From: Anaerolineales bacterium
GTDB lineage: Bacteria > Chloroflexota > Anaerolineae > Anaerolineales > E44-bin32
Length of the DNA: 64,000 nucleotides
Assembly (NCBI GenBank): GCA_041573795.1
Contig: JBFFQB010000001.1
Span: 18,876 to 82,875, forward strand
Reading direction: 5' to 3'
Position numbers and translations under genes: made by a program. Below are positions 1 to 64,000 of the stretch, one piece after another. Under the pieces are notes generated by a model, which ran no database searches, had not been told where the DNA came from, and was given only the letters and a program-made list of their open reading frames with translations. How positions within the stretch are numbered: position 1 is the stretch's first letter; every line of letters begins with the position of its first letter.

Positions 1-578
1 AACAGGCCCTCGTACAAGGGGCTAACCGTGTATTTGGGTCCGCCAAAAACTTTAGCGCCGATCTTTTCCGCGTGCTGGAAGGAAAATTCGGCCACAGCCC
101 GACAGGTGTTGCGCGAGATACGTTCTGTCCGAAAGGCGAGGTCATCACCATCCGGTGTTTTCTCTCGCCACTCTTTGGCACCGTAGGCACCGCCAACCGC
201 CATGCGTACAACCGAGATTGGCGCGTGCACGCCCCCGACTGGACGCACGTTTGGGAGACGGCGACCGGTGCGCAGGATTACTTTGCCGTCGATAGCTTCG
301 CGCAGAAGCGCATTTGGGCTACCAACATCATCGGGGTCTGCCGGCGTGATCGTGGCAGCTTTGAGCGCAAGGCCGGTGCCACATATGGCTGTTGCGGCTT
401 CTTCGATGACAGCATTGTCCGTAGCGCGGCGATTCTCTAGACTGAGGTCAAACGTCTGGAAGGAGATTGGTACATTTGTAATTGCCGGATCAATCACCCG
501 AAGAGACTGTTCGAGAAGCTCCTGCCCCGTTTGATCCCCGGCTAATATTACGATGGTTTGGTGGTCGGATTCACTCAT
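1..578 (-). CDS. isocitrate/isopropylmalate dehydrogenase family protein, N-terminal part (gene runs off the left edge)
   Basis: Own translation of the minus strand from ATG at 578-576: MSESDHQTIVILAGDQTGQELLEQSLRVIDPAITNVPISFQTFDLSLENRRATDNAVIEEAATAICGTGLALKAATITPADPDDVGSPNALLREAIDGKVILRTG... The DLSxENRxAT and KAATITP segments resemble NADP-IDH. Absent from the ORF track because it is open at the window edge. The plus-strand ORFs 72-440 and 202-534 are its antisense shadows. Confidence 0.8.
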   Translation of the reverse strand, partial: MSESDHQTIVILAGDQTGQELLEQSLRVIDPAITNVPISFQTFDLSLENRRATDNAVIEEAATAICGTGLALKAATITPADPDDVGSPNALLREAIDGKVILRTGRRLPNVRPVGGVHAPISVVRMAVGGAYGAKEWREKTPDGDDLAFRTERISRNTCRAVAEFSFQHAEKIGAKVFGGPKYTVSPLYEGL

Positions 579-939
579 GGTTGAGGCATTCGTCGATCTT
601 TGCCTGAAGTTCATCCATGCTGATGGGCTTGGGCAGTAGGACGGCTCCCCCAGCCTGTTGAACTCGATCTAAGAGGTCGAATTCCTGTCCGGCGGAAACG
701 ACGATAACAGGGACATCATCGAGCCCCGCAGTTTTGCGTAGTCTGCGCAGTGTCTCCAATCCATCGATGCCGGGCATCATCATATCGAGAAGTACGATAT
801 CCGGTTTCTGTTCGGCGAGTAAGGATAAGGCTTGTTCGCCATTGTAGGCAGAGATCGGTTCGTGCCCCAGCAGTCTCAATGATGCACTGATCAAATCCAC
901 TGTTGTAGCCTGGTCGTCAACAATTAATACCCGCGCCAT
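571..939 (-). CDS. single-domain CheY-like response regulator (receiver only)
   Basis: MARVLIVDDQ...DIVLLDMMMPGIDG...VIVVSA...LPKPI receiver motifs. ATG at 939. The upstream part of ORF 571-1200 is non-homologous extension. The stop TGA 571-573 overlaps the IDH-family start (ATGAGTGA). Confidence 0.9.
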   Translation of the reverse strand: MARVLIVDDQATTVDLISASLRLLGHEPISAYNGEQALSLLAEQKPDIVLLDMMMPGIDGLETLRRLRKTAGLDDVPVIVVSAGQEFDLLDRVQQAGGAVLLPKPISMDELQAKIDECLNHE

Positions 940-947
940 GCTATGCC

Positions 948-1316
948 CTATATACCCGTGACCATGGCCCGCAAGCTGATTGCAGCGAGGAAAAGGCACA
1001 GCAAGCCGTAAGCCAGTGAGGTGTAGGTATCGTCGCGTCCCTTCGTGATGGCATAGTATGCCGGCAAGGCAATTACCGCAACTATCCCGTAGAGGATATG
1101 GACGCCCGCTCGTCCTGGTCGCTCCCCGATGATCCACAGGTACCCGCCCAATAGACCTTGTCCAAGGATGAGCAGTTCTCCTACGGCGAGAATCCCCCAA
1201 TAATTCCCGGTGATGGGTTGATTACGAAAGCGAGCAACAATTCCCCATAACCCGGCAATGACCATAAACAAAAGGACGGAATTGGCTAGCGTTCCATGTA
1301 CAGCGGATAATGTCAC
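948..1316 (-). CDS. hypothetical small integral membrane protein (about 4 TM)
   Basis: Hydrophobic ORF. GTG at 1316 is preceded by GGAGGGAGG (rc of 1321-1333). The track start at 1388 would overlap the carboxypeptidase gene. Confidence 0.55.
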   Translation of the reverse strand: MTLSAVHGTLANSVLLFMVIAGLWGIVARFRNQPITGNYWGILAVGELLILGQGLLGGYLWIIGERPGRAGVHILYGIVAVIALPAYYAITKGRDDTYTSLAYGLLCLFLAAISLRAMVTGI

Positions 1317-1350
1317 TGGATAAGTCCTCCCTCCCCGGCTGATTACGAGC

Positions 1351-2859
1351 TCACTTAAGCGAGTAGAGCTCGCCAAACTTTCTCTCAAGATATTTCACAT
1401 ATGGATCCACGTTCAAGCCCGATCCTACAACACGCTCGAGCAGCTCAAGCGGTTCATATTTTGCACCGCTTTGGTGTATGTTCTCGTGCAGCCAGCCGAG
1501 CAGTTGGCTAAACTCTGCGTTTTCGATCTGCTGCTCAAGTTCGGGAATATCTTGATTGATCTTATCCCAGAGTTGCGCAGCGATCAGGTTGCCCAATGAA
1601 TAGGTCGGGAAGTAGCCGATGTACCCGGCTGACCAATGAACATCTTGGAGCACACCTTGCGCGTCATCGGGAGGGCGCACACCTAAAAATGACTCAAATT
1701 TATCGTTCCAAGCTTGGGGTAGGTCATTTATGGCTAACGCACCTTCGAGTAAAGCGATCTCGAGCTCGAAGCGCACCATTACATGCAGATTATAAGTCGC
1801 TTCATCCGCTTCGACGCGAATAAAGGTTCTGTCCACTTTGTTAATGGCTTTATAGAATGTGTCTAATTTCACGGCGCTCAGTTGATCTGGGAAAATCTTC
1901 TGCAGCCTGGGATAGAACGCCTTCCAGAAAGGTTTACTGCGGCCTACGAGATTTTCCCATAGGCGCGATTGGGATTCGTGCATGCCCAGCGATGTGCCTC
2001 CGGCCAGAGTCGTCCGCTCGAACTTGGGGTCTATGCCCTGTTCGTACATAGCGTGACCGGCTTCATGCATCGTGCCGAAAAGCGCCGGGTTTAGGATATT
2101 TTCGTCAAAGCGCGTCGTTATTCTCACATCTCCTGTTCCAAATCCCGTGGAGAAGGGATGAACGGCTTTATCCTGACGCCCACGGGTTAAGTCATACCCA
2201 AAGGCTTTAATGACTTCGATACCAAATTCCCACTGGCTTTTTTCATCGAAATACTGACAGAGAGGGCTGTCGTCAATCTCAACCCCGCTATCCATGATGG
2301 CCTGTATCAAGGTCACTTGTCGTACACGCAGATCATCGAATACAGGTTTGACATCGGCAGTTTTCATGCCCGGCTCATAATCGTCCAGTAGCGGATCGTA
2401 GATGTGATCGTACGGCGCGAAGAATTCTGCATACTGCCGCTTGAGGCTCAGGATCTTTTCAAGGTGCGGTGCAAAGAGGGTGAAATCAGCATCCGCCCGG
2501 GCTTTTTCCCAATCCTGATGTGCCAAAGCGGTGACACGAGAATGCTCTTCAACCCAAGCTGCCGGCACCCTGATCCGCTTTTTCAGTTCACGGTTGGTGA
2601 CTTTAATCAGTCTGGCCTCGTCCGAATCAGGATCCTGCTCCTGGACCTCGGTTGCGGCCATCTCCAACGTGGACTGAAGTTCTTCGCTCACGAAATGTTC
2701 ATGCGCCAGTCGGCTCAGTGTGGCGAGCTGCATGGCGCGAGCTCCTGCGCCTCCAGGAGGCATGTAGGTTTGTTGATCCCAGCCGAGGACGGCTGCGGCG
2801 TTGCCAATATCGGAGATGACTCCAAGCAACGCTCTTAAGCGCTCAATATGTTCTGCCAT
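1351..2859 (-). CDS. carboxypeptidase M32 (Taq-type thermostable carboxypeptidase 1 family)
   Basis: 502 aa with HEAGHAMYE (HEXXH), HESQSRLWEN and IRVEADEATYNLH family motifs. AGGAGA RBS upstream. Confidence 0.93.
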   Translation of the reverse strand: MAEHIERLRALLGVISDIGNAAAVLGWDQQTYMPPGGAGARAMQLATLSRLAHEHFVSEELQSTLEMAATEVQEQDPDSDEARLIKVTNRELKKRIRVPAAWVEEHSRVTALAHQDWEKARADADFTLFAPHLEKILSLKRQYAEFFAPYDHIYDPLLDDYEPGMKTADVKPVFDDLRVRQVTLIQAIMDSGVEIDDSPLCQYFDEKSQWEFGIEVIKAFGYDLTRGRQDKAVHPFSTGFGTGDVRITTRFDENILNPALFGTMHEAGHAMYEQGIDPKFERTTLAGGTSLGMHESQSRLWENLVGRSKPFWKAFYPRLQKIFPDQLSAVKLDTFYKAINKVDRTFIRVEADEATYNLHVMVRFELEIALLEGALAINDLPQAWNDKFESFLGVRPPDDAQGVLQDVHWSAGYIGYFPTYSLGNLIAAQLWDKINQDIPELEQQIENAEFSQLLGWLHENIHQSGAKYEPLELLERVVGSGLNVDPYVKYLERKFGELYSLK

Positions 2860-3078
2860 GAAGATCTCCTAGCGGGACAGGGGTCTCCGATCTGCGTTAT
2901 CAAACAACTGCTCGAGCGATCACTCGAGCAGTTCGGCAAAGCTTGATGGATTGGCCTGTCAAAAATTCGCCATACGTGCCGCGTTGAAAGAGTACACGAT
3001 ATTGTTTTCGTAAAGAAATGCTGGTCTATTGTACCCTGAGCTATGCCCTTTTAAGGGGCGAAATCACCTTACAATTGA

Positions 3079-3531
3079 CTAATAGTGGCTATATTTCGCT
3101 TCGAGCCGCTCGATTTGCGCCAGGCAGGCATCATCCTGTGGGTTTGGTTGGTACTTGGTCCCGAACCACTCCTCCAGGATTTCATCGGCAAGAACTTCGG
3201 ATACGCGCCGCAGCGATAGACATAGAACGTTGGCGTTATTCCACAAGCGGGCTCCGCGTGCTGTGCCTGCGTCATCGCATAACGCCGCTCGAATTCCAGG
3301 TACTTTGTTGGCGGCAATGCTCACACCCGTGCCGGTCCAGCAGAATAAGATACCTTCTTCTGCCGAGCCTCCGGCCACCGATTCTGCAACAAGCTGTGCT
3401 ACTTGAGGCCAGTCGTGTTCATCCTCTGCAAGCGGTCCATATAGATCCAAGCTGTGACCAGCTTCTTTTAACCAGCGAATAACGACATCGGTTAAGTGCG
3501 TTTTTTCATCTGATCCAACTGCCAGCCGCAT
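3079..3531 (-). CDS. rpiB: ribose-5-phosphate isomerase B (RpiB/LacA/LacB family)
   Basis: 150 aa. MRLAVGSDE...GILFCWTGTGVSIAANKVPGIRAA is typical RpiB. GAGGAGGG RBS. Confidence 0.9.
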   Translation of the reverse strand: MRLAVGSDEKTHLTDVVIRWLKEAGHSLDLYGPLAEDEHDWPQVAQLVAESVAGGSAEEGILFCWTGTGVSIAANKVPGIRAALCDDAGTARGARLWNNANVLCLSLRRVSEVLADEILEEWFGTKYQPNPQDDACLAQIERLEAKYSHY

Positions 3532-3645
3532 AGACCCTCCTCATTTACAATCCTGTCGATCCGTGCTGTGATGATGAACCAGATTCTACCGGAAAGCGGC
3601 TCTTTCAAGAGCAGTGAATGGTGATTTAGGCCAATAGATTGTTTA

Positions 3646-3654
3646 TGGGATAAT
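3646..3654 (+). promoter_or_regulatory. candidate extended -10 promoter element (TGGGATAAT) for the glycan locus
   Basis: TGnGATAAT lies 28 nt upstream of GTG 3682, followed by an AGGAGG RBS at about 3669. It sits in a divergent intergenic region with rpiB. Confidence 0.3.
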
Positions 3655-3681
3655 AAGCCTGTTCCGTAGGAGGATACGCGG

Positions 3682-4968
3682 GTGGATTTTCAAACCATTT
3701 GTGTCCTTGGTTTGGGTTACATCGGTTTACCTACAGCGAGCACTTTTGCCACACACGGCCTGCGAGTCGTGGGGGTGGATGTAAACGAACGGGTGGTGGA
3801 AGTGTTGCGTAATGGGGAAGTGCACATTCACGAACCCGGACTTCGAACCTTGGTCCAGGCTGCATTCCGTTCAGACAACCTCAAGATCAGTGAGGAGCCC
3901 GAAGAGGCGGATGCGTTTGTGATTGCGGTTCCGACCCCAATACTGAGCGATAAACGTGCTGATCTGCGTTATGTTGAGGCAGCCGCTGAATCGATCTCGC
4001 CTCTCTTGCGAGCAGGGAACCTGGTTGTGCTGGAATCGACCTCCCCACCACGCACGACCTTGGACAGGCTGGCGCCCATTCTTGAACACAGCGGACTTAA
4101 GGCGGGGGAGGACTTTTACCTGGCTTATACTGCCGAGCGAGTTTTGCCCGGGAAGATCCTTCAGGAGCTGATCGAGAATGCCCGTGTGGTGGGCGGGGTT
4201 AACCGAGCCTCGGGGGAGGCCGCCCGGGCACTCTATTCCACCTTTGTCCGAGGTGAAATCCACCTTACCGATGCTACTACGGCCGAGATGGTTAAACTGA
4301 TGGAGAACACATACCGCGACATTAACATCGCAGCCGCGAACGAGTTTGCCCGCTTGGGAGAGGCTTTTGGCGTGGATATCTGGCAGGCGATCGCGCTCGC
4401 CAATCTCCATCCAAGGGTGAACATTCTTCAGCCTGGTCCCGGTGTTGGCGGCCACTGCATAAGTGTAGATCCCTGGTTTCTCGTCGAGGCTGCACCTGAT
4501 ATCAGTCAACTCATACAGCAAGCCAGAGTTGTGAATGATGGCCAGCCAGATTATGTCGTCGCCTTGATGCAGCGAGCACTGGGAAGGCTCAAGGGAAAGA
4601 CAATTGCAGCATTAGGATTGGCTTATAAAGCCAATGTGGATGATTTACGTGAAAGTCCAGCGGTAGCGGTTGTAGCCCGATTGGTACAGGCTGGTGCTAG
4701 CGTCCACACCTTCGAGCCCTATGCACCGACAGCTGAGGTGGAAGGCGTAAAAGGATTTCAATCGCTCGATTCCGCCATAGAAGGTGCGGACGCCATCTTA
4801 TTGCTTGTGGATCATAAACAATTCAAGACATTAAAGCCTGAGGTTGTTGCGGAGCGCATGCCTGGTAGGATTGCCGTCGATACCCGAGGGGTATGGTCCG
4901 AAGATGCCTGGCAAGCAGCTGGATTCGCTCTTTTTCAGCTGGGTGTAGGAAAGGCTCCATTAGAATAG
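3682..4968 (+). CDS. wecC: nucleotide-sugar 6-dehydrogenase (UDP-ManNAc / UDP-GlcNAc dehydrogenase, WecC/WbpA-like)
   Basis: 428 aa. N-terminal Rossmann GLGYIGLPTA and catalytic-Cys motif GVGGHCISVDPWF. Adjacent to a 2-epimerase. Substrate assignment is inferred from that neighbour only. Confidence 0.85.
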   Translation: MDFQTICVLGLGYIGLPTASTFATHGLRVVGVDVNERVVEVLRNGEVHIHEPGLRTLVQAAFRSDNLKISEEPEEADAFVIAVPTPILSDKRADLRYVEAAAESISPLLRAGNLVVLESTSPPRTTLDRLAPILEHSGLKAGEDFYLAYTAERVLPGKILQELIENARVVGGVNRASGEAARALYSTFVRGEIHLTDATTAEMVKLMENTYRDINIAAANEFARLGEAFGVDIWQAIALANLHPRVNILQPGPGVGGHCISVDPWFLVEAAPDISQLIQQARVVNDGQPDYVVALMQRALGRLKGKTIAALGLAYKANVDDLRESPAVAVVARLVQAGASVHTFEPYAPTAEVEGVKGFQSLDSAIEGADAILLLVDHKQFKTLKPEVVAERMPGRIAVDTRGVWSEDAWQAAGFALFQLGVGKAPLE

Positions 4969-4970
4969 CG

Positions 4971-6092
4971 ATGCGCGTACTGACCGTTCTGGGAACGAGG
5001 CCCGAAGCCATCAAGATGGCGCCAGTGATTCGGCGGCTTCAACAAACTGAAGGGATTCAATCGCGGGTTTGTGTTACGGCACAACACCGCCAGATGCTGG
5101 ATCAAGTCCTGGCGCTCTTCGAGATCCAACCAGATATCGACCTAAATCTCATGATCCCTGACCAGTCCCTGGCTGAGCTGAGCGCGGCGATATTCGCAGG
5201 GCTGGACCCAGTCATCCGCGCTGAAAAACCTGATTGGCTGCTCGTGCAGGGTGATACCACCACGGTGATGATTGCGGCAATCCTGGCCTATTACAATCAA
5301 GTAAGTATCGGACATGTCGAAGCCGGTTTACGCACTGGTGATAAATGGCAACCATTTCCGGAAGAGATCAACCGCAAGGTGGCCGGTGTTCTAGCAGACC
5401 TGCATTTTGCGCCGACCGAGCGCGCGCGCAAGAACCTGCTTGCTGAAGGGGTGCCGGAGGAACGCATAGTGGTTAGCGGAAATCCGGTCATCGATGCACT
5501 TCTTGATGTGGTTGAGCAACCATATCAGCCTGAAGGTCCACCCTTAAGTGAAATTCCGCAGGATCGAAGCGTGATCCTGGTCACTGCCCATCGCAGGGAG
5601 AACTTCGGTGCGCCCTTTGAACGGATTTTCACCGCCATACGCACACTGGCGAAGGAGTATGCAGACAAGATAACGATCATATATCCGGTGCACCTAAATC
5701 CAAATGTTCAAGAACCCGCGCAGCGGATCCTGGGCAACTTGCCCAACGTCAACCTGGTCAAGCCCCTCGACTACCTGCCGATGGCATATTGGATGAAGCG
5801 TGCCACGCTGATCCTGACCGATTCGGGTGGTTTGCAAGAGGAAGCGCCAGCTTTAGGGACGCCGGTTCTGGTATTGCGTGAACGCACAGAGCGCCCGGAG
5901 GCGCTGGATGCTGGAACCGCTAAGCTGGTGGGCAGCGATCCTGAGCGGATCCTGTCGGAAACGCGCATCCTGCTGGATGATCCCAAGGCGCACCAGGCGA
6001 TGGCACAGGCCACGAATCCTTTTGGGGATGGTCATGCTGCCGAGCGCATCGTGGGCGCATTGATCGACAAAGGCCTGCCATCAAAGACATGA
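4971..6092 (+). CDS. wecB: UDP-N-acetylglucosamine 2-epimerase (non-hydrolysing), WecB/WbpI-like
   Basis: MRVLTVLGTRPEAIKMAPV..., HVEAGLRT, TDSGGLQEEAP motifs. ATG 4971 lies 3 nt after the wecC stop. The track start at 4893 is an out-of-context extension. Confidence 0.92.
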   Translation: MRVLTVLGTRPEAIKMAPVIRRLQQTEGIQSRVCVTAQHRQMLDQVLALFEIQPDIDLNLMIPDQSLAELSAAIFAGLDPVIRAEKPDWLLVQGDTTTVMIAAILAYYNQVSIGHVEAGLRTGDKWQPFPEEINRKVAGVLADLHFAPTERARKNLLAEGVPEERIVVSGNPVIDALLDVVEQPYQPEGPPLSEIPQDRSVILVTAHRRENFGAPFERIFTAIRTLAKEYADKITIIYPVHLNPNVQEPAQRILGNLPNVNLVKPLDYLPMAYWMKRATLILTDSGGLQEEAPALGTPVLVLRERTERPEALDAGTAKLVGSDPERILSETRILLDDPKAHQAMAQATNPFGDGHAAERIVGALIDKGLPSKT

Positions 6093-6535
6093 GTAAAAAG
6101 GACAGCTACACTCGTTTGTTATATGCTCGAAACATACCCGTCCTGGGAAGCTTGGCTTATTTCCTATTAAAACTTCTGGGTGTTGAGGTGCCGCGAAGCG
6201 TTCGCCTGGGGAAAGATGTGACGCTTGAACATGGAGGCTTTGGAGTCGTCATCCATCCCAATTGCGAGATCGGTGATCGAGTCAAGATATACCCAGGTGT
6301 AACCCTTGGTCGAGCGGATATCCACCAGCCCATCGAGGACTCCGGGTTTGAGGGAATATCGATCGGAGATGGTGTCATCCTGGCACCGGGGGCCAAGATT
6401 CTGGGTAAGGAAGGCGTCCTGCGGGTAGGGTCCGGTACGGTTGTGGGTGCAAACGCGGTGCTTTTGGAATCAACAGGCCAGAACCAGATATGGGCGGGTG
6501 TCCCGGCTAAATATGTGGGTTCACGCGAGGTTTAA
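6089..6535 (+). CDS. left-handed beta-helix (hexapeptide) acetyltransferase, serine-acetyltransferase-like
   Basis: 148 aa with hexapeptide repeats (IGDRVKIYPGVTLG, IGDGVILAPGAKILG, VGSGTVVGANAVL). Start overlaps the wecB stop (ATGA 6089-6092). Confidence 0.8.
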   Translation: MSKKDSYTRLLYARNIPVLGSLAYFLLKLLGVEVPRSVRLGKDVTLEHGGFGVVIHPNCEIGDRVKIYPGVTLGRADIHQPIEDSGFEGISIGDGVILAPGAKILGKEGVLRVGSGTVVGANAVLLESTGQNQIWAGVPAKYVGSREV

Positions 6536-6592
6536 AGCCTCAAGCGTTGTGATGGCCCGTCCTGTATATTCTTACTTCCCTGGGAAAGTGAA

Positions 6593-7636
6593 ATGAGTCA
6601 GACTTTCGACCGATCCCTAGGTATGCTCCCGAGGGCACGTGGTGTTGGTGGCATGGTGAGCTTCCAGGCCAAGCTTGAAGAAGAATTGAAAAGGCGTGGC
6701 ATTGGGGTCACCTATGACCTGGAGAGGGATCGCTGCGATGCGGTCCTGGTTGTAGGCGGCACGCGTAAGCTCAACCTCCTGCGCCAGGTGCGTCAAAAAG
6801 GCATCCCAATCTATCAACGCCTTGATGGTATTAATTGGATCCACCGTGTACGTAGCACCGGGTTTAAACATTTCCTGCGGGCAGAGCTTGCCAACTGGCT
6901 GTTAGCACGTATCCGCTCCCGCTTGGCGGATGGGATTATTTACCAGAGTGAATTTGTCGTCGATTGGTGGGATGGGAAGTATGGGCCTGCGAGTGTCCCA
7001 CATACTGTGGTTCACAATGGTGTGGATCTATCAGTGTATTCCCCTGAAGGCGAGCACCAACGGCCCCGGGATCACATCCGGGTATTGATGGTGGAGGGCT
7101 CACTTGCGGGCGGATATGAGCTAGGTCTTGATCACGGTATTCAGTTTTGTGAGCATCTGGCCAAGATCACCGACCAGGCAGTGGAATTGATGATCGTTGG
7201 CCAGGCAGATGCGCGCACGCAGCTGGAAGCGGATCGACGATCCTCCATAACGCTGCATTGGGTGGGACTGGTACAACGCGAGCAAATTCCTGCGCTGGAT
7301 CGCTCCGCTCATCTATTTTTCGCTGCCGACATTCATCCAGCATGCCCCAATGCGGTGATTGAAGCATTGGCTTGTGGACTACCCGTGGTCGGGTTTGATA
7401 CGGGGGCATTATCAGAGCTCGTCGTTGGGGGTACTGGACGGATTGTGGACTATGGAGGGGATGCGTGGAAGCTGGGCACCCCGAATTTTTTGGGTTTGGC
7501 ACAGGCGGCATTGGAGGTGGTGGCCGATCAAACCGGATTTCGCAGCCGGGCACGAATCCACGCAGAGCAATACCTGAGCGTGGCCAAAATGACGGATGGC
7601 TATTTATCAGCGATGGGCTGGAATGATCCGGTTTAG
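6593..7636 (+). CDS. glycosyltransferase family 4 (GT-B)
   Basis: 347 aa. C-terminal GT1/GT4 signature ...CPNAVIEALACGLPVVGFDTGALSELV... Confidence 0.8.
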   Translation: MSQTFDRSLGMLPRARGVGGMVSFQAKLEEELKRRGIGVTYDLERDRCDAVLVVGGTRKLNLLRQVRQKGIPIYQRLDGINWIHRVRSTGFKHFLRAELANWLLARIRSRLADGIIYQSEFVVDWWDGKYGPASVPHTVVHNGVDLSVYSPEGEHQRPRDHIRVLMVEGSLAGGYELGLDHGIQFCEHLAKITDQAVELMIVGQADARTQLEADRRSSITLHWVGLVQREQIPALDRSAHLFFAADIHPACPNAVIEALACGLPVVGFDTGALSELVVGGTGRIVDYGGDAWKLGTPNFLGLAQAALEVVADQTGFRSRARIHAEQYLSVAKMTDGYLSAMGWNDPV

Positions 7637-7654
7637 ATCCAGGCTGCGATATTG

Positions 7655-8764
7655 ATGGATACATCGTTGACGTTCACAGGAAGACTTGGCTTGCAGCAGC
7701 GAGTTCTGCCCACCTACCGTGCTCCATTCTTCGACCACCTTGCGCAAGTATGTACGGATCAATTGAGTGTATATGCAGGCTCACCACGTCCAACTGAGGG
7801 GATTCACCCGGCGGGAGAGTTGAAGCTTGCACGCTATTATCATGGCCAGAATATCCATCTGTTGCGCGGTGCCTTTTACCTGTGCTGGCAACGCGATTTG
7901 ATGTCCTGGCTAGAGGATTGGGATCCCGACGCATTAATCATGGAGGCCAATCCGCGCTATCCAGCCAGCCGTGGTGCCCTCAACTGGATGCATTCCCGCC
8001 GTCGCCCGGTTTTGGGTTGGGGATTGGGCGCTGCGGGGCTATCAGGCCCGTTAGGTTCGTTGCGAGGTAATTTCCGTACGAGGTTTGTTGAACAGTTTGA
8101 CGTACTCATCGCCTACAGTGAGCAAGGTGCAGCAGAGTATGCCGCGCTTGGAATACCGCGTGAAAGGATCGTCGTCGCCGCCAACGCAGTGGCTTTGCCG
8201 CCTGTGGCTAAGCCACTGCGCCCCCCACTCGCTGATCGGCCTGCCAGGGTGATCTTCGTGGGTCGTTTGCAAGCTCGGAAACGCGTCGATCTGCTCTTGA
8301 ATGCATGTGCACGCCTCGAGCCTGCACCCGAGCTGATCGTCGTTGGAGAGGGTCCAGAACGCATTGCGCTCGAGCAGCTCGCCAGAGCAATATTGCCTCA
8401 TGCCGATTTTCGTGGAGCGCTCTTTGATCTTAAACTCCAACAAGTTCTTGAGCAGGCCGACCTGTTCGTTTTACCAGGTACAGGAGGTCTGGCTGTTCAA
8501 CAGGCCATGGCTTGCGGATTGCCTGTGATCGTTGCCGAAGGGGATGGAACCCAGAATGATCTGGTAAGCGGGGGGAATGGCTGGTTGATACCGCCCGGCG
8601 ACCTGGACGCGTTGGTCGCAACCCTGCGATCGGCGCTGCAGGATCCAGATAAGTTGAGCTCGATGGGCGATAACTCCTACCAGTTGGCAGTGGAGCGTTA
8701 TAACATCGATACGATGCGAAGCCAATTTTTACATGCCTTGGCACTTGCGCGCGAGGGAGTTTGA
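7655..8764 (+). CDS. glycosyltransferase family 4 (GT-B)
   Basis: About 369 aa. ...FVGRLQARKRVD..., GLAVQQAMACGLPVIVAEGDGTQNDLV motif. ATG 7655 (TTG 7652 is also possible). Confidence 0.8.
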   Translation: MDTSLTFTGRLGLQQRVLPTYRAPFFDHLAQVCTDQLSVYAGSPRPTEGIHPAGELKLARYYHGQNIHLLRGAFYLCWQRDLMSWLEDWDPDALIMEANPRYPASRGALNWMHSRRRPVLGWGLGAAGLSGPLGSLRGNFRTRFVEQFDVLIAYSEQGAAEYAALGIPRERIVVAANAVALPPVAKPLRPPLADRPARVIFVGRLQARKRVDLLLNACARLEPAPELIVVGEGPERIALEQLARAILPHADFRGALFDLKLQQVLEQADLFVLPGTGGLAVQQAMACGLPVIVAEGDGTQNDLVSGGNGWLIPPGDLDALVATLRSALQDPDKLSSMGDNSYQLAVERYNIDTMRSQFLHALALAREGV

Positions 8765-10009
8765 ATGCGGATCGCACTTCTGGCCGATGGCCGCAGTCCA
8801 ATCACGCAAGGATGGCTTAGGACCCTCAACGGGCTCGGCTATCAGGTTCATTTGCTGTCAACTTTCCCTTGTATTGTTGAGCAACCACTCGCCTCATACC
8901 ATCTCGTCCCGATCGCTTTCAGTGGAATGGTGAGGCAGAAGCAACGATCAGCTCAGATGGCTCCTGGGGGTGCAGGTGCGATCCGGCTACGAGCGACTGC
9001 ACGACGTTGGCTGGGTATAGCTACCTTCCCTGCGGCGATCCAGCGGATGCGTGCCATCCTCAATGGCCTCGATGTAGATCTACTGCATGCTTTGCGTATT
9101 CCTTATGAAGGTATGCTTGCAGCGGAGAGCAAGCCTGCAATCCCATTGATCCTTTCGGTATGGGGAAATGATTTCACACTCCACGCTCGTAGCGCTCCAT
9201 GGATGCAGTGGTTGACCCGCCGGTCTGTCGCTCGAACCGATGGGATTCATGCGGATTGTCATCGTGATATTCGCCTTGCCAGGAGGTGGGGGCTAAAAGA
9301 AGATAGTCCGACGCTGGTCGTGCCAGGTGGGGGAGGATTGGACCGCGAGCTATTCCATGTAGGATCCGTTGATCTAGAGCACCTGCGCCCAGAGATCAGA
9401 GCGCAAATAGAGTCACTTCCCAAAGATACACCGGTAGTCATCAACCCGCGTGGCTTTCGGGCCTATGTTCGCAACGATACGTTTTTCCACTCACTTCCGC
9501 TTATTTTGCGTGAATTCCCCTCAACAAGGTTCCTGGCGCCAACAATGCTGGGGGAGAGATCAGCCGAGCAGTGGTTAAACCGGTTGGGGATTGAGGGGTC
9601 AGTCATTTTGCTGCCAAAGTTGACGCCGGAGGAGATGGCGATCCTTTACCGGCGCAGCCAGGTGATGGTTTCTCCAAGCGAACATGATGGCACTCCGAAT
9701 AGCTTCCTGGAGGCGATTGCGTGCGGCTGTTTTCCTGTTGTCGGGGATCTCGAATCGCTCAGAGAGTGGGTCCAGGATGGTGTCAACGGCCTGCTCATCG
9801 ATCCGAGTCGTCCAGAGGCACTGGCGCAAGCCGTCATCCAGGCCTTGCGCGATTCGGCGCTGCGCTCACGGGCGTCAAAACATAATCAAGCGCTCATTGA
9901 CGACCGCGCCGAGCGGGTACGCATCAGCAAGCAGCTGGATCGTTTCTATCACGAGGTCTTGGAGCAAAAAACCTTTCAGAAACCTGAGCAGAAGGGCAGC
10001 CTCTCATGA
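8765..10009 (+). CDS. glycosyltransferase family 4 (GT-B)
   Basis: 414 aa. ...PSEHDGTPNSFLEAIACGCFPVVGDLESLREWV... ATG directly abuts the previous stop (TGAATG). Confidence 0.8.
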   Translation: MRIALLADGRSPITQGWLRTLNGLGYQVHLLSTFPCIVEQPLASYHLVPIAFSGMVRQKQRSAQMAPGGAGAIRLRATARRWLGIATFPAAIQRMRAILNGLDVDLLHALRIPYEGMLAAESKPAIPLILSVWGNDFTLHARSAPWMQWLTRRSVARTDGIHADCHRDIRLARRWGLKEDSPTLVVPGGGGLDRELFHVGSVDLEHLRPEIRAQIESLPKDTPVVINPRGFRAYVRNDTFFHSLPLILREFPSTRFLAPTMLGERSAEQWLNRLGIEGSVILLPKLTPEEMAILYRRSQVMVSPSEHDGTPNSFLEAIACGCFPVVGDLESLREWVQDGVNGLLIDPSRPEALAQAVIQALRDSALRSRASKHNQALIDDRAERVRISKQLDRFYHEVLEQKTFQKPEQKGSLS

Positions 10010-11058
10010 AGGTTGTCAAGCTTGAATACATTCCTGAGGCAACCATCCTGCATCACATTGATGGGGAGGGTTCACTTTGGGGGACCCGTGGCAGGAAGGT
10101 TATCAAAGCAATACAAGGGGAGATCTGGGAACAAGTGACCGAGTTTCCCCGCGCGTACCCACGCGACCTGTTCGGCTTCAGCCGACCTACTGCGCGAGCG
10201 ATGCGTGCCGATAAAGCCAATCTCTATGTGAATGCTAATGGGGGCCTGCTCGGTATCCGGGCTGGAATTGTTTATACGCTTGAGAAATCCGGAGCCTTCA
10301 CGCCATGGTTTGAGATCCAGGGAGACAGTGTGCTGCATGGGGGTATCTGTGAGGATCAACAAGGCTGGACATACTTCGGCGAATATTTCATGAATCCCCG
10401 ACGCGGCGAGGTACATATCTTCCGGGTAGATCCGGAGCTAAAAACATGGGAGATTGCACACACTTTTTCGCCGGGTGAGATTCGTCATATCCATGGTGTA
10501 TACCGTGACCCCTATGATGTAGATTCGCTGTGGATTACCAGCGGTGATGCAACCGGCGAGTGCTATCTGTTCCGTACGCGTGATCGCTTTGCGACAATTG
10601 AGCGCATTGGTGAAGGCACGCAGCGCTGGCGAGCAGTGCGCCTGTTTTTCACACCAGACGCGGTCTGCTGGCTAACGGATAGCCAATTGGAGCAGAATTT
10701 CAGTTGTCGCTGGGACCGGCGAAGCGGGAAACTTGCCCTCGGAGATCGTGTGGATGCGCCGACCTGGTATGGCAGCACAACGGTAGAAGGTTTGCACCTG
10801 GCCTTTACGACCGTTGAACCAGGCCCGTCTGTCGACCGCAGGACCGCTGCGATCTTTGCCAGCCAGGATGCAGTCGAATGGAAGGAGATCTATCGATTCC
10901 CAAAGGATCAATGGCGCCCGATGAAGCTTTTCAAGTATGGCGTAATCAGCTGCCCCTCCGGGGTGATGTCGCAGAATGAATTCCTTATCAGCGGGGAAGG
11001 ATTGAAAGGTTTGGATGGTATCAGTGCCAGGCTAAATATTATGGCAGGAACCACATGA
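10006..11058 (+). CDS. hypothetical protein (soluble, beta-rich; no family recognised)
   Basis: 350-aa ORF translationally coupled at both ends (ATGA at 10006 and 11055). Coding-like composition and no TM segments. Confidence 0.65.
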   Translation: MKVVKLEYIPEATILHHIDGEGSLWGTRGRKVIKAIQGEIWEQVTEFPRAYPRDLFGFSRPTARAMRADKANLYVNANGGLLGIRAGIVYTLEKSGAFTPWFEIQGDSVLHGGICEDQQGWTYFGEYFMNPRRGEVHIFRVDPELKTWEIAHTFSPGEIRHIHGVYRDPYDVDSLWITSGDATGECYLFRTRDRFATIERIGEGTQRWRAVRLFFTPDAVCWLTDSQLEQNFSCRWDRRSGKLALGDRVDAPTWYGSTTVEGLHLAFTTVEPGPSVDRRTAAIFASQDAVEWKEIYRFPKDQWRPMKLFKYGVISCPSGVMSQNEFLISGEGLKGLDGISARLNIMAGTT

Positions 11059-11717
11059 TTCGCCGGATCCTGGAATGGGCCCTGACCATTGCGAAAAGGC
11101 TGGTGGATGACACGATCCCCGAGAAGGATTTGCACGCCTTCCTGCGTAAGAATCTGATGGACCTTGATGCCCGGATCAAATCGGGTGAGGTTTCGATCGA
11201 CGATCCTGCGCTTGGAACCATCTATGAGGGGGTGGATCGATTACGCCGACAAGGATTTTCCGATCTTCCCGACTTTAAATTGGCTACAACATCCAGCGCT
11301 TTGATCAAACCAGAAGGTATGGTGAGATTAGCAGAACCGATCCTTCACCAAGGGATAATTGCCATTGGCCTCCTGGAGAAGACTTTGCTGCAGATGGAGC
11401 AAAATGTAGCACTGGATGAAAGTCAACATCAGAATATGGAAGCCTTGCTTCGCCATATCGAAATTCGACGCCAGGGCGGTTTGGTCTTTAATGGCCAATC
11501 ATCAAACCATGATCGTTGGCTCGCTGTAGCGGTTTTAAGTGCCCTGTTCAGCCGATATGCTGCAGGCGAATGTGATTACCGCTTCTTAAATTCGGCCTTG
11601 AAACTCAATGATTGGGCTTTTCGCTACTTCCGCAAGCGACAAGATCAACCTGGGGGGCTTCCCTATCTAAGGGCGGTCCTTGAGTTAGAAGCGACGCTGT
11701 TGGAGATGACATCCTGA
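11055..11717 (+). CDS. hypothetical protein (alpha-helical; no family recognised)
   Basis: 220-aa ORF coupled to both neighbours (ATGA 11055, TGATG 11715-11719). Confidence 0.6.
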   Translation: MIRRILEWALTIAKRLVDDTIPEKDLHAFLRKNLMDLDARIKSGEVSIDDPALGTIYEGVDRLRRQGFSDLPDFKLATTSSALIKPEGMVRLAEPILHQGIIAIGLLEKTLLQMEQNVALDESQHQNMEALLRHIEIRRQGGLVFNGQSSNHDRWLAVAVLSALFSRYAAGECDYRFLNSALKLNDWAFRYFRKRQDQPGGLPYLRAVLELEATLLEMTS

Positions 11718-12514
11718 TGCGTGTCGCCCTCTTTGCCCCAACATCGAGGAGTTTATACTCTCGTTTGGTTGCATCTGCGATAATTCAACAGGAAAAAATT
11801 GAGCTTGTAGGCATCTTTGTGCGACACCTTTGGTCGATTAAACGCATACGAACGGATTTGCGACGTGAAGGACCGCGTTTACTTCAAAAGGTCTATGAGA
11901 AACTGATCGCACCTGAAGCAATCTCTCAGGGAGAGGCGAACCCTTTAGTAGACGTGGCGAATGAGCGCTTGCTAAATTTTCGGGATCTCATCGATATGAG
12001 CCGCAGGAGCGGCATCCCCTTTTACCGGGTGCGAGACTTTAACTCGAAGCGAACTGAAGCTTCCCTGAAAGGGCTTAAACCCGACCTGGTTGCCTTCACA
12101 GGAGGCGGACTCATTCGAAAGAACATACTAACGGTACCTGCACAGGGGGTCCTTAATTGTCACTCGGGTTTGCTGCCACGTTTTCGCGGCATGGACACCC
12201 TGGAGTGGACAATCCTTGAAGCGCAGGGAGCACTTCCCCAGGTTGGGCTGACCTTGCATTTCATGGATACAGGCGTCGACACTGGCCCCATCCTGCGCCA
12301 ACATCGGGTGGAGTTGAATCCAGGAGAAAGCCTCAACGCTGTCCGAAAACGTCTGGAGCCCGAAATGGTACAGTTGATGTGCCAAGGTGTGGTCGACCTG
12401 CAGCGCGGCATCCTTAAAGCAATTCCACAAGAAAAGTCTGCTGGACGACAATACTTTGTTATCCACCCACGCCTGCAAGAGAAAGCTGAGATGAAGCTGC
12501 AGCGCAGTGCCTGA
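11717..12514 (+). CDS. formyltransferase-family protein (stand-alone catalytic domain, sugar N-formyltransferase/Fmt-like)
   Basis: 265 aa. LNCHSGLLPRFRGMDTLEWTI matches the N-x-H-x-x-LLP-x-x-RG...D formyltransferase core. No Fmt C-terminal tRNA-binding domain. Confidence 0.75.
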   Translation: MRVALFAPTSRSLYSRLVASAIIQQEKIELVGIFVRHLWSIKRIRTDLRREGPRLLQKVYEKLIAPEAISQGEANPLVDVANERLLNFRDLIDMSRRSGIPFYRVRDFNSKRTEASLKGLKPDLVAFTGGGLIRKNILTVPAQGVLNCHSGLLPRFRGMDTLEWTILEAQGALPQVGLTLHFMDTGVDTGPILRQHRVELNPGESLNAVRKRLEPEMVQLMCQGVVDLQRGILKAIPQEKSAGRQYFVIHPRLQEKAEMKLQRSA

Positions 12515-12558
12515 CAGTAGGGTAGCCCCATAGTTTGACTGTGGAGGCACTGCCCCGA

Positions 12559-12567
12559 TGCTATAAT
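12559..12567 (+). promoter_or_regulatory. candidate internal extended -10 promoter (TGCTATAAT)
   Basis: Lies in the 114-nt gap between the formyltransferase and the oxidoreductase. The 14-mer ATGCTATAATCGCC is identical to the one upstream of ftsK (52099-52112). Confidence 0.4.
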
Positions 12568-12628
12568 CGCCTCGAAACTCACCCGGGATTGAGGCTCTTA
12601 TCATCCCTCAACTGCTGTGAAGGAAATT

Positions 12629-14785
12629 ATGAAGCAAGTTGTCCAAGATATACGCAGTGGTGAAACGAAGCTTGTTGACGTTCCGGTACCGGCTGTGAAA
12701 CGCAGAACAGCACTCGTCCGAAACCGGGCATCTTTGGTTTCTGCAGGCACCGAGCGAGCACTGGTGGAGTTTGCAGGCAAAAGCCTGGTTCGGAAAGCGA
12801 AGTCACGCCCCGATCTTGTCCGGCAGGTGCTTGATAAAGCCCGTAGGGAAGGGCTGCTTACAACCATCGATGCCGTGATGAATCGCCTGGACCAGCCTCT
12901 AGCCCTGGGATACTCATCGGCGGGGATAATCGAGGCGTTAGGCGAAGAGATGGAAGGTTTTCAAGTAGGGGATCGGGTCGCCTGTGCAGGAGGGGGACAC
13001 GCTGTACATGCGGAGTATGTTCTAGTCCCCAGGAATCTAATCGCACCCTTACCACAAACCGTCGATTTTCAGGCGGGTGCCTTTGCGACAGTGGGCGCCA
13101 TCGCATTACACGGTTTTCGGTTGGGCGAGGCAGGGGTCCGTGATCGTGTAGCCGTAATTGGAATGGGGCTGCTGGGGTTGCTCGCTGCCAGTATTGCCCG
13201 AGCTGCAGGCTGCGCCGTCATGGGCATTGATGTCGATCGCGATCGGGTTGAACAGGCAAACAAACTTGGCATTGAGACTGTGTTGCGGGAGCAAGCCGAG
13301 GAGGCTTCGCTTAGCTTCACCGATCATCGGGGCTTTGATCTGGTGCAGATCTGTGCTGACACACCCGCCGATGATACTGTCGAGCTGGCAGGCGCCATAG
13401 CGCGTGATCGTGGGGTTGTGGTATCCACAGGCGTTGTGGGCACACATTTACCCCGAAATTTGTATTTCGAAAAGGAGCTGCGCTTCACTGTATCTCGCTC
13501 CTATGGCCCAGGACGTTATGACCCTCGATATGAAGAGAGTGGTGAAGATTACCCTTACGGCTACGTTCGTTGGACTGAAGGGCGAAATATGCAGGCTTTC
13601 CTCGAATTGATTGAAACCAATAGGCTGGATGTTGCACCTTTGATAACGCATGAATTCCCCATTGAAGATGCACTGAAAGCCTACACTTTGATTACGGGCT
13701 CAGGGGATGGTCTGTACACAGGTGTTCTGCTGACATATCCCGACAGACCAGATGAGACTCCAGAACGGAGAGTTGCGCTCAAAGCAGTTCGTCCGGCTAC
13801 GGAGGAAGCTGTGAAGCTGGGCATGCTCGGTGCGGGGAATTTTTCTGGCACTGTCCTGTTGCCCGCGATCAAACGCGTCGCCGGCATTGAATTGGTGGGG
13901 ATTGCCTCAGCCGGGGGGCGTACGGCAACACAAGTAGGTAAGCGATTTAAGTTTAAGTACGCCGCTACGGACACTGAGCAATTGATCAACGATGAGGGCA
14001 TCAATACCTTGGCCATCCTCACACGTCATCATCTGCACGCACAACTTATCCTGGCTGGATTAAAGGCTGGCAAGCACGTATTCTGTGAAAAGCCACTAGC
14101 TTTGAATCAGGATCAGCTCAATGAAATTCAGACCGTCCTGGCATCGAGTTCGAGATTATTGATGGTTGGATTTAACCGCCGCTTTTCCCCCCATGCAAAA
14201 CGGCTGAAAGCATTCTTAAGCACAAGCGATGCGCCCATGGCTATGCAATATCGGGTGAACGCCGGGGTATTACCCGCCAATCACTGGCTTCATGATCCTG
14301 AGCAAGGCGGCGGCCGCATTATCGGGGAGGTTTGCCACTTTGTGGACCTCTTAACCTTTCTTAGTGGGTCACCCCCTATCCGGGTGAGTGCTAGCGCGTT
14401 GCCCAGCGTGGGCGATTACGTTGAGGATAATGTTATCTTGACCTTCTCATTTGGGGATGGCTCTGTTGGGACCGTAAACTACTTCGCTAATGGAGATCGC
14501 TCACTTCCGAAGGAACGCCTGGAGGTGTTTCAGGCTGGAAGAGTAGCCATTCTGGACGATTTTCGGCAGCTTGCCTTGATTGCTAATAGTCGAAGGCGTA
14601 CCTTTAGATCAAGGCTCCGACAGGACAAAGGACATCAAGGTGAATGGGAAGCGTTCGTGGATGCAATCGTGAATTCGCAGGAACCGCCCATTGCCTATGA
14701 TCAACTGTTTGCCGTGACCCGTGCCACCTTCGCGGCTGTTCAAGCCTTGCGTACGGGCGAGTCGGTTTCGATCACAACCCTCTGA
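12629..14785 (+). CDS. bi-domain oxidoreductase: N-terminal MDR/Zn-alcohol-dehydrogenase-like + C-terminal Gfo/Idh/MocA
   Basis: MKQVVQDIRSGETKLVDVPVP start. GHAVHAEYVLVP and GMGLLGLLAA (MDR Rossmann). The second half has MLGAGNFSG...CEKPLAL (Gfo/Idh/MocA EKP motif). Confidence 0.85.
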   Translation: MKQVVQDIRSGETKLVDVPVPAVKRRTALVRNRASLVSAGTERALVEFAGKSLVRKAKSRPDLVRQVLDKARREGLLTTIDAVMNRLDQPLALGYSSAGIIEALGEEMEGFQVGDRVACAGGGHAVHAEYVLVPRNLIAPLPQTVDFQAGAFATVGAIALHGFRLGEAGVRDRVAVIGMGLLGLLAASIARAAGCAVMGIDVDRDRVEQANKLGIETVLREQAEEASLSFTDHRGFDLVQICADTPADDTVELAGAIARDRGVVVSTGVVGTHLPRNLYFEKELRFTVSRSYGPGRYDPRYEESGEDYPYGYVRWTEGRNMQAFLELIETNRLDVAPLITHEFPIEDALKAYTLITGSGDGLYTGVLLTYPDRPDETPERRVALKAVRPATEEAVKLGMLGAGNFSGTVLLPAIKRVAGIELVGIASAGGRTATQVGKRFKFKYAATDTEQLINDEGINTLAILTRHHLHAQLILAGLKAGKHVFCEKPLALNQDQLNEIQTVLASSSRLLMVGFNRRFSPHAKRLKAFLSTSDAPMAMQYRVNAGVLPANHWLHDPEQGGGRIIGEVCHFVDLLTFLSGSPPIRVSASALPSVGDYVEDNVILTFSFGDGSVGTVNYFANGDRSLPKERLEVFQAGRVAILDDFRQLALIANSRRRTFRSRLRQDKGHQGEWEAFVDAIVNSQEPPIAYDQLFAVTRATFAAVQALRTGESVSITTL

Positions 14786-14798
14786 GATTGCACAACGT

Positions 14799-16934
14799 AT
14801 GGTTATGCGCCTGCTTCGCGCCTTGCAAGAGTTGGGTCTGCTAACTTTGAGCAAGTATGCCTTATACAGCTTGGCACTCCGCAGCGGGTACTATCGCTGG
14901 CGGTTGCCAGTGCAATCGTGGTCGCAGATTAATCTATCCGACCTGCTTCGCAGCAAGATACCAAACAACCCTGAAGATTACGCTGCTTATCGCAAGGAAA
15001 ATCAAACAACATCAATTTTCAAGCTTGATCCGGGACAGCAGCCTGTTCTCCAGAAGGCGAGAAGAAGGATCGAATCTGAAGCGAATTCGATCAGCGAGGG
15101 TAGCTTTCAACTTTTTGGAATTGACAACGTTGAGCTTGGTTCTCCGCCAGGTTGGCATGCCTATGCCCCTCTGGCTGGTGCTAGTGGCGCTGCTCCGATG
15201 CAGGATCACCGTCATTGGAGTCTTTACACGCTCGAAGACTTGCCGCATGACGTGAAACTGCTATGGGAAGCTTCGCGGTTCGGGTGGGTTTACCCTTTGG
15301 CACAGGCCTACGCATTCAGCGGAGAAGACCGTTATTTCGATGATTTTTGGACCCTGTTCTCTTCCTGGCTTGATGAAAATCCACCGCAGGTGGGATTGCA
15401 TTGGTACTCAGCCCAGGAAGTCGCCATTCGCTTGATCGCTTTGCTGTACGCGTTTCATACCTTCTCAGACAGGCTCAATGAATTCCCTGAAGGGTATGTG
15501 AAACTTCTTGCTGCGATTGCAATCCACGCACAGAGGATTCCACCCACCTTGTCCTATGCAGAAGCCCAGAACAACAACCACCTGCTGGTGGAAAGCGCGG
15601 CGCTTTATCTGGTCGGCACAGCGCTTCCAGAATTGAAGAGTGCTGCAAATTGGAGGCTGAAGGGGCGCCGTCTCTTTGATAGGAGCGTTGAAAAACAGAT
15701 CTTTCCTGATGGTGGTTATGTTCAGCACTCATCCAATTATCAACGACTGGCATTGCAAGTTGGCATCCTGGTTGCCCATGCAGCCGAAGTTGAGGGGCAG
15801 CCATTGAATGAGATGGCGCTTAAAGCGCTTAGAGCGATGGCAGCATGTCTGGCGGCCTTGGTGGATGAAACGCAAGGGACCAGCCCTAACTTCGGGCCCA
15901 ATGATGGCGCTATCTTAGTCCCCCTCAGTGCACGACCGTTCGCAGATTTTCGGCCCACAGTCCAGGCGGCCTGGCAACTGCTCTTGGGTGAGCGATGCTA
16001 TCCTCCCGGACCATGGGATGACTTTGCTGCATGGCTGGGTGTTGGGAAGGAAGGGGATAAACTCCCCACTTCAGAAGTTGTTGCGCTAACATCTGTCGAC
16101 CTGCCCTACGCCGGACTATATACTGCCCGAAAAGACAGGCTAAGAGCATTTCTTCGGGCGGTGACGTTTAGAAATCGGCCCGGGCATAGCGATCAACTGC
16201 ATTTGGATATCTGGTACGGTGACGTCAATCTTGCCCGTGATCCGGGAACGTATCTTTACAATGCTTCTCAGCCCTGGGACAACGCATTATCCGGTTCCTG
16301 GTGTCACAATACGGTCACCGTTGATAGACGAGACCCCATGCTCAGGGCCGGGCGATTTCTCTGGCTATCCAGGTCTCATGCGCTAGCGAATAGGTACCGG
16401 CTGGGTGCCGAAGCGCCCATTGAACTGTTGTTTGCTCGTCACCGTGCCCGCCAATGGCCAGGGCTGCAACATCAACGCTCAGTGGCAATCCTGGGAAGCG
16501 ATATCATCATTGTCTCCGACGATATCGTCGGCCAGGGCAGGCACCAGCTTACCCTCAACTGGAATTTGGTCGACCTGCCATGGCAAGTCGGGTCTGATAG
16601 GATCACGTTGCGCCATGAAGCCTTCCAGACCTCTCTTGATTGGTCAGTGGAAGGTGGGTCTTGGGGTTTATACCGGTCGGGAAAATGTGTTGACGGTGAT
16701 CCTGTCGTTGAGAATCCGGCTACCTTTGGATGGCATTCTCCTACCTATGCACAGAAAGTACCGGGCTTGCAATTGGTTATCACAACCGATCAGCAGCTTC
16801 CGCTGCGCATGATCAGCACCTGGAGCTTTGAGGGAGCGGATACAAGCAAGCTCAACATCGGCTGGCTACCTATCGAGGAAAACCGAGTTGCGTTTAAAGC
16901 TATAGCATGGGGTCCGCACGAGTGGGCGATTTGA
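14799..16934 (+). CDS. heparinase II/III-like (alginate-lyase superfamily) protein
   Basis: About 711 aa. The (alpha/alpha) toroid-like N-half has ...NNHLLVESAALY...GGYVQHSSNYQRLAL..., and the beta-rich C-half has HSDQLHLDIWYG and WCHNTVTVD, typical of Hepar_II_III. ATG 14799 follows the stop at 14785. Confidence 0.8.
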   Translation: MVMRLLRALQELGLLTLSKYALYSLALRSGYYRWRLPVQSWSQINLSDLLRSKIPNNPEDYAAYRKENQTTSIFKLDPGQQPVLQKARRRIESEANSISEGSFQLFGIDNVELGSPPGWHAYAPLAGASGAAPMQDHRHWSLYTLEDLPHDVKLLWEASRFGWVYPLAQAYAFSGEDRYFDDFWTLFSSWLDENPPQVGLHWYSAQEVAIRLIALLYAFHTFSDRLNEFPEGYVKLLAAIAIHAQRIPPTLSYAEAQNNNHLLVESAALYLVGTALPELKSAANWRLKGRRLFDRSVEKQIFPDGGYVQHSSNYQRLALQVGILVAHAAEVEGQPLNEMALKALRAMAACLAALVDETQGTSPNFGPNDGAILVPLSARPFADFRPTVQAAWQLLLGERCYPPGPWDDFAAWLGVGKEGDKLPTSEVVALTSVDLPYAGLYTARKDRLRAFLRAVTFRNRPGHSDQLHLDIWYGDVNLARDPGTYLYNASQPWDNALSGSWCHNTVTVDRRDPMLRAGRFLWLSRSHALANRYRLGAEAPIELLFARHRARQWPGLQHQRSVAILGSDIIIVSDDIVGQGRHQLTLNWNLVDLPWQVGSDRITLRHEAFQTSLDWSVEGGSWGLYRSGKCVDGDPVVENPATFGWHSPTYAQKVPGLQLVITTDQQLPLRMISTWSFEGADTSKLNIGWLPIEENRVAFKAIAWGPHEWAI

Positions 16935-16935
16935 C

Positions 16936-18147
16936 GTGGAAATCCTACTGATACATCAGGCTTTTACGGCATTGGATGAACCTGGTGGGACGCGGCATCA
17001 TGAATTAGCGCGCCATCTTCAAAATTTGGGCCACCAACTTACCATTATTACGGGTCAGGGAAGCTACCTCACTGGGGAGCGCACAACAGCAGGCAGCGGG
17101 GTTGTGCGGCAGGTGGATGACGTGGGGGTAATCATCTTGCGTATCCCTGGGTATCTTGCGTGGCATCGCTCATTTTTCCACCGCGTATTGAGTTTTCTCA
17201 GTTTTATGGTTCGGGCGTTCTTAGAAGGGCTGCGTGCAGGCGAGGTTGAACTTGTGTGGGGTACGTCTCCTCCGATCTTCCAGGCTGTCAGCGCAGCCCT
17301 GCTGGCGAAATGGCGCCAGGTCCCATTTGTGTTAGAAGTACGAGATCTCTGGCCCTATTTTGCCATCGCCAGTGGGGTGCTGCGGTCAAAGCTGCTCATC
17401 GGCATGTCAAACTGGCTTGAACGAAGGCTATATCAGGCTGCAGATGTGGTAGTCGTAAACTCACCAGGGTTCAGCGAGTATGTCAGTCAGCGTGGTGCGA
17501 AGCGCGTTGAAGTTATCCCGAATGGTGTTGACTGCAATACAGACTTAGCGGTAGAGGTTAAAGAAGATCTGCGAGAGCAACTGGGTATTCAGGAAAGTTT
17601 CATCGTTGTCTATGCGGGTGCACATGGATTGTCAAACGATCTGGTAACAGTCCTGAAGGCCGGCGCGTTGCTTAAAGCGCGAGAAGACATTCAGCTGGTA
17701 TTGATTGGAGCAGGTAAAGAAAAGGCGAATTTAGTGGCAAGGACTCAGGCTGAGAAGCTAACCAACGTCCATTTTGTGGATCCTGTCCCGAAGATGCATA
17801 TGCCCGCAATACTTGCACAAGCAAACGCGGGTCTGGCAATATTGATGGCCATCGATGCATATAAAACGACGTTTCCGAATAAGGTATTTGATTACATGGC
17901 GGCTGGACTCCCGGTTCTTTGTGCGATCGACGGCGTCATTCGAGAAGTGGTTGAGCAAGGAGCAGCTGGCGTATTCGTAGAACCTGGAAACCCCGAAGCG
18001 CTAGCGCAGTCGATACGGATGCTTGCGGAGGATCGAGAGCGAGCCACAAAGATGGGCGCGAATGGCCGCCGTTGGGTTTGCGACCATTATGACCGTAGCG
18101 CGCTGGCGATTGATCTCGCCACGATCATGCAAGGCCTACTCACCTGA
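16936..18147 (+). CDS. glycosyltransferase family 4, WbuB/WcaI-like
   Basis: 403 aa. MEILLIHQAF...EPGGTRHHELARHL N-terminus is typical of WbuB-like GT4. GTG start 1 nt after the upstream stop. Confidence 0.82.
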   Translation: MEILLIHQAFTALDEPGGTRHHELARHLQNLGHQLTIITGQGSYLTGERTTAGSGVVRQVDDVGVIILRIPGYLAWHRSFFHRVLSFLSFMVRAFLEGLRAGEVELVWGTSPPIFQAVSAALLAKWRQVPFVLEVRDLWPYFAIASGVLRSKLLIGMSNWLERRLYQAADVVVVNSPGFSEYVSQRGAKRVEVIPNGVDCNTDLAVEVKEDLREQLGIQESFIVVYAGAHGLSNDLVTVLKAGALLKAREDIQLVLIGAGKEKANLVARTQAEKLTNVHFVDPVPKMHMPAILAQANAGLAILMAIDAYKTTFPNKVFDYMAAGLPVLCAIDGVIREVVEQGAAGVFVEPGNPEALAQSIRMLAEDRERATKMGANGRRWVCDHYDRSALAIDLATIMQGLLT

Positions 18148-18159
18148 CATTGTTCAATC

Positions 18160-18828
18160 ATGAGAGACGATGAGCAGATCCCTGAGATGCGAAAACTAGC
18201 GGGTTTCAAACTTTTTCCCAGCGGCATTCCAGTTTCAAAACGCCTATTGGATCTTCTGCTGACAATACCGGGATTGGTGCTTGTGAGCCCATTTATGCTC
18301 ATCATCGCCTTGCTGATACGCTGGCGTTTGGGGAAGCCGGTCATCTTCCAGCAAGATCGTCCCGGCTTAAAAAACCAACTCTTTGCAGTATATAAGTTCC
18401 GTACGATGACGGATGATAGGGATGAGTATGGAAACCTGCTTCCAGATGCGCAGCGCTTGCGTAAGCTCGGTCAATTCCTGCGCTCCTTTAGCCTCGATGA
18501 GTTGCCGGAATTGTTCAACGTAATGAAGGGAGAGATGAGTTTGGTTGGCCCCCGGCCACTGCTGGTCCAATATCTGGATCGCTACTCGCCTGAGCAAGTC
18601 CGCCGCCACGATGTGCTGCCGGGGATAACGGGTTGGGCGCAGGTCAATGGTCGCAATGCCCTTACCTGGGAAGATAAATTCGCGTTTGACGTTTGGTATG
18701 TTGACCATTGGTCCTGGTGGCTTGATATAAAAATTCTGGGGATAACGCTGTGGAAAGTGCTTACACGGGAGGGAATCAGTCAACCAGGCCATGCAACAGC
18801 CGAAGAATTCTGGGGCAGTGAAGGGTAA
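18160..18828 (+). CDS. small monotopic phosphoglycosyl transferase (bacterial sugar transferase, PglC/WbaP-C-terminal type)
   Basis: 222 aa. One N-terminal hydrophobic helix, KFRTM, DELPELFNVMKGEMSLVGPRPLL, PGITGWAQVNGRN motifs. Confidence 0.9.
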   Translation: MRDDEQIPEMRKLAGFKLFPSGIPVSKRLLDLLLTIPGLVLVSPFMLIIALLIRWRLGKPVIFQQDRPGLKNQLFAVYKFRTMTDDRDEYGNLLPDAQRLRKLGQFLRSFSLDELPELFNVMKGEMSLVGPRPLLVQYLDRYSPEQVRRHDVLPGITGWAQVNGRNALTWEDKFAFDVWYVDHWSWWLDIKILGITLWKVLTREGISQPGHATAEEFWGSEG

Positions 18829-18881
18829 GACGACTACGTTCCTTGTCAAGATATTGCACAGATAACACGCAAATGTTATGC

Positions 18882-18910
18882 TTGCACAAACCTGTGAGAA
18901 CAGGTAGCAT
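18882..18910 (+). promoter_or_regulatory. candidate sigma70-type promoter TTGCAC-17 nt-TAGCAT
   Basis: Hexamers at 18882-18887 and 18905-18910, about 40 nt upstream of ATG 18951, which has an AGGAGG RBS. Confidence 0.35.
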
Positions 18911-18950
18911 GGTGCACAACAAGTGCCAAAAATTTACTAGGAGGATTGTA

Positions 18951-19136
18951 ATGAAAGAACCCCTTGAATTCTATGATGTGAAGTCCAAGACCAAGTTCAC
19001 ATCCGCTGATTGGCGGATTGAGAAGAAAGTATCCGACAAGGGTCGTGTGCAGTTCTTTGCGGTGACAAAGGCGCCTGCGGGCACACACGAAGCTTGGCGT
19101 ATTGTTGCTAAGGACTTCGGCGAAGCAAATATGTAG
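18951..19136 (+). CDS. small conserved-looking hypothetical protein (61 aa, mildly basic)
   Basis: MKEPLEFYDVKSKTKFTSADWRIEKKVSDKGRVQFFAVTKAPAGTHEAWRIVAKDFGEANM. Strong RBS (TAGGAGGATTGTAATG). Followed by a 12-bp perfect hairpin. The 97-aa track ORF start (18843) lacks an RBS. Confidence 0.6.
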   Translation: MKEPLEFYDVKSKTKFTSADWRIEKKVSDKGRVQFFAVTKAPAGTHEAWRIVAKDFGEANM

Positions 19137-19162
19137 CTGGACTTTAACCCAACAAGTTGGGT

Positions 19163-19200
19163 AATACGAGCCGCCCCAGGTACAGGGAGCGGCTCGTATT
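19163..19200. terminator. strong stem-loop (12-bp perfect stem AATACGAGCCGC / GCGGCTCGTATT)
   Basis: Perfect inverted repeat 19163-19174 / 19189-19200 with a 14-nt loop, preceded by a smaller hairpin ACCCAA-CAAG-TTGGGT. It separates the small gene from the E1 alpha operon. Confidence 0.6.
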
Positions 19201-19273
19201 CATTCTATAAGCAGTGGTATGATTGCCGACGGCAAGCGAATCCTGATCCACACAGTTACCACGTGGTTGACAC

Positions 19274-20194
19274 ATGAAATCCACCCCTGCTGATTCATTC
19301 CGGCTGATGCTGCAAATTCGGCGCTTTGAAGAACGAGTGCTCGAACTATTTCCACGCGGCTTGTTTTATGGAACGACCCACACCTACATCGGGCAGGAAG
19401 CAAATGCCGTTGGCGTGCTGCATTGGCTTGAAGAAAGCGATATTGTTGTCAGCAATCACCGATGTCACGGGCATTTTCTGGCTTATGGTGGTTCTATGCA
19501 CGGTCTGGCGTCTGAGTTGATGGGTCGCACAACCGGTATCTGTGCGGGACGTGGGGGCAGCCAACATATCCAGTGGCGAAATTTCTATGCCAACGGAATC
19601 CTGGGCGGAACGGTTCCCCTCGCTGTGGGCATGGCGCTTGCCGTGAAGAAGCAATCCCAGGGGTCGGTTGTTTTTTCCTTCATGGGCGATGGCACGCTTG
19701 GTGAAGGCGTGGTTTACGAGAGCTTGAATATGGCTTCCCTCTGGGAGCTGCCCGTATTCTTTGTGCTTGAGAACAACCGTTATGCCCAAAGCACGCCTAT
19801 TAAGCTTCATCTTGCCGGGGAAATTGCCAAAAGGTTCGAGGCTTTCGGGATCCGCACAATGCATATTGACAGTACAGATGTGGACCTCATCCGTAACACA
19901 AGTGAAGAATTAATCACCAGCGTGCGAAAGGCAGCAGGTCCAAGGGCGCTCATCATTGATACCTATCGCTTTGCGCCTCACTCAAAGGGGGATGATGTCC
20001 GTGATCTGGAGGAGATAGAGCAATTCAGGCGGAAAGACCCGCTGCAGCTTCAAGCGGCCAAGCTTAATCCGACAACGGTCGAGGAGCTTGAAACCGAGGT
20101 TATGGAACAGGTTGAACAAGCGTTCTCAACTGCACAGCAGGACCCCGTCGCAGACGCGGGCGCTGTCACAGCGGCTATGGATGAAACCGCATGA
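19274..20194 (+). CDS. thiamine-diphosphate-dependent 2-oxoacid (pyruvate/acetoin-type) dehydrogenase E1 component, alpha subunit
   Basis: 306 aa. LMLQIRRFEERV..., TPP motif GDGTLGEGVVYESLNMASLWELPVFFVLENNRYAQST (GDG-x26-NN). Confidence 0.88.
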   Translation: MKSTPADSFRLMLQIRRFEERVLELFPRGLFYGTTHTYIGQEANAVGVLHWLEESDIVVSNHRCHGHFLAYGGSMHGLASELMGRTTGICAGRGGSQHIQWRNFYANGILGGTVPLAVGMALAVKKQSQGSVVFSFMGDGTLGEGVVYESLNMASLWELPVFFVLENNRYAQSTPIKLHLAGEIAKRFEAFGIRTMHIDSTDVDLIRNTSEELITSVRKAAGPRALIIDTYRFAPHSKGDDVRDLEEIEQFRRKDPLQLQAAKLNPTTVEELETEVMEQVEQAFSTAQQDPVADAGAVTAAMDETA

Positions 20195-21186
20195 CGGGTA
20201 TATTGCAGGCGTTGAATGATGGATTGCGCCACAGCCTGGAAGCCTCCGCTGCGGTTTACCTGCTGGGTGAGGACATCCTTGACCCTTACGGTGGTGCCTT
20301 TAAAGTTGTTAAAGGGCTGTCATCGGACTACCCTGATCGAGTGATCACAACACCAGTTTCAGAGGCCGGCATTGTTGGTGTGAGTGTTGGCATGGCGCTA
20401 CGAGGCTTGCGACCAGTCGCAGAGATCATGTTTGGAGATTTCCTGATGCTGGCGGCAGATCAACTGATGAATCATGCCGCGAAATTTCGCTGGATGAGCA
20501 ACGACCAGGTGCGCGTGCCGATAGTTGTGCGCACTCCTATGGGGGGCTATCGGGGCTACGGACCGACACATAGTCAGACTTTGGAGAAACATGTTTTGGG
20601 TACGGCCGGGCTGCGCGTTCTCGCAGCCAATACGCTGGTGAACCCCGGAACAGTATTATCCCGGGCTATCCTGGAAGATGATGACCCTGTACTCTTTGTC
20701 GAGCACAAGCTGCTTTACCCCCAAATGATGTTCTCGGCGGGGAGCGAATTTGAAAGTCACCAGCTTCGTGGTCGTTATCCCTGGTCAATCCTGCGTATTG
20801 CTGGAGCACCGCGAGCGGATATAACGCTAGCAACATACGGTTATATGGCTGAGATCGGACGCGAAGTGATGGTTCGGTTGGCTTATGAGCGAGAGATCTT
20901 CGTAGAAATGGTGGTCCCAACGCAATTAAGCCCTTTCAGGCTCGATCCCCTGATGGAGAGTGCTGGGCGCACCGGAAGAGTTCTTGTGCTAGAAGAAGGC
21001 ACGTTGAATTTAGGCTGGGGGGCGGAATTGGCTGCCCGGCTCCTGGAGACACTTGATCAAGATATTCAATTTCGCCGAGTAGCCGCACGCAATATGCCCG
21101 TCGCAGCAGCGGCAAAGCTCGAGCAGCATGTGTTACCCCAGGAAGACGATATTTTTTCAGCTGCTCTCACTTTAATGAAGCCTTGA
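20191..21186 (+). CDS. 2-oxoacid dehydrogenase E1 component, beta subunit (transketolase-like Pyr + C-terminal domains)
   Basis: 331 aa. LLGEDILDPYGGAFKVVKGL...VITTPVSEAGIVGVSVGMALRGLRPVAEIMFGDF. ATGA overlap with the alpha-subunit stop. Confidence 0.88.
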   Translation: MTGILQALNDGLRHSLEASAAVYLLGEDILDPYGGAFKVVKGLSSDYPDRVITTPVSEAGIVGVSVGMALRGLRPVAEIMFGDFLMLAADQLMNHAAKFRWMSNDQVRVPIVVRTPMGGYRGYGPTHSQTLEKHVLGTAGLRVLAANTLVNPGTVLSRAILEDDDPVLFVEHKLLYPQMMFSAGSEFESHQLRGRYPWSILRIAGAPRADITLATYGYMAEIGREVMVRLAYEREIFVEMVVPTQLSPFRLDPLMESAGRTGRVLVLEEGTLNLGWGAELAARLLETLDQDIQFRRVAARNMPVAAAAKLEQHVLPQEDDIFSAALTLMKP

Positions 21187-21282
21187 GCTACACTTATATA
21201 CTGTTAGAGCCCAATAATACGGTCATGCATAACAGCAAAGATATTCTGAGATTTGTGAATAAGGTCGTCTACGGAGAAGGGT

Positions 21283-22404
21283 ATGGCTGAGGCAGATGAG
21301 GTTCTAATCCCCTTGCTCAATCCCAATGAGCCCGAAGTCCAGATTGTCGAAACATTGGTAGAGAATGGACAAAAGGTTGTTCTTGGTGAAGTATTGTGCA
21401 TCGTTGAGACCACCAAGTCCTCCCACGAGGTTGCAGCAGAGCGAGCAGGCTACGTCGTGTCCTTCAATCACACACGCGGGGATAAGCTTCGAGCGGGCGA
21501 TCGATTGTGCTGGCTCGCTGAAAAGTCCGGATGGACAGCCCCGGCAGCGGTAGAGCCGGTTTCCGAGATGAGGCGTGAGGGAATCCCTCAAGGTATGCGT
21601 ATCACCGAACCAGCGTTGGAATTGGCGAAATCACTGGGGATAGAGCTTGAGGAACTGCCAGGCGACAGGCTTATCACCGAGGCGGAGGTACAGGGGGTCC
21701 TTCGGCAGCGAAAGGAAAAGGTCGTAATGCCTTCCGATCAGCCACTGGATAGCTCGACTCTTGTCATCTATGGCGGGGGTGGGCATGGGAAAGCATTAAT
21801 CGATCTGATTCGTGCAATAGGCTCGCATAGCATCGCCGGGATCATCGACGATGGTTTGGAGCCAGGGATGGAGATTATGGGGGTTCCCGTGCTGGGAGGC
21901 GCCGATAAACTTTCATCTTTATCGCAGGATGGTATCCGCCAAGCGATTAATGCTGTTGGCGGCATTGGGGATGTGAACCGTCGCATTCAGGTGTTCAAGC
22001 GTCTTGAGGCGCAGGCGTTTGTATTTCCGACTTTGGTTCACCCAAGCGCATGGGTTGAATCCAGCGCAGACTTGCGCGCAGGCGTTCAGGTTTTTCCGCA
22101 TGCCTATATCGGCAGCGAAGCGCAGGTCGGCTTGGGGGTCATTGTCAACACCAGCGCGGTGATTTCGCATGATTGTAGACTCCAGGATTATGTGAATATC
22201 GCCCCGGGGGCATTGCTGGCAGGTAATGTCTCCATCGGGGAGGGTGTGTTGGTGGGCATGGGGGTTACGATCAATCTCAATGTATCGGTCGGTGCGGGTG
22301 CAAAGATTGGAAATAGCGCAGTCGTGAAAACAGACGTCCCTGCGGGACAGGTCGTTCGGGCGGGAACTAGCTGGCCTCCAGAAACGAATGATCCTAGGAG
22401 GTAG
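21283..22404 (+). CDS. chimeric protein: lipoyl/biotinyl-type hybrid-motif domain + peripheral-subunit-binding-like segment + NeuD/PglD-family hexapeptide sugar acyltransferase
   Basis: aa 5-80: VLIPLLNPNEPEVQIVETLVENGQKVVLGEVLCIVETTKSSHEVAAERAGYVV...GDRL (hairpin Lys45 = nt 21415-21417). aa 107-140: ITEPALELAKSLGIELEELPGDRLITEAEVQGVL (PSBD-like). aa 160-373: LVIYGGGGHGKALIDLI...AVISHDCRLQDYVNIAPGALLAGNVSIGEGVLVGMGVTI (NeuD/PglD). Confidence 0.8.
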   Translation: MAEADEVLIPLLNPNEPEVQIVETLVENGQKVVLGEVLCIVETTKSSHEVAAERAGYVVSFNHTRGDKLRAGDRLCWLAEKSGWTAPAAVEPVSEMRREGIPQGMRITEPALELAKSLGIELEELPGDRLITEAEVQGVLRQRKEKVVMPSDQPLDSSTLVIYGGGGHGKALIDLIRAIGSHSIAGIIDDGLEPGMEIMGVPVLGGADKLSSLSQDGIRQAINAVGGIGDVNRRIQVFKRLEAQAFVFPTLVHPSAWVESSADLRAGVQVFPHAYIGSEAQVGLGVIVNTSAVISHDCRLQDYVNIAPGALLAGNVSIGEGVLVGMGVTINLNVSVGAGAKIGNSAVVKTDVPAGQVVRAGTSWPPETNDPRR

Positions 22405-22409
22405 CCTCT

Positions 22410-23609
22410 TTGACAGAAGAAAACGCTAACGGTTCTATGTCGATCCCCATGTCTTCCCCGGATTTAACAGAAGCCGAGCGAAACGCGGTGCTGGAGGTAT
22501 TAAATACATCTAGGCTGAGTATGGGACCTGAAGTGGAGAGCTTTGAGCATGCCGTTGCCAAGCGCGTTGGCGCCAAGCATGCCATCGCCGTCAGCTCGGG
22601 TACGGCGGGACTGCACTTGTGTGTCCGTGCGGTCGGGATAGGTGAGCGAGACCTGGTGATCACCACACCATTCTCGTTTGTTGCTTCGGCCAATGTGATG
22701 ATCTACGAGCGTGCCATCCCCGTTTTCGTTGATGTCGATGCTCATACCGGCAACATCGATCCGGACTTGGTCGCACAAGCGGTTGCGGATCTTCAAGCAG
22801 GTGGTGAGGAAGCATCGCGCTGGTTGCCGCGTAAGGGTGCAGAACAAGCTGGAAGCTTGAAAGCGTTGCTGCCCGTTGATGTATTTGGCCAACCGGCGGA
22901 TTACACGTCGCTGAAGGCGATCTGCCGGCAGCATGACTTGGTGATGATCGAAGACTCATGTGAAGCATTGGGCTCGATCTATAGCGGCACACCTGCTGGC
23001 ATGTTGGGCGACCTTGGAGTCTTTGCCTTCTACCCCAACAAGCAAATCACGACGGCGGAAGGGGGTATGGTCGTCACCGATTACGAGCCTTTTGCGGACG
23101 CGATCCGCTCAATGCGCAATCAGGGACGAGCGCCAGGTGATACCTGGTTGGAGCATACTTACCTTGGATACAACTATCGACTGGATGAAATGAGCTCTGC
23201 TCTTGGCCGTGTCCAGATGGAACGGCTCGATGAGCTGCTTGAGAAGCGTGAGAGAGTTGCTAACTGGTATCAAGTACGTTTGGAAAGCCTTCCTTTTGTT
23301 GAGCCTCTGGCCATGTCGCCCTCAACTGATCGCATGAGTTGGTTTGTCTATGTCGTTCGTTTTGAAAAAGGGGTCGACAGGTTTGAGGTCGCACAAGCGC
23401 TAAAAGCACGTGGGGTTCCTTCCCGTCCTTATTTTGTGCCCATTCATACCCAGCCCTACTTTATTGAGCGCTTTGGATACCAGACTGGCGATTTTCCGAT
23501 CACGGAGGATCTGGGGAACAGAAGCCTGGCACTGCCTTTTTCAGGTGTGATGACCGAGGCGCAGGTTAACTTCGTGGTTGAGCAAATCAACAAGGTGGTA
23601 AAATACTAA
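22410..23609 (+). CDS. DegT/DnrJ/EryC1/StrS-family PLP aminotransferase (PglE/WbpE-like nucleotide-sugar aminotransferase)
   Basis: 399 aa. MSSPDLTEAERNAVLEVL..., AFYPNKQITTAEGGMVV (PLP-Lys motif), GYNYRLDEMSSALG. TTG 22410 has an AGGAGG RBS 7 nt upstream (ATG 22437 is the alternative). Confidence 0.9.
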   Translation: MTEENANGSMSIPMSSPDLTEAERNAVLEVLNTSRLSMGPEVESFEHAVAKRVGAKHAIAVSSGTAGLHLCVRAVGIGERDLVITTPFSFVASANVMIYERAIPVFVDVDAHTGNIDPDLVAQAVADLQAGGEEASRWLPRKGAEQAGSLKALLPVDVFGQPADYTSLKAICRQHDLVMIEDSCEALGSIYSGTPAGMLGDLGVFAFYPNKQITTAEGGMVVTDYEPFADAIRSMRNQGRAPGDTWLEHTYLGYNYRLDEMSSALGRVQMERLDELLEKRERVANWYQVRLESLPFVEPLAMSPSTDRMSWFVYVVRFEKGVDRFEVAQALKARGVPSRPYFVPIHTQPYFIERFGYQTGDFPITEDLGNRSLALPFSGVMTEAQVNFVVEQINKVVKY

Positions 23610-23868
23610 GTGGCATTTGGTGCGAATAAGCTTGTGCAGTATGGGTGAGGTAACCACGAATTTAGCAACCGAGATTACGTGATACGCTCGAGCTATCGAG
23701 CGCAATCCCAAGCTCAAGAAGTCAAACCCAAAGCGTAAGCCAACTGTAAACCGAATTCAGCTTTCCGCTGATGTATTCTTTGGTGGCATCAAAGCCCTCA
23801 GGCAGGATGCGATTATTCATCCTGCCACTTTTCATGGAAGGTATATTGGACGCTGCTGTCTTCCGACA

Positions 23869-24636
23869 GTGGCACGACAGCAAATATTGACATTGATGAC
23901 GAACGCGACAGCCACCATTTTGACAGGAAATCTGATCCAAATTCGCAACCTGGTGAAGGTCTACCCTACGACCGCTGGCGATGTTAAAGCCCTTCGGGAT
24001 ATTCACTTTGATATCGAGAAGGGTGAATTCGTGGCGATCTATGGAAAATCAGGTGCAGGCAAATCCACACTGATCAATATGATCACCGGGATTGACATAC
24101 CCACCTCCGGTGAGGTGATTGTCGATCAAGTTCCGTTGCACGCCATGGATGCCGATGCACTTTCGCGATGGCGCGGGGAGCATGTGGGGATTGTTTTCCA
24201 ATTCTTCCAATTGATCCCTTCCCTGACGCTGATCGAAAATATTACCCTTCCTATGGATTTCAATAACACTTATCGTGGCCCGGCCCAAGTTGAGCGGGCG
24301 CTTGCGTTGCTTGATGCGGTTGGCATCGCCGAACATGCGTTCAAGGTGCCCGCCAAGGTTTCTGGTGGGCAGCAGCAAAGAGTGGCGATCGCCCGCGCAC
24401 TTGCCAATGACCCCAAAGTCATCGTCGCCGATGAGCCAACAGGCAATCTTGATTCAACTACTGCGGCAGGCATTCTGGATGTCTTCTCAGGGCTTGTAAG
24501 ACAGGGAAAGACTCTCATCGTGGCCACACACGATGAAGAGATTGCACGCCGGGCTTCTAGGGTTATTGAAATCTCAGATGGATCGATCGTCTCTGTAAAG
24601 AAGAATAGTGTCGAACGCGTGGAGCCGGTGGCCTAG
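23869..24636 (+). CDS. ABC transporter ATP-binding protein (MacB/LolD/FtsE-type NBD)
   Basis: Walker A GKSGAGKST, signature VSGGQQQRVAIARAL, Walker [13 protein letters not shown]. Start is GTG 23869 or ATG 23896. Confidence 0.9.
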   Translation: MARQQILTLMTNATATILTGNLIQIRNLVKVYPTTAGDVKALRDIHFDIEKGEFVAIYGKSGAGKSTLINMITGIDIPTSGEVIVDQVPLHAMDADALSRWRGEHVGIVFQFFQLIPSLTLIENITLPMDFNNTYRGPAQVERALALLDAVGIAEHAFKVPAKVSGGQQQRVAIARALANDPKVIVADEPTGNLDSTTAAGILDVFSGLVRQGKTLIVATHDEEIARRASRVIEISDGSIVSVKKNSVERVEPVA

Positions 24637-27045
24637 ATGCGGATACCTGCGCGCTGGATGAAAGTTCTCAAAGAGATCTGGGAGAATAAAACCCGCTCGA
24701 TCCTTGTAGTGTTGTCGCTGGCAATCGGCGTTGCGACGGTTGGGATGATTAACACCGCTGCCATCTATGTAAAGCGCGATCTATTCGGGGCATTTGAACG
24801 AGGTAACCCGGCTAGCCTACACATGTATCTTTCACCGTTCGATGAGGGAGTAGCTGCTGCGGTTGAGAAGATGCGTGATGTTGAGGCGACGCAACCGCGC
24901 CGGGTTAAGACGATTAAGTTTTTAACCGAGGCAGGGGAATGGGAAGAGATCTCGTTAAACGCCTTCCCCGACTATGAAGACATCCAGATAAATATACCCA
25001 CACTGGAAGAGGGGCGCTTGTCGCTTTCGGTACGCGAGATTGCGATCGAACGGCAATCTGCGGAAGCCCTGGGACTAAGGGTGGGCGATGAGCTTACCTT
25101 GAAGAATGATGATGACCGCCTATTTGCAGTCCGAGTGGTCGGGATTGTGCATGATCTGTATGTGATGCCGTACGAATTGCTTGGTTCGGCAACGGCGTTC
25201 TTGAGCATGGACACGCTAGCGTGGATGGGGGATCCGTCTCAGTACAACCGGCTGGACATCATTGTCTCGGAAATGAGATCGGATAGAGATCATGTGCTCT
25301 CCGTTGGCGAGAAAATTGAAACGCAAGTGCTCACACCTGCAAGACATACCACTTACAGGACTGAGATACCCGGGATCGGATCGGACCCCGGAAGGCACTG
25401 GGCTGAAGATCAAATTAATGGTCTATTACTCATCTTCCAGATTATGGGTGTTATGGCGATCCTCTTGAGTAGCGGGTTAGTCGTGAACACGATATCCGCC
25501 ATCATCATTCAGCAGATCAAGCAGATTGGCATCATGCGTGCGATTGGCGCGGTGAGGCGGCAGATCGTTGGTATGTACTTGTTTAACGTCTTGATCTTCA
25601 CAATCTTGGGTTTGCTGGTGGCGATTCCGTTAGGGCTGGTGGGGGCGTGGTGGCTGGCATCCTTTGCCTCCAATTTTGCGAATTTCGATATTCAATCAAT
25701 TAACCTGCCCCTGCAGGTCTTGGGTTTACAGGTCATCCTGGGGCTGATGCTTCCTCTTGGTGTAGCTATGCTGCCGGTCCTTTCGAGCACAAGCATCTCG
25801 GTATATGACGCTATTTACCAGTACGGTATTGGTACTAAAGGCAAGAACGGTTTCGTCGATCGGTTATTGATTCGAGTCCGCAATCTAACACCGCCCGTGT
25901 TATTTTCCTTGCGGAACACATTCCGGAACAAGGCGCGCCTCACCTTTACGCTTGTCACTTTGACACTTTCTGGCGCAATGTTTATCAGTGTATTCAGCAC
26001 GCGCGCATCCTTGTCTTCTCAAATTGATGAGATCTCTCGTTATTTAAATTTTGACGCCGCTATTGCTGTGCCGGGGGGTTCGATGCGCGCAACGGTAGAG
26101 CGAGAAGCACGCCGTATTGAAGGCGTCAACGTGGTTGAAAGCTGGTCGGTTGATAGCGCGACGATTCAATATGCCGATGGTAGGGAGAGCGAACAGCTCC
26201 AGGTTATCGGCTTACCCCATGATGCCCAGACGATCGACCCTTTGCTCGTCGAAGGGCGTTGGCTCGCTATGGGTGAATCACTGGGGGTCGTTATTAACGA
26301 GGACCTTACCGGTGTGGAAACTGCAGTTGATGTCGGGAGCGAAATCACCTTGAAGGTTGGCCAAAAGGAACAAACCTACGTTGTTGTCGGTGTTGTTTCT
26401 AAGCATCTATCGGGAGCGCGGGTATACATGACCCCAACAATGTTTGGAAGATTGACAAACCGCTACAACCAGGCTGATTCGGTGCGCGTGCGCCTGGATG
26501 CCAACGTATTGAGCGCGCCCAAAGAACAGGACTTGCTTGGCGCCCAGCTAGAGACCCGCTTCGAAAACGCTGGTATTAGCCGAAGCGACAGCACAACCCA
26601 CTACGCAATTTTTGGAGATTTTACCGATGTATTCGATATTGTCCTGATTATCCTCATCATTATGGCCGTACTGTTAGCGGTCGTTGGGGGGCTAGGATTA
26701 ACGGGCACATTGTCGATCAACGTCCTCGAACGAACCCGTGAAATTGGCGTATTGCGAGCGGTTGGCGCTTCCAACACCTCCGTTCGTAGGGTGGTATTGA
26801 CCGAAGGTGTAGTGATTGGATTCGTAAGCTGGGTTTTGGGCGCGTTGCTTTCCGGGCCAGCAGGTTTGGTCTTGGCTGCTGCCATTGTTACCGCCATGTT
26901 GAAAGCTGAACTGAGTTACCAGTACTCTTTCCCCGGGTTGCTCATTTGGCTTGTCGTCATTGGTGTGATAGGCGTTCTAGCCAGCCTGGGACCGGCACAA
27001 CGTGCAGCCTCTTTGACAGTCAGGGAAGTGTTGGATTATGAGTAG
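24637..27045 (+). CDS. ABC transporter permease with two FtsX-type domains (MacB-like pseudo-dimer)
   Basis: 802 aa. Two blocks of TM helices with the conserved ...IGIMRAIGA... and ...IGVLRAVGAS... FtsX motifs, each preceded by a large extracytoplasmic domain. Confidence 0.88.
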   Translation: MRIPARWMKVLKEIWENKTRSILVVLSLAIGVATVGMINTAAIYVKRDLFGAFERGNPASLHMYLSPFDEGVAAAVEKMRDVEATQPRRVKTIKFLTEAGEWEEISLNAFPDYEDIQINIPTLEEGRLSLSVREIAIERQSAEALGLRVGDELTLKNDDDRLFAVRVVGIVHDLYVMPYELLGSATAFLSMDTLAWMGDPSQYNRLDIIVSEMRSDRDHVLSVGEKIETQVLTPARHTTYRTEIPGIGSDPGRHWAEDQINGLLLIFQIMGVMAILLSSGLVVNTISAIIIQQIKQIGIMRAIGAVRRQIVGMYLFNVLIFTILGLLVAIPLGLVGAWWLASFASNFANFDIQSINLPLQVLGLQVILGLMLPLGVAMLPVLSSTSISVYDAIYQYGIGTKGKNGFVDRLLIRVRNLTPPVLFSLRNTFRNKARLTFTLVTLTLSGAMFISVFSTRASLSSQIDEISRYLNFDAAIAVPGGSMRATVEREARRIEGVNVVESWSVDSATIQYADGRESEQLQVIGLPHDAQTIDPLLVEGRWLAMGESLGVVINEDLTGVETAVDVGSEITLKVGQKEQTYVVVGVVSKHLSGARVYMTPTMFGRLTNRYNQADSVRVRLDANVLSAPKEQDLLGAQLETRFENAGISRSDSTTHYAIFGDFTDVFDIVLIILIIMAVLLAVVGGLGLTGTLSINVLERTREIGVLRAVGASNTSVRRVVLTEGVVIGFVSWVLGALLSGPAGLVLAAAIVTAMLKAELSYQYSFPGLLIWLVVIGVIGVLASLGPAQRAASLTVREVLDYE

Positions 27046-27054
27046 GGAAAATAG

Positions 27055-27813
27055 ATGCAGCTAAGGCGTTCGAATGGTAACGGCCGAAAGGCAAGCTTAA
27101 AGGTAAGCGGTCGTAATAATGATAATGGGATTGTGGCGCAGAATGGCTCGCTCATCACTTTTGAGCAGGTCTCAAAACGCTACAACACATCGGCAGGAGA
27201 CTTCACCGCCCTCCAGAATGTGAATTTGTCCATCGATCGGGGCGAGTTCGTCTCAATTGTAGGCAAATCAGGAAGTGGAAAGACAACACTGATCAATGTC
27301 CTTACCGGTATTGATCAACCCAGCGAGGGCAAAATCATTGTTGATGGCACTCCAGTGCATCATCTGAAGGAAGGACAAAGGGCCGTATGGCGTGGGCGCA
27401 CAATGGGGATTGTGTTTCAGTTTTTCCAGCTGCTGCCCACCCTTACTGTACTTGAAAACGTCCGCATCCCAATGGATTTCAGCGGTCTTTATGAAAATGG
27501 TGCAAGGGATGAACGTGCTCACTACCTGCTCAGCCTGGTGGGGCTTCACGCTCAGGCACACGATCTTCCTGCGCAGCTCTCGGGTGGGCAACAGCAAGCC
27601 GTGGCTATCGCCCGAGCGCTAGCAAATGACCCGCCGATCATCGCGACGGATGAGCCTACAGGAAACCTCGATTCGGCTTCGGCTGGCAACGTGATCCGCT
27701 TATTTGATACGCTTGTGGAAGACGGGAAGACGATCCTCATGGTGACCCATGATGATGACCTGGCGAACAGGGCAACGCGCACGATCGCACTCGCAGATGG
27801 CAGAGTTATCTAA
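27055..27813 (+). CDS. ABC transporter ATP-binding protein (second, paralogous MacB-type NBD)
   Basis: [36 protein letters not shown]. Clear paralogue of 23869-24636. Confidence 0.9.
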
Positions 27814-27845
27814 GAAACTATATTCCACTGGGCAAGGTAAGAAAA

Positions 27846-27877
27846 AAAACCCCTCCATACATTCAAGGAGGGGTTTT
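27846..27877. terminator. bidirectional rho-independent terminator
   Basis: AAAACCCCTCC-10 nt-GGAGGGGTTTT with an A-run upstream and a T-run downstream, between convergent genes. Confidence 0.8.
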
Positions 27878-27896
27878 AACTTTCGACAAGACGGGT

Positions 27897-28607
27897 CTAT
27901 TGCTCCCGCACCTGCCGGAAGTTCACCATCACGAAATTTTCATTACAATCGGTTGAAGTTGTGATGAATACTTGGTCTGAGAGCGGCTTTCCTGTACCGT
28001 CATCCAATTGAACCCATAAACTCTCTTCACTGGCAATAGGCTCAGTTGCGAGATTGAAGACATAACCGGAGGGACCGATGTCGGGTGCACTTCCGGTAAC
28101 ACTGTCAAGCGTGATCGCTTCCTCCGCCAGAGTGCCCTCGAGATGAACACCAAGATTAGAGATGGGCTGATTCTCTAAATTGAATACCTGTCCTCCCACT
28201 CCCATCCAATCACAACCATCATCATTGGCGATGTTTGGAAGGCGCACAGGATTCCCTGGTTGGAGTGCAAAGGGCGGTAGTGGCACAGGTGTGAGAGTAG
28301 GTTCTGGTGTTGGTGTGTCGGTTGGAACGACCGTGTCAGTGGGCGCTACAGTAAAGGTCGGCGCAGGTGTCCAGGTAGCGCCAAGCGCCACAGCTGGCGT
28401 GAAAGTCGCGGTCGGTGTGCCCAATCGAGCCGGGAGGGTTGCAGGTGGAAACGGATTAAAACTCACCTGAGGATTAAAGAAGATCAACGCGTAAACAGCA
28501 ACCACGCCTACGATGGCTGCTAAGACGACAAGTGTGAGTACATTGAGAATGACGCCACCAAGCCGGCTACGGCGTTTGCGCGGGACCCGCACGAATTGGT
28601 CATCCAT
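27897..28607 (-). CDS. hypothetical membrane-anchored extracytoplasmic protein with PT-rich linker
   Basis: 236 aa. Basic N-terminus, one TM (GGVILNVLTLVVLAAIVGVVAVYALIFF), P/T-rich linker, C-terminal globular domain with two Cys. AGGAGAGG RBS. Confidence 0.7.
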   Translation of the reverse strand: MDDQFVRVPRKRRSRLGGVILNVLTLVVLAAIVGVVAVYALIFFNPQVSFNPFPPATLPARLGTPTATFTPAVALGATWTPAPTFTVAPTDTVVPTDTPTPEPTLTPVPLPPFALQPGNPVRLPNIANDDGCDWMGVGGQVFNLENQPISNLGVHLEGTLAEEAITLDSVTGSAPDIGPSGYVFNLATEPIASEESLWVQLDDGTGKPLSDQVFITTSTDCNENFVMVNFRQVREQ

Positions 28608-28630
28608 GGTCTTCCTCTCCTGACTGGCCT

Positions 28631-29536
28631 TTATGCGTCGATGAAAGTTTGAACGACTTTCTCGCGTCGCTGCTCGATCAGCCAGTCCTGCACGGCTTTT
28701 TCCTGTAGAAAAAGGCGTGTTTCAAAATCAAGTTGATGTTCGCCGCGCTCCAGTATTTCGACAAGATGATATCCTAGTTCGCTCTGGATCACTTGGCTCA
28801 ATTCGCCCGGCTCCAAGGCAAAGGCGACTTGATCCACTTCCGGCCACAAGAGATATCCTTGCGGGAACCATCCTAAATCACCCCCAACCTGCCCCGTACT
28901 TGGGTCGACGGAGAAATCCTCCGCAAGTTCTACAAAATCCTCGCCAGCAACAATCTGTGCCCGCAAATTTTCGGCCTCTTCCTGTGTTGCCACAAGTATG
29001 TGCCGGGCATGCACCTGCTCTGTGCTGTTGGCAACAGATGCAGTAATACGGGCAACCATCTCGGCAGCGAGAATCTCTTCTTCAAGTGCTCGGCGAAATT
29101 CATCCATGCTGTAAAGGTTCACTAGCAGCCAGGTTTCAAATGCTTCTTGTGAGCCCAGGGAGCTCTGAATCGCAGCAATACGAGCTTCGATCTCTCCTGC
29201 AGGGATTCCGATCCCGGCCTCTTCGGCGCCTTGAGATAGCAATTGTAAATCGATCAGCGCCCACAAAATTTGTTCCCTATAGTCTGGAAGGGTTGCAAGA
29301 TCAATACCAGCGCTGAGCTGCTCTTGTTCGAATCGGATAATTTCGTTCTCGAAAGTCTCAAGTCTGATCCCGACGCCATTAACCTCGGCTGCAAGAGGTA
29401 CGGGCGTCGAAGTGGGAGGGGAAGGGGTGAAGGTCGGCCCAGGTGCTAGGCCGGCATCAACCAGCCCCGGGTAATTGCAGCTCGATAGGCCTAGGGCAAG
29501 GAATAGTGACAACAGCAGGGACCGGGATTTCAGCAT
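28631..29536 (-). CDS. parvulin-type peptidyl-prolyl cis-trans isomerase (SurA/PrsA-like lipoprotein)
   Basis: Lipobox-like LALGLSSC. Parvulin core HARHILV...GGDLGWFPQG...ELGYHLV. ATG 29536 was chosen because the track start at 29599 overlaps the RNase J stop. Confidence 0.85.
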   Translation of the reverse strand: MLKSRSLLLSLFLALGLSSCNYPGLVDAGLAPGPTFTPSPPTSTPVPLAAEVNGVGIRLETFENEIIRFEQEQLSAGIDLATLPDYREQILWALIDLQLLSQGAEEAGIGIPAGEIEARIAAIQSSLGSQEAFETWLLVNLYSMDEFRRALEEEILAAEMVARITASVANSTEQVHARHILVATQEEAENLRAQIVAGEDFVELAEDFSVDPSTGQVGGDLGWFPQGYLLWPEVDQVAFALEPGELSQVIQSELGYHLVEILERGEHQLDFETRLFLQEKAVQDWLIEQRREKVVQTFIDA

Positions 29537-29595
29537 GGCGGGCTGGATTATACCTTTGTTCTGGCGGCAGGAATTATGTCGAGGCAGGTGCGACA

Positions 29596-31245
29596 TCAAG
29601 CCCCATTATTGGTGGAGGTGAATACAAAAATCATCGGACGCCGACGGGTCTCGTTGTAAAAGAGCTTCGACAAGCCGGTTTCGATTCGCTTATCCACGTC
29701 TGCCATTGGACTTTCTTCGACAATTTGGCGCACTTGTTTATTGGCTTGCTCGATCAGCGTTTCAGAATCTCGCACGAACACGAATCCCTTGGTGATAATC
29801 TCGGGCTCTTCGATTAAGCGCGTCTTATCGCAGTCGAGCACAAGGTGCACAAGCACGAACCCGTCGCGAGCCAGCGCTTCCCGCTCACGCATTACACTTG
29901 GTCCGATATCCCCAACGCCGCTGCCATCAACAAAAACATAGCCTCCCGGGACACGCTCGGCCACTGACATGCTTCCATCGCTAAACTCAATCGGAGTGCC
30001 ATTCTCAACCACAGCAATGTTCTCATTGGGTATGCCGAGATCGCGAGCAAGTGCAGCATGCTGCCGTAAGTGACGCAATTCGCCATGAATCGGTATCAGG
30101 TGTTGTGGTTTCACCAACTGCATCATCAATTTCATCTCTTCTTGGCTAGCATGCCCAGATACATGCACAGGGGCAATTGAATCGTAGATGACCTCGGCAC
30201 CACGCTGGAACAGGCGATTGATTGTCCGATGGACCATCTCTTCGTTGCCCGGGATGGGCGTGGAGGAAAGTACAATTGTGTCCCCTGAAGAGATATCGAA
30301 TTGACGATTAGAACCTATCGAGAGGCGGCCCAGGATGGAGGAGGGTTCACCTTGTGTCCCGGTACACATCAGGACGACTTTAGCTGGTTTCATTTTAAGC
30401 GCTTGATCGAGATTAACGATCAAACCTTCAGGCACATCAAGATAACCGAGTTTGCGAGCCATCTTAGCGTTTTCGACCATGCTCGTGCCCACGAAAGCCA
30501 GTACCCGGCCATGGTGAGCGGTAGCATTGATCACCTGCTGCATACGCGAGATCAAGGAGGCGAAGGATCCTATTAAAATGCGGCCTTTTGACTGGCGGAA
30601 GACACGATCAAAGGCTGGGTCGATCACGGCTTCTGAAGGGGTCCATCCAGGCTCATCTGCATTGGTCGAATCGGCCATCAAAGCCAGTACCCCTCGTTCG
30701 CCAAAGTGGGCCAGTTTGCCAAAGTCGGTGGGCCAACCGTCGACGGGCGTGTGATCAAATTTGTAATCGCCAGAATGGACGATCAGTCCAGCTGGTGTCG
30801 TGATGCCCATACCGATGCCATCCGGGATCGAGTGGCATACATGGAATGTCTCGATGTCAAAGGGGCCAATCTGCAACTGATCTCCGGCTTTGATCGTATT
30901 GAGCTCAACCTCACCCAATTTTCCGCTTCTCTTCAACTTGACTTCGAGCAACCCGCGCGTGAGATTCGTGGCGTAAATGGGAGCCTGCACCATGTCGAGC
31001 ACATGGCGGATAGCACCGGTGTGATCTTCATGCCCGTGCGTGACGATGATGGCACGTATCTTTGACACTTTATCCTGGAGGTAGCGGAAATCGGGGATGA
31101 TGTAATCAACCCCTAACATGTCATTTTCTGGAAACATGATGCCGGTATCGATAATGAGGATATTCTCCCCGTACTCGATCGCCATCATGTTTTTGCCTAC
31201 TTCCCCCAAGCCTCCTAGGGGGACGATTCTTAACAACTTGCTCAT
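29596..31245 (-). CDS. rnj: ribonuclease J
   Basis: 549 aa. LRIVPLGGLGEVGKNMMAIEY, THGHEDHTGAI (MBL HxHxDH), beta-CASP and C-terminal domain. Confidence 0.93.
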   Translation of the reverse strand: MSKLLRIVPLGGLGEVGKNMMAIEYGENILIIDTGIMFPENDMLGVDYIIPDFRYLQDKVSKIRAIIVTHGHEDHTGAIRHVLDMVQAPIYATNLTRGLLEVKLKRSGKLGEVELNTIKAGDQLQIGPFDIETFHVCHSIPDGIGMGITTPAGLIVHSGDYKFDHTPVDGWPTDFGKLAHFGERGVLALMADSTNADEPGWTPSEAVIDPAFDRVFRQSKGRILIGSFASLISRMQQVINATAHHGRVLAFVGTSMVENAKMARKLGYLDVPEGLIVNLDQALKMKPAKVVLMCTGTQGEPSSILGRLSIGSNRQFDISSGDTIVLSSTPIPGNEEMVHRTINRLFQRGAEVIYDSIAPVHVSGHASQEEMKLMMQLVKPQHLIPIHGELRHLRQHAALARDLGIPNENIAVVENGTPIEFSDGSMSVAERVPGGYVFVDGSGVGDIGPSVMREREALARDGFVLVHLVLDCDKTRLIEEPEIITKGFVFVRDSETLIEQANKQVRQIVEESPMADVDKRIETGLSKLFYNETRRRPMIFVFTSTNNGA

Positions 31246-31304
31246 TTAGTACTTCCTTATCCGATTGAAATTCATGTGTTACACGAGGTAGTCTTGTAAT
31301 TAAT

Positions 31305-31337
31305 AAACCCCGTCTGGCGCTATGACCGGGCGGGGCC
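31305..31337 (-). terminator. candidate terminator of the cold-shock gene
   Basis: Minus strand reads GGCCCCGCCCGG-TCATAGCG-CCAGACGGGG followed by TTTATTAATT. Confidence 0.5.
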
Positions 31338-31370
31338 TTCATTCCAAACCTGTTTTTGGGTTTGCCTGCA

Positions 31371-31583
31371 TTAATTCAAGCGGGTGACGTCCGTTGCTTG
31401 CCAGCCGCGTATCGTGGTTTCCATAAAAAAAGCAACTTCTTCGCCAACATTTAGCAGCTGAAGCCCGCCCCCGGTTATATTGGAATAGTGCACAAAGACC
31501 TCTTCGCCATCTTGGGTCTGGATATAGCCGTAGCCCTTCGATCCGTCAAACCAGCGCACGATTCCTTTTGCCTTTTTTGCCAC
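31371..31583 (-). CDS. cold-shock protein (CspA family)
   Basis: VAKKAKGIVRWFDGSKGYGYIQTQDGEEVFVHYSNI... (RNP1/RNP2-like KGYGYI, VFVHYS). GTG 31583 with an AAGGAG RBS. The track start at 31610 adds a non-homologous extension. Confidence 0.88.
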   Translation of the reverse strand: MAKKAKGIVRWFDGSKGYGYIQTQDGEEVFVHYSNITGGGLQLLNVGEEVAFFMETTIRGWQATDVTRLN

Positions 31584-31608
31584 ACGTACTCCTTCTGAGA
31601 ACGGGTGC

Positions 31609-31638
31609 ATTCTATCACAAGCCTTAAACTACGGTCAA
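31609..31638 (-). promoter_or_regulatory. candidate promoter of the csp gene: TTGACC-18 nt-TAGAAT
   Basis: rc of 31633-31638 = TTGACC and rc of 31609-31614 = TAGAAT (preceded by TGxTAGAAT context). Confidence 0.45.
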
Positions 31639-31686
31639 TCTCATCCACCTCAACGATTGTCATTGATCCTGCGTGATCTCCTGCCA

Positions 31687-31716
31687 TTGACGCGGAAGCC
31701 TGCATCACCGTATACT
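31687..31716 (+). promoter_or_regulatory. candidate promoter TTGACG-18 nt-TATACT driving the riboswitch/btu operon
   Basis: Hexamers at 31687-31692 and 31711-31716, immediately upstream of the riboswitch. Confidence 0.45.
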
Positions 31717-31729
31717 CAGCCATACAACC

Positions 31730-31880
31730 GAGTAATTGCAGGGGTCGTTTCGAGCCCGGATGCTCAAACGATCAAGGGGAAGCCGGTGCCCATCCAGGAT
31801 GGAAGTCCGGTGCTGTCCCGCAACTGTAGGGGAGACAAGACCCTCCCGAGCCAGGATACCCGCCTCTGCAATTCACCTAA
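31730..31880 (+). promoter_or_regulatory. cobalamin (B12) riboswitch
   Basis: Conserved core strings GGGAAGCCGGTG (31776-31787), GCTGTCCCGCAACTGTA (31812-31828) and B12-box-like GAGCCAGGATACCCGCC (31848-31864), upstream of a BtuF-like gene. Boundaries are approximate. Confidence 0.85.
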
Positions 31881-31948
31881 ATCTCCTTCGTGGAAAGGAG
31901 GGTGTGCCGATGTGGAATTTTTTCTGAGGCCTTCCTTGGTATCGCGCA

Positions 31949-31984
31949 GGGAAGGCCTGATGCTTTCCCGAGTTTATTTTTTTT
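31949..31984 (+). terminator. riboswitch expression-platform terminator (competes with an upstream alternative hairpin)
   Basis: GGGAAGG-CCTGATG-CTTTCCC stem (31949-31969), then GAG and TTTATTTTTTTT. Its 5' arm is shared with the 3' arm of hairpin AGGCCTTCC...GGAAGGCCT (31927-31958). Confidence 0.55.
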
Positions 31985-32018
31985 CTTTCAACTCTATCGA
32001 TATTAGGAGAATTGAGCA

Positions 32019-33038
32019 ATGAATTACGAAGGTTATCGTACTAGAAAGAAAGGGCTGTTGATCCTGGCAGGAATAATACTCTTAATCCTGGGGATCTTAA
32101 GCGCAGGGTGCTCAACTGCTGCGGAGCCCTCCGAAGTTGTCGCTGTGCCGCAAGCCACACTCCCCGAACCGACAGATGCGGACGCTTCTTCCGACTCCTC
32201 GAGCGAAGCTTTGGTAGTGACCGATGGTTTGGGACGTTCCGTATCGTTTGATGCGGACCCACAAAGAATTATTTCCCTGGCCCCCTCGAATACGGAGATT
32301 TTGTTTGCTATCGGTGCAGACGGGCAAGTCGTAGGCAGGGATGCGTACTCGGATTTCCCTCCGGAGGCGATGGAAATAGCCAGCATTGGCGATACCTATG
32401 GAGATCTCAATACAGAAGCGATCATCGCATTGGAACCAGATTTAGTCCTGGTGGCGGCCATCACCCCCATCGAACAAATTGAAGCACTGACGGCTTTGGG
32501 TCTAAAGGTCTACATGGTGCCCAATCCGATGTCGTTTGATGACTTGTTCGAAAGTTTAGAAACGATCGGTCGGATCACGGGGCATGAATCACAAGCCGTG
32601 GCACTTGTAGCTGATTTAGCCGCACGCGTCACTGCTGTTGAATCAGCCGTTGGTGGTGCTGAACCTGTAAGAGTATTCTATGAAGTCGACGGGACCGATC
32701 CGACAGCTCCGTGGACAACAGGTGCGGGCACATTCCAGCAAGTCCTGATTGAGATGGTCAAGGGCGAGAACATTGCAGCTGACCTGGGCGGTTGGGGTTC
32801 GATGAATCTGGAGCAAATTGTAGAACGCGATCCAGAAGTGATCATCTTTGGTGAGGGCGCCTGGGTGCCGACGACGAGTGAGTCGCTTTCTGACAGATCT
32901 GGCTGGGAAGGTATCAGCGCAGTACTGAACGCCAGAGTATTCGGGGTTGACACAAACTGGATCGATAGACCTGGACCACGACTGGTGGATGCTTTGGAGC
33001 GCTTTGCAAAAGTAATCCAGCCGGATCGATTTGAGTAG
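32019..33038 (+). CDS. btuF: ABC transporter periplasmic-type substrate-binding protein, cobalamin/siderophore class (BtuF-like lipoprotein)
   Basis: 339 aa. Signal/lipobox LSAGCS. IISLAPSNTEILFAIG and EPDLVLV motifs of the class 8 PBP. Under the B12 riboswitch. Confidence 0.82.
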   Translation: MNYEGYRTRKKGLLILAGIILLILGILSAGCSTAAEPSEVVAVPQATLPEPTDADASSDSSSEALVVTDGLGRSVSFDADPQRIISLAPSNTEILFAIGADGQVVGRDAYSDFPPEAMEIASIGDTYGDLNTEAIIALEPDLVLVAAITPIEQIEALTALGLKVYMVPNPMSFDDLFESLETIGRITGHESQAVALVADLAARVTAVESAVGGAEPVRVFYEVDGTDPTAPWTTGAGTFQQVLIEMVKGENIAADLGGWGSMNLEQIVERDPEVIIFGEGAWVPTTSESLSDRSGWEGISAVLNARVFGVDTNWIDRPGPRLVDALERFAKVIQPDRFE

Positions 33039-33047
33039 CGGGGAAAA

Positions 33048-34103
33048 TTGCGGTCGGTAGGGGCAAGCTTGAAGAAAGATCGTAGCGCACGCTGGTCTTG
33101 GTCAGCAGCGCTTCTTGTGCTGTTGTCGATGGCCTTACTTAATATTGCGGTAGGACCGGTTTCACTGCCCTTCCGTGATGTGATGGCCTTGTTGTTGGGT
33201 AAGCTCACATCCATACCGGGTGAAGTCAACCCGACGTTTGCGATCATTCTCTACAGCATCCGGTTACCCAACATGGTGCTGATTGCACTTACCGGCATGG
33301 CGCTGGCTGGATCGGGTGCGGCATTCCAGGGGCTATTTCGCAACCCGCTTGCAGATCCGTATGTTATCGGCGTGGCCTCAGGGGCCGGTTTGGGTGCAGT
33401 ACTTGCGATGGCAGCAAGCTGGCCGGCCGATTTCCTGGGGATGGCGGTAGTACCGGCGGCCGCGTTTGTTGGTGCGATTCTAACCGTGCTTCTTGTCTAT
33501 AGCATCGCCCGGGTCGGTCGCTCAACGCCGGTTACTACGCTAATCCTGGCCGGGGTTGCCGTAAGTTCGTTCGCCACAGCGATGACAAGTTTGATCATGC
33601 TGTTATCGACTGAGGAGCTCCACCGCGCCGTTAATTGGATGGTTGGTGGCTTCTCCCTGGGAGGCTGGACGCCTGTTCTGGCTTCAATTCCTTATCTGGC
33701 TGTCGGGCTTTTCTTTTTGAGTTTGCTGGGCAGGCCGTTGAATGTATTGCAATTTGGCGACGATCAGGCTCGGCAATTAGGTTTGAACGTGGAGCGTCTG
33801 AAAATAACACTGGTGATCGCGGCGTCTATGGTCGCCGCAACGGCAGTTTCCTTTTCCGGCATCATCGCCTTTGTTGGTCTGGTGGTTCCGCATGTTGTAC
33901 GCTTGCTATGGGGGCCTGATTACCGACGCTTAATCCCGCTGGCAATTCTTATGGGGGGCGCCTTTTTGCTGGGCGCTGATGTTATCGCCCGGGTGGTGTT
34001 GGCTCCGCGTGCATTACCTGTGGGTTTGGTTACTGCCGCCGTCGGCGCCCCTTTCTTTTTGTACTTGCTGCACCGAGCGAAGGCGAACGTGGGGTTCTGG
34101 TGA
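33048..34103 (+). CDS. btuC: FecCD-family ABC permease (BtuC-like)
   Basis: About 350 aa, roughly 10 TM. RNPLADPYVIGVSSGA-like motif (RNPLADPYVIGVASGAG). Start uncertain (TTG 33048 or 33069). Confidence 0.85.
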   Translation: MRSVGASLKKDRSARWSWSAALLVLLSMALLNIAVGPVSLPFRDVMALLLGKLTSIPGEVNPTFAIILYSIRLPNMVLIALTGMALAGSGAAFQGLFRNPLADPYVIGVASGAGLGAVLAMAASWPADFLGMAVVPAAAFVGAILTVLLVYSIARVGRSTPVTTLILAGVAVSSFATAMTSLIMLLSTEELHRAVNWMVGGFSLGGWTPVLASIPYLAVGLFFLSLLGRPLNVLQFGDDQARQLGLNVERLKITLVIAASMVAATAVSFSGIIAFVGLVVPHVVRLLWGPDYRRLIPLAILMGGAFLLGADVIARVVLAPRALPVGLVTAAVGAPFFLYLLHRAKANVGFW

Positions 34104-34879
34104 CGATGATCCTTGATCTCCAAAACGTAGCTTGTGGATATTTTGACACGCCGGTACTGCGTGAGATTACGCTTCAAGTTCTTCCGGGAGAAATCGTTGC
34201 GGTAGTAGGGCCGAACGGAGTGGGAAAATCCACGCTAATTCGAGCAGCATCTGGAAGTTTGAAAGCATTAGAAGGACAGGTTTTGGTCGGTGAGCAAGAT
34301 TTGGCGAAGATTTCCGCGCCACAACGGGCCAAGCGTGTCTCTGTAGTATCGCAAGCGCTCAATCTGCCCGAAGCCTTCCTGGCGATGGATGTGGTTCTCA
34401 TGGGTAGAACACCTTACCTGAACTGGTTTGAGCGAGAGAACCAGCAAGATCGGGAGATCGCCCTGGCGGCGCTGGCGCGTACCGAGACTGAAGATCTGGC
34501 CGAGAGGCGGATCGGGGAACTGTCAGGAGGCGAGCAACAGCGGGTGCTTATCGCCCGAGCACTGGCACAAGCAACTCCGGTAATGTTGTTGGATGAACCG
34601 ACGGCTCACCTTGATTTGCGTCATCAAGAGCGATTACTTCGACTGATCCGCTCGCTTAGCAAGCAAGAGCAGCTTTCCGTGTTGGTAACGTTACATGACC
34701 TCAATCTTGTCGCCCGTCTGGCCGACAGGGTGGTATTACTTTCAAACGGAGGGATTCACAGCCAGGGAAGCCCTGAAACAGTTTTGAATCCGGATGCTTT
34801 AGCAGATGTGTACGGCATCCAAATTTATGTTATGGCTCACCCCATAAACGGGAATCCGCTGATACTCCCAGGTGAGTGA
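34100..34879 (+). CDS. btuD: ABC transporter ATP-binding protein (BtuD/FepC-like)
   Basis: GPNGVGKST, LSGGEQQRVLIARAL, MLLDEPTAHLD. Start overlaps the permease stop. Confidence 0.88.
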   Translation: MTMILDLQNVACGYFDTPVLREITLQVLPGEIVAVVGPNGVGKSTLIRAASGSLKALEGQVLVGEQDLAKISAPQRAKRVSVVSQALNLPEAFLAMDVVLMGRTPYLNWFERENQQDREIALAALARTETEDLAERRIGELSGGEQQRVLIARALAQATPVMLLDEPTAHLDLRHQERLLRLIRSLSKQEQLSVLVTLHDLNLVARLADRVVLLSNGGIHSQGSPETVLNPDALADVYGIQIYVMAHPINGNPLILPGE

Positions 34880-34900
34880 AAGTAGAATAAGAAGGGCGAA

Positions 34901-35533
34901 ATGCCGGGAATCATTGAAGCAAGAGCGTGGTATCGCCATGACGACCCTGTTCACGGGTTCGATCATGTGCTGAGAGTGCTTCGCACCGCGGAGCGAATTG
35001 GGAAACAGCTTGGTGCAGACCTCGAAATACTGCGCGCAGCAGCCCTGTTGCATGATGCTGCTGGTGCAAACCCTGGCGAGGCTGGCAATCGTGGTGAACA
35101 TGAGCAAGTCTCGGCAGCGTTCGCACGAAAAATCCTGACGGAAAAAGGTTGGCATCAGGAGGCCATTGAAGCCGTAGTTCACTGTGTCAAAGCGCACCGA
35201 TTCCGCAAGCAGCAACCACCTCAAACCCTGGAAGCGAAGATCTTGTTCGACGCTGACAAACTCGATGTTCTTGGCGCCTTTGGTATTGCCCGGACCATCG
35301 GTTACGCGCTTCAAGCCGGTCAACCGATCTATGCCAAGCCATCAAAGAAGTTCTTGGCAACTGGCATACGGGAAGCGGATGAGCCTCACAGTGCCTACCA
35401 CGAGTATCTCTATAAATTACAGCATGTAAAAGACCGTCTATATACCGATTTGGCCAGGGAACTTGCCCAAAGCCGTCACGAACTGCTTTGTACTTTCTTT
35501 GACCAAATGGCCAAGGATGCGGGCGAAAAGTGA
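34901..35533 (+). CDS. HD-domain phosphohydrolase
   Basis: 210 aa. HGFDHVLRV...AALLHDAAG (H...HD) and KAHR motifs. Confidence 0.8.
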   Translation: MPGIIEARAWYRHDDPVHGFDHVLRVLRTAERIGKQLGADLEILRAAALLHDAAGANPGEAGNRGEHEQVSAAFARKILTEKGWHQEAIEAVVHCVKAHRFRKQQPPQTLEAKILFDADKLDVLGAFGIARTIGYALQAGQPIYAKPSKKFLATGIREADEPHSAYHEYLYKLQHVKDRLYTDLARELAQSRHELLCTFFDQMAKDAGEK

Positions 35534-35572
35534 ACCCAAAAGGAATTGCTCGAGCGCCTCGCTCGGGCTAAG

Positions 35573-36412
35573 ATGAATGTAACGATGAAACCAAAAGACG
35601 AAAAACTCATTTTGCTGACGAATGATGATGGTATCCGCTCCCCCGGCTTATGGGCTGCTGCGGAAGGGCTCTCTGAACTTGGGTACGTTGTGGTGGCGGC
35701 TCCTCGCGAACAAAGTTCTGGCGCCGGTCGCAGCATGCCGATTCATTCGGACGGAAAACTGCACGAAGAGCAGGTAGAGGTGCGCGGGAAAACATGGAAT
35801 GTATACGCGGTCGGAGGGTCCCCGGCGCAAGCAGTTCAGCATGGCATACTAGAGCTGCTTCCAAGAACCCCTGACTTGGTGGTAGCAGGCATCAATTATG
35901 GTGAAAATCTCACTGTTGGGGTGACCATATCGGGTACAGTTGGCGCTGCCCTGGAAGGTGCTGCAGCTGGAGTTCCTGCCCTGGCGGTCTCGCTGGAAAT
36001 GTCACAGCATGACTTTCTTTCGTACACAGATGCGATCGATTTTACCGCTGCGACATTCTTCACCTGCTACTTTGCTAGCCGCCTTCTTGCGACCCCTGTT
36101 ATGGCGGATGTTGACGTCCTCAAAGTTGATATTCCCCGGCAAGCGACACCTGAAACACCCTGGAAGATGACACGCTTGTCACGCCAGAAATACTATGTCC
36201 CAAAAATTCCCCGTCGGGAGCATCTTGAAGAATCAGTGAAGCTGGGCTATGAGGTCAAGCTGGATGAGACTAACCTGGAACCCGATTCGGATGTGCATGC
36301 CATCTGCATTGAGAAAGTGGTTTCGGTCACGCCATTAAGCCTGGACCTCACCTCACGGGTAGAATTCGTCAGGCTTGAGCAACAACTAAGGGACGCCCCC
36401 GGGTTGTGCTAA
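35573..36412 (+). CDS. surE: 5'/3'-nucleotidase SurE
   Basis: LILLTNDDGIRSPGL, GINYGENL, SGTVGAALEGA motifs. Start is ATG 35573 or 35585 (track TTG 35546 is less likely). Confidence 0.88.
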   Translation: MNVTMKPKDEKLILLTNDDGIRSPGLWAAAEGLSELGYVVVAAPREQSSGAGRSMPIHSDGKLHEEQVEVRGKTWNVYAVGGSPAQAVQHGILELLPRTPDLVVAGINYGENLTVGVTISGTVGAALEGAAAGVPALAVSLEMSQHDFLSYTDAIDFTAATFFTCYFASRLLATPVMADVDVLKVDIPRQATPETPWKMTRLSRQKYYVPKIPRREHLEESVKLGYEVKLDETNLEPDSDVHAICIEKVVSVTPLSLDLTSRVEFVRLEQQLRDAPGLC

Positions 36413-36448
36413 CCAGGCAGCATCCCTTGCGTGTGTCTTGATTAATGA

Positions 36449-37072
36449 TTATGAATCGGATTGGTTGAGCAGCTCATCGATCGATCGAAGCTCTTCTAAA
36501 ATTTGGTCTCGCTGCACCTTGGTTTGTGCGAGCAGGGCTTCAAAAGCCGGTCGCTGCTCGGCCGGGACGGTTTCTACCAATCGCTGGGCTCGCAGAATTT
36601 GATTTTCCTTCTGCTGTAATTTCTCCTGCAAGCGATCTGAATAGCCTTTGTGAAAGGCGCGTGAGGCCAGCGGCGCTGGCTGCTCGATCGTATTGCCGGT
36701 TAGTACTTCTGCAACGGTGAGCAAAAGTTCAGAAGCCTCAATGGGTTTCTCGAGAAAACGAACTGCGCCAAGGCTCAAGGCGAACTGCTTATCATCCTCG
36801 GTGATGAACGTAGCGGAAACGAAGATGATCGGTATGTGGCGAGTTTGTGGATCGCTCCTGACGCGTTGGGCAAGCGCATACCCATCTAGTTTGGGCATCA
36901 GGATGTCGGTTAGGATCAGCGCTGGTTGTTCTGAAGCAATGTATTCAAGCGCTTCGTCGCCATTGCGAGCTGTGACAACATCGTAGCCTTTAAACTTCAG
37001 TGTTACCTCAAGCAGTTCAAGGATATGAGGGATATCTTCGACGATCAGAATCGGTCCGCGCGGTGAGCTCAT
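36449..37072 (-). CDS. response regulator: receiver domain + C-terminal coiled-coil, no recognisable DNA-binding output
   Basis: 207 aa. ILIVEDIPHILELL...LILTDILMPKLDG...LEKPI. The C-terminal 80 aa are helical and Q/E/L-rich. Confidence 0.85.
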   Translation of the reverse strand: MSSPRGPILIVEDIPHILELLEVTLKFKGYDVVTARNGDEALEYIASEQPALILTDILMPKLDGYALAQRVRSDPQTRHIPIIFVSATFITEDDKQFALSLGAVRFLEKPIEASELLLTVAEVLTGNTIEQPAPLASRAFHKGYSDRLQEKLQQKENQILRAQRLVETVPAEQRPAFEALLAQTKVQRDQILEELRSIDELLNQSDS

Positions 37073-37138
37073 GATTTGAATTGTATATCGAACGTGCTGG
37101 AAGGCAATCCCTTCAATATTGCCGAGGATCAGGTCGGC

Positions 37139-38380
37139 TCATACACGTTTCCAGGCGGAGAGGGTTTCAATGTGAAAAGTCTGGGGAAAAATGTCGATCG
37201 GGGTGATTTGCTCCACTTGGTACCCACCACGCACCAACCGTTTCGCATCACGTGCAAACGTTCCGAGATCACACGAGAGGTAAACGATTCGCCCTGCAGC
37301 TTTTTCGATCACAGCGTCGAGGGCGGCTTTTGATAACCCTGAACGGGGAGGGTCCATCAGAATGATATCTGCGGGCAAGGTGGCAGCCGGGAGGGCGATT
37401 TCAACAGGTGCCTCAAAGAGCGAAATCTCATTGAACATCCCCAAGTTTGTTTCGAAATCTGCACATGCTGCATCTGACTCTTCAATTGCTACGACGCGGG
37501 CACCCTGTTGTGCTGCAAAGGCGCTGAAAAGGCCCACGCCCGCATATAGGTCAAAGAAGTTCATCCCCGGTTCGAGGCCAAGGGCGGATAGGACTTGCGC
37601 AACCAGATCGTCAAGGATGCTTGAATTTACCTGGAAGAATGAAGGAGGCGAAACCCGAAAGCTATGCCCTCTGATCTCAAAGTTGATCGAACTTTCCCCA
37701 GCAAGGATGCGCCAAGCGCGGCTGTCCTGCCATGCAATCGAGGCGGGGAAATCAACCTCAACTTCGGAAATGCGACTCATATCACCGTGAAATATGATTA
37801 ACGGATCGCCGCTTGTGCCTAGGCGAATGCCGACCTGTTCAATGGCAGTCTCGGGAGGAAGTTCGATGCGCGCCCACAGGTCCTTCAGATCGGGCTCGGG
37901 TAGGTGGCACGCTTCCAGGGAGAAAAGGGTGGTTCCCTGGGAACGGAAGAAACCCAATGAACCATCGGGTAGAACATGATAGCGCATGTGGTTTCGATAT
38001 TCCCAGGGGCGCGGTGATGGGATGGCATCGACGACCGGTGGATCTGAGAGACCGCCAATCCGCTCTAATTGCTCTCTGACAATCGTAGCCTTGGTGAGGA
38101 GCTGATGCTCATAAGCGAGATGCTGGTAGTGGCAACCCCCACAATTACTGAAGTGTTGACAGCGGGCTTCGATACGGTCAGAGGACGTATGAAGCCAGTG
38201 TTGGGGCATTATCCGTACCCAACGGGTTCGATCGTCTTTTACTGCGCCCTGTACCCGCTCGCCGGGCATGCAATAAGGCGCAAAGACCATGCGGCCGTCA
38301 TGGGCGCGTCCAAGGGCCTCCCCCCCATAAGCCCATCCCGTAAGCTGTACTTCGATCAAGTCTTTTGAATCTTTGGTCAT
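37139..38380 (-). CDS. 23S rRNA (uracil-C5)-methyltransferase, RlmD/RumA family
   Basis: TRAM-like N-terminus, Fe-S Cys cluster CQHFSNCGGCHYQH, SAM fold DLYAGVGLFS, catalytic YLSCDLGTFARD. ATG 38380 is preferred over 38434. Confidence 0.85.
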   Translation of the reverse strand: MTKDSKDLIEVQLTGWAYGGEALGRAHDGRMVFAPYCMPGERVQGAVKDDRTRWVRIMPQHWLHTSSDRIEARCQHFSNCGGCHYQHLAYEHQLLTKATIVREQLERIGGLSDPPVVDAIPSPRPWEYRNHMRYHVLPDGSLGFFRSQGTTLFSLEACHLPEPDLKDLWARIELPPETAIEQVGIRLGTSGDPLIIFHGDMSRISEVEVDFPASIAWQDSRAWRILAGESSINFEIRGHSFRVSPPSFFQVNSSILDDLVAQVLSALGLEPGMNFFDLYAGVGLFSAFAAQQGARVVAIEESDAACADFETNLGMFNEISLFEAPVEIALPAATLPADIILMDPPRSGLSKAALDAVIEKAAGRIVYLSCDLGTFARDAKRLVRGGYQVEQITPIDIFPQTFHIETLSAWKRV

Positions 38381-38745
38381 GTCTAAGCCAGCCGTCAAGC
38401 CGCACGTGATCTTCCCGGTAAATTGCCAGGGCACCTTTCACCCTGACGAGGCCATTCTATCAAGATCAGGGGCTCGCAGGAAGTCTGCGTGAAATTCTTG
38501 TGGCCATCATTGGCCAGTCTTTTAATTCAGATTCAACAAACCAGAAGGTTAGTTTAATTATATTGATATAGATATTGACAAATACGCATAATTATGGCTT
38601 AAATAATGGATATTATTAAAGCGATGCTTAATTATATTTATTCAGGACAGGGTTACCAGTGTTGCGGGATCAAACTGGTGTTACTTCAGCGATTGGCGAT
38701 TGCGCATTCAACTTTATGAGTGTCAGGAATTGGCGAGGGAAAAAG

Positions 38746-39120
38746 ATGAATCCCATTCTAACAACCTGTCCGGTCTGCAAAGAGCGTGTATCCATCACCC
38801 GTCTTCATTGTCGCAACTGTGACACAACGATCGAAGGGCATTTCGACATGGGTCGATTCGGGCGACTCAATGCCGATCAACTGAGCTTTCTCGAGACCTT
38901 TGTCCGCTGTGAGGGCAAGTTAAATCGCATGGAGCCCGAACTGGGGATGTCGTATCCCACCTTGCGGGCACGGTTGAACGAAATCATTCAAAGCATGGGC
39001 TTCCCCGTGGGAGCGGAGGTTGGTCGATTGAGTGATGAAGAAAGACATACTATCCTGGATGATCTTGCCTCGGGAAAACTTAGTTCGGAAGAAGCGATGC
39101 AGTTGTTGGAAGGCGATTGA
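38746..39120 (+). CDS. DUF2089-family protein (zinc ribbon + HTH putative regulator) with C-terminal SHOCT-like helix motif
   Basis: MNPILTTCPVCKERVSITRLHCRNCDTTIEGHF...LSFLETFVRCEGKLNRMEPELGMSYPTLRARLNEI matches the DUF2089 pattern. RBS GAGGGAAAAAG. The track start at 38659 lies in an AT-rich non-coding stretch. Confidence 0.82.
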   Translation: MNPILTTCPVCKERVSITRLHCRNCDTTIEGHFDMGRFGRLNADQLSFLETFVRCEGKLNRMEPELGMSYPTLRARLNEIIQSMGFPVGAEVGRLSDEERHTILDDLASGKLSSEEAMQLLEGD

Positions 39121-39168
39121 AGTCTAGCATTGCAGATTCATAGGGAAATGTGTGCGGAGGGCTAGGCC

Positions 39169-40317
39169 ATGGAAAGAATTCTTAGAGATGTAGGCAAGGA
39201 TCCGAGAATTATCATCGACAGCATTGGTGGTGATTTGCGTGTATCTGGGCGTGAGGGTGAGCAATTGGAGGCGCTAGCACCTGAGAAGGGGGAGTTGAAA
39301 GTCGAGCAATCCAAGAAAGGGATTGAAATATCATGTCGCTCTGGGTGTCTGCTCTTCGTCCCGAAAGGTGCCCAGCTTGAAGCAGGCGATATCGGGGGGG
39401 ACGGGCGTTTGACGGATGTGCATGGAGAGGTGCTTATACAAACGATCGGCGGGGATGTGAGTATGCGTCGCCTTGGAAAAACAAGCCTCGCTCGCGTTGG
39501 AGGTGATGCGCAGATCCGTGAGATCGCGGGAGCACTCATGATCGACAACATTGGTGGTGATGCCGTCATTCGTGCTATTGAGAAAGAAGTGCATTTGCGC
39601 ATGGTGGGCGGAGATCTGTTGTTGGGCGAGGTTGCCGGTTCGGTCGAGGTCACGGTTGGTGGTGACGCCGTTGTGAGCCTAAGCACAGGAGCAAACAACC
39701 GGGCGGTAATTCAGACCGGAAGCGATCTGGCCTGCCAGCTCCCCGAGATCCCTTCCGCCAAGCTCAATGTGCGTGCTGGTGGAAATGTGCATGTCCCTGC
39801 TGGCCTAGAGATTGATCCTGCAACAAGAGAGTTCAGTGTCACGCTCGGAGAGGGCGTTGCTGATATTACCTTACGCGCCGGAGCCGATCTTAGCCTGCGC
39901 TATGGGAAATCCATAGAGGGTGTTGATACCGAATTCGTGGGTGATATCCTGACTGAGGTCGATGCGAAATTGGCAGAGATGGAGGCGCGCTTCAATGCTA
40001 TGAGCGCCGGCATGTACAGTTTCGATGCGGAGCGAATCGCGGAACGGGTTAGACGTTCCGTTCGCCAGGCGCAGCGACGAGCTGAACGAGCAGTGCAAAA
40101 GGCAGAGGATAAGGTGCACAAAGCGCAGCGACAGCAGTTCGGTTTTAAGTTTGACCCAGATAGTGGCTGGCCTGATCTCAGATTTGCCGATTTCAATCCG
40201 GCGGATACCGAACCGTCGGATGAAGAACGGTTGGCAATATTGCGCATGGTTGAGAGCGGCAAGATTTCGGTAAGTGAAGCTGAGGGGTTGCTACAAGCGC
40301 TGGAGGGTAAATCTTGA
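39169..40317 (+). CDS. GGD-repeat beta-helix protein (DUF4097 / YvlB-LiaX-like) + basic coiled-coil + C-terminal SHOCT-like motif
   Basis: 382 aa. Seven [IV]GGD motifs, six of them at 17-18-residue spacing (aa 76-166). AERIAERVRRSVRQAQRRAERAVQKAEDKVHKAQRQQ helix. C-terminal EERLAILRMVESGKISVSEAEGLLQALEGKS. Confidence 0.8.
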   Translation: MERILRDVGKDPRIIIDSIGGDLRVSGREGEQLEALAPEKGELKVEQSKKGIEISCRSGCLLFVPKGAQLEAGDIGGDGRLTDVHGEVLIQTIGGDVSMRRLGKTSLARVGGDAQIREIAGALMIDNIGGDAVIRAIEKEVHLRMVGGDLLLGEVAGSVEVTVGGDAVVSLSTGANNRAVIQTGSDLACQLPEIPSAKLNVRAGGNVHVPAGLEIDPATREFSVTLGEGVADITLRAGADLSLRYGKSIEGVDTEFVGDILTEVDAKLAEMEARFNAMSAGMYSFDAERIAERVRRSVRQAQRRAERAVQKAEDKVHKAQRQQFGFKFDPDSGWPDLRFADFNPADTEPSDEERLAILRMVESGKISVSEAEGLLQALEGKS

Positions 40318-41279
40318 CAGCAACCGTAGCTGCAGGTCCATCTGCATCAGGACGGGGAATCAGACCTTTTGATCCGGGCCGTGACCTGAGTGCATTGGCT
40401 GACTTGATCGAAGTGGGCTTTGCACAAAACCTGGATCCTTCTGGACAAAGGCTGGTTCGAGGTTTACGCGCCTTAGGACGTTTCGGATGGTTGGGAGGAC
40501 AGCTCAGCCGGTGGTTGTTGCCGCCCGCGGCAAATCCTCAGGGCTACGTATGGGAGCAGGATGGGGTTGTATTGGGCAATGCCAGCTTGTTGCCAGTGAC
40601 CGGCTATCCGCAGCGCTGGGTCCTGGCGAATGTTGTCGTCCTTCCTGGTCAGCGCCGCAGGGGAATTGGACGTATTTTGGTTAAGGAATCAATTCAACAT
40701 GCCAGAAGGCGAGGCGCGCAGGAAATCATCCTCCAAGTGGATCATGACAACGAAGGGGCAATATCGCTGTATCACAAACTTGGTTTCCGCTCATCAATCC
40801 CACGTACGAGCTGGGTAGGACGATTGTCGCACATGAGTTTGCCTGCTGAGCAGCCACAAGTGCGACGGCGTGAGAGATCGGAATGGCAGCAACAGTATCG
40901 GCTGGCCCGCGTTCTTCACCCGGAGGGTCTGGTGTGGCCTTTTCCAGCGAGCGCCGGATATTTTCGCCCGAGAGTGTTAGCAAAACCATTAGGGCTAGGA
41001 GCAGACCGGCACTGGGTCTGGGTCGAAGATGATCGAATCGATGGCTCGGCTAGTCTGCGATGGGGTCTTGAAGCCGGATCACTGCGCTTGATCCTGCTTG
41101 TGGAGCAGGAGCGTAAGGGGGAATTGGAGGGCGCCCTGGTAACCGCAGCTTTAAACACATTGCAGCCGTTTGGTGATGTCGTTCAGCTCGATTATCCAAA
41201 GGACGTAGCCGGATCAACTTTCAAGGAGATCGGTTTTTCGGCGCAGCGCCATCTGCTCTGGATGAGGCTGCTGCTGTAA
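40314..41279 (+). CDS. GNAT-family N-acetyltransferase (two-lobed, 321 aa)
   Basis: VVVLPGQRRRGIGRILVKESIQHARRRGAQEIILQVDHDNEGAISLYHKLGF (acetyl-CoA Q/RxxGxG/A motif). TTG start overlaps the upstream stop (TTGA). Confidence 0.8.
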   Translation: MTATVAAGPSASGRGIRPFDPGRDLSALADLIEVGFAQNLDPSGQRLVRGLRALGRFGWLGGQLSRWLLPPAANPQGYVWEQDGVVLGNASLLPVTGYPQRWVLANVVVLPGQRRRGIGRILVKESIQHARRRGAQEIILQVDHDNEGAISLYHKLGFRSSIPRTSWVGRLSHMSLPAEQPQVRRRERSEWQQQYRLARVLHPEGLVWPFPASAGYFRPRVLAKPLGLGADRHWVWVEDDRIDGSASLRWGLEAGSLRLILLVEQERKGELEGALVTAALNTLQPFGDVVQLDYPKDVAGSTFKEIGFSAQRHLLWMRLLL

Positions 41280-41536
41280 GGACCTGGTCAGGGCTTATTT
41301 GGATAGAGAATATATATAAACGATGCTCGCGGGGATTCGTTGCGTTAGACAAATCCACATCCAACGAATCTGTAGACAACTTTGGATCTTGCATGCGGTT
41401 CTGTAGGAAGTTAGCGAGCCGCCAAGGGTTCAGGAGCCATCGGTTGAGGTTTTTTGATCTCGCCGGTCCCAGCGACCGTAGGACCCCATGCCATTATCAG
41501 GGTTGGGTTAAGAATTGGAGCGGAGGAGAGCGGATC

Positions 41537-42091
41537 ATGAATGAATCTGATCGTATGGTTATCCTCAATCAACTTGAAAACGGTGAAATAGATACCGAGC
41601 AAGCGCTTCAAGCTTTGGGGGCAGATCAGGAACCGTATGCCGATTCGGATAAGCGCGCAAGTTCAGATCAAACCTCCCGCCGCGGTGCATGGTGGCTGGT
41701 CCCGTTTTCCCTGGGCATCGCAGGGGCGGCGGCAGGGATGGGGCTCTCACAACTAGGGGGTTTATGGTGGGTATGCGCCGGTCCCTTGTTGGTCGCTTCT
41801 CTACTTGTTGTGATCCTGTCGGCAGTGACAAGCCAATCCCTCTGGGTGGACTTACGCGTCCGGAACAGCACAACGCGTGGTGCCCGAAAGATCAATTTAT
41901 CCCTTCCTCTGCCAATAAATCTGACAGCATGGGCATTACAAACGTTTGGCAACAACATACCAGGCTTGGATCAGACAAGTGTCGATGAGGTGATCCTGGG
42001 CTTGGAAGGCAATCTTGCCCCTGAGACACCCATTCAGATTGAAATTCGTGAGGAAGAAGATGGTGAACATGTAGAAGTGTTTATGGGATAA
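41537..42091 (+). CDS. hypothetical membrane protein: N-terminal SHOCT-like motif, 2 TM, C-terminal domain paralogous to the next gene
   Basis: ATG 41537 with a GGAGGAGAG RBS. MNESDRMVILNQLENGEIDTEQALQALG. TM segments WWLVPFSLGIAGAAAGMGL and LWWVCAGPLLVASLLVVILSAV. C-terminus ...LRVRN...INLSLPLPINL...EDGEHVEVFMG. Confidence 0.7.
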   Translation: MNESDRMVILNQLENGEIDTEQALQALGADQEPYADSDKRASSDQTSRRGAWWLVPFSLGIAGAAAGMGLSQLGGLWWVCAGPLLVASLLVVILSAVTSQSLWVDLRVRNSTTRGARKINLSLPLPINLTAWALQTFGNNIPGLDQTSVDEVILGLEGNLAPETPIQIEIREEEDGEHVEVFMG

Positions 42092-42108
42092 TCTTGGAGG
42101 GCTGGAGT

Positions 42109-42480
42109 ATGTCAACAGAAGAGCGGTTGAAGATCTTAAAGATGATCGAGGAAGGCAAAATCACGGCCGAGGAGGGCACGCGATTGTTAGGCGCGTTAAG
42201 CAAGCAAAAGCAACGCGTGAGTGCGTCAAGCGAGGGTGGACCCAGGTGGTTGCGCGTTCGCGTGCTTGATCTTCACACCGGAAAGGAATCAGTGCGTGTG
42301 AACCTGCCTATCGGCTTGGTCAATGTGGGCATGCGCATGGGCGCAAGGTTTATCCCCGACATGGAGCAAGAAACCGTGATGGAAGATTTAGCTGCAGCTC
42401 TGAACCAGGGTATGACTGGCAAGATCGTCGACATTGTCGATGAGCAAGAAGGGCAACGAGTTGAGATTTTTGTGGAGTGA
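42109..42480 (+). CDS. hypothetical soluble protein: N-terminal SHOCT-like motif + domain paralogous to the 41537-42091 C-terminus
   Basis: MSTEERLKILKMIEEGKITAEEGTRLLGAL...LRVRVLD...VNLPIGLVNVG...DEQEGQRVEIFVE. GGAG RBS. The track start at 42094 is a TTG extension. Confidence 0.7.
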   Translation: MSTEERLKILKMIEEGKITAEEGTRLLGALSKQKQRVSASSEGGPRWLRVRVLDLHTGKESVRVNLPIGLVNVGMRMGARFIPDMEQETVMEDLAAALNQGMTGKIVDIVDEQEGQRVEIFVE

Positions 42481-42559
42481 TCAAGCAGCCCATCTATTCC
42501 AGGGTATCCAACAGACTTAGACAAGGTAACAGGCATTTACAGGAGTTTAGGAGGATCAA

Positions 42560-42952
42560 ATGGATCGTTTAGCACTGAGATTGGCTATCAATGCGCTTGC
42601 GCTCTACCTGGCGGTCGGCACAGGCTGGATCAGCGGCATTCAAGGCGGGGATACACAATGGTGGGCTTACCTTGTAATGGGTCTGATATTCACGCTCGTC
42701 AATGCGTTGCTCAAACCGATTTTGAAGCTCTTGACTTGCCCATTTATTCTGCTGACCCTAGGGTTGTTCACGCTGGTCATCAACACGCTGCTTTTCTGGC
42801 TGACTGGCCTGCTTGGCACTGCGATAGGAAGCGGATTCGGATACCGCATTGACAATTTCTGGGCCGGACTTTTGGGCGCTCTGTTGGTGGGTATCGTCAA
42901 CACTGTGCTAACCTTAATATTCCGAGAGGAACTAAAAAGAGATAAGCAGTAA
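42560..42952 (+). CDS. phage-holin-family-4 / DUF360 membrane protein (YvlD/LiaZ-like)
   Basis: 130 aa, 4 TM. LRLAINALALYLA...NALLKPILKLLTCPFILLTLGLFTLVINTLLFWL is typical of DUF360. AGGAGG RBS. Confidence 0.8.
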   Translation: MDRLALRLAINALALYLAVGTGWISGIQGGDTQWWAYLVMGLIFTLVNALLKPILKLLTCPFILLTLGLFTLVINTLLFWLTGLLGTAIGSGFGYRIDNFWAGLLGALLVGIVNTVLTLIFREELKRDKQ

Positions 42953-42979
42953 TCAGCACGGTGAAGCCTGGGCGACTAA

Positions 42980-43017
42980 CTGTGAGGCGCGATTCAATCG
43001 CAACTCACAGTTTTTTT
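42980..43017 (+). terminator. rho-independent terminator of the envelope-stress-like operon
   Basis: CTGTGAG-GC-GCGAT-TCA-ATCGC-AA-CTCACAG followed by TTTTTTT. Confidence 0.8.
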
Positions 43018-43260
43018 AACTTGGACCTGCACATTTAGCGTTGGTTTGTGCGTTGATGTGCCCTGCTGTGGTCCTATCTGCTGCGTTCCTCCGGCCGGTA
43101 CAGCATGTGTTAATCAAACTTATGTCATGTGGTTTTGGCTCTCACGCCTATGCTATACTCGGAAAAATCAATGGTCCTATGGCAGACTTCCTGCGTGCCA
43201 AGCGAGTTTCCCAACAGCTAGATCTACTGTAGCGCCGGATGTCTTCATTATGTCAAGTCG

Positions 43261-45840
43261 ATGACGTCAAAAACAAGTGTAAGTGAACGCACAAAGGCAT
43301 CGCTCGCGCTGTTGTATTCCATCAGCCGCGAATTAACCGCGCAACTTGATTTGCGTGAATTATTGCAACGTATCCTTCAACTTACACTGCAGGCAGTCGG
43401 ATCCCGGGCGGGGAGCATCCTGGTCCTTGACGAACTAGGACAGGCCAGTGAAGGCGCGATTGCCTTCGAAGGTAAGGTCCACGATCATTCGATGGAGCAA
43501 CTGCGGGACACGTATGAGCATGGCCTTGCGGGTTGGGTGGTTGAGAATCGTCAGGGGGTGTTGATAGAAGACACCCGTAAGGATAAACGCTGGCTGCGAA
43601 AACCGGATGAAGAGGATGGTGATCCAACCTCGGCGATAAGCGTACCCCTGCTAGCCGGTGAGCGAGTTGCCGGCGTATTGACTCTGGCCCGTCGTAAAGG
43701 TGGGCCATTCTCGGAGGATGACCTAGCCTTAGTGACAGCTATTGCTGATCAGGCGGGAATCGCGGTGAGCAACGCTCACCTTTTTCGTGCAGAACAAGAG
43801 CGACGCCGCTTTGCTTCCATTCTCCAGGAAATTGCGCGAACCATCAACCAAACCCTCGAACCAAATCAAGTTTTTGAACAAATCCTGGAACAACTGAAGC
43901 GCATCATTGACTTCGATAGCGCCAGCATTTTCCTGCTTGAAGATCATCTGTTCCGCCCGGTTGCGGTCCTCGGTTTTGAAGATCGAGCGCGGGCGCTGAG
44001 TTTCACGATCTCTCTTGAAAGTGACGCGCTCAGCAAACAGGTCTTCGAAAGCCGAAAACCGCTCGTTGTCGAGGATGTACAGAAGATTGATACTTGGATG
44101 CAGATAGAGGGGCTACCAGAAGCTGAGAAAATTCGCGGTTGGATTGGGGCCCCCTTAATTGTGCGTGATCGCGTGGTCGGAATGCTCAATGTCGACAGCT
44201 ACAAAGTTGCGGCCTATAGCGCCGACGTCATCGACCTGATCGAGGCTTTCGCAGATCAAGCTTCAACAGCGGTAGCGAATGCGCTCCTCTTTGATGAGAG
44301 CCAGCGACGCATTACCTCAATGGCTGCGCTCACCGAAACGGCCACAGTCATCACCGCAAGTTTAGACCTGGATGAAGTGCTACAGCGCATAACGGATCGG
44401 ACGAAAGAGAGCATGGAAGTCGAGGCAGCCTCACTCGCCCTCGTGGACGAGGACGATGGCTCGCTTGTCTATCGCGTCGCAAGCGGGTTTGGTGCAGATA
44501 GAGTCGTGGGGATGCGTTTAATGCCAGGTCAGGGGATTGCCGGATGGGTATTGGATAATGAAGAGGCTGTATTTGCCTCTGATGTTCAGTCTGACCCGCG
44601 CTTTTTCCCGGAGATCGATCAGAAGCTAGGTTTTGAGTCGCGCGTAATCGCATGCGTGCCGATCCAAGTGCAGGATCGAACGATTGGGATCATTGAGGCG
44701 ATCAATCCCCGGCGCAGCAGTTTAAGTCAGGAGCAAATCGACCTGCTTACTGGAATTGCGGGATTGGCGGGTACTGCAATCATTCACGCTCAGTTATTTC
44801 AGCAGACACAATCTGCCCGCCAACGCTATGCAAGTCTATTCGAAGATAATGTCGATAGTATCCTTATCAGTGATCTTGCGGGTCAGGTGACGGATGCCAA
44901 TAAGCGGGCAGAATCATTCTTGGGCTACAACGCGGAGCAAATGCTGGAGCTGTCGATCTTTTCCTTGCATGAGCCAAACCCAAACCATGTACCCGATGAC
45001 CTGACCGAGTTAGATCCCAGCCAAACCATTTCCTATGACAGTCACGTACGCGATAATCGCGGGAGAATGCTTCCGGTTGAAGTGCACGTTAAACGCATGG
45101 CACTTGGTCCGGGGGGCTTTATTCAATGGATCATGAGAGATATTTCCGAGCGCCTTGAGCTTGCTGAGCTTCGAACAGACATGACCTCCATGATCTTTCA
45201 TGACTTGCGCTCACCGTTGGGAAACATTATTTCGAGCCTGGAAGTGCTTCAATCATCCTTTGATGATGAGGACGAAACGATCCAATCAGTCCTCTCCATC
45301 GCCTCCCGATCGAGCCGCAGGGCTTCCAGGCTGGTGGAATCACTGCTCGACCTCGATCGCCTGGAAGCGGAGAAAGCTGTACTGAATAAGACCGAAGCCT
45401 CCATTGGAGGGCTAATTGCAGAGGCGGTAGAGGAGATTCACCCTACCGCAGAGGCACGAGGCCAATTTCTGCGAATGAACCTGGCACCGCGCTTGCCGCC
45501 GGTTTCGATGGATGTCGACATGATCCGGCGTGTGTTAATTAACCTGCTCGAAAACGCAGTTAAATACACACGGGCAGGGGACCATATCGATGTGTCTGCC
45601 AAGAAAGCGGATGATCATCTGGCTGTGAGTGTTCGTGATAATGGGCCAGGCATCTCAGAGAAGGATCGCGACCGCATATTTGACAAATTTTTCCGGTTAA
45701 GTGGCGACTCCCGACCCAAGGGGCTTGGATTGGGCCTGGCATTTTGCCGATTGGCGGTGGAGGCGCATGGGGGGAAGATTTGGGTCGATTCGGAGGAAGG
45801 CCAGGGCTCAACCTTCACGTTCACCCTTCCCTATCTATAA
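43261..45840 (+). CDS. multi-sensor histidine kinase (3x GAF, PAS, HisKA, HATPase_c)
   Basis: 859 aa. Repeated GAF-like blocks. H-box FHDLRSPLGNI, N-box LLENAVKYT, G-boxes DNGPGI and GLGLGLAFC, GSTFTFTLP. Confidence 0.9.
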   Translation: MTSKTSVSERTKASLALLYSISRELTAQLDLRELLQRILQLTLQAVGSRAGSILVLDELGQASEGAIAFEGKVHDHSMEQLRDTYEHGLAGWVVENRQGVLIEDTRKDKRWLRKPDEEDGDPTSAISVPLLAGERVAGVLTLARRKGGPFSEDDLALVTAIADQAGIAVSNAHLFRAEQERRRFASILQEIARTINQTLEPNQVFEQILEQLKRIIDFDSASIFLLEDHLFRPVAVLGFEDRARALSFTISLESDALSKQVFESRKPLVVEDVQKIDTWMQIEGLPEAEKIRGWIGAPLIVRDRVVGMLNVDSYKVAAYSADVIDLIEAFADQASTAVANALLFDESQRRITSMAALTETATVITASLDLDEVLQRITDRTKESMEVEAASLALVDEDDGSLVYRVASGFGADRVVGMRLMPGQGIAGWVLDNEEAVFASDVQSDPRFFPEIDQKLGFESRVIACVPIQVQDRTIGIIEAINPRRSSLSQEQIDLLTGIAGLAGTAIIHAQLFQQTQSARQRYASLFEDNVDSILISDLAGQVTDANKRAESFLGYNAEQMLELSIFSLHEPNPNHVPDDLTELDPSQTISYDSHVRDNRGRMLPVEVHVKRMALGPGGFIQWIMRDISERLELAELRTDMTSMIFHDLRSPLGNIISSLEVLQSSFDDEDETIQSVLSIASRSSRRASRLVESLLDLDRLEAEKAVLNKTEASIGGLIAEAVEEIHPTAEARGQFLRMNLAPRLPPVSMDVDMIRRVLINLLENAVKYTRAGDHIDVSAKKADDHLAVSVRDNGPGISEKDRDRIFDKFFRLSGDSRPKGLGLGLAFCRLAVEAHGGKIWVDSEEGQGSTFTFTLPYL

Positions 45841-45860
45841 GGTTAAGAGCAGTCATTTTC

Positions 45861-46685
45861 ATGCGCAAGATCAAGAAAAATATATACACTGAAAGTAAAT
45901 ATAGCGGTGTTCATCTTGCCTTTGTGGCTACCAGCGAGGGCTTGCTGCTTGTTGATTGTCCCCTCCGTGTCGAAGACACCAAGGAGTGGTTGAGTCAGGT
46001 TAGCGAGTATGGGAAGCCCCGCTACATGGCACTACTTGACGCTCATCCAGACCGTGTGCTGGGTGCACGTGCAATCGAGATCCCTCTTATCGCCCAGGAT
46101 CGCACTCTGGAGACGATTCGAGAGTGGGCAGATACATTCAAGGGAAGTGTTCATCCTATCGGCGCCGAGTCGGACCGCCTGAAGAGGATTACAAGTGTAC
46201 AGCGAGCAGCTCCCGAGGTGGTGTTCACGGACCAAATGGTTATTCAGCTTGGTCATGTCCGTTTTGAATTCCTTCATCGCCCCGGTCCTCAACCGGGCTC
46301 GTCATGGATACTGCTTCCAAAGGAGAAGGTAGCATTTATCGGCGATACCGTCGTCCTAGATGAACCACCCTACGTAGGACATGCCCATTTAAATAGATGG
46401 ATTGATTTGCTTGACGAATTACGGGGATCCACAATGGGCTCATATACGCTGGTATCATCACAAGGTGCACCCATCAGACGAGAGCATATCAACGCCATGG
46501 CTCGTTTTCTTCGTAAAGTTGAACATCGTGTTGCCAAGTTGCTAGGGGGAAAATGGGATGAGGAAGACTTGGAACTCATCGCGGAAGAATTGCTCGAAGA
46601 CTTTACAACGCCAGGTCATCGTCGCGACCAGGCACTCCAGAGGCTAAAGGTCGGTCTCGTAGACCTGAGTGCAAGAGACGGTTAG
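45861..46685 (+). CDS. hypothetical protein, possibly a degenerate metallo-beta-lactamase fold
   Basis: 274 aa. LLLVDCPL...ALLDAHPDRVLGA sits where HxHxDH would be expected. ATG 45861 (the track ORF start 45744 overlaps the HK). Confidence 0.55.
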   Translation: MRKIKKNIYTESKYSGVHLAFVATSEGLLLVDCPLRVEDTKEWLSQVSEYGKPRYMALLDAHPDRVLGARAIEIPLIAQDRTLETIREWADTFKGSVHPIGAESDRLKRITSVQRAAPEVVFTDQMVIQLGHVRFEFLHRPGPQPGSSWILLPKEKVAFIGDTVVLDEPPYVGHAHLNRWIDLLDELRGSTMGSYTLVSSQGAPIRREHINAMARFLRKVEHRVAKLLGGKWDEEDLELIAEELLEDFTTPGHRRDQALQRLKVGLVDLSARDG

Positions 46686-46723
46686 CGCCCGTAATCGACA
46701 AAAATATCCCAAAAGGAAGTTCT

Positions 46724-47803
46724 GTGAAGCGACAAGCCCCATCCAGCGCCGCTGCGCTCATTATTGAAATTACGCGCGGCAATATTGTTGAGTCTGAACA
46801 TCAGGTGTCAATCGCTGTGGTCGATGTCCGAGGACAAAGCGTAATGGCGTTTGGTGATATGAAGAAACCGATCTACCTTCGATCAAGCGCGAAGCCTTTT
46901 CAAGCCCTTCCTCTGGTAGAGCAGGGTTACGCAGAAAGTTTGAAGATCAGCTCTCAGCAGCTCGCAATTCTCTGCGCTTCTCATGCAGGAACCGATCGCC
47001 ATGTAGAAGTTGTTCGAGAAATTCTTGAGAAAAATGATCTCTCGGAAACAGACTTGCAATGTGGATCGCATCCACCCAATGACCGTAATACGGCTGCGAG
47101 ATTGCTCAGCATGGGCGAGCCCTCTTTACCCATACGTCACAATTGCTCGGGAAAACACGCTGGCATGCTGCTGTATTCCCGGGCGGTAAGCGAAGATATC
47201 CAGCTTTATTTGCAACAGGATGGCAAGACTCAGCAAGCCATTCTCGATGTATTCAGCGAGATGGTAGAGGTTCCCAAGCATGAGATTAAGGTTGGTATCG
47301 ATGGTTGTTCAGCACCCAATTTTGCAATCCCGCTCCCGGCTGCGGCCTTCGGGTACGCTCGATTAATGGATCCATCCGCCATGGGTGAGGCGCGAGGAAA
47401 AAGCTGCAATCGAATTGTGGAGGCGATGACCTCTCATCCGGAAATGATTGCAGGTATCGGGAGGTTTGACCGCGAACTTATGCAAGCAGTAAAAGGAAGG
47501 TTGCTTGCGAAGGGAGGGGCGGAGGGCTACCAGGCAATTGGGATCCCTCCCAACCAGATTTCAGGGGGATCGGCACTTGGGATAGCCATCAAAGTTCACG
47601 ATGGGGATAGAGGCAAGCGAGCGATCAGTGTAACCACGCTTGCAGTTTTACGCCTGCTTGGACTCATCACGGCCGAAGAGCAGGCGAATCTTGCTGCCTT
47701 TGATGAACGTCCATTGTTCAACTACAGTAACATTGCGATAGGGAATATTCGCCTGACGGACCAATCCAGAATAAGGCTGCAAGAGGCCTATGAACGGATT
47801 TGA
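46724..47803 (+). CDS. asparaginase family 2 (L-asparaginase II, PF06089-type) protein
   Basis: SSAKPFQALPLVEQG, CASHAGTDRHV, NCSGKHAGML, AKGGAEGY motifs. GTG start with an AAGGAAG RBS. Confidence 0.82.
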   Translation: MKRQAPSSAAALIIEITRGNIVESEHQVSIAVVDVRGQSVMAFGDMKKPIYLRSSAKPFQALPLVEQGYAESLKISSQQLAILCASHAGTDRHVEVVREILEKNDLSETDLQCGSHPPNDRNTAARLLSMGEPSLPIRHNCSGKHAGMLLYSRAVSEDIQLYLQQDGKTQQAILDVFSEMVEVPKHEIKVGIDGCSAPNFAIPLPAAAFGYARLMDPSAMGEARGKSCNRIVEAMTSHPEMIAGIGRFDRELMQAVKGRLLAKGGAEGYQAIGIPPNQISGGSALGIAIKVHDGDRGKRAISVTTLAVLRLLGLITAEEQANLAAFDERPLFNYSNIAIGNIRLTDQSRIRLQEAYERI

Positions 47804-48512
47804 ACGCTTGCAATCAGCTGTGTTCGACCTCATTGGTTATCGTCTGACAGAGTCACAGGCCGAGTCATTTGCATGGTACAGCCAGGAATTGGTCAGCTGG
47901 AATGAACGCTTCAACCTGACCGCAATCACAGACCCCCTTGAAATCGACATAAAACATTTTTTGGATTCGCTTTCTTGTCTGAAGGTTAAATCGTTCCGAC
48001 CCCCGGGAAAAGTAATTGATATCGGGACAGGAGCTGGTTTCCCTGGTATCCCGATCAAGTTGTTATACCCTCAATTTCTAATGACCCTGGTCGAATCGGT
48101 TGGGAAGAAAATCAGCTTCTGTCAGCATGTGAGTGATACGCTTGAGATCAAGGGGATGCAGATCCTACATGCCCGGGCGGAGAGTCTTGGCCGAGAACCT
48201 GAACACAGAGAACAGTATGATTGGGGCTTAGCGCGAGCTGTAGCTGTCGCACCGGTAGTTCTCGAATATATACTCCCGCTTATTCGAGTTGGGGGGAGGG
48301 CGATCCTCCAAAAGGGTGGAACTGGACCTGCAGAGATGCATCAGGCTGAGAAAGCCTTGCGGGTGCTTGGCGCAGAAGTTGATCAGATTGAGACAGTTGA
48401 GTTGCCCGGTGTAGCTGAGCCCCGACATATCATCACATTACGAAAGATCGCGGCGACACCACCTAGATACCCGCGCCGCCCTGGGATGGCAGCCAAAAAA
48501 CCAATCCTCTAG
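47790..48512 (+). CDS. rsmG: 16S rRNA (guanine527-N7)-methyltransferase RsmG
   Basis: WNERFNLTAITDPLEIDIKHFLDSL, IDIGTGAGFPGIPIKL. Overlaps the upstream gene by 14 nt. Confidence 0.9.
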   Translation: MNGFERLQSAVFDLIGYRLTESQAESFAWYSQELVSWNERFNLTAITDPLEIDIKHFLDSLSCLKVKSFRPPGKVIDIGTGAGFPGIPIKLLYPQFLMTLVESVGKKISFCQHVSDTLEIKGMQILHARAESLGREPEHREQYDWGLARAVAVAPVVLEYILPLIRVGGRAILQKGGTGPAEMHQAEKALRVLGAEVDQIETVELPGVAEPRHIITLRKIAATPPRYPRRPGMAAKKPIL

Positions 48513-48537
48513 GACCACCGCGCGTTGGCTGTCCAAA

Positions 48538-49734
48538 CTATACAGCAATCGTCCCAGCATGTACTGTCCAAAGCGAGGCTGCTTGTTGAAAGGCGTCAGT
48601 AAACATGCTGAGGTCAGCCGCAGTAAGAATGGCCTGGCGTGCTGGCTGGATGCGAGCAAGCAAATCGGCGCGACGGGCAGCATCTAATTCTGCAAGGACC
48701 TCATCGAGCAGCAGGATAGGCATCTCTCCTGTTCGCTCCTCTAGCCACTGTATCTCCGCAAGCTTCAAGGCCAACATGGCGGTGCGATTCTGGCCGCGTG
48801 ATCCATACAGTCGTAGATCGATTCCCTGGCTGAGAAGACTGAAGTCGTCACGATGAGGACCGATAGTGGTAACACCGCGGGCAAGCTCTTCCTCTCGATT
48901 TGCACCCAGGGCGGTAAGGAAGCCCTGGCGAACATCTTCCCGTCCAATCGTTGTCCGATCAAGGCGACTGTCGATAGGTAAATTCAACTGTCCCTCTGGC
49001 GTCGAGATAGGGTCATAGGAGGGCAGATATCTCACCTGAAGATCTTCCTTCGCCTGGGTGAGTTGTTCTTGAATCGGTGCCGCAAGGCGCTCAAGCTCAT
49101 GCAATGCCAGCGCTCGCGCCCTGATTAACGTGGCGCCAAGATCGCTGAGTTGTTCATCCCAGAAATCCAACTGGCTATTGTTGTTGCGTCGATCCTGGAG
49201 ATTCTTGAGCAAAGCGTTGCGCTGACTGACCACTTTACTGTAGTCACTTAATGATGCTGCGTAAGCGGGATCGGCTTGCACCAGCGTGCTATCCAGGTAG
49301 CGCCGGCGGTTGCTGGGAGATCCCTCTACAATTTCCATATCCTGCGGCAAGAAAAGGACGGCGTTGAACGTGCCCGCAAGTTCGCGCATGCGCTTTGGCA
49401 AGCCGTTGATCAGGATCTCCTTACGGGGGCGAAATTCTCCCGCCAGATTCTCAAGGGTGAGACGGATTTCAATACGTTGAAGACGATTATGGGCCTCGAC
49501 TTCTGCGACCAGCCGTGCAAAGGCTTGCGGCTGTTCTTGTGCGAGGAAGTTAATCAACTGACGATCGCTGGTGGCATGGGCTGATGATGCGCCGGTAAGG
49601 TAATAGATCGCCTCCAAGAGGCTCGTTTTACCCTGAGCATTGGCGCCAACGAGGATCGTCGCACCAGTCGGGATGTCGAGTTCTAGGCGGGCGAAGTTGC
49701 GAAAATTGGTGAGTGAGAGGTGGTTGAGTAGCAT
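48538..49734 (-). CDS. recF: DNA replication and repair protein RecF
   Basis: MLLNHLSLTNFRNFARLELD...ILVGANAQGKTSLLEAIYYL, YGSRGQNRTAMLALKLAE (SMC signature-like), ILLLDEVLAELD. Confidence 0.93.
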   Translation of the reverse strand: MLLNHLSLTNFRNFARLELDIPTGATILVGANAQGKTSLLEAIYYLTGASSAHATSDRQLINFLAQEQPQAFARLVAEVEAHNRLQRIEIRLTLENLAGEFRPRKEILINGLPKRMRELAGTFNAVLFLPQDMEIVEGSPSNRRRYLDSTLVQADPAYAASLSDYSKVVSQRNALLKNLQDRRNNNSQLDFWDEQLSDLGATLIRARALALHELERLAAPIQEQLTQAKEDLQVRYLPSYDPISTPEGQLNLPIDSRLDRTTIGREDVRQGFLTALGANREEELARGVTTIGPHRDDFSLLSQGIDLRLYGSRGQNRTAMLALKLAEIQWLEERTGEMPILLLDEVLAELDAARRADLLARIQPARQAILTAADLSMFTDAFQQAASLWTVHAGTIAV

Positions 49735-49743
49735 TCCGCAGGG

Positions 49744-49752
49744 ATTGTAGCA
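49744..49752 (-). promoter_or_regulatory. extended -10 element TGCTACAAT 9 nt upstream of the recF ATG (possible leaderless transcript)
   Basis: rc of 49744-49752 = TGCTACAAT. ATG at 49734. No RBS fits in the gap. Confidence 0.4.
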
Positions 49753-49835
49753 TAGGGCGAGGGTGGACAGCAGGCGGAGATGGATGATGTTAAAGCAGAC
49801 AGATTTGTAGGAACAACCTGGGGAGCTTGTGCCCG

Positions 49836-50408
49836 CTACGGGTTCTTGGGTGCGTCTTCCGGTGCAAGAGGGGGATAAGTGAGAGGTGACTCCGAATCGG
49901 AGGTAGTGCTTTCCTCCACCTTGTAGATTTCCGTTGCACGATCGATAAACAGGATCCCGTCGAGGTGATCGATCTCATGCTGAAAGATCCGGGCCAACCA
50001 ACCACGGACTTTTTTCTTGAAAGGTTGACCCTGTCGATTGAGCCCCTTAACGGTGACCCATTCATTGCGCTCGACATTTCCCATGAGTCCAGGAAGAGAC
50101 AAACAACCTTCCGTCCCCACGATAGTTTCATGCGAACGACGGGTGATTTCCGGGTTGATGACGACAAAGAGTTTTGGGGGTAGTTCGGGCGCGTCCGGCT
50201 CGTCAGGATTTCCTTCTGCAAATTCCACCACGATGACACGTTGGCTGATATCAACCTGCGGTGCTGCCAGGCCGACACCGGGGGCGGCGCGCATGGTTTC
50301 CACCATGTCATCCGCAAGCGCTTGGATTGCGGGTGTCACCGCACGAACTTTGGTGGCTTTCTTGCGCAGGGTTGGATTCGGGGGAGTGACGATTTCACGT
50401 AAGGTCAT
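49836..50408 (-). CDS. def: peptide deformylase
   Basis: GVGLAAPQV, EGCLSLPG, HEIDHLDG motifs. The MTLREIVTPPNPTLRKKA N-terminus (ATG 50408) fits the family. Confidence 0.92.
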   Translation of the reverse strand: MTLREIVTPPNPTLRKKATKVRAVTPAIQALADDMVETMRAAPGVGLAAPQVDISQRVIVVEFAEGNPDEPDAPELPPKLFVVINPEITRRSHETIVGTEGCLSLPGLMGNVERNEWVTVKGLNRQGQPFKKKVRGWLARIFQHEIDHLDGILFIDRATEIYKVEESTTSDSESPLTYPPLAPEDAPKNP

Positions 50409-52056
50409 CTTCAGGTACATCCTGGCGGTCGCCAGCAGCGTATTTTTCATGGTAAATATCGAACAATTCTACCATCTCGCCTTGACGCTTCGAGCGGTCA
50501 TGCTCTGCCTTCTTCTGCAGAAAAGCTTCCTGCGCATGGACGATATCTTGCTGGACAGTCACTGGATCAAGCACACCCTCGAAGATGAATTGGGTTGTGC
50601 CTACATTCGCGATCACATCACCGTAGTTCATCAGGATCCCAATCAGCCCTTTGCGATCCACCTCTGTCCCCAATATATTTTCTATAGGCGCGACTTTGCG
50701 CTCCTCGCGGGCAAGCGGTTTTTTGTAGACATCGATAATCTGATCGGGGCTGATCTGATAAATATCGTTGGCCCAATCGACGTAGCGATACAGCCACCAT
50801 AGCGCTCCAGCAGCTAAAAGAGATAGGTTGATCAGGTAGTACAACATAGGCTCAAGCAAGGTGATCATGCCGCCCAAGCGTGCCCCGAGCATGCCGAAGG
50901 AAAGGAGAACCAGAAAGGAGGGAAATCCGATTTCGCGCAAAAGCACCGCCCAATGCTTACGGTAAGTGATCACATCTCCTTGTTCGAAGCGGATACGGAA
51001 ACCCCATTGCCTGCGAGTACCGGGAGGGGCACTAAGGTCATCCTCCTCATCGCTCACGACTTGCAGAGCCGGGTCCTCGACCTGGATGCTTTCGGAGGAG
51101 GCATCGAGACGATCCTGAAGAGCACCCACGAGCGCCTGGCGGTCCGCCTGATCCTGCCTGGCTCTAAGCCGGCGCCAGTTTTCCTCTATCATGGCTGCGA
51201 CCGTTTGTGGTCGACTGATATTACGAAACAGCAACTTGCCTGTATAAGTGCGGATAAGGACATCCCCAAAGGAAAACATGCGACTGGTCATATCCGTGTT
51301 AACCGCGACGGAGAGGATTGTATGCAGAGGTGCCTCACGCCGGCTGTCATAAAGCGCAACGACTTTCTCCAGCCATACGGTTCGCCAGTCAGTAACCAGG
51401 TAGTAATCGTTGCTCCAATCAACCCATTGCCAAATACCGGTCAGCAACCCGGCAAAACCCAGGATGATCGCAAGCCAGGTTGTCCAGGGGCTACCAGCCA
51501 GAAGTGTCCCGAGGATAGACGCGGCAGCCCCAAGGAAAAGGAGGATGGGAAGCAAGAGTTTCTGATAGAGGATGAAATTGTTCTTGCGGGTGAGGATGTA
51601 GATGCTTTCGCCTTCCCTAAGCCATTTGAAATTGAGCCTGCGTGCGAGAAGTTGACCCTGTGCAATGAATTGCAGGTCGGCAAGGGCCTCAGAATGAGAT
51701 TTCATGAAATCTGTAAGCACAAGCCGATCCCAACGCAAGACCTTTACTTCATCGCTAGCAATGACGGTGTGAATCCGTGGTTGGCGGTAAACCATTTCCA
51801 CTTCGCCAACGAGATCACCGGGGTAGCGCAGCCCAAAGGTTTGTGGTGTTTCTCCCTCGGTACTTCTCTGTAACGTCACCTGTCCATTGAGGAGAATGTA
51901 AAGCGCATCCGGCGCTGAGCCTTGTTTATAGATCACATCCCCGGCATTAAAATCCTCGACGGGGAGAGTTTCCGCCAAAGCTGATAATGATTCGGACGGC
52001 ATTTCGCGCAAGATGAGCACATGCTCAAGGAGAGCGACAATTGCTTCAAATCTCAT
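50395..52056 (-). CDS. cyclic-nucleotide-binding domain protein fused to a YdbT-like membrane module with two bacterial PH (bPH_2) domains
   Basis: 553 aa. N-terminal cNMP fold (FNAGDVIYKQGSAPDALYILLNGQV...GDLVGEVEM). Two TM hairpins, each followed by DW(S/A)NDxY... bPH-like segments. Confidence 0.8.
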   Translation of the reverse strand: MRFEAIVALLEHVLILREMPSESLSALAETLPVEDFNAGDVIYKQGSAPDALYILLNGQVTLQRSTEGETPQTFGLRYPGDLVGEVEMVYRQPRIHTVIASDEVKVLRWDRLVLTDFMKSHSEALADLQFIAQGQLLARRLNFKWLREGESIYILTRKNNFILYQKLLLPILLFLGAAASILGTLLAGSPWTTWLAIILGFAGLLTGIWQWVDWSNDYYLVTDWRTVWLEKVVALYDSRREAPLHTILSVAVNTDMTSRMFSFGDVLIRTYTGKLLFRNISRPQTVAAMIEENWRRLRARQDQADRQALVGALQDRLDASSESIQVEDPALQVVSDEEDDLSAPPGTRRQWGFRIRFEQGDVITYRKHWAVLLREIGFPSFLVLLSFGMLGARLGGMITLLEPMLYYLINLSLLAAGALWWLYRYVDWANDIYQISPDQIIDVYKKPLAREERKVAPIENILGTEVDRKGLIGILMNYGDVIANVGTTQFIFEGVLDPVTVQQDIVHAQEAFLQKKAEHDRSKRQGEMVELFDIYHEKYAAGDRQDVPEDDLT

Positions 52057-52063
52057 GACAACG

Positions 52064-52072
52064 ATTGTAGCA
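52064..52072 (-). promoter_or_regulatory. extended -10 element TGCTACAAT 7 nt upstream of ATG 52056 (possible leaderless transcript)
   Basis: rc of 52064-52072 = TGCTACAAT. The gap CGTTGTC (7 nt) precedes the ATG. Confidence 0.4.
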
Positions 52073-52100
52073 TGCAGATAGTGTCGGCGCGTGACGCTAT

Positions 52101-52108
52101 GCTATAAT
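52101..52108 (+). promoter_or_regulatory. extended -10 element TGCTATAAT upstream of ftsK (8 nt before TTG 52117, 20 nt before GTG 52129)
   Basis: ATGCTATAATCGCC at 52099-52112, in the divergent intergenic region. Confidence 0.4.
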
Positions 52109-52116
52109 CGCCGCGC

Positions 52117-54468
52117 TTGGAGACCCCTGTGGCCAAACGTTCATCGTCTCGCACTAGACGCAAATCGACCCCTAAAAAAAGGACCAAATCCTCTTCAGGC
52201 CGCCGACGGTCTACACAAAAAGCATCGCCCCAGAACCGGATCTCGAACGGCTTGGATACGGTGCGGGAGGCTTTGTCCAAACCAGAGCGAAAGAAGGACA
52301 TCCGTGGCCTCCTGCTGGTTGTTGTTGGCCTGCTCACAGCGTTGGGAATCATTGTCCCACGTGAAGACCTGCTTGGTTTGTGGAACCGTATACTTGGACA
52401 GGTTTTCGGTTGGGGCGTATACCTTGTCCCCCTGGTGTTGATTGCAGTGGGATTGTATCTCCTGCTCAGACGCTGGCGTGATCGTTTGCCTCAATTTGAT
52501 CCTGAACAAATCGTCGGCGCCGTACTGTTTTACCTTCTCCTTCTTACCGCCCTACATGGAATCCTTGGCGCCACAGACTTATCTAGTGGTTTGGCTCAAG
52601 CCCGGATCGGACGGGGGGGAGGCTTAATCGGTGCTTGGATCCTGTCTATATTGATGCGTGGCTTGGGTGGGGGAGGGACGATTGTAGTGCTCGTCGCCTG
52701 GTTTTTGATCGCTCTGACATTCAGCATCGGAACGTCGCTGCCAGAGTTGTTCGGCTTTTTGGGCCGGATATGGACCTACTTGTTTGAACAGTTCGCACCA
52801 CCCGTGGATCGAGGATCGCAGGATTCAGCCTCCCGTTCTCCTGCACTTGGCCGACCGGTACAACCCCGGCGAGAGCAGATCCCCTCACCGCGACCCACAC
52901 CGACTTCCCCCTCAGGCTCCCCTGCGCAACCTCCCGAAGGTGAATCGACAGACCAAGCAACGATGAAAAAGACCGATTGGGTGCTTCCCAGCCTGGAAGA
53001 GATTCTTGAGCAAGGAGCTGTTGGAAGAGCGGACCAGACCTTTGACCGAGAGCGGGCACGCTTGATCGAGGAAACGCTCCTGGCATTTGGCGCACCAGCC
53101 CGTGTGGTCGAGATCAATCGTGGGCCGGTGATCACACAATTCGGCGTAGAACCAGATTTTATCGAGGGGCGCGGCGGTCGTCGCACCAAAGTCAAGGTGA
53201 GCAAAATCTCGGCATTGGCAGATGATCTGGCGCTTGCCTTGGCAGCGCCATCGATCCGGATCGAAGCGCCCGTTCCAGGAAAAGGCTTTATTGGTATCGA
53301 AGTCCCGAACACCGAAGTTGCTTTGGTCGCACTGCGGGATATTATGGAATCCAAGACATACCAGAAACTTCAATCGCGCCTCGGCCTGGGGTTGGGGAAA
53401 GATGTCTCTGGGGGTTCGGTGGCGGCGGATTTAAGCGCCATGCCTCACCTTCTCATTGCGGGCACTACTGGCTCGGGCAAGTCCGTCTGTGTGAACGCCA
53501 TCATCTCTTGCTTACTGTTGCAGAATACCCCCGATCAGTTGAAGCTAGTGATGGTCGATCCCAAGCGTGTAGAGTTGACTTATTTCAACGGCATCCCCCA
53601 TTTGCTCGCACCGGTTGTCGTTGACCTTGAGCGGGTAGTACCAGCGCTACAGTGGGTCTCCAAGGAAATGGATCGCCGCTATCAACTCTTCGCAACGGAA
53701 GGGGTCCGCAATATAGCCGATTACAATGAGCGCATGAATCATCTTGAACAACCCGAGATGCATTACATCGTGGTTGTGATCGATGAGCTGGCGGACCTGA
53801 TGATGTTGGCACCGGATGAGACAGAGCGTGTGATCACGCGACTTGCCCAACTTGCCCGGGCTACCGGGATTCATCTGGTTATCGCCACCCAACGACCATC
53901 TGTGGATGTTGTTACGGGTCTGATCAAGGCCAACTTCCCGGCACGTGTCGCTTTCGCTGTGGCGTCATCGGTGGACAGTCGTGTGATCCTGGATCAGCCT
54001 GGTGCCGAGCGCTTGCTAGGACGTGGTGACATGCTCTTCCAGGCTCCGGATGCACCCGCACCTTTACGTATGCAAGGGGCGTTTGTCTCTGAAGCTGAGT
54101 TAAACCGCTTGATTCGTTACTGGAAAATCGCCAGTCTGGGTGGCGAGGAGACACAGCCAAGCTCAACTGAACCTGTCACAAGCATCCCTTCGAGTGTTCC
54201 GCTCACGCAGGTGCCGATGTGGACTGAAGCTGCGGATGGGGATACTGATCTAGACCCCATCTTCCCTGAAGCTGTGCAAATCGTAAGAGAAATGCGCAGA
54301 GCTTCGATCTCGTTGCTCCAGCGACGATTACGGATCGGCTACACACGCGCTGCACGACTGGTGGACCAGCTCGAGGAGCAGGGCATTGTTGGTCCCGCGC
54401 AGAGTGGATCGCAGCCCCGTGAAGTGCTGGATTATGGCTCACTCGCTGCGCAAGATTTGGAAGATTAA
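52117..54468 (+). CDS. ftsK: DNA translocase FtsK/SpoIIIE
   Basis: 783 aa. Basic N-tail, 4 TM, P/S-rich linker. Motor domain with Walker A GTTGSGKSV and Walker B IVVVIDELADLM. Gamma (winged-helix) domain ISLLQRRLRIGYTRAARLVDQLEEQGIVG. Start codon uncertain. Confidence 0.93.
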   Translation: METPVAKRSSSRTRRKSTPKKRTKSSSGRRRSTQKASPQNRISNGLDTVREALSKPERKKDIRGLLLVVVGLLTALGIIVPREDLLGLWNRILGQVFGWGVYLVPLVLIAVGLYLLLRRWRDRLPQFDPEQIVGAVLFYLLLLTALHGILGATDLSSGLAQARIGRGGGLIGAWILSILMRGLGGGGTIVVLVAWFLIALTFSIGTSLPELFGFLGRIWTYLFEQFAPPVDRGSQDSASRSPALGRPVQPRREQIPSPRPTPTSPSGSPAQPPEGESTDQATMKKTDWVLPSLEEILEQGAVGRADQTFDRERARLIEETLLAFGAPARVVEINRGPVITQFGVEPDFIEGRGGRRTKVKVSKISALADDLALALAAPSIRIEAPVPGKGFIGIEVPNTEVALVALRDIMESKTYQKLQSRLGLGLGKDVSGGSVAADLSAMPHLLIAGTTGSGKSVCVNAIISCLLLQNTPDQLKLVMVDPKRVELTYFNGIPHLLAPVVVDLERVVPALQWVSKEMDRRYQLFATEGVRNIADYNERMNHLEQPEMHYIVVVIDELADLMMLAPDETERVITRLAQLARATGIHLVIATQRPSVDVVTGLIKANFPARVAFAVASSVDSRVILDQPGAERLLGRGDMLFQAPDAPAPLRMQGAFVSEAELNRLIRYWKIASLGGEETQPSSTEPVTSIPSSVPLTQVPMWTEAADGDTDLDPIFPEAVQIVREMRRASISLLQRRLRIGYTRAARLVDQLEEQGIVGPAQSGSQPREVLDYGSLAAQDLED

Positions 54469-54529
54469 TTGTTACGAAGGTAGCAGAGGGAACAACGTGA
54501 ACCACGCAAATAAGGTATATCGATCCTTA

Positions 54530-54558
54530 TTGCACCTGTGTATGACTCATGCTATGAT
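54530..54558 (+). promoter_or_regulatory. candidate promoter TTGCAC-17 nt-TATGAT (with TGc extended -10)
   Basis: Hexamers at 54530-54535 and 54553-54558, about 110 nt upstream of the BMP lipoprotein ATG. Confidence 0.45.
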
Positions 54559-54668
54559 TTCGAGTGCTCAACAATCCGGACCACAACCTTGACCGGCCAA
54601 TGGCCAGAAAGGGGTGATTTGGTAAAAGAGCAAAATATCCACCACCACCATTTACTGGAGGAGAAAAG

Positions 54669-55736
54669 ATGCAGAAGAAGATTTTAGGACTCGTAACACT
54701 GCTCCTGCTTGCTTCGCTGGTCATCACTGCATGTGCAACGCCGCCTGCAGAAGAACCGGCACCGCCGGCAGATCAGCCACCGGCAGCCCCGGCAATCCTG
54801 GCATGCCAGGTTACCGATACGGGTGGTATCGATGACAAGTCGTTCAATGCCACAGCCTGGAAGGGTGTCGAGGACGCAGTAGCTGCACTGGGCGCTGAGG
54901 GCAAGTACCTAGAGTCACAGCAGCAAACAGACTACGAGACCAACATCAATGCCTGGATTGAAGAAGGGTGTGATCTGATCATCACAGTTGGTTTCTTGCT
55001 TGGTGATGCCACTGCAGCCGCCGCTGAAGCCAACCCGGATCAGAAGTTCACGATTGTCGACTTCGCCTATGATCCTGGCTTTGACAATGTCGTTGGTCAG
55101 GTCTTCAACACGCAGGAAGCCGCCTTCCTGGCTGGCTACGTATCGGCTGGTGTGACCCAGACCGGTAAGCTTGGGACCTTTGGCGGCATTCCCATTCCGC
55201 CTGTAACGGTCTTCATGGACGGTTTCGCCCTCGGTGCAGCCTATTACAATGAAGTTCACGGGACGGCTGTTGAGGTGCTCGGGTGGGATCCTGCCACGCA
55301 GGAAGGCTTGTTCACTGGCAACTTCGAGAGCCTCGAAGACGGCCGCAACTTGGGCGAGTCGCTCATGGATGAGGGCGCTGATATCATCATGCCCGTCGCC
55401 GGACCGGTTGGCCTGGGCACAGCCGCTGCCGCTGAAGAGCGCGGTGGCGTCTACATCGTTGGTGTGGATGCTGACTGGGTGCTAGTAAATTCGCAGTATG
55501 CTCCCATCGTTCTGACGTCGGTTCTTAAGAACATGGACGTGACCACGTTCAACGTGATCCAGGCCGCACTAGACGGTACCTTCGCAGGTGGTGTGACCGT
55601 AGGTACGCTTGAGAACGGTGGTGTGGGCCTGGCCCCCTTCCATGAACTGGAGGGTATGGTTTCAGCAGAGCTCCAGGCTGAGCTGGATGACGCGGCAGCC
55701 AAGCTGATTGCGGGAGAACTCTCCGCCGTTCCCTAG
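54669..55736 (+). CDS. BMP-family (PnrA/Med-like) ABC substrate-binding lipoprotein, nucleoside-type
   Basis: Lipobox LVITAC. TDTGGIDDKSFNATAWKGV, GFLLGDA, GVDADW motifs. GGAGGAG RBS. Confidence 0.88.
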   Translation: MQKKILGLVTLLLLASLVITACATPPAEEPAPPADQPPAAPAILACQVTDTGGIDDKSFNATAWKGVEDAVAALGAEGKYLESQQQTDYETNINAWIEEGCDLIITVGFLLGDATAAAAEANPDQKFTIVDFAYDPGFDNVVGQVFNTQEAAFLAGYVSAGVTQTGKLGTFGGIPIPPVTVFMDGFALGAAYYNEVHGTAVEVLGWDPATQEGLFTGNFESLEDGRNLGESLMDEGADIIMPVAGPVGLGTAAAAEERGGVYIVGVDADWVLVNSQYAPIVLTSVLKNMDVTTFNVIQAALDGTFAGGVTVGTLENGGVGLAPFHELEGMVSAELQAELDDAAAKLIAGELSAVP

Positions 55737-55773
55737 GCTCCACTGAAACAGACTCAAGGAACATTGCACGCAA

Positions 55774-55810
55774 CGAGGCTGGTTTTTTGAACCAGCCTCG
55801 TTTGTTATTT
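55774..55810 (+). terminator. rho-independent terminator/attenuator after the binding-protein gene
   Basis: CGAGGCTGGT-TTTTTGA-ACCAGCCTCG followed by TTTGTTATTT. Confidence 0.75.
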
Positions 55811-55835
55811 GACAGTTTTCCCGCTAAATTGCTCA

Positions 55836-55844
55836 TGGTACAAT
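55836..55844 (+). promoter_or_regulatory. candidate extended -10 promoter TGGTACAAT for the ATPase/permease genes
   Basis: Located just after the terminator, about 50 nt upstream of GTG 55894. Confidence 0.35.
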
Positions 55845-55893
55845 CAACGGAGTCTTTGTACATTTCCTCCACACCATTCAGAACGGCTTCAAG

Positions 55894-57468
55894 GTGACCA
55901 TGGAACCAGTTCTCGAACTTCGCAATGTTACGAAGCGTTTCCCCGGAGTACTCGCAAACGATCATATCGATCTGGACCTGAAACAAGGTGAGATCCACGC
56001 TTTGCTGGGAGAAAACGGCGCCGGCAAGACGACCTTGATGAATATCCTCTATGGACTCTACGCTCCAGATGAGGGTGAGGTGATCGTGCGCGGTAAGAAA
56101 GTTGACATCCAGGACCCGGGTGATGCCATCGAGGCCGGGATTGGCATGGTGCATCAACACTTCATGCTCATCCCGGTCTTCACCGTCACAGAAAATGTGA
56201 TGCTGGGGGAGGAAGCGCTGCAATTTGGCGATTTCCTCAACCGCGAGTCTGCCTCAAAACGTATTCAAGAGATCTCAGAAAATTACTCGCTTGCCGTTGA
56301 ACCGGATGTCTACGTTCGCGACATACCCGTCGGCGTGCAGCAGAGGGTAGAGATCATCAAGCTGCTTTACCGTGAAGCCGACATCCTCATCCTGGATGAG
56401 CCAACGGCTGTCCTAACGCCCCAGGAAGCGGATGAGCTATTCAAGATCATGCGCTCGTTGGTCGAACAAGGCAAATCGATCATCTTCATCACGCATAAAT
56501 TGCGCGAAGTATTAGATGTCGCTGATCGAATCACTGTAATACGAAGGGGAAAGGTTGTAGGTAGCACAACGCCAAAAGAAGCGGATAAAAACAAATTGGC
56601 GGAGATGATGGTCGGCCGTGCTGTCCAGCTCGGTGTAAAAAAGGACCCGGCCAAACCGGGCGAGGTGGTGCTTGAAGCCGATCAACTAGTCGTGTTGAAT
56701 GATCGCAATCAGGTTGCTGTGGACGGCGTCTCCTTTCAGGTCCATGAGGGCGAGATTTTTGGTATCGCCGGGGTTCAAGGCAACGGCCAGACCGAGTTGG
56801 TTGAAGCGGTAACAGGATTGCGTCGGGCGCACAATGGCCGCATCCAATTCTTGAAAAAAAACATTATCAACGCAGATCCGCGCGCGATCACCGAAATCGG
56901 GGCGGCCCATGTGCCGGAGGACCGCCAACGCGATGGGCTCGTGCTCCCATTCCCCGTGGCAGACAACTTGGTCCTCAATACCTATTATCTCGAGCCGTTC
57001 ACCGAGGGTGTCGTGCTTCAAAGCGAGAAGATCATCGAGAATGCCAACAAACGCATAAATGAATACGATATACGGACCCCGGGCCCAATCACTTCTGCTG
57101 GTTCGCTATCAGGAGGCAATCAGCAGAAAGTCATTGTCGCACGTGAATTCTCTCGACCCATCAAGCTCCTGGTTGCCTCACAACCTACAAGAGGTCTTGA
57201 TGTGGGTTCGATTGAATTTATCCACAACCAGATTGTTAAGAAGCGCGATGAGGGCATTGCCGTACTTCTAGTTTCGCCCGAATTGGATGAAATTATGGAG
57301 CTTTCCGATCGCATCGCGGTCATGTATCGCGGAAAGATCGTCGCCATTGTTCCCAGTGAAGAAGCAACCAAAGAACAGATCGGTTTGTTGATGGCGGGTA
57401 TTGAGCCGGAGAAAGCCAAACCAAAGACCAAAAAGAAAAAATCACCTAAGTCTAAGTCGGCCACATAG
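55894..57468 (+). CDS. ABC transporter ATP-binding protein with two fused NBDs (sugar/nucleoside CUT2 type)
   Basis: 524 aa. First NBD GENGAGKTT / ILILDEPT. Second NBD LSGGNQQKVIVAREF / LLVASQPTRGLD. K-rich C-tail. Confidence 0.9.
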   Translation: MTMEPVLELRNVTKRFPGVLANDHIDLDLKQGEIHALLGENGAGKTTLMNILYGLYAPDEGEVIVRGKKVDIQDPGDAIEAGIGMVHQHFMLIPVFTVTENVMLGEEALQFGDFLNRESASKRIQEISENYSLAVEPDVYVRDIPVGVQQRVEIIKLLYREADILILDEPTAVLTPQEADELFKIMRSLVEQGKSIIFITHKLREVLDVADRITVIRRGKVVGSTTPKEADKNKLAEMMVGRAVQLGVKKDPAKPGEVVLEADQLVVLNDRNQVAVDGVSFQVHEGEIFGIAGVQGNGQTELVEAVTGLRRAHNGRIQFLKKNIINADPRAITEIGAAHVPEDRQRDGLVLPFPVADNLVLNTYYLEPFTEGVVLQSEKIIENANKRINEYDIRTPGPITSAGSLSGGNQQKVIVAREFSRPIKLLVASQPTRGLDVGSIEFIHNQIVKKRDEGIAVLLVSPELDEIMELSDRIAVMYRGKIVAIVPSEEATKEQIGLLMAGIEPEKAKPKTKKKKSPKSKSAT

Positions 57469-57481
57469 TGAGGGTTCTCCA

Positions 57482-58762
57482 TTGAGCGAAGAAGAAAAGA
57501 ACAAGAAACCAGACGCCGGCAAAGTATTCATAGAAGAGCTGACCAAGGGGCCTGATAAGGACGCGTCTTTATGGCGGCGCACCTGGCAAGCGTTATCTGT
57601 GCCGTTGCTAGCGCTCATAAGCGGTTTGATCCTAGGCGCTATTTTAATCATTGCGACTTCACAGGATGTCTATAGCTTGTGGGCCACATCCCCTCTTGAA
57701 GGACTTAAGGCAGGGTGGACGGAAGTCCGTGTTTCCTATGGAGCGTTGTTTAGTGGGTCGATCGGTGACCCAGCCAGGATCATCGCAGCGTTGCAAAGCG
57801 GCGATGGACTTGAAATCCGGCGGGCATTCAACCCCATCTTGGAAAGCCTCACTGCAAGCACACCCTTTATTTTTGGTGCCCTTGCCGTCGCACTGGGTTT
57901 CCGCACAGGGTTGTTCAATATTGGTGCCGAGGGGCAGCTCTTCATCGGTGCAATCTTTGCGGCCTTTGTCGGCTACTCCATCACGGGATTGCCAGCGATC
58001 ATCCACATCCCTCTGGCCCTTGGCGCGGGGGCTCTTGGAGGTGCTCTCTGGGGATTTATCCCTGGTTGGCTGAAAGCAAAAACAGGAGGCCACGAAGTCA
58101 TCAATACCATCATGATGAACTACATCGCCTTCCGCTTGAGCGATTGGCTACTCAATGGCCCGATGCAACGGCCCGATTCCTTCAACCCGGTCAGCCCGAC
58201 CATCTCTGAAAGCGCCATGCTGCCCAAATTCTTTGCTGACCCGATTCGATTTCACCTGGGGTTCTTCCTCGCCCTCGGTGTGGCTTGGTTGGTATATTGG
58301 TTCCTTTTCAAAACAAGATGGGGCTTCGATCTTCGCTCCGTGGGCTCTAACCCTCATGCTGCGCGCTATGCCGGCATGAACATCGTCGCAAGCACCGTAT
58401 TGGCCATGTCTTTATCTGGCGCGTTGGCGGGCTTGGCGGGTACGAACGAAGTGCTGGGGCTCAACCACAATTTGGCGATGGCCTTCTCCTCGGGTTATGG
58501 TTTTGATAGCATTGCGATTGCGCTGCTTGGCAAGAATCATCCCTTAGGTGTTGTTATCGCCTCTTTGTTGTTCGGTGTATTACGCACGGGCGCGATCCGC
58601 ATGCAGGTTGCGGCGCAGATCCCGATCGACATCATTACAGTTTTGCAGGCATTCATCCTGGCCTTCATCGCTGCCCCCGCTATCATCCGGACGATATACC
58701 GCTTACGCGAACCGGAGATCGAAGAAGAGGCGGTATCGATCCGCGGCTGGGGAGGTGACTAA
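57482..58762 (+). CDS. ABC transporter permease (BMP/CUT2 system, first permease)
   Basis: Multi-TM. NIGAEGQLFIGA motif. TTG 57482 follows the ATPase stop (57468). The track start at 57401 overlaps the ATPase. Confidence 0.85.
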   Translation: MSEEEKNKKPDAGKVFIEELTKGPDKDASLWRRTWQALSVPLLALISGLILGAILIIATSQDVYSLWATSPLEGLKAGWTEVRVSYGALFSGSIGDPARIIAALQSGDGLEIRRAFNPILESLTASTPFIFGALAVALGFRTGLFNIGAEGQLFIGAIFAAFVGYSITGLPAIIHIPLALGAGALGGALWGFIPGWLKAKTGGHEVINTIMMNYIAFRLSDWLLNGPMQRPDSFNPVSPTISESAMLPKFFADPIRFHLGFFLALGVAWLVYWFLFKTRWGFDLRSVGSNPHAARYAGMNIVASTVLAMSLSGALAGLAGTNEVLGLNHNLAMAFSSGYGFDSIAIALLGKNHPLGVVIASLLFGVLRTGAIRMQVAAQIPIDIITVLQAFILAFIAAPAIIRTIYRLREPEIEEEAVSIRGWGGD

Positions 58763-58764
58763 CG

Positions 58765-60033
58765 ATGACAACCGCAGTTATCGAACGCAAGGAAATCGAG
58801 CTTGTCTCGCCAACCCGCCAGCGTGTCATGGGGATCTTCTTCCTGCTAATTGGTGCCACGATATGGTTCTTCTTTGGCCGATCGGTGGAGGCGGGTTCGG
58901 TGACAACCTTTGGACTCGTACCCGGTGGTTTTGAATCTACTCTGCCGGATTGGGTCCTTCCGGCCCCGGCGACATTAAACATTCTAGCGGCTATCTCAAT
59001 TTTTCTAGGAGGCTTTCAGGTGATACGCGGCTTCGGCCGTCGTACAAACACCATCCTGGGATTGGTTGCCGGTTTCTTCATCTTTGGCTTCCTGACCTGG
59101 GCTGCTGCCGGAAAATCGATGAACCTGGCTGGACTGCTCAACACGACCCTGAATAAGGCGGTCCCGCTAACTTTGGGTGCGCTTTCTGGTGTGCTGTGTG
59201 AACGTGCTGGTGTGGTCAACATCGCTATCGAAGGCATGATGCTTGCGGGAGCGATGGTAGCGTCACTGGTCGGCAGCCTCTTCGGGAGCTTGTGGCTCGG
59301 ACTGCTGGCAGGAGTGCTGGTTGGCGTGTTGCTTGGATTGGTGCATGCTGTGCTCTCGATCAAGTACGTAACCGATCAGATCATTTCAGGCACAGTGATC
59401 AACATCTTTGCGGGTGGTATCACTGCCTTCGCCTCACAAAAGTTCCTGCAACCAAATCAGGCCTTGAACGACCCCGGGATTTTTCGGCCGTTCGAAATCC
59501 CATTACTGGCAAAGATTCCGATCATCGGACCGATCTTCTTCAATAACAATCTTTTCATCTATGCCATGTTCATCTTCATGATCGCACTTCATATTGGGTT
59601 GTTCTATACACGCTGGGGCCTGCGCCTGCGCTCGGTGGGTGAGCATCCGAAAGCAGCAGATACGCTGGGGATCAACGTGTTCCGTACACGCTACATGGCG
59701 GTACTGCTGGGTGGCGCAATGGCGGGGTTTGCCGGCGCCTACTTCACCATCGGGTCGGTGGGCCGTTTCGATGAGTTTATGACCGCTGGCCGAGGTTTCA
59801 TTTCTCTGGCCGCGATGATCTTCGGCAACTGGACTCCTATTGGCTCCTTTGGTGCCGGATTGCTCTTTGGCTTCGCCGATTCACTCGCTTCGAAGCTAGC
59901 GATCCTGGGGGTACAGATACCTTCCGAATTCCTGCTGATGACGCCATACGTGGTGACGATGATCGTGCTGGCGGGTGTCGTCGGACGTGGACAGATGCCA
60001 GCAGCAGATGGACAGCCGTATGTGAAAGAATAG
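58765..60033 (+). CDS. ABC transporter permease (BMP/CUT2 system, second permease)
   Basis: 422 aa, multi-TM. VNIAIEGMMLAGA motif. ATG 3 nt after the upstream stop. Confidence 0.88.
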   Translation: MTTAVIERKEIELVSPTRQRVMGIFFLLIGATIWFFFGRSVEAGSVTTFGLVPGGFESTLPDWVLPAPATLNILAAISIFLGGFQVIRGFGRRTNTILGLVAGFFIFGFLTWAAAGKSMNLAGLLNTTLNKAVPLTLGALSGVLCERAGVVNIAIEGMMLAGAMVASLVGSLFGSLWLGLLAGVLVGVLLGLVHAVLSIKYVTDQIISGTVINIFAGGITAFASQKFLQPNQALNDPGIFRPFEIPLLAKIPIIGPIFFNNNLFIYAMFIFMIALHIGLFYTRWGLRLRSVGEHPKAADTLGINVFRTRYMAVLLGGAMAGFAGAYFTIGSVGRFDEFMTAGRGFISLAAMIFGNWTPIGSFGAGLLFGFADSLASKLAILGVQIPSEFLLMTPYVVTMIVLAGVVGRGQMPAADGQPYVKE

Positions 60034-60071
60034 CAGGCGCTATCTGTATCCCTTCAAACAACATGTACCTA

Positions 60072-60105
60072 AAGGGGCGGGTCTACACCGCCCCTTCTTT
60101 GTTTG
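60072..60105. terminator. bidirectional terminator between the ABC operon and murJ
   Basis: AAGGGGCGG-GTCTACA-CCGCCCCTT followed by CTTTGTTTGTATTT. Confidence 0.75.
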
Positions 60106-60226
60106 TATTTGGTGAAAGTATGGAAAGGGGCAAGCCGCCATGTTGCCCCTGCTGCGTATTAACAAAGTGGCAGGGCTAATGCTACTCTCTCGAAAGGTAT
60201 GAAGTAGCGTGCCCCTACCTATACCC

Positions 60227-61762
60227 TCAGGTAGTACCTTTTTGCCCTCTTTGCGCCAGTCCACGTAGCAATGCTATCGGTAACGTGCGAATCTCCTTCA
60301 ATCCGAGCAACGCAGCGCTGACGAGATAGACGACAGCGCCCAGCAACCCACCGCCTAAGAAGAGCATGAGTCGCCCCGGCTCGATGACCCGGGCGAAGAG
60401 CAGAATTGCGCCACCCATCAATGCGGAGGCGATCAATGCCCGACCGGCATCCACGAGGATCTGTTGGGCATTAATTCCCTTCCAGCGGATGTGCAAGATC
60501 GTCAGCCCGATAAACGATTCAATCCCGACAGCGATGCCGTTTGCCAATGCCAGCCCGCCATGCTCGAGGCCGCCTTCTCGCAGGGGGCGAGAGAGCCAGA
60601 TCGCGAGACCGACATTTAGCGCCGTAGTGAAGAAAGAGACCAGCAGCGGTGTAAGGGTATCCTTCTGGGCGGCGAAGGCGCGCACGACAACCTCCAAAAC
60701 GGACTGGCTGACCAACGCTACGACATAGAACTGGAGAGCATAATAGACCAACGCCGTGCTTTCGGCGGTGAACTCGCCGCCTTCAAAGAGCAGTCCGATC
60801 ACCGGGCGGCCCAGCACAATTAGTCCTACCCCGGCGGGCAACGCCAGGGTGAGGATGGCACGCAGCGATCCGCTTAGAGCCCCGCGTTGCGAGGCGACAT
60901 CTTTTTCGGCAGCCAGGGCGGCCATGGTTGGGAAGACTGCGATTCCGATGGCGGTGCCAATCAACGTCCAAGGTGTATTCATGAGTTGAAAGGCATAGCG
61001 CAGGGATGAGACACGACCCACACCAAGCCCCGAGCCGAGATTGGCATTGATCCAATCGATGCTGGCGCGGGCCATCAAGAGATCGAGCACACGCGGTGCC
61101 ATCAGAATCGCCACTCGTTGGAGGGCGGGGTCGCGCCAATTAATCAGCGGATGCCATTTCACTCTATAGTAGAACAATCCGGGGATTTGGATGAGTAAAT
61201 GCAAGATTGCGCCGATACATGCGCCCCAGGCAAGGCTGAAAATTCCCAGGCTTGGTTGTAATACTACCGCCCCTACAATAATCCCCAAGCTGTACATCGT
61301 GGGCGCCAGCGCAGGTAGGAGAAAGTGCTGGTGGGCATGCAGAGTTCCGGTAATGATGCTGCTCACGGCGAAAATCACCGTGGAGAGTAAGAGCACCCGC
61401 ATCAAGTCGGCGGTTAAGGTCCGTGTTTCAAGAGGGAAGTTAGGCGCAATGCCCCAGCGAGCCGAGATCAGCATTGGCGCCGTAAGGGCAAGGATAACTG
61501 CAGCGGCTCCCGTCAGAAGCAGGATGGTGTTTACAACCTGGCTGAACAATCGATGGGCAGCCTCTGAATCCCGTCCTTTAAGTTCGGCATAAATTGGGAT
61601 AAAAGCGAAGGCTAATGCTCCGCCAGCGAGCATGGTGAAGAGCAGCTCAGGGATGCCATTGGCGGCTGTGAAAGCATCGAGCTCGGCGGTAGTGCCAAAG
61701 CGGGTGGCGATGACGCGCTGGCGCACGAGGCCAAGGATCAGGGAGGCTCCCAGACCCAGCAT
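60227..61762 (-). CDS. murJ: lipid II flippase MurJ (MviN family)
   Basis: Multi-TM with ...LVRQRVIATRFGTTAELDAFTAANGIPELLF... MurJ N-terminal signature. First canonical in-frame start downstream of the upstream gene stop is ATG 61762. The track start at 61972 overlaps the upstream gene by 133 nt. Confidence 0.85.
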   Translation of the reverse strand: MLGLGASLILGLVRQRVIATRFGTTAELDAFTAANGIPELLFTMLAGGALAFAFIPIYAELKGRDSEAAHRLFSQVVNTILLLTGAAAVILALTAPMLISARWGIAPNFPLETRTLTADLMRVLLLSTVIFAVSSIITGTLHAHQHFLLPALAPTMYSLGIIVGAVVLQPSLGIFSLAWGACIGAILHLLIQIPGLFYYRVKWHPLINWRDPALQRVAILMAPRVLDLLMARASIDWINANLGSGLGVGRVSSLRYAFQLMNTPWTLIGTAIGIAVFPTMAALAAEKDVASQRGALSGSLRAILTLALPAGVGLIVLGRPVIGLLFEGGEFTAESTALVYYALQFYVVALVSQSVLEVVVRAFAAQKDTLTPLLVSFFTTALNVGLAIWLSRPLREGGLEHGGLALANGIAVGIESFIGLTILHIRWKGINAQQILVDAGRALIASALMGGAILLFARVIEPGRLMLFLGGGLLGAVVYLVSAALLGLKEIRTLPIALLRGLAQRGQKGTT

Positions 61763-61839
61763 GACAACGAGCGTCGAACGGGCGACGGCAACGCCACGCT
61801 GCGAACCAGGAGAAGGTGAGCTAGCGTCGTTATGGACGG

Positions 61840-63135
61840 TTATGAGCCTACCCCCAGGCGCTGCAGTTGAGATAAGGCTGGATCCCAATCCGGATGCCAC
61901 TTCAACGCACGGTTGAAATCGGCGATAGCACCGTCCAGGTCGCCCAGGGCCTCCTTGGCCAGGCCGCGCCAATAGAAACTTTCCTCCACGGCAGGTTCAC
62001 TCATATTTTCGATGGTGAAATTTGCCAGGTTCAAGACGTCATAATAGCGGCCAGTGAAATAGTAGGCGAAATATGGCCCGGTCTGATACCAGAGGATGCG
62101 CCAGGGTCTCCGATCGGGATCGTTAATTGCCATTTGTGCGTCGATCTTGAAGGCCTCATCATAAGCAAGCGCGGCGCCGCCATAATCCTGCAGGCGCATC
62201 AGGTTCGTGCCGCGATTAAACCAGGCGAAGAATAAATCGCGGTCGGTTAGTTGAAAGATCTCAGTCGAGGCCAGATCAGCTGCATATTCATAGCTCTGCG
62301 TCTCATCGGCCAACGGCCCAAGTAATGTGCGTACTTCCGCTTCACGCTCACTGGGGTAAGTGATGATGAAGGTGTAGTTGAAGTGGCGCCAGTAGCTCAT
62401 CAGATCCAAATAGCTAAGAGGTAAATCAGCCATAATGTAGGAATCCTGAACGATCACCTGCTGCTTGAGGTCATCATAGCCCGTGACTACCTCATAATGT
62501 CCCATCCAGCCCTCGAAGCCAGGGCCCTCAAAGCCTTTCTCAACTATCACCGGGAACCCGGCGGCGAGGAAACGCTTGATCAAGTCAAGATCACCTCCCG
62601 AGCGAACGATGGCCTTCAGCGCGGTCCCTTCTTCGACAAAGGAGGCCAATTCATAGGGCATGACGTTCTTGTCGCGCGGGTTGGGTTTCACGAAGTCAGC
62701 TATCGGAACTTGATTCCCATCCCAGCCCCAGAAAGACAGCGCCATCGATAAATTAGCGGGCCCGCAATTATTCCACTTCTGATATTCGTGACGAGTTCCA
62801 TCGAGCTGGACGCTGCCTGGAAGCGGGGTCGGTTCTATCGTAGCCGTAGGCGTTGGTGTGGCAGTGGACTTGGGTCCCTCAGTAGAGATGAGCGTAGCTG
62901 TAGGCGTGAAGGCATCCAGGGTGCTCTGCACCATGGCGGCCAAGGTTGGGTTGGGTGTGAAGGCCGCTTCACCCGGGGGTGAGATCGCATACTTAATGTC
63001 TGCCCGCAGTTGGGAGATGCGCCAGCCAAATCTCTCTTGAAAGGCAGGCAGATTAAACACCGCAATTGCGGCGAGGGTGACTGCCGCCAGAATAGCAAGA
63101 GCCGTAAGGATGCGATTTGACCTGCTGGAAAGCAT
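61840..63135 (-). CDS. membrane-anchored peptidase-C39-like domain + TPR repeat protein
   Basis: 431 aa. N-terminal TM, PT-rich linker, YQKWNNCGPANLSMALSFWGW (C39-like Cys), C-terminal TPR-like repeats (YYFTGRYYDVL, FYWRGLAKEALGDLDGAIADFNRAL). Confidence 0.78.
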   Translation of the reverse strand: MLSSRSNRILTALAILAAVTLAAIAVFNLPAFQERFGWRISQLRADIKYAISPPGEAAFTPNPTLAAMVQSTLDAFTPTATLISTEGPKSTATPTPTATIEPTPLPGSVQLDGTRHEYQKWNNCGPANLSMALSFWGWDGNQVPIADFVKPNPRDKNVMPYELASFVEEGTALKAIVRSGGDLDLIKRFLAAGFPVIVEKGFEGPGFEGWMGHYEVVTGYDDLKQQVIVQDSYIMADLPLSYLDLMSYWRHFNYTFIITYPSEREAEVRTLLGPLADETQSYEYAADLASTEIFQLTDRDLFFAWFNRGTNLMRLQDYGGAALAYDEAFKIDAQMAINDPDRRPWRILWYQTGPYFAYYFTGRYYDVLNLANFTIENMSEPAVEESFYWRGLAKEALGDLDGAIADFNRALKWHPDWDPALSQLQRLGVGS

Positions 63136-63359
63136 GGCGGGATTATATCCGATGGCGGGGGCAAGCGCCCCGGGCTTCTTCCCTCTGGTTGTAGCGATTG
63201 ATACGTTTTACAATATAGCGACAATATGTATCCAATTTAGCTCATTGGGGGATCGCAAAAAGACACAGGACATTTGAAAGTCTTATAAAGCGAAGAAGAG
63301 CAATCCTCCTTGGTTGGCGACTGCCTGCGTTTGATCAAACAACGCAAGAGAGGCGAATC

Positions 63360-64000
63360 ATGACAGATTCTAAGCAGCACACAGAGACTAGCAGCCTCAA
63401 GATTATGGGTGATTCTCCTGATCGGCCAACCATCCTGGCGTTTATTTTGTTGGTCTTCCTTATTGGTACGAACTTCATTGCAGTGCGTTTCAGCAACAGG
63501 GAGCTTCCACCTTTCTGGGGTGCTGGGATGCGTTTCGCTGCAGCGGGTTTGCTTTTTCTCCTCTTCACACTGATCAGGCGCCATCCGCTCCCGGCTGGGC
63601 GGGGTTTAGCTGGCGCATTGACCTACGGAGCAATGCAATTTGGGCTTGGGTATGCGTTGATGTACTGGGCGCTACTCGAAGTCCCCGCCGGGTTGACATC
63701 GGTGATCCTCGCTATCGTCCCGTTGTTCACATTGCTCTTCGCCGGCCTGGCCCGGATTGAGACGATCACCTTGCGTGGTGTCCTGGGCTCCCTGATCGCC
63801 CTGGCCGGCATCGCTGTGATCTATGGGGCGAGGAGCAGTGGCACGATCGCGGCAGGCTACTTGGTTGCCGTCGTGGCTGCGGCGGCCTGTTTTGCGCTGG
63901 GGGGCGTGATTGTCAAATTAACCCCCTCTGTTCATCCCTCCTCGATGAATGCCCTGGGGATGCTCACCGGCGCGTCAGTGCTGATCCTGCTTTCATTCCT
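63360..64000 (+). CDS. EamA/DMT-family transporter (partial, runs off the right edge)
   Basis: Own translation from ATG 63360: MTDSKQHTETSSLKIMGDSPDRPTILAFILLVFLIGTNFIAVRFSNRELPPFWGAGMRFAAAGLLFLLF...GLGYALMYWALLEVPAGLTSVILAIVPLFTLLFA... Absent from the ORF track because no stop lies in the window. Confidence 0.75.
   Translation, partial: MTDSKQHTETSSLKIMGDSPDRPTILAFILLVFLIGTNFIAVRFSNRELPPFWGAGMRFAAAGLLFLLFTLIRRHPLPAGRGLAGALTYGAMQFGLGYALMYWALLEVPAGLTSVILAIVPLFTLLFAGLARIETITLRGVLGSLIALAGIAVIYGARSSGTIAAGYLVAVVAAAACFALGGVIVKLTPSVHPSSMNALGMLTGASVLILLSF

Follow-up and report, generated by a model that had tools for sequence, protein, structure and literature searches.

Why does a pair of pyruvate dehydrogenase (PDH)-type E1 genes stand among amino-sugar genes, next to an acyltransferase that appears to carry a lipoyl arm, and could the acyl group made by E1 be delivered by that arm to a sugar amine? 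The question is raised by a 64,000 nt stretch of contig JBFFQB010000001.1 from an Anaerolineales bacterium, referred to here as the window.

The gene cluster and its surroundings

At positions 19274-23609 lie four co-directional genes, for E1 alpha (ThDP-dependent), E1 beta, a fusion protein of 373 aa and a DegT aminotransferase, in that order (Table 1). The two E1 genes overlap by an ATGA, and a gap of 96 nt separates E1 beta from the fusion gene. An earlier note, made from the letters of the DNA alone, had described the co-directional genes, the ATGA coupling, a GDG-x26-NN motif and a gene of PglC size, all of which were confirmed against the sequence. The strong hairpin that it placed ahead of E1 alpha was also recovered, with a folding energy of -28.6 kcal/mol (z = -5.6) that none of 200 shuffled sequences equalled; the stem has no T-run after it and was not called by the terminator scan. 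The small ORF between the PglC-like gene and E1 alpha occupied the same position in approximately 25 Chloroflexota loci at 49-90% identity by tblastn, and had no match in Pfam.

Table 1. Coordinates of the features discussed, numbered from the first letter of the window
Feature	Position	Strand	Evidence or remark
Bi-domain oxidoreductase (ADH_zinc_N + GFO/IDH/MocA), WbpB-like	12617..14785	+	Pfam domains
Polyprenyl-phosphate phosphoglycosyl transferase, PglC-size, 222 aa	18160..18828	+	PF02397 Bac_transf 1e-62
Small conserved ORF, 61 aa from ATG after AGGAGG box	18952..19136	+	tblastn
Stem-loop, after small ORF and before E1 alpha	19163..19200	+	12-bp perfect stem
E1 alpha, ThDP-binding subunit, 306 aa	19274..20194	+	PF00676 E1_dh 4e-54
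E1 beta, 331 aa	20191..21186	+	Transket_pyr 2.8e-28, Transketolase_C 3.3e-14
Fusion protein, whole ORF	21283..22404	+	
Lipoyl domain, fusion aa 1-80	21283..21522	+	Biotin_lipoyl residues 19-76, 7e-12
Ala/Pro-rich linker	fusion aa 81-103	+	precedes PSBD
Peripheral-subunit-binding domain (PSBD), fusion aa 104-145	21592..21717	+	family profile
PglD/PerB-type acyltransferase, fusion aa 158-360	21754..22362	+	PglD_N, Hexapep, profile, Foldseek
DegT/PglE/PseC-type PLP aminotransferase	22410..23609	+	DegT 6e-108

The flanking genes were broadly retained in related genomes. A PglC-like gene was present 5' of the fusion gene in 47 of the 58 Chloroflexota loci with sufficient flank, and its product, with the acylated amino sugar as substrate, is likely to catalyse the first step at the membrane. 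The aminotransferase gene, which scored under the NCBIfam cut-offs for both PseC (302 bits) and LegC (282 bits), lay 3' of the fusion gene in 63/76 Chloroflexota loci and was absent within 6 kb in the other 13. The description of this region as a PglC/PglD/PglE-like module fits the window only loosely, as a PglF-type 4,6-dehydratase was absent from the window and from 78/80 related Chloroflexota loci. In this respect the window differs from the dehydratase/aminotransferase/acetyltransferase module of NeuD-family systems. Because no 4,6-dehydratase is present, the WbpB-like oxidoreductase is a candidate for supplying the keto sugar; it matched the NCBIfam UDP-GlcNAc 3-dehydrogenase model (NF040723) at 8.6e-20, under the cut-off. 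Its gene is kept about 8 kb upstream in roughly 25 related loci, and the acceptor here may therefore be a 3-amino sugar. Whether it is this or a 4-amino sugar, as in Pgl-like pathways, is unproven.

Domains of the fusion protein and the E1 pair

The N-terminal 80 residues of the fusion, which the earlier note had called lipoyl-like, proved to be of lipoyl type. Their profile matched the lipoyl domains of Escherichia coli E2p at 6e-24, and the AlphaFold model (pLDDT 80-95) matched the human E2p L2 domain (3crk_C) with a TM score of 0.82 in Foldseek, where BCCP domains were matched about as well as lipoyl domains. The predicted lipoyl-lysine, Lys45 of an ETTK motif (codon 21415-21417), was kept in 119/120 close and 113/115 distant homologues, down to 29% identity, bearing out its expected conservation in orthologues. 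Beyond the linker, the segment that had been noted as PSBD-like could be detected with a profile only, as the single sequence had no match to Pfam E3_binding. A profile of residues 101-146 built from 68 sequences matched the solved PSBDs 1w4i (1e-5), 2eq8_C (2.8e-5) and 2eq9_C (5e-5), and the two expected helices were modelled at residues 109-117 and 133-143 (pLDDT ~80-85); the loop is three residues shorter than in the solved domains.

The remainder of the fusion comprises a nucleotide-binding N-domain (aa 158-243) and a left-handed beta-helix (aa 244-360). Its assignment as a NeuD/PglD hexapeptide acyltransferase was upheld by Pfam matches to PglD_N (residues 160-241) and Hexapep and by the NCBIfam NeuD/PglB/VioB model (TIGR03570; 178.7 bits, cut-off 160.8). 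Profile searches with the core matched PerB (2e-36) and the acetyltransferase domain of Neisseria PglB (1.6e-35), as well as VioB and PglD. Compared with the CoA-bound structures 4ea7, 4m99 and 7txp, the core displayed 32-35% identity and TM scores of 0.85-0.89 (0.88-0.89 for PerB 4ea7 in Foldseek). The catalytic His296 (codon 22168-22170) aligned with PerB His141 and was invariant in the family, in hundreds of sequences with identities as low as 29%. The C-terminal beta-helix was modelled by AlphaFold with low confidence (pLDDT ~45-55). The beta-helix domain resembles that of the ordinary acetyl-CoA-dependent PglD and PerB enzymes, a point against direct transfer from the arm.

No match to PF00198 was found on the fusion or its neighbours, which are thus without a CAT-fold E2 core, and the canonical E2 core motif DHRxxDG was absent from the window and from 1.3 Mb of related sequence (90 loci). 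The fusion is therefore the sole E2-like partner available to E1. Alternatively, the beta-helix domain may still bind CoA, which would take over the acyl group from the arm at or near that site, making the fusion an unconventional E2 whose acyl-CoA then serves N-acylation, either there or by another enzyme, with the cassette as a local, dedicated acyl-CoA generator. We consider this explanation doubtful, while leaving some room for it. The C-terminal half is typical of the PerB/PglB/VioB/PglD group, which uses acetyl-CoA, as its similarity to the CoA-bound structures indicates, and classical E2 enzymes hand their acyl group to CoA, to our knowledge their only acceptor. Against this, a single domain would have to perform both thioester exchange and amide formation, and the loci gave no hint of a consumer of an unusual acyl-CoA. 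The arm is moreover fused to the N-acyltransferase itself, for which direct delivery is the simplest reading, with no direct evidence either way.

The E1 pair appeared catalytically intact. Both subunits answered to the HMMs that had been suggested for them (E1_dh and Transket_pyr), and the GDG-x26-NN ThDP motif is located at residues 138-168 of E1 alpha. The nearest solved relative of this subunit was human PDH E1 alpha (5e-47), with BCKDH E1 alpha at about 1e-20; since E1 alpha is nearest to PDH-type chains, pyruvate is the likeliest substrate. The histidine of its 'YRFAPHS' motif aligned with that of human 'YRYHGHS', and the PVSE glutamate and THSQ histidine of E1 beta aligned with their counterparts in solved E1 beta chains. 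By alignment to human and Thermus E1, the catalytic set is complete, comprising the ThDP motif, the ThDP-activating glutamate and both histidines of lipoamide reductive acylation.

These residues bear on the possibility that the lipoyl-like domain carries nothing and is vestigial, structural or regulatory, for instance tethering E1 via the PSBD, with acetyl-CoA as donor and E1 otherwise employed. Biotin/lipoyl-like barrels do occur in some other proteins as non-cofactor modules, the near-equal Foldseek matches to BCCP fit such a role, and the expected partner genes are not nearby. No E3 was found in the window, where every ORF of at least 400 aa was assigned elsewhere and no E3 disulfide motif was present, in agreement with the earlier note; the motif was likewise absent from the 1.3 Mb of related loci, and neither lipoate ligase nor lipoate synthase was found in the window or any related locus. 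A non-carrier, however, would not be expected to keep the lysine and its E-T-x-K context in 113 of 115 diverse representatives, together with a PSBD and Ala/Pro-rich linker, the hallmarks of a working swinging arm, beside an E1 that retains the two histidines specific to the lipoamide half-reaction. We regard this explanation as improbable.

Distribution of the E1-fusion cassette

Conservation of the pairing was examined in Chloroflexota and in nine distant loci from Chitinophagaceae, Lewinella and Dokdonia (Bacteroidota), Omnitrophota, Bradymonadaceae and untyped metagenome contigs. E1 beta was found no more than 3 kb upstream of the fusion gene in 72/74 Chloroflexota loci and E1 alpha in 62/65; two loci (L041 and L056) carried the fusion without a neighbouring E1. 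E1 adjoined the fusion in all nine distant loci, where the start of the fusion gene often overlapped the end of E1 by 4-11 nt. The neighbourhood, the conservation of which the earlier note had set as a test, is thus conserved across genomes of at least four phyla. Relative to the window, E1 alpha of the distant cassettes was 42-54% identical and the fusion just 29-37%, indicating that the E1-fusion pair travels together. E1 was absent from the three plain PglD-type loci inspected, and a negative control of 52 plasmid records yielded plain PglD-like genes only, with the lipoyl/PSBD part covered in none.

The genomic context of the cassette varied. In L090 and L082 the fusion took the place of PglD/LegH in clusters of bacillosamine or legionaminic type that were standard in other respects, whilst L084 and L089 carried a plain PglD-like gene alongside the fusion, a co-occurrence that speaks for a difference in acyl donor or product. 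Two cassettes, in some Bacteroidota, adjoined NRPS genes with no sugar genes nearby.

This distribution also weighs on an alternative in which ThDP-dependent carboligation by the E1 pair gives a keto sugar its two-carbon branch and the fusion only N-acetylates. The PDH-E1-like pair AviB1/AviB2 has reportedly been proposed to attach a C2 branch in branched-sugar antibiotic pathways, PDH-E1-like pairs without E2 or E3 occur in deoxysugar pathways, and the pathway here requires a keto-sugar intermediate. For branching, however, neither a lipoyl arm nor a PSBD is required; the neighbouring acyltransferase carries both, and they have been retained alongside E1 in different phyla. The cassette also occurs in NRPS surroundings that lack nearby sugar genes. 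We consider this route highly improbable, and the earlier note's preference for acyl transfer over branching stands, as the conserved lipoyl-lysine and PSBD are left unexplained by branching.

Proposed mechanism and comparison with known systems

Our preferred reading, which we think probable without holding it firmly, is of a 2-oxoacid-dehydrogenase-like complex whose E2 core would be a left-handed beta-helix N-acyltransferase and whose E1-loaded lipoyl arm would feed an amino sugar. The support is comparative only, without biochemistry, and the acyl group and CoA independence are unproven. To that extent, delivery of an E1-made acyl group by the arm to a sugar N-acyltransferase, as first suggested in the earlier note, is supported by Lys45, the PSBD, the E1 histidines and the conserved neighbourhood.

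The 'E2' of such an assembly would retain the usual swinging arm of lipoyl domain, flexible linker and PSBD, with a presumably trimeric PglD/PerB-type core replacing the CAT fold. Lys45 would be lipoylated by housekeeping enzymes, and the E1 heterotetramer would dock onto the PSBD, an inference from Gram-positive-type PDH/BCKDH complexes. E1, in which the catalytic residues are present and the substrate is inferred, would decarboxylate a 2-oxoacid and reductively acylate lipoyl-Lys45, the acyl group probably being acetyl from pyruvate. The S-acyl-dihydrolipoyl arm is then inferred to enter the acyl-donor tunnel, the usual place of the acetyl-CoA pantetheine arm, where His296 would activate the amine on the nucleotide sugar that the DegT aminotransferase supplies, to yield the N-acyl sugar. 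An E3 encoded elsewhere would re-oxidise the dihydrolipoyl arm, and the PglC-like transferase would place the sugar phosphate on the lipid carrier. Turnover of such a complex would rely on housekeeping E3 and lipoate genes that are unverified. Many Anaerolineae are fermenters.

N-acylation independent of CoA remains an inference. The fused arm and neighbouring E1 argue for a donor other than acetyl-CoA, a donor deduced without any assay, and the acyl group itself may be other than acetyl. It is an attractive idea that the 2-oxoacid left over from the adjacent aminotransferase reaction feeds E1; a glutamate donor would then give 2-oxoglutarate and succinyl, alanine would give pyruvate and acetyl, and amination would drive its own N-acylation. 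If the acyl group were merely acetyl, the advantage over acetyl-CoA is unclear.

We found no published description of a lipoyl-armed, E1-paired sugar N-acyltransferase. In many bacteria, 2-oxoacids rather than acyl-CoA may be the direct source of the acyl groups on amino sugars, by a chemistry that is apparently undescribed. If true, this would be the first 2-oxoacid-dehydrogenase-type complex with a trimeric left-handed beta-helix E2 core and an N-acylated amine as product. We are evenly divided on the broader idea of a portable two- or three-gene cassette that makes amide bonds straight from a 2-oxoacid, with the lipoyl swinging arm replacing coenzyme A; it would serve bacillosamine, legionaminic-acid and Wbp-type glycan pathways, and is NRPS-adjacent in some Bacteroidota.

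NeuD-family N-acetyltransferases (PglD, PerB, the Neisseria PglB domain, VioB and LegH) share the PglD_N domain, left-handed beta-helix and catalytic histidine, and the fusion likewise adjoins a DegT aminotransferase and a PglC-like transferase. Plain PglD-type enzymes, however, are single-function acetyl-CoA users of about 200 aa with no E1 neighbour, whereas the fusion has approximately 155 extra N-terminal residues (lipoyl domain and PSBD) and is paired with E1. Gram-positive/mitochondrial-type PDH and BCKDH complexes (E1 alpha2beta2, lipoyl-PSBD-CAT E2 and E3) share the heterotetramer-type ThDP E1 with its full catalytic residues, and the lipoyl domain with a reactive lysine in a beta-turn, Ala/Pro-rich linker and PSBD. 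They differ in their CAT-fold (2-oxoacid_dh) core, here replaced by a PglD-type beta-helix with no DHRxxDG nearby, and in their E3, not encoded beside the present cassette; the predicted final acceptor is an amine rather than CoA, and the context is glycan (or NRPS) biosynthesis rather than central metabolism.

Exchange of the catalytic core with retention of the arm has a precedent in AcoABC, the acetoin dehydrogenase. In AcoC, its E2, a lipoyl domain is linked to an acyltransferase of alpha/beta-hydrolase fold. Fusion residues 4-93 were matched by the NCBIfam model for acetoin E2, NF011457 (5.5e-7), and the PSBD profile matched an alpha/beta-hydrolase chain, 7qjm_A (4e-4). The AcoC core nonetheless differs in fold, its acceptor is CoA and its role is catabolic. 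In secondary metabolism, the E1/transketolase-like systems QncN/QncL/QncM (quinocarcin), NapB/NapD and SclQ1-4 (scleric acid) transfer a glycolyl group via a lipoyl arm to an ACP (PMC6335953). They resemble the present cassette, two examples of which lie beside NRPS genes, in combining an E1-like ThDP enzyme with a lipoyl-bearing acyltransferase and a non-CoA acceptor. Theirs is an E2-type catalytic domain acting on an ACP thiol (PMC6335953), whereas the present cassette has a PglD-type beta-helix, no ACP gene and a predicted amine acceptor. The Qnc and Scl systems are a precedent for an E1-like enzyme and lipoyl arm delivering an acyl group to an acceptor other than CoA.

Domain architecture of the fusion protein

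The earlier note had described a PglC-size transferase, a strong hairpin and four co-directional genes encoding E1 alpha, E1 beta, a 373 aa fusion protein and an aminotransferase. ORFs and Pfam matches supported this layout (table below), and its finer details also held: the GDG-x26-NN motif of E1 alpha was found at residues 138–168, the E1 alpha and E1 beta genes overlap by ATGA, and the hairpin, which lies 3' of a small ORF and is not followed by a T-run, is real.

Features of the window and of four distant loci (positions refer to the window unless a locus is named)
Feature	Position	Strand	Assignment or description
Upstream glycan genes	3682-18147		UDP-sugar 6-dehydrogenase, UDP-GlcNAc 2-epimerase, several GT4 glycosyltransferases, formyltransferase-like protein, bi-domain ADH/GFO-IDH-MocA oxidoreductase, heparinase II/III-like protein
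Two successive ORFs (350 and 220 aa)	10006-11717		No Pfam family at E <= 1 except a chance-level SdpA match
Block upstream of PglC-like gene	12617-18147		ADH_zinc/GFO-IDH-MocA oxidoreductase, heparinase II/III-like protein, WcaI-like GT4
PglC-type phosphoglycosyl transferase, 222 aa	18160-18828	+	Bac_transf 1e-62
Small ORF, 61 aa	18952-19136	+	Between PglC-like gene and E1 alpha; strong AGGAGG ribosome-binding site; no Pfam match
Hairpin	19163-19200	+	12-bp perfect stem, folding energy -28.6 kcal/mol, z = -5.6
E1 alpha	19274-20194	+	Pfam E1_dh 4e-54
E1 beta	20191-21186	+	Transket_pyr, Transketolase_C
Fusion, 373 aa	21283-22404	+	Biotin_lipoyl (residues 19-76, 7e-12), PglD_N (160-241), Hexapep
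Lys45 codon	21415-21417		Predicted lipoyl-lysine
His296 codon	22168-22170		Catalytic His of the acyltransferase core
DegT aminotransferase	22410-23609	+	DegT_DnrJ_EryC1 6e-108
ABC genes, immediately 3' of the aminotransferase	23869-27813		ABC ATPase, 802-aa multi-pass permease, second ABC ATPase
L083, fused-E1ab cassette and NRPS genes	1-10113
L088, fused-E1ab cassette and NRPS genes	1-10110
L084, fusion and plain PglD-like gene	9001-10745
L089, fusion and plain PglD-like gene	9001-12026

The fusion scored 178.7 bits with the NCBIfam NeuD/PglB/VioB sugar acetyltransferase model, over the curated threshold of 160.8. An AlphaFold2 model built from a 77-sequence alignment (mean pLDDT 78) displayed a confident beta-barrel at residues 1–80, helices at 109–117 and 133–143, a confident Rossmann-like PglD N-domain and a beta-helix with poorly modelled C-terminal coils. 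Foldseek comparison with the PDB matched the C-terminal half to PerB (4ea7, TM 0.88–0.89), the acetyltransferase domain of Neisseria PglB (4m99), VioB and PglD, and the barrel, previously called only lipoyl-like, to the human E2p L2 lipoyl domain (3crk_C, TM 0.82) as well as to BCCP domains. A sequence profile run against the PDB gave the same picture (PerB 2e-36, PglB 1.6e-35, E. coli E2p lipoyl domains 6e-24). The context of Lys45, E-T-T-K-S, was without the flanking methionines that are a trait of biotinyl domains, and His296 aligned to the catalytic His141 of PerB.

The segment between barrel and core had been suspected of resembling a peripheral-subunit-binding domain (PSBD). Although a single-sequence Pfam E3_binding search of the isolated linker returned nothing at E <= 1, a profile built from residues 101–146 of 68 family members matched PDH and OGDH E2 chains in the PDB (1w4i 1e-5, 2eq8_C 2.8e-5, 2eq9_C 5e-5) and additional, lower-scoring solved PSBDs, with an alignment that requires a three-residue loop deletion. 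On this profile evidence we take the linker to be a true PSBD. The domain evidence therefore describes an E2 arm (lipoyl domain, Ala/Pro linker, PSBD) mounted on a PglD-type core. Separately, the same profile matched residues 39–74 of PDB chain 7qjm_A, an 'alpha/beta-hydrolase (202)', at 4e-4; this chain is a further example of a PSBD joined to a catalytic domain without the CAT fold, the classical E2 core.

E1 alpha was closest to human PDH E1 alpha (5e-47), with BCKDH E1 alpha far behind (~1e-20). The His of its 'YRFAPHS' motif aligned with that of human 'YRYHGHS', and E1 beta retains the 'PVSE' glutamate and 'THSQ' histidine; judged on these residues, E1 is predicted to be catalytically complete. 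In E1 enzymes the two histidines serve reductive acylation of lipoamide, and the retention of both is as expected if E1 acts on the lipoyl arm. The rival proposal that E1 performs C2-branching of a sugar appears very improbable.

Conservation of the E1–fusion cassette

The family is large, with thousands of fusion relatives in databases. Automatic annotation overlooks it: the labels given in sources go no further than 'NeuD/PglB/VioB family sugar acetyltransferase' and 'acetyltransferase EpsM'. Apart from truncated entries, the 120 closest homologues (52–75 % identical) all shared the same architecture, and Lys45, whose conservation the earlier note had made a test of its reading, was kept in 119. 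An exhaustive search of 50 %-identity clusters yielded 444 representatives at E <= 1e-30; the best 150 included 114 full-length fusions, 113 of which retained the lysine, down to 29 % identity.

Among 185,579 species-representative genomes, 188 stretches encoded a relative. The best 80 of these 188 matches were all from Chloroflexota, mostly Anaerolineales, except for one contig labelled Methanosarcinales. In these 80, counting only loci with sufficiently long flanks, E1 beta was found within 3 kb upstream of the fusion in 72/74 loci, E1 alpha upstream in 62/65, a DegT aminotransferase downstream in 63/76 and a PglC-like gene upstream in 47/58. The neighbourhood proposed for survey in the earlier note is thus conserved in Chloroflexota. 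The fusion gene was an orphan in two loci (L041 and L056). In two others (L021 and L024) the genes that separate E1 from the fusion were considered as E3 (dihydrolipoyl dehydrogenase), lipoate ligase or canonical E2, and proved to be an unrelated NHL-repeat protein and TPR histidine kinase. The exceptional contig (L002, JAIWHF010000009.1, binned as 'Methanosarcinales archaeon') carried PglC, a small ORF, E1 alpha, E1 beta, fusion and aminotransferase in the order and spacing of several Anaerolineales loci, with a fusion 55 % identical to that of the window, and is probably a mis-binned Chloroflexota contig.

We also inspected nine distant loci, whose fusions were only 29–37 % identical to the window fusion. 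E1 was directly upstream of the fusion in 9/9, either split or as a single alpha–beta polypeptide (640–685 aa), and the E1 stop and fusion start often overlapped by 4–11 nt. Distant E1 alpha sequences were 42–54 % identical to that of the window; E1 and fusion have evidently been inherited together. The distant cassettes occurred in a dTDP-sugar-type cluster (L081, Chitinophagaceae), a legionaminic-acid-type cluster with the fusion in the LegH/PglD slot (L082), a nonulosonic-acid cluster (L089, an Omnitrophota MAG), beside PglF-, PglE- and PglC-like genes (L084, Lewinella sp. IMCC34183) and in the order E1ab–fusion–PglC–PglE–PglF without a second PglD (L090); L085 belonged to Bradymonadaceae. 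Complete genomes with the cassette include CP070785.1, CP070764.1, OY969772.1 and the 3.9-Mb genome of L083, and Lewinella sp. IMCC34183 is a culturable carrier.

Controls lacking the arm differed. In a plasmid collection, 52 records carried plain PglD-like genes, none covering the lipoyl/PSBD part, and none of the three annotated loci examined, which were a Leg, a PglC/D/E/F-like and a dTDP-sugar cluster, had E1. E1 association was exclusive to the arm-bearing form, with three loci opened for the plain form. Among homologous representatives, a short PglD-like protein (P0167) lay on a 2.4-kb contig and was uninformative as a control, and another (P0195) was discarded as a plain control because it begins at a contig end beside E1 alpha and is probably a truncated fusion. 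Two long homologues, P0147 (865 aa) and P0234 (638 aa), were considered as E1–fusion 'Rosetta stones' and instead contained tandem repeats. Together with P0246 (425 aa), they comprise two to four PglD_N plus beta-helix units per polypeptide without a lipoyl domain, P0147 also bearing a CoA_binding domain.

No canonical E2 core was found, either as a PF00198 match or as a DHRxxDG motif in the window or 90 loci, which leaves E1 no possible E2 partner but the fusion. The reported lack of E3 in the window was upheld, as Pfam assigned every large ORF elsewhere. The E3 disulfide motif was absent from 1.3 Mb of loci, and LplA, LipB and LipA motifs were likewise not found in the loci searched. Arm re-oxidation and lipoylation must consequently come from genes elsewhere. 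The lack of nearby lipoylation genes could also accommodate a barrel with a non-cofactor role, an alternative we regard as improbable given the retention of Lys45.

Genomic context and the acceptor

A PglF-type 4,6-dehydratase was absent from the window and from 78/80 Chloroflexota loci. The bi-domain oxidoreductase weakly matched the NCBIfam UDP-GlcNAc 3-dehydrogenase model, and the upstream genes, aminotransferase and fusion would, from their family assignments, supply the full set of five activities needed for a WbpA/B/E/D/I-type route. This points, by inference, to a possible 3-amino sugar acceptor in the window, in place of a 4-amino sugar of the bacillosamine type. The block upstream of the PglC-like gene was kept in ~25 Chloroflexota loci, and in this biosynthetic locus its heparinase-like protein could be an epimerase or lyase. 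The 61 aa ORF likewise kept its position in ~25 Chloroflexota loci (49–90 % identity). The ABC genes are putatively MacB/FtsX-like on the basis of Walker and signature motifs in their translations; the first ATPase was also downstream in the closest locus, L001 (73 % identity).

L084 and L089 each carried an extra, ~205 aa plain PglD-like gene in the fusion's cluster, suggesting two distinct N-acylations; L089 also has two DegT aminotransferases. In two Bacteroidota loci (L083 and L088, the latter Dokdonia), the cassette stood at the end of an NRPS gene set (condensation, adenylation, PCP, thioesterase and PPTase genes, with a TonB receptor in L088) and sugar genes were absent nearby; amines of peptide or siderophore-like products may also be acylated by the cassette.

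A putative arm relay and its relation to known systems

The domains, catalytic residues, conservation and E1/arm-form association demonstrated here are the basis for a model in which acyl groups pass from E1 to an amino sugar on the arm. Lys45 would be lipoylated by housekeeping enzymes and the PSBD is inferred to dock E1, which would decarboxylate a 2-oxoacid (by similarity most likely pyruvate) and reductively acylate the arm. The acyl-dihydrolipoyl arm would then reach into the donor tunnel of the trimeric beta-helix, and there His296 would activate the amine of the inferred sugar acceptor, and the N-acyl sugar would be released by a transfer that we infer to be direct and CoA-free; E3 encoded elsewhere would re-oxidize the arm. 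With lipoylation, docking, oxoacid, CoA-free transfer and acceptor all inferred, we hold the model as a whole to be moderately probable. The likeness of the core to PerB and PglD leaves room for CoA as a continuing intermediate at the beta-helix site, which we judge unlikely.

If correct, the arm relay would constitute a third fate of the acyl-lipoyl intermediate, direct amine transfer, beside transfer to CoA (classical) and ACP (Qnc type), and would mean that an entirely different trimeric fold can serve to rebuild the E2 scaffold. It would also account for PDH-like E1 genes in glycan loci and make E1 plus a lipoyl–PglD fusion a genomic marker by which N-acylation that is unusual or does not depend on CoA could be recognised in the pathways to bacillosamine, legionaminic acid and diacetamido-uronic acids. 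The hypothesis is open to direct test with three or four recombinant proteins.

In full-text searches we found no description tying a lipoyl arm to NeuD, PglD, bacillosamine, legionaminic acid or hexapeptide proteins; subscription literature was not covered, and prior description is not fully excluded. A link to the nonulosonic acids of Tannerella forsythia (N-glyceroyl, possibly N-glycolyl) was dropped, the paper mentioning no E1 or ThDP genes. A Tenacibaculum O-antigen paper contained no PDH or lipoyl terms, and 'lipoylation' in a paper on Enterobacteriaceae flagellin denotes fatty acylation and is irrelevant.

Amongst known systems, the cassette resembles the PDH and BCKDH complexes up to the acyl-lipoyl stage, and PglD and PerB after it. 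It fails membership of the classical complexes, having neither a CAT-fold core nor a local E3, whilst the fusion differs from a plain NeuD-family enzyme in its extra arm and obligatory E1. Exchange of the E2 core has a precedent in AcoC, from acetoin dehydrogenase, and an NCBIfam acetoin-E2 model matches the fusion's arm. The nearest functional precedent is QncN/QncL/QncM and SclQ1-4, in which an E1/transketolase-like enzyme puts a glycolyl unit on a lipoyl arm for transfer to ACP (PMC6335953), although there the acyltransferase domain and the acceptor differ from those of the cassette.

Follow-up and report, generated by a model that had tools for sequence, protein, structure and literature searches.

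A lipoyl-armed, PglD-type sugar N-acyltransferase encoded next to E1 genes in Chloroflexota: a putative 2-oxoacid-dehydrogenase-like machine for glycan tailoring

To our knowledge, the E2 core of 2-oxoacid dehydrogenase complexes is always a chloramphenicol acetyltransferase (CAT)-like acyltransferase that makes acyl-CoA. Trimeric assembly is a property of this core fold and of the left-handed beta-helix fold alike. The latter is the fold of LpxA and LpxD, which transfer an acyl group from the phosphopantetheine arm of an acyl carrier protein (ACP) to a UDP-amino sugar, so that a beta-helix acyltransferase can accept a carrier-protein donor. The pglC-D-E and epsL-M-N gene sets each combine a sugar acyltransferase with a small phosphoglycosyl transferase and a DegT aminotransferase. 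The chemistry of E1 and the lipoyl domain also occurs in natural product biosynthesis: in the QncN/QncL/QncM system (quinocarcin) and the SclQ1-4 system (scleric acid), a lipoyl domain receives a C2 acyl unit from E1-like ThDP proteins, and an acyltransferase dedicated to this step hands the unit to a biosynthetic acceptor, not to free CoA; the catalytic domain is described as being of the E2 type, the acceptor is the thiol of an acyl carrier protein, and a ketose phosphate is the proposed donor (PMC6335953). No description of a lipoyl-armed sugar N-acyltransferase associated with E1 was found in the full-text literature searched, outside of which most subscription-journal papers lie, and this absence is not proof. 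PDH-like genes in the LPS locus of Legionella pneumophila were also considered but dropped, as PMC3766260 mentions nothing of the kind.

The DNA analyzed here is a stretch of 64,000 nucleotides (the window) from an Anaerolineales bacterium. It contains an open reading frame (21283..22404, + strand) that encodes a protein of 373 amino acids and is preceded by a GGAG Shine-Dalgarno sequence 8 nt 5' of its ATG. The protein is a fusion of three parts, namely, a lipoyl-type domain, a peripheral-subunit-binding domain (PSBD), and a left-handed beta-helix sugar N-acyltransferase. A Pfam scan of the fusion returned no match to PF00198 (2-oxoacid_dh) at E<=1, and its C-terminal 215 residues consist of a PglD_N lobe and a beta-helix, so that by its core the protein is not a member of the E2 family. 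An earlier note, made from the sequence alone, had claimed this order of lipoyl domain, PSBD, and non-E2 catalytic core. The order is real and recurs in more than 120 full-length homologues, which, if named at all, are annotated simply as "NeuD/PglB/VioB family sugar acetyltransferase," "sugar O-acyltransferase," or "EpsM"; given these homologues and the retained linkage to E1, it is not a one-off. Nor did two possibilities that the same note had weighed against itself materialize: the N-terminal 150 residues are folded and lipoyl/PSBD-like, not disordered or non-homologous, and they are not an extension that occurs without E1 genes nearby, since such genes adjoin the fusion gene. Foldseek searches with predicted structures retrieved lipoyl and PSBD folds for their respective segments.

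The lipoyl-type domain covers residues 4-80 (21292..21522, + strand). It is matched by Pfam Biotin_lipoyl over residues 19-76 (E=7e-12), and a profile of the fusion family matched the lipoyl domains of E. coli E2p with an E value of 1.8e-23. The AlphaFold2 (AF2) model contains a beta-barrel at residues 4-79 (pLDDT 75-92) that superimposes on the human E2p L2 lipoyl domain (3crk_C) with a TM score of 0.82 and an rmsd of 1.6 Å. These data bear out the hybrid-motif domain with a hairpin lysine that had been proposed. The lysine, Lys45 (codon 21415-21417), is located at the hairpin tip within the motif ETTKS (21406-21420); E42, T44, and K45 are present in 78 of 78 orthologues, and the hairpin consensus of the family is E-[TSN]-T-K-[SA]. 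Lys45 is the predicted lipoyl-lysine. It had been suggested that the ETTK hairpin, having Thr in place of the canonical Asp, may escape the usual lipoate ligases, but this is unsupported, as Thr44 is invariant in the family and a hairpin of the ENTKA type is found on a genuine 2-oxoacid_dh protein. Glycine-cleavage H proteins likewise have no Asp at position -1 and are nevertheless lipoylated. In the ENTKA protein, P0249, an N-terminal module of the same kind, with a PSBD-like segment that again has a short loop, is joined to a genuine 2-oxoacid_dh core, and the gene sits behind a fused E1ab gene; we count it in favor of a possible origin of the fusion by domain swap.

The second part, at residues ~104-147 (21592..21723, + strand), is a divergent PSBD, recognized by hhalign and fold matches and composed of a helix, a 3-10 turn, a short loop, and a helix. 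Pfam E3_binding (PF02817) did not match the copy encoded in the window; it matched 8 of 27 family members, with a best E value of 3.8e-4. When the family profile was compared with the PDB, the two best matches were PSBDs (2eq8_C at 0.016 and 1w4i at 0.08), and hhalign against a hand-assembled reference set of ten PSBD sequences gave a probability of 93% (E=2.6e-7) with a 3-residue loop deletion, which agrees with the shortened loop that had been described. The AF2 model of this segment alone has a pLDDT of 82.5, and PSBD/E3-binding domains were its top five Foldseek matches and 17 of 29 matches overall (TM scores of 0.65-0.74, rmsd values of 1.9-2.9 Å). R106, P110, L114, and T132 are near-invariant in the orthologue alignment; two of the three classical arginines are absent. 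In Geobacillus stearothermophilus, three PSBD arginines reportedly mediate E1/E3 binding; in the hhalign register, the two that we take to be missing here are aligned with L112 and L130. The PSBD may therefore dock its partners in another way or not at all.

The acyltransferase unit spans residues 159-365. Its PglD_N Rossmann-like lobe, which binds the nucleotide sugar, is located at residues 159-243 (21757..22011, + strand; PF17836, E=1.9e-12; pLDDT 88-94) and contains the motif GGGGHGK at residues 164-170. The left-handed beta-helix acyltransferase domain follows at residues 247-365 (22021..22377, + strand), is matched by Hexapep (PF00132) and TIGR03570, and ends at the invariant W364-P365. 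TIGR03570 (NeuD/PglB/VioB) scored 178.7 bits over residues 160-358, against a cut-off of 160.8, and the best PDB matches were PglB-ATD, PerB, VioB, and PglD, at identities of 24-32%. His296 of the ISHD motif (codon 22168-22170), present in 78 of 79 orthologues, aligns with VioB His135, PglB His138, PglD His125, and the PerB residue that was mutated in the H141N/H141A structures; the Asp that follows the catalytic His is common to the fusion and its solved relatives. The complete NeuD/PglD unit that had been claimed for residues 160-373 is thus confirmed. The beta-helix part of the monomer AF2 model is of low confidence (pLDDT 41-61). In solved family members, the active site lies between subunits (PMC9271549).

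The CoA site of this unit deserves separate consideration. In VioB, the CoA phosphates are held by R170, R189, and K206 (PMC9271549). The position of R170 is occupied by Asn331 in the fusion (78 of 79 orthologues) and that of R189 by Thr350, beside which Lys349 is invariant. The C-terminal tail with K206 of VioB is absent, the family proteins ending 0-8 residues past W364-P365. These differences are only suggestive of a possible change at the CoA site. They were rejected as decisive evidence, because the CoA-using relatives PerB and PglB also vary at these positions.

The fusion gene lies in a putative cassette for amino-sugar metabolism that includes both E1 subunits. Farthest upstream is a small monotopic phosphoglycosyl transferase of the PglC/EpsL type (18160..18828, + strand; Pfam Bac_transf, E=1.1e-62), which is found upstream in 54 of 80 related loci and probably takes up the N-acyl amino sugar once it is complete. 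Between it and E1alpha lies a small conserved ORF of ~61 amino acids (18948..19136, + strand); it has no Pfam or NCBIfam match, is found by tblastn in the same position in 25 of the 80 loci at 49-95% identity, and may belong to the cassette in some of the genomes. The gene for a ThDP-binding, PDH-like E1alpha follows (19274..20194, + strand; Pfam E1_dh, E=4e-54). Its product scored 261 bits against TIGR03182, which is under the cut-off, and is closest in the PDB to human PDH E1alpha (4.8e-47). The start of the E1beta gene (20191..21186, + strand; Transket_pyr and Transketolase_C matches) overlaps the stop of E1alpha, and the closest PDB match of its product is a Thermus thermophilus 2-oxoacid dehydrogenase beta subunit (5.7e-45). 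The catalytic motifs of all three proteins are intact; the ThDP motif GDG...NN and the His of PHSKGDD are kept in 60 E1alpha orthologues, and the Glu of SEAG and the His of THSQ in 67 E1beta orthologues. Directly downstream of the fusion, a PLP-dependent sugar aminotransferase similar to PglE, PseC, and EpsN is encoded (22410..23609, + strand; DegT_DnrJ_EryC1, E=6.4e-108), which is found downstream in 59 of the 80 loci and whose closest NCBIfam family is PseC (301.7 bits, under the cut-off). A terminator-like hairpin with a 9-bp stem, detected by a consensus scan (23801..23826, + strand), may mark the operon end; such sites are not more numerous than expected from shuffling, so the evidence is weak. 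Among the window ORFs scanned with Pfam there was no E3, lipoate ligase, or lipoyl synthase, nor was a nucleotide-sugar 4,6-dehydratase found among the window ORFs scanned, and the Pfam matches of the scanned cassette genes included no ACP-like family. The adjoining E1 genes might be mistaken for those of pyruvate dehydrogenase and so mislead metabolic reconstructions of metagenome-assembled Chloroflexota.

The linkage between the fusion and E1 is tight and conserved. In the comparison set of 80 related genome loci, nearly all of them labelled Chloroflexota, E1beta is encoded directly upstream of the fusion in 77 loci, and E1alpha is found in 73. In the remaining 3 of 80 loci without nearby E1 (L049, L068, and L072), the neighbors are unrelated genes, and E1 may be encoded elsewhere in those genomes. 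ORF clustering over the 80 loci yielded as conserved neighbors only E1alpha, E1beta, the DegT aminotransferase, and the phosphoglycosyl transferase, followed by syntenic housekeeping genes and a subset with heparinase-like/GT4 genes; E3, lipoate ligase, and lipoyl synthase were not among them. An E3 gene inserted between E1beta and the fusion was considered for loci with a gap of ~1.4 kb, such as L021, and rejected: the inserted gene does not resemble E1, E2, or E3, and its product reads as a putative membrane-anchored repeat protein. The E1-E1-fusion order was also found in all five other, divergent contexts examined. Dehydratase/aminotransferase/flippase and nonulosonic-acid clusters are among them. 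The E1alpha-E1beta-fusion triad stands alone in L081, is accompanied by NDP-sugar dehydratases, DegT, and a methyltransferase in L082, and by a PIG-L deacetylase, an ATP-grasp protein, and a GNAT protein in L083. In L087 and L088, the order is dehydratase-E1alpha-E1beta-fusion-DegT-Wzx, with a second, transketolase-like split pair farther downstream, and in L089 a fused E1ab gene lies beside NeuB and a CMP-sugar-synthetase-like gene. The fused E1 proteins of L085 and L089 (642-646 amino acids) cover all four E1 domains; a 592-amino-acid "fused E1" ORF in L036 comprises E1alpha and only part of E1beta and could have arisen from an assembly error or a frameshift.

The most economical reading is that the fusion would retain those parts of an E2 that dock E1 and carry the acyl group, and combine them with a different acceptor chemistry. 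The combination of a lipoyl arm, a docking domain, and dedicated E1 genes suggests that a cell-surface amino sugar is probably acylated directly from a 2-oxoacid, without acyl-CoA. We thus propose, with a probability of about 0.6, that E1alpha, E1beta, and the fusion form a small 2-oxoacid-dehydrogenase-like machine for glycan tailoring, in which the E2 core has been replaced and the acyl group passes from lipoyl-Lys45 to a sugar amine without CoA. We infer the lipoylation of Lys45, the docking of E1 by the PSBD, the transfer from acyl-lipoyl to amine, the identities of acyl group and sugar, and recycling by E3. In the proposed mechanism, E1 (alpha2beta2, ThDP-dependent) would decarboxylate a 2-oxoacid, most likely pyruvate, and reductively acylate the lipoyl group on Lys45, the acyl group probably being acetyl. 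The short-loop PSBD would tether E1 and perhaps also an E3 to the fusion, which is expected to trimerize through its beta-helix like its solved relatives. The acyl-dihydrolipoyl arm would then enter the acyl-donor channel of the PglD-type core, which in the relatives is occupied by the pantetheine arm of acetyl-CoA. The neighboring DegT aminotransferase would supply a nucleotide-linked 4-amino-4,6-dideoxy-hexose, whose amine His296 would deprotonate so that the acyl group moves to the nitrogen. The N-acyl sugar would be placed on a lipid carrier by the phosphoglycosyl transferase, and the dihydrolipoyl arm re-oxidized by the dihydrolipoamide dehydrogenase of housekeeping metabolism, whose gene would lie elsewhere. 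Should the acyl group simply be acetyl, it is hard to see what would be gained over the use of abundant acetyl-CoA, and we count this against the mechanism.

Other explanations have to be weighed. Acyl-CoA may stay the immediate donor, with the lipoyl arm and E1 only raising its local supply; the acyl group would move from lipoyl to bound or free CoA, at the beta-helix site or on a separate E2, and from there to the sugar. The core belongs fully to the NeuD/PglB/VioB family, an invariant lysine lies beside the position of a CoA-phosphate-binding arginine, and all solved relatives use acetyl-CoA (PMC9271549). However, the fusion has no domain for moving an acyl group from lipoyl to CoA, and none is conserved nearby; moreover, the missing tail and the near-invariant Asn at the R170 position speak against such a relay, in which the covalent fusion of arm and acyltransferase would be pointless. 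We consider it unlikely. A less probable explanation, to which we give little credence, is that the enzyme is a usual N-acetyltransferase dependent on acetyl-CoA, its N-terminal extension being vestigial or regulatory, and that the neighboring E1 does other work, such as the addition of a two-carbon branch to a keto-sugar. This is what has been proposed, reportedly, for the E1-like AviB1/AviB2 of avilamycin biosynthesis. E1-like pairs without a lipoyl partner do exist in sugar clusters, the second split pair of L087 and L088 being a case in point, and three loci have the fusion but no nearby E1. Yet the Lys45 hairpin is invariant and the PSBD kept over 78 orthologues, both persisting in lineages of only ~27% identity, which argues for a working swinging arm. 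In addition, E1 retains the His residues with which lipoamide is reductively acylated in canonical E1s, and the E1-E1-fusion order is kept where every other neighbor differs.

The identity of the prosthetic group offers one more alternative, namely, that the N-terminal domain is a biotinyl carrier for a carboxylation step. Pfam Biotin_lipoyl includes both types, a biotinyl carrier scored close to a lipoyl domain when the single-domain sequence was used (8hz4_E at 8.6e-8 versus 2dnc at 5.5e-8), and BCCP structures were among the Foldseek matches. We regard this as very improbable, since the M-K-M biotinylation motif is absent, the hairpin instead following the family consensus given above, no biotin carboxylase or carboxyltransferase occurs in any neighborhood examined, and the conserved partners, E1alpha/beta and the PSBD, are specific to lipoyl systems.

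If the direct transfer from lipoyl to sugar amine is true, the fusion would be a natural case of a swinging arm and docking domain mounted on an unrelated acyltransferase fold, with the acyl group going straight to a biosynthetic amine, and would open a way to N-acyl amino sugars that does not need CoA. Some of the N-acyl groups that are unusual for sugars of the bacillosamine and legionaminic-acid types may be explained by it, and for engineering it would provide a compact scaffold that couples 2-oxoacid decarboxylation to amide formation. A bolder and rather doubtful extension is that the triad may be a portable, CoA-independent module converting 2-oxoacids into sugar amides, which in at least some lineages would install a non-acetyl group (such as a propionyl, glycolyl, or branched one) on bacillosamine-type or nonulosonic-acid sugars. 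Owing to its CoA independence, the acyl group would then be set by the 2-oxoacid specificity of E1 and not by the acyl-CoA pool. If so, miniature 2-oxoacid dehydrogenase complexes with the beta-helix trimer as their core would form a new class, and the module would be an unrecognized origin of varied N-acyl groups on bacterial surface glycans.

Clear likenesses and differences emerge when the fusion is set beside known systems. With the E2 subunits of PDH, OGDH, BCKDH, and acetoin DH it shares the succession of a lipoyl domain with hairpin Lys, a flexible linker, a PSBD, a linker, and an acyltransferase, as well as a gene position directly after E1alpha/E1beta. It differs from them in its core, a PglD-type left-handed beta-helix instead of the CAT-like 2-oxoacid_dh domain, in the predicted acceptor, a sugar amine instead of the CoA thiol, in the shortened loop of a PSBD that lacks two classical arginines, in having no E3 gene nearby, and in the expected trimer, as opposed to a 24- or 60-mer. 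PglD, PerB, VioB, and PglB-ATD (Class I, TIGR03570) have the same Rossmann-like N-lobe and beta-helix with an aligned catalytic His, and the gene partners known from the pgl and eps sets recur beside the fusion gene; these known enzymes use acetyl-CoA, whereas the fusion has a lipoyl-PSBD extension of 150 residues and the linkage to E1, lacks the C-terminal tail with the CoA-binding Lys, and has Asn as the R170 equivalent. To LpxA and LpxD the fusion has weak sequence similarity, and their carrier is a separate ACP with phosphopantetheine and not a fused lipoyl domain, with no E1 involved. In the Chloroflexota locus, a beta-helix fold and a predicted sugar amine acceptor are found, with neither an E2-type domain nor an ACP, in which it differs from the Qnc and SclQ systems; these nevertheless provide a known precedent for E1/lipoyl logic that has been diverted into biosynthesis.

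The ORF at 21283..22404 (+) encodes a 373-aa protein identical in sequence to that quoted in the earlier note, and a GGAG ribosome-binding site is located 8 nt 5' of its ATG. The lipoyl domain with a hairpin Lys that had been read from the sequence was recovered both by profile and by fold comparison. The Pfam family Biotin_lipoyl matches aa 19-76 (E=7e-12), and a profile built from 39 full-length relatives of this fusion protein retrieved all three lipoyl domains of E. coli E2p at the top (E=1.8e-23), followed by those of human E2p, E3BP, and E2o, with biotinyl carriers ranking lower. The AlphaFold2 model of aa 4-79 is a flattened beta-barrel (pLDDT 75-92) that aligns with the human E2p L2 lipoyl domain (3crk_C) at a TM score of 0.82 and an rmsd of 1.6 A. 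The hairpin reads E-T-T-K-S, and the alignment of orthologues that had been proposed as a check on Lys45 showed E42, T44, and K45 to be kept in all 78 orthologues from the genome loci; the three residues are still present in members with only ~27% overall identity.

The adjacent segment, for which a peripheral-subunit-binding domain (PSBD) with a shortened loop had been claimed, is too divergent in the window fusion to be matched by Pfam, and E3_binding (PF02817) was matched by 8 of 27 fusion relatives (best E=3.8e-4). When a profile of the segment was run against 177,635 PDB sequences, the two best matches were the PSBDs of T. thermophilus (E=0.016) and P. aerophilum (E=0.08). Such E-values are singly weak, as expected at ~40 residues, but the enrichment of PSBDs among the matches is not. 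An hhalign comparison with ten PSBD sequences entered by hand gave a probability of 93.4% (E=2.6e-7, 36 columns) and placed a three-residue deletion in the loop, in agreement with the claim. AlphaFold2 predicted the isolated segment to form a helix, a 3-10 turn, and a second helix (pLDDT 82.5), and a Foldseek search of 350,542 PDB chains with this model returned PSBD/E3-binding domains as its top five and as 17 of its 29 matches (TM 0.65-0.74, rmsd 1.9-2.9 A), including the E1-bound PSBD of G. stearothermophilus (1w85_I). The structural check suggested in the earlier note retrieved both N-terminal folds. Three arginines of the G. stearothermophilus PSBD are presumably critical for E1/E3 binding. 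Since two of these align with Leu in the fusion in the hhalign register, the mode of docking may differ here, or docking may be absent.

The C-terminal part is the complete NeuD/PglD unit that the earlier note had described: the protein scores 178.7 bits with TIGR03570 (NeuD/PglB/VioB) against a curated cut-off of 160.8, and the solved proteins nearest to it, both in sequence and in fold, are PglB-ATD of N. gonorrhoeae, PerB of C. crescentus, VioB of A. baumannii, and PglD of C. jejuni. Within the ISHD motif, His296 takes the position of the PerB residue exchanged in the H141N/H141A structures and of VioB His135, the catalytic base of that enzyme (PMC9271549). The fusion is by membership a NeuD/PglB/VioB-family acyltransferase; it is not an E2, because the 2-oxoacid_dh domain that defines E2 catalytic cores was searched for with Pfam and found to be absent. 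In VioB, R170, R189, and K206 neutralise the CoA phosphates (PMC9271549). In the fusion family the R170 position is occupied by Asn331 (78 of 79 sequences), the R189 position corresponds to Thr350 in the fusion, next to an invariant Lys349, and the tail bearing K206 is absent, the proteins ending 0-8 residues past the invariant W364-P365. These differences are only suggestive of an altered CoA nucleotide site, since variation at the same sites is seen in PerB and PglB too.

The fusion gene belongs to a run of genes on the same strand. E1alpha (19274-20194, +; E1_dh, E=4e-54) is followed by E1beta (20191-21186, +; Transket_pyr and Transketolase_C), whose start overlaps the E1alpha stop, and a DegT/PseC-like aminotransferase gene (22410-23609, +; E=6.4e-108) begins 5 nt past the fusion stop. 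Upstream, Pfam identified a small Bac_transf phosphoglycosyl transferase (18160-18828, +), a group-1/family-4 glycosyltransferase (16936-18147), a 737-aa heparinase-II/III-like protein (14721-16934, +), a 722-aa protein in which a zinc-type alcohol dehydrogenase is fused to a GFO/IDH/MocA oxidoreductase (12617-14785, +), and a formyltransferase-like protein (11717-12514); candidate UDP-sugar dehydrogenase and UDP-GlcNAc 2-epimerase ORFs (3682-6092) were recognised by reading translations by eye. This gene content led to the reading of 3.7-23.6 kb as a putative single long polysaccharide locus. The oxidoreductase fusion and heparinase-like ORFs share 65 nt, and 22-23 of 80 related loci likewise have the heparinase-like and glycosyltransferase genes upstream of the cassette. 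An ORF of ~61 aa (MKEPLEFYDVKSKTKF...HEAWRIV...; 18948-19136, +), located between the genes for the phosphoglycosyl transferase and E1alpha, co-occurs with this subset of loci; it matches nothing in Pfam or NCBIfam, and 25 of the 80 loci have it in the same place, at 49-95% identity.

The nearest solved structures are human PDH E1alpha for E1alpha (4.8e-47) and the beta subunit of a T. thermophilus 2-oxoacid dehydrogenase for E1beta (5.7e-45). The GDG...NN ThDP motif and the PHSKGDD His of E1alpha, the latter matching the GHS motif in the human E1alpha alignment, as well as the SEAG Glu and THSQ His of E1beta, are kept in 60-67 cassette orthologues. In canonical E1s, the two His residues function in the reductive acylation of lipoamide. 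Judged by these motifs, the cassette E1 is intact. Pyruvate would be the best guess for its substrate rather than an established one, because E1alpha is closest to the pyruvate-type TIGR03182 but scores under its cut-off (261 vs 394 bits).

The architecture is not a one-off. More than 120 full-length proteins of the same architecture (363-386 aa, 52-74% identity) were retrieved from 5.8 billion proteins, named, where they have names, only as "NeuD/PglB/VioB family sugar acetyltransferase," "sugar O-acyltransferase," or "EpsM," and a phmmer search of 1.84 billion representatives with aa 1-150 gave 136 matches at E<=1e-10, most of which are this fusion. When one genome per species was scanned, 385 genomes had a relative; the best 80 all carry it at full length and are almost all Chloroflexota by name (Anaerolineales, Anaerolineae, Bellilinea, Ca. 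Aquidulcis, and "Chloroflexia"); one is labelled only "uncultured bacterium." Another, labelled as a Methanosarcinales archaeon MAG (L002, JAIWHF010000009.1), carries a complete Anaerolineales-type cassette that resembles the Anaerolineales loci L006 and L011 in gene order and identities, and is probably a mis-binned bacterial contig. By tblastn with the window proteins, E1beta lies directly upstream of the fusion in 77 of the 80 loci and E1alpha upstream in 73, several misses being contig ends; three loci have no nearby E1. DegT is downstream in 59 and the phosphoglycosyl transferase upstream in 54, and ORF clustering identified these four as the sole widely conserved partners. Some loci have an unrelated gene inserted that separates E1beta from the fusion. 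That of L021 (6715-7986) encodes 423 aa, appears membrane-anchored and repeat-rich when read by eye, and does not look like an E3; similar gaps of ~1.4 kb occur in L034, L047, L050, L056, L063, and L065.

In every distant member looked up, E1 is immediately upstream and the other neighbours vary. L081 has E1alpha-E1beta-fusion; L082 adds two NDP-sugar dehydratase/epimerases, DegT, and a methyltransferase to this triad; in L083 it is accompanied by PIG-L deacetylase, ATP-grasp, and GNAT genes, with a metallophosphatase gene also adjoining; L087 and L088 have the order 4,6-dehydratase-E1alpha-E1beta-fusion-DegT-Wzx flippase; and in L089 a fused E1alpha-beta (642 aa) precedes the fusion in a nonulosonic-acid cluster, with NeuB and a CMP-sugar-synthetase-like gene as neighbours. 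As the E1 linkage is kept while the other neighbours differ, the triad behaves as a portable unit inside amino-sugar pathways. The single E1 proteins of L089 (6070-7998) and L085 (55-1995), of 642-646 aa, contain all four E1 domains. Downstream of the flippase, L087 (9023-10701) and L088 (6935-8613) carry a further split pair, this one transketolase-like (Transketolase_N, 258 aa; Transket_pyr, 301 aa), which may represent a separate ThDP-dependent sugar-tailoring step; an epimerase-GT2 fusion gene and a methyltransferase gene come next. The L083 family member (2251-3849) has 532 aa, with ~160 additional C-terminal residues lacking a domain match; it is not matched by PglD_N, and its aligned sequence lacks the SHD catalytic motif.

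These data make it likely (probability of about 0.85) that E1 and the fusion cooperate via the lipoyl arm. Acyl transfer might instead be relayed by CoA, the N-terminal part might be a vestigial extension with E1 unrelated to it, or the domain might be a biotinyl carrier, although its hairpin is without the M-K-M biotinylation signature. None of the three accounts jointly for the PSBD, the hairpin with its invariant Lys, and the strictness of the E1-E1-fusion order. In the full texts searched, mostly outside subscription journals, there was no report of a lipoyl domain joined to PglD, NeuD, bacillosamine, or nonulosonic-acid enzymes, nor of E1 genes in such sugar clusters; this silence is absence of evidence only.

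For cooperation via the lipoyl arm, a full CoA-independent mechanism is proposed, which we favour with moderate, lower confidence. E1 would decarboxylate a 2-oxoacid and load the acyl group on a presumed lipoyl-Lys45, and the PSBD would tether E1, and possibly also E3, to the core, for which a beta-helix trimer is expected. The acyl group would then travel on the acyl-dihydrolipoyl arm into the PglD-type donor channel, where His296 would activate a sugar amine supplied by DegT. The phosphoglycosyl transferase would take up the acylated product, and the arm would be re-oxidised by an E3 encoded elsewhere; no E3 or lipoylation genes were found near the fusion among the scanned window ORFs and the conserved neighbours of the loci. 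By this mechanism the protein would operate like an E2. The acyl group may be other than acetyl, a reading retained partly because plain acetyl would give no clear advantage over acetyl-CoA.

Several lines make the mechanism plausible. E2 cores and beta-helix acyltransferases are both trimers with active sites between subunits, and LpxA and LpxD are examples of the beta-helix fold accepting a carrier-borne acyl arm. The acetyl-CoA pocket of VioB sits between subunits (PMC9271549). A 363-aa protein of locus L085, P0249, has a genuine 2-oxoacid_dh core preceded by an ENTKA hairpin and a PSBD-like segment with a short loop, and its gene follows that of a 646-aa fused E1alpha-beta (L085 55-3079). 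This N-terminal module of the same kind on a real E2 core suggests that the fusion arose through a catalytic-domain swap, and P0249 may be an evolutionary intermediate or part of a Qnc-like biosynthetic E1/E2 pair. A short E2 is likewise noted for L086, and the brevity of both contigs limits the visible context. E1/lipoyl systems diverted to non-CoA acceptors have precedents in QncN/L/M and SclQ1-4 (PMC6335953). The proposed system would retain the logic of the 2-oxoacid dehydrogenases, and what would be new in it is the swapped core fold together with a new acceptor.
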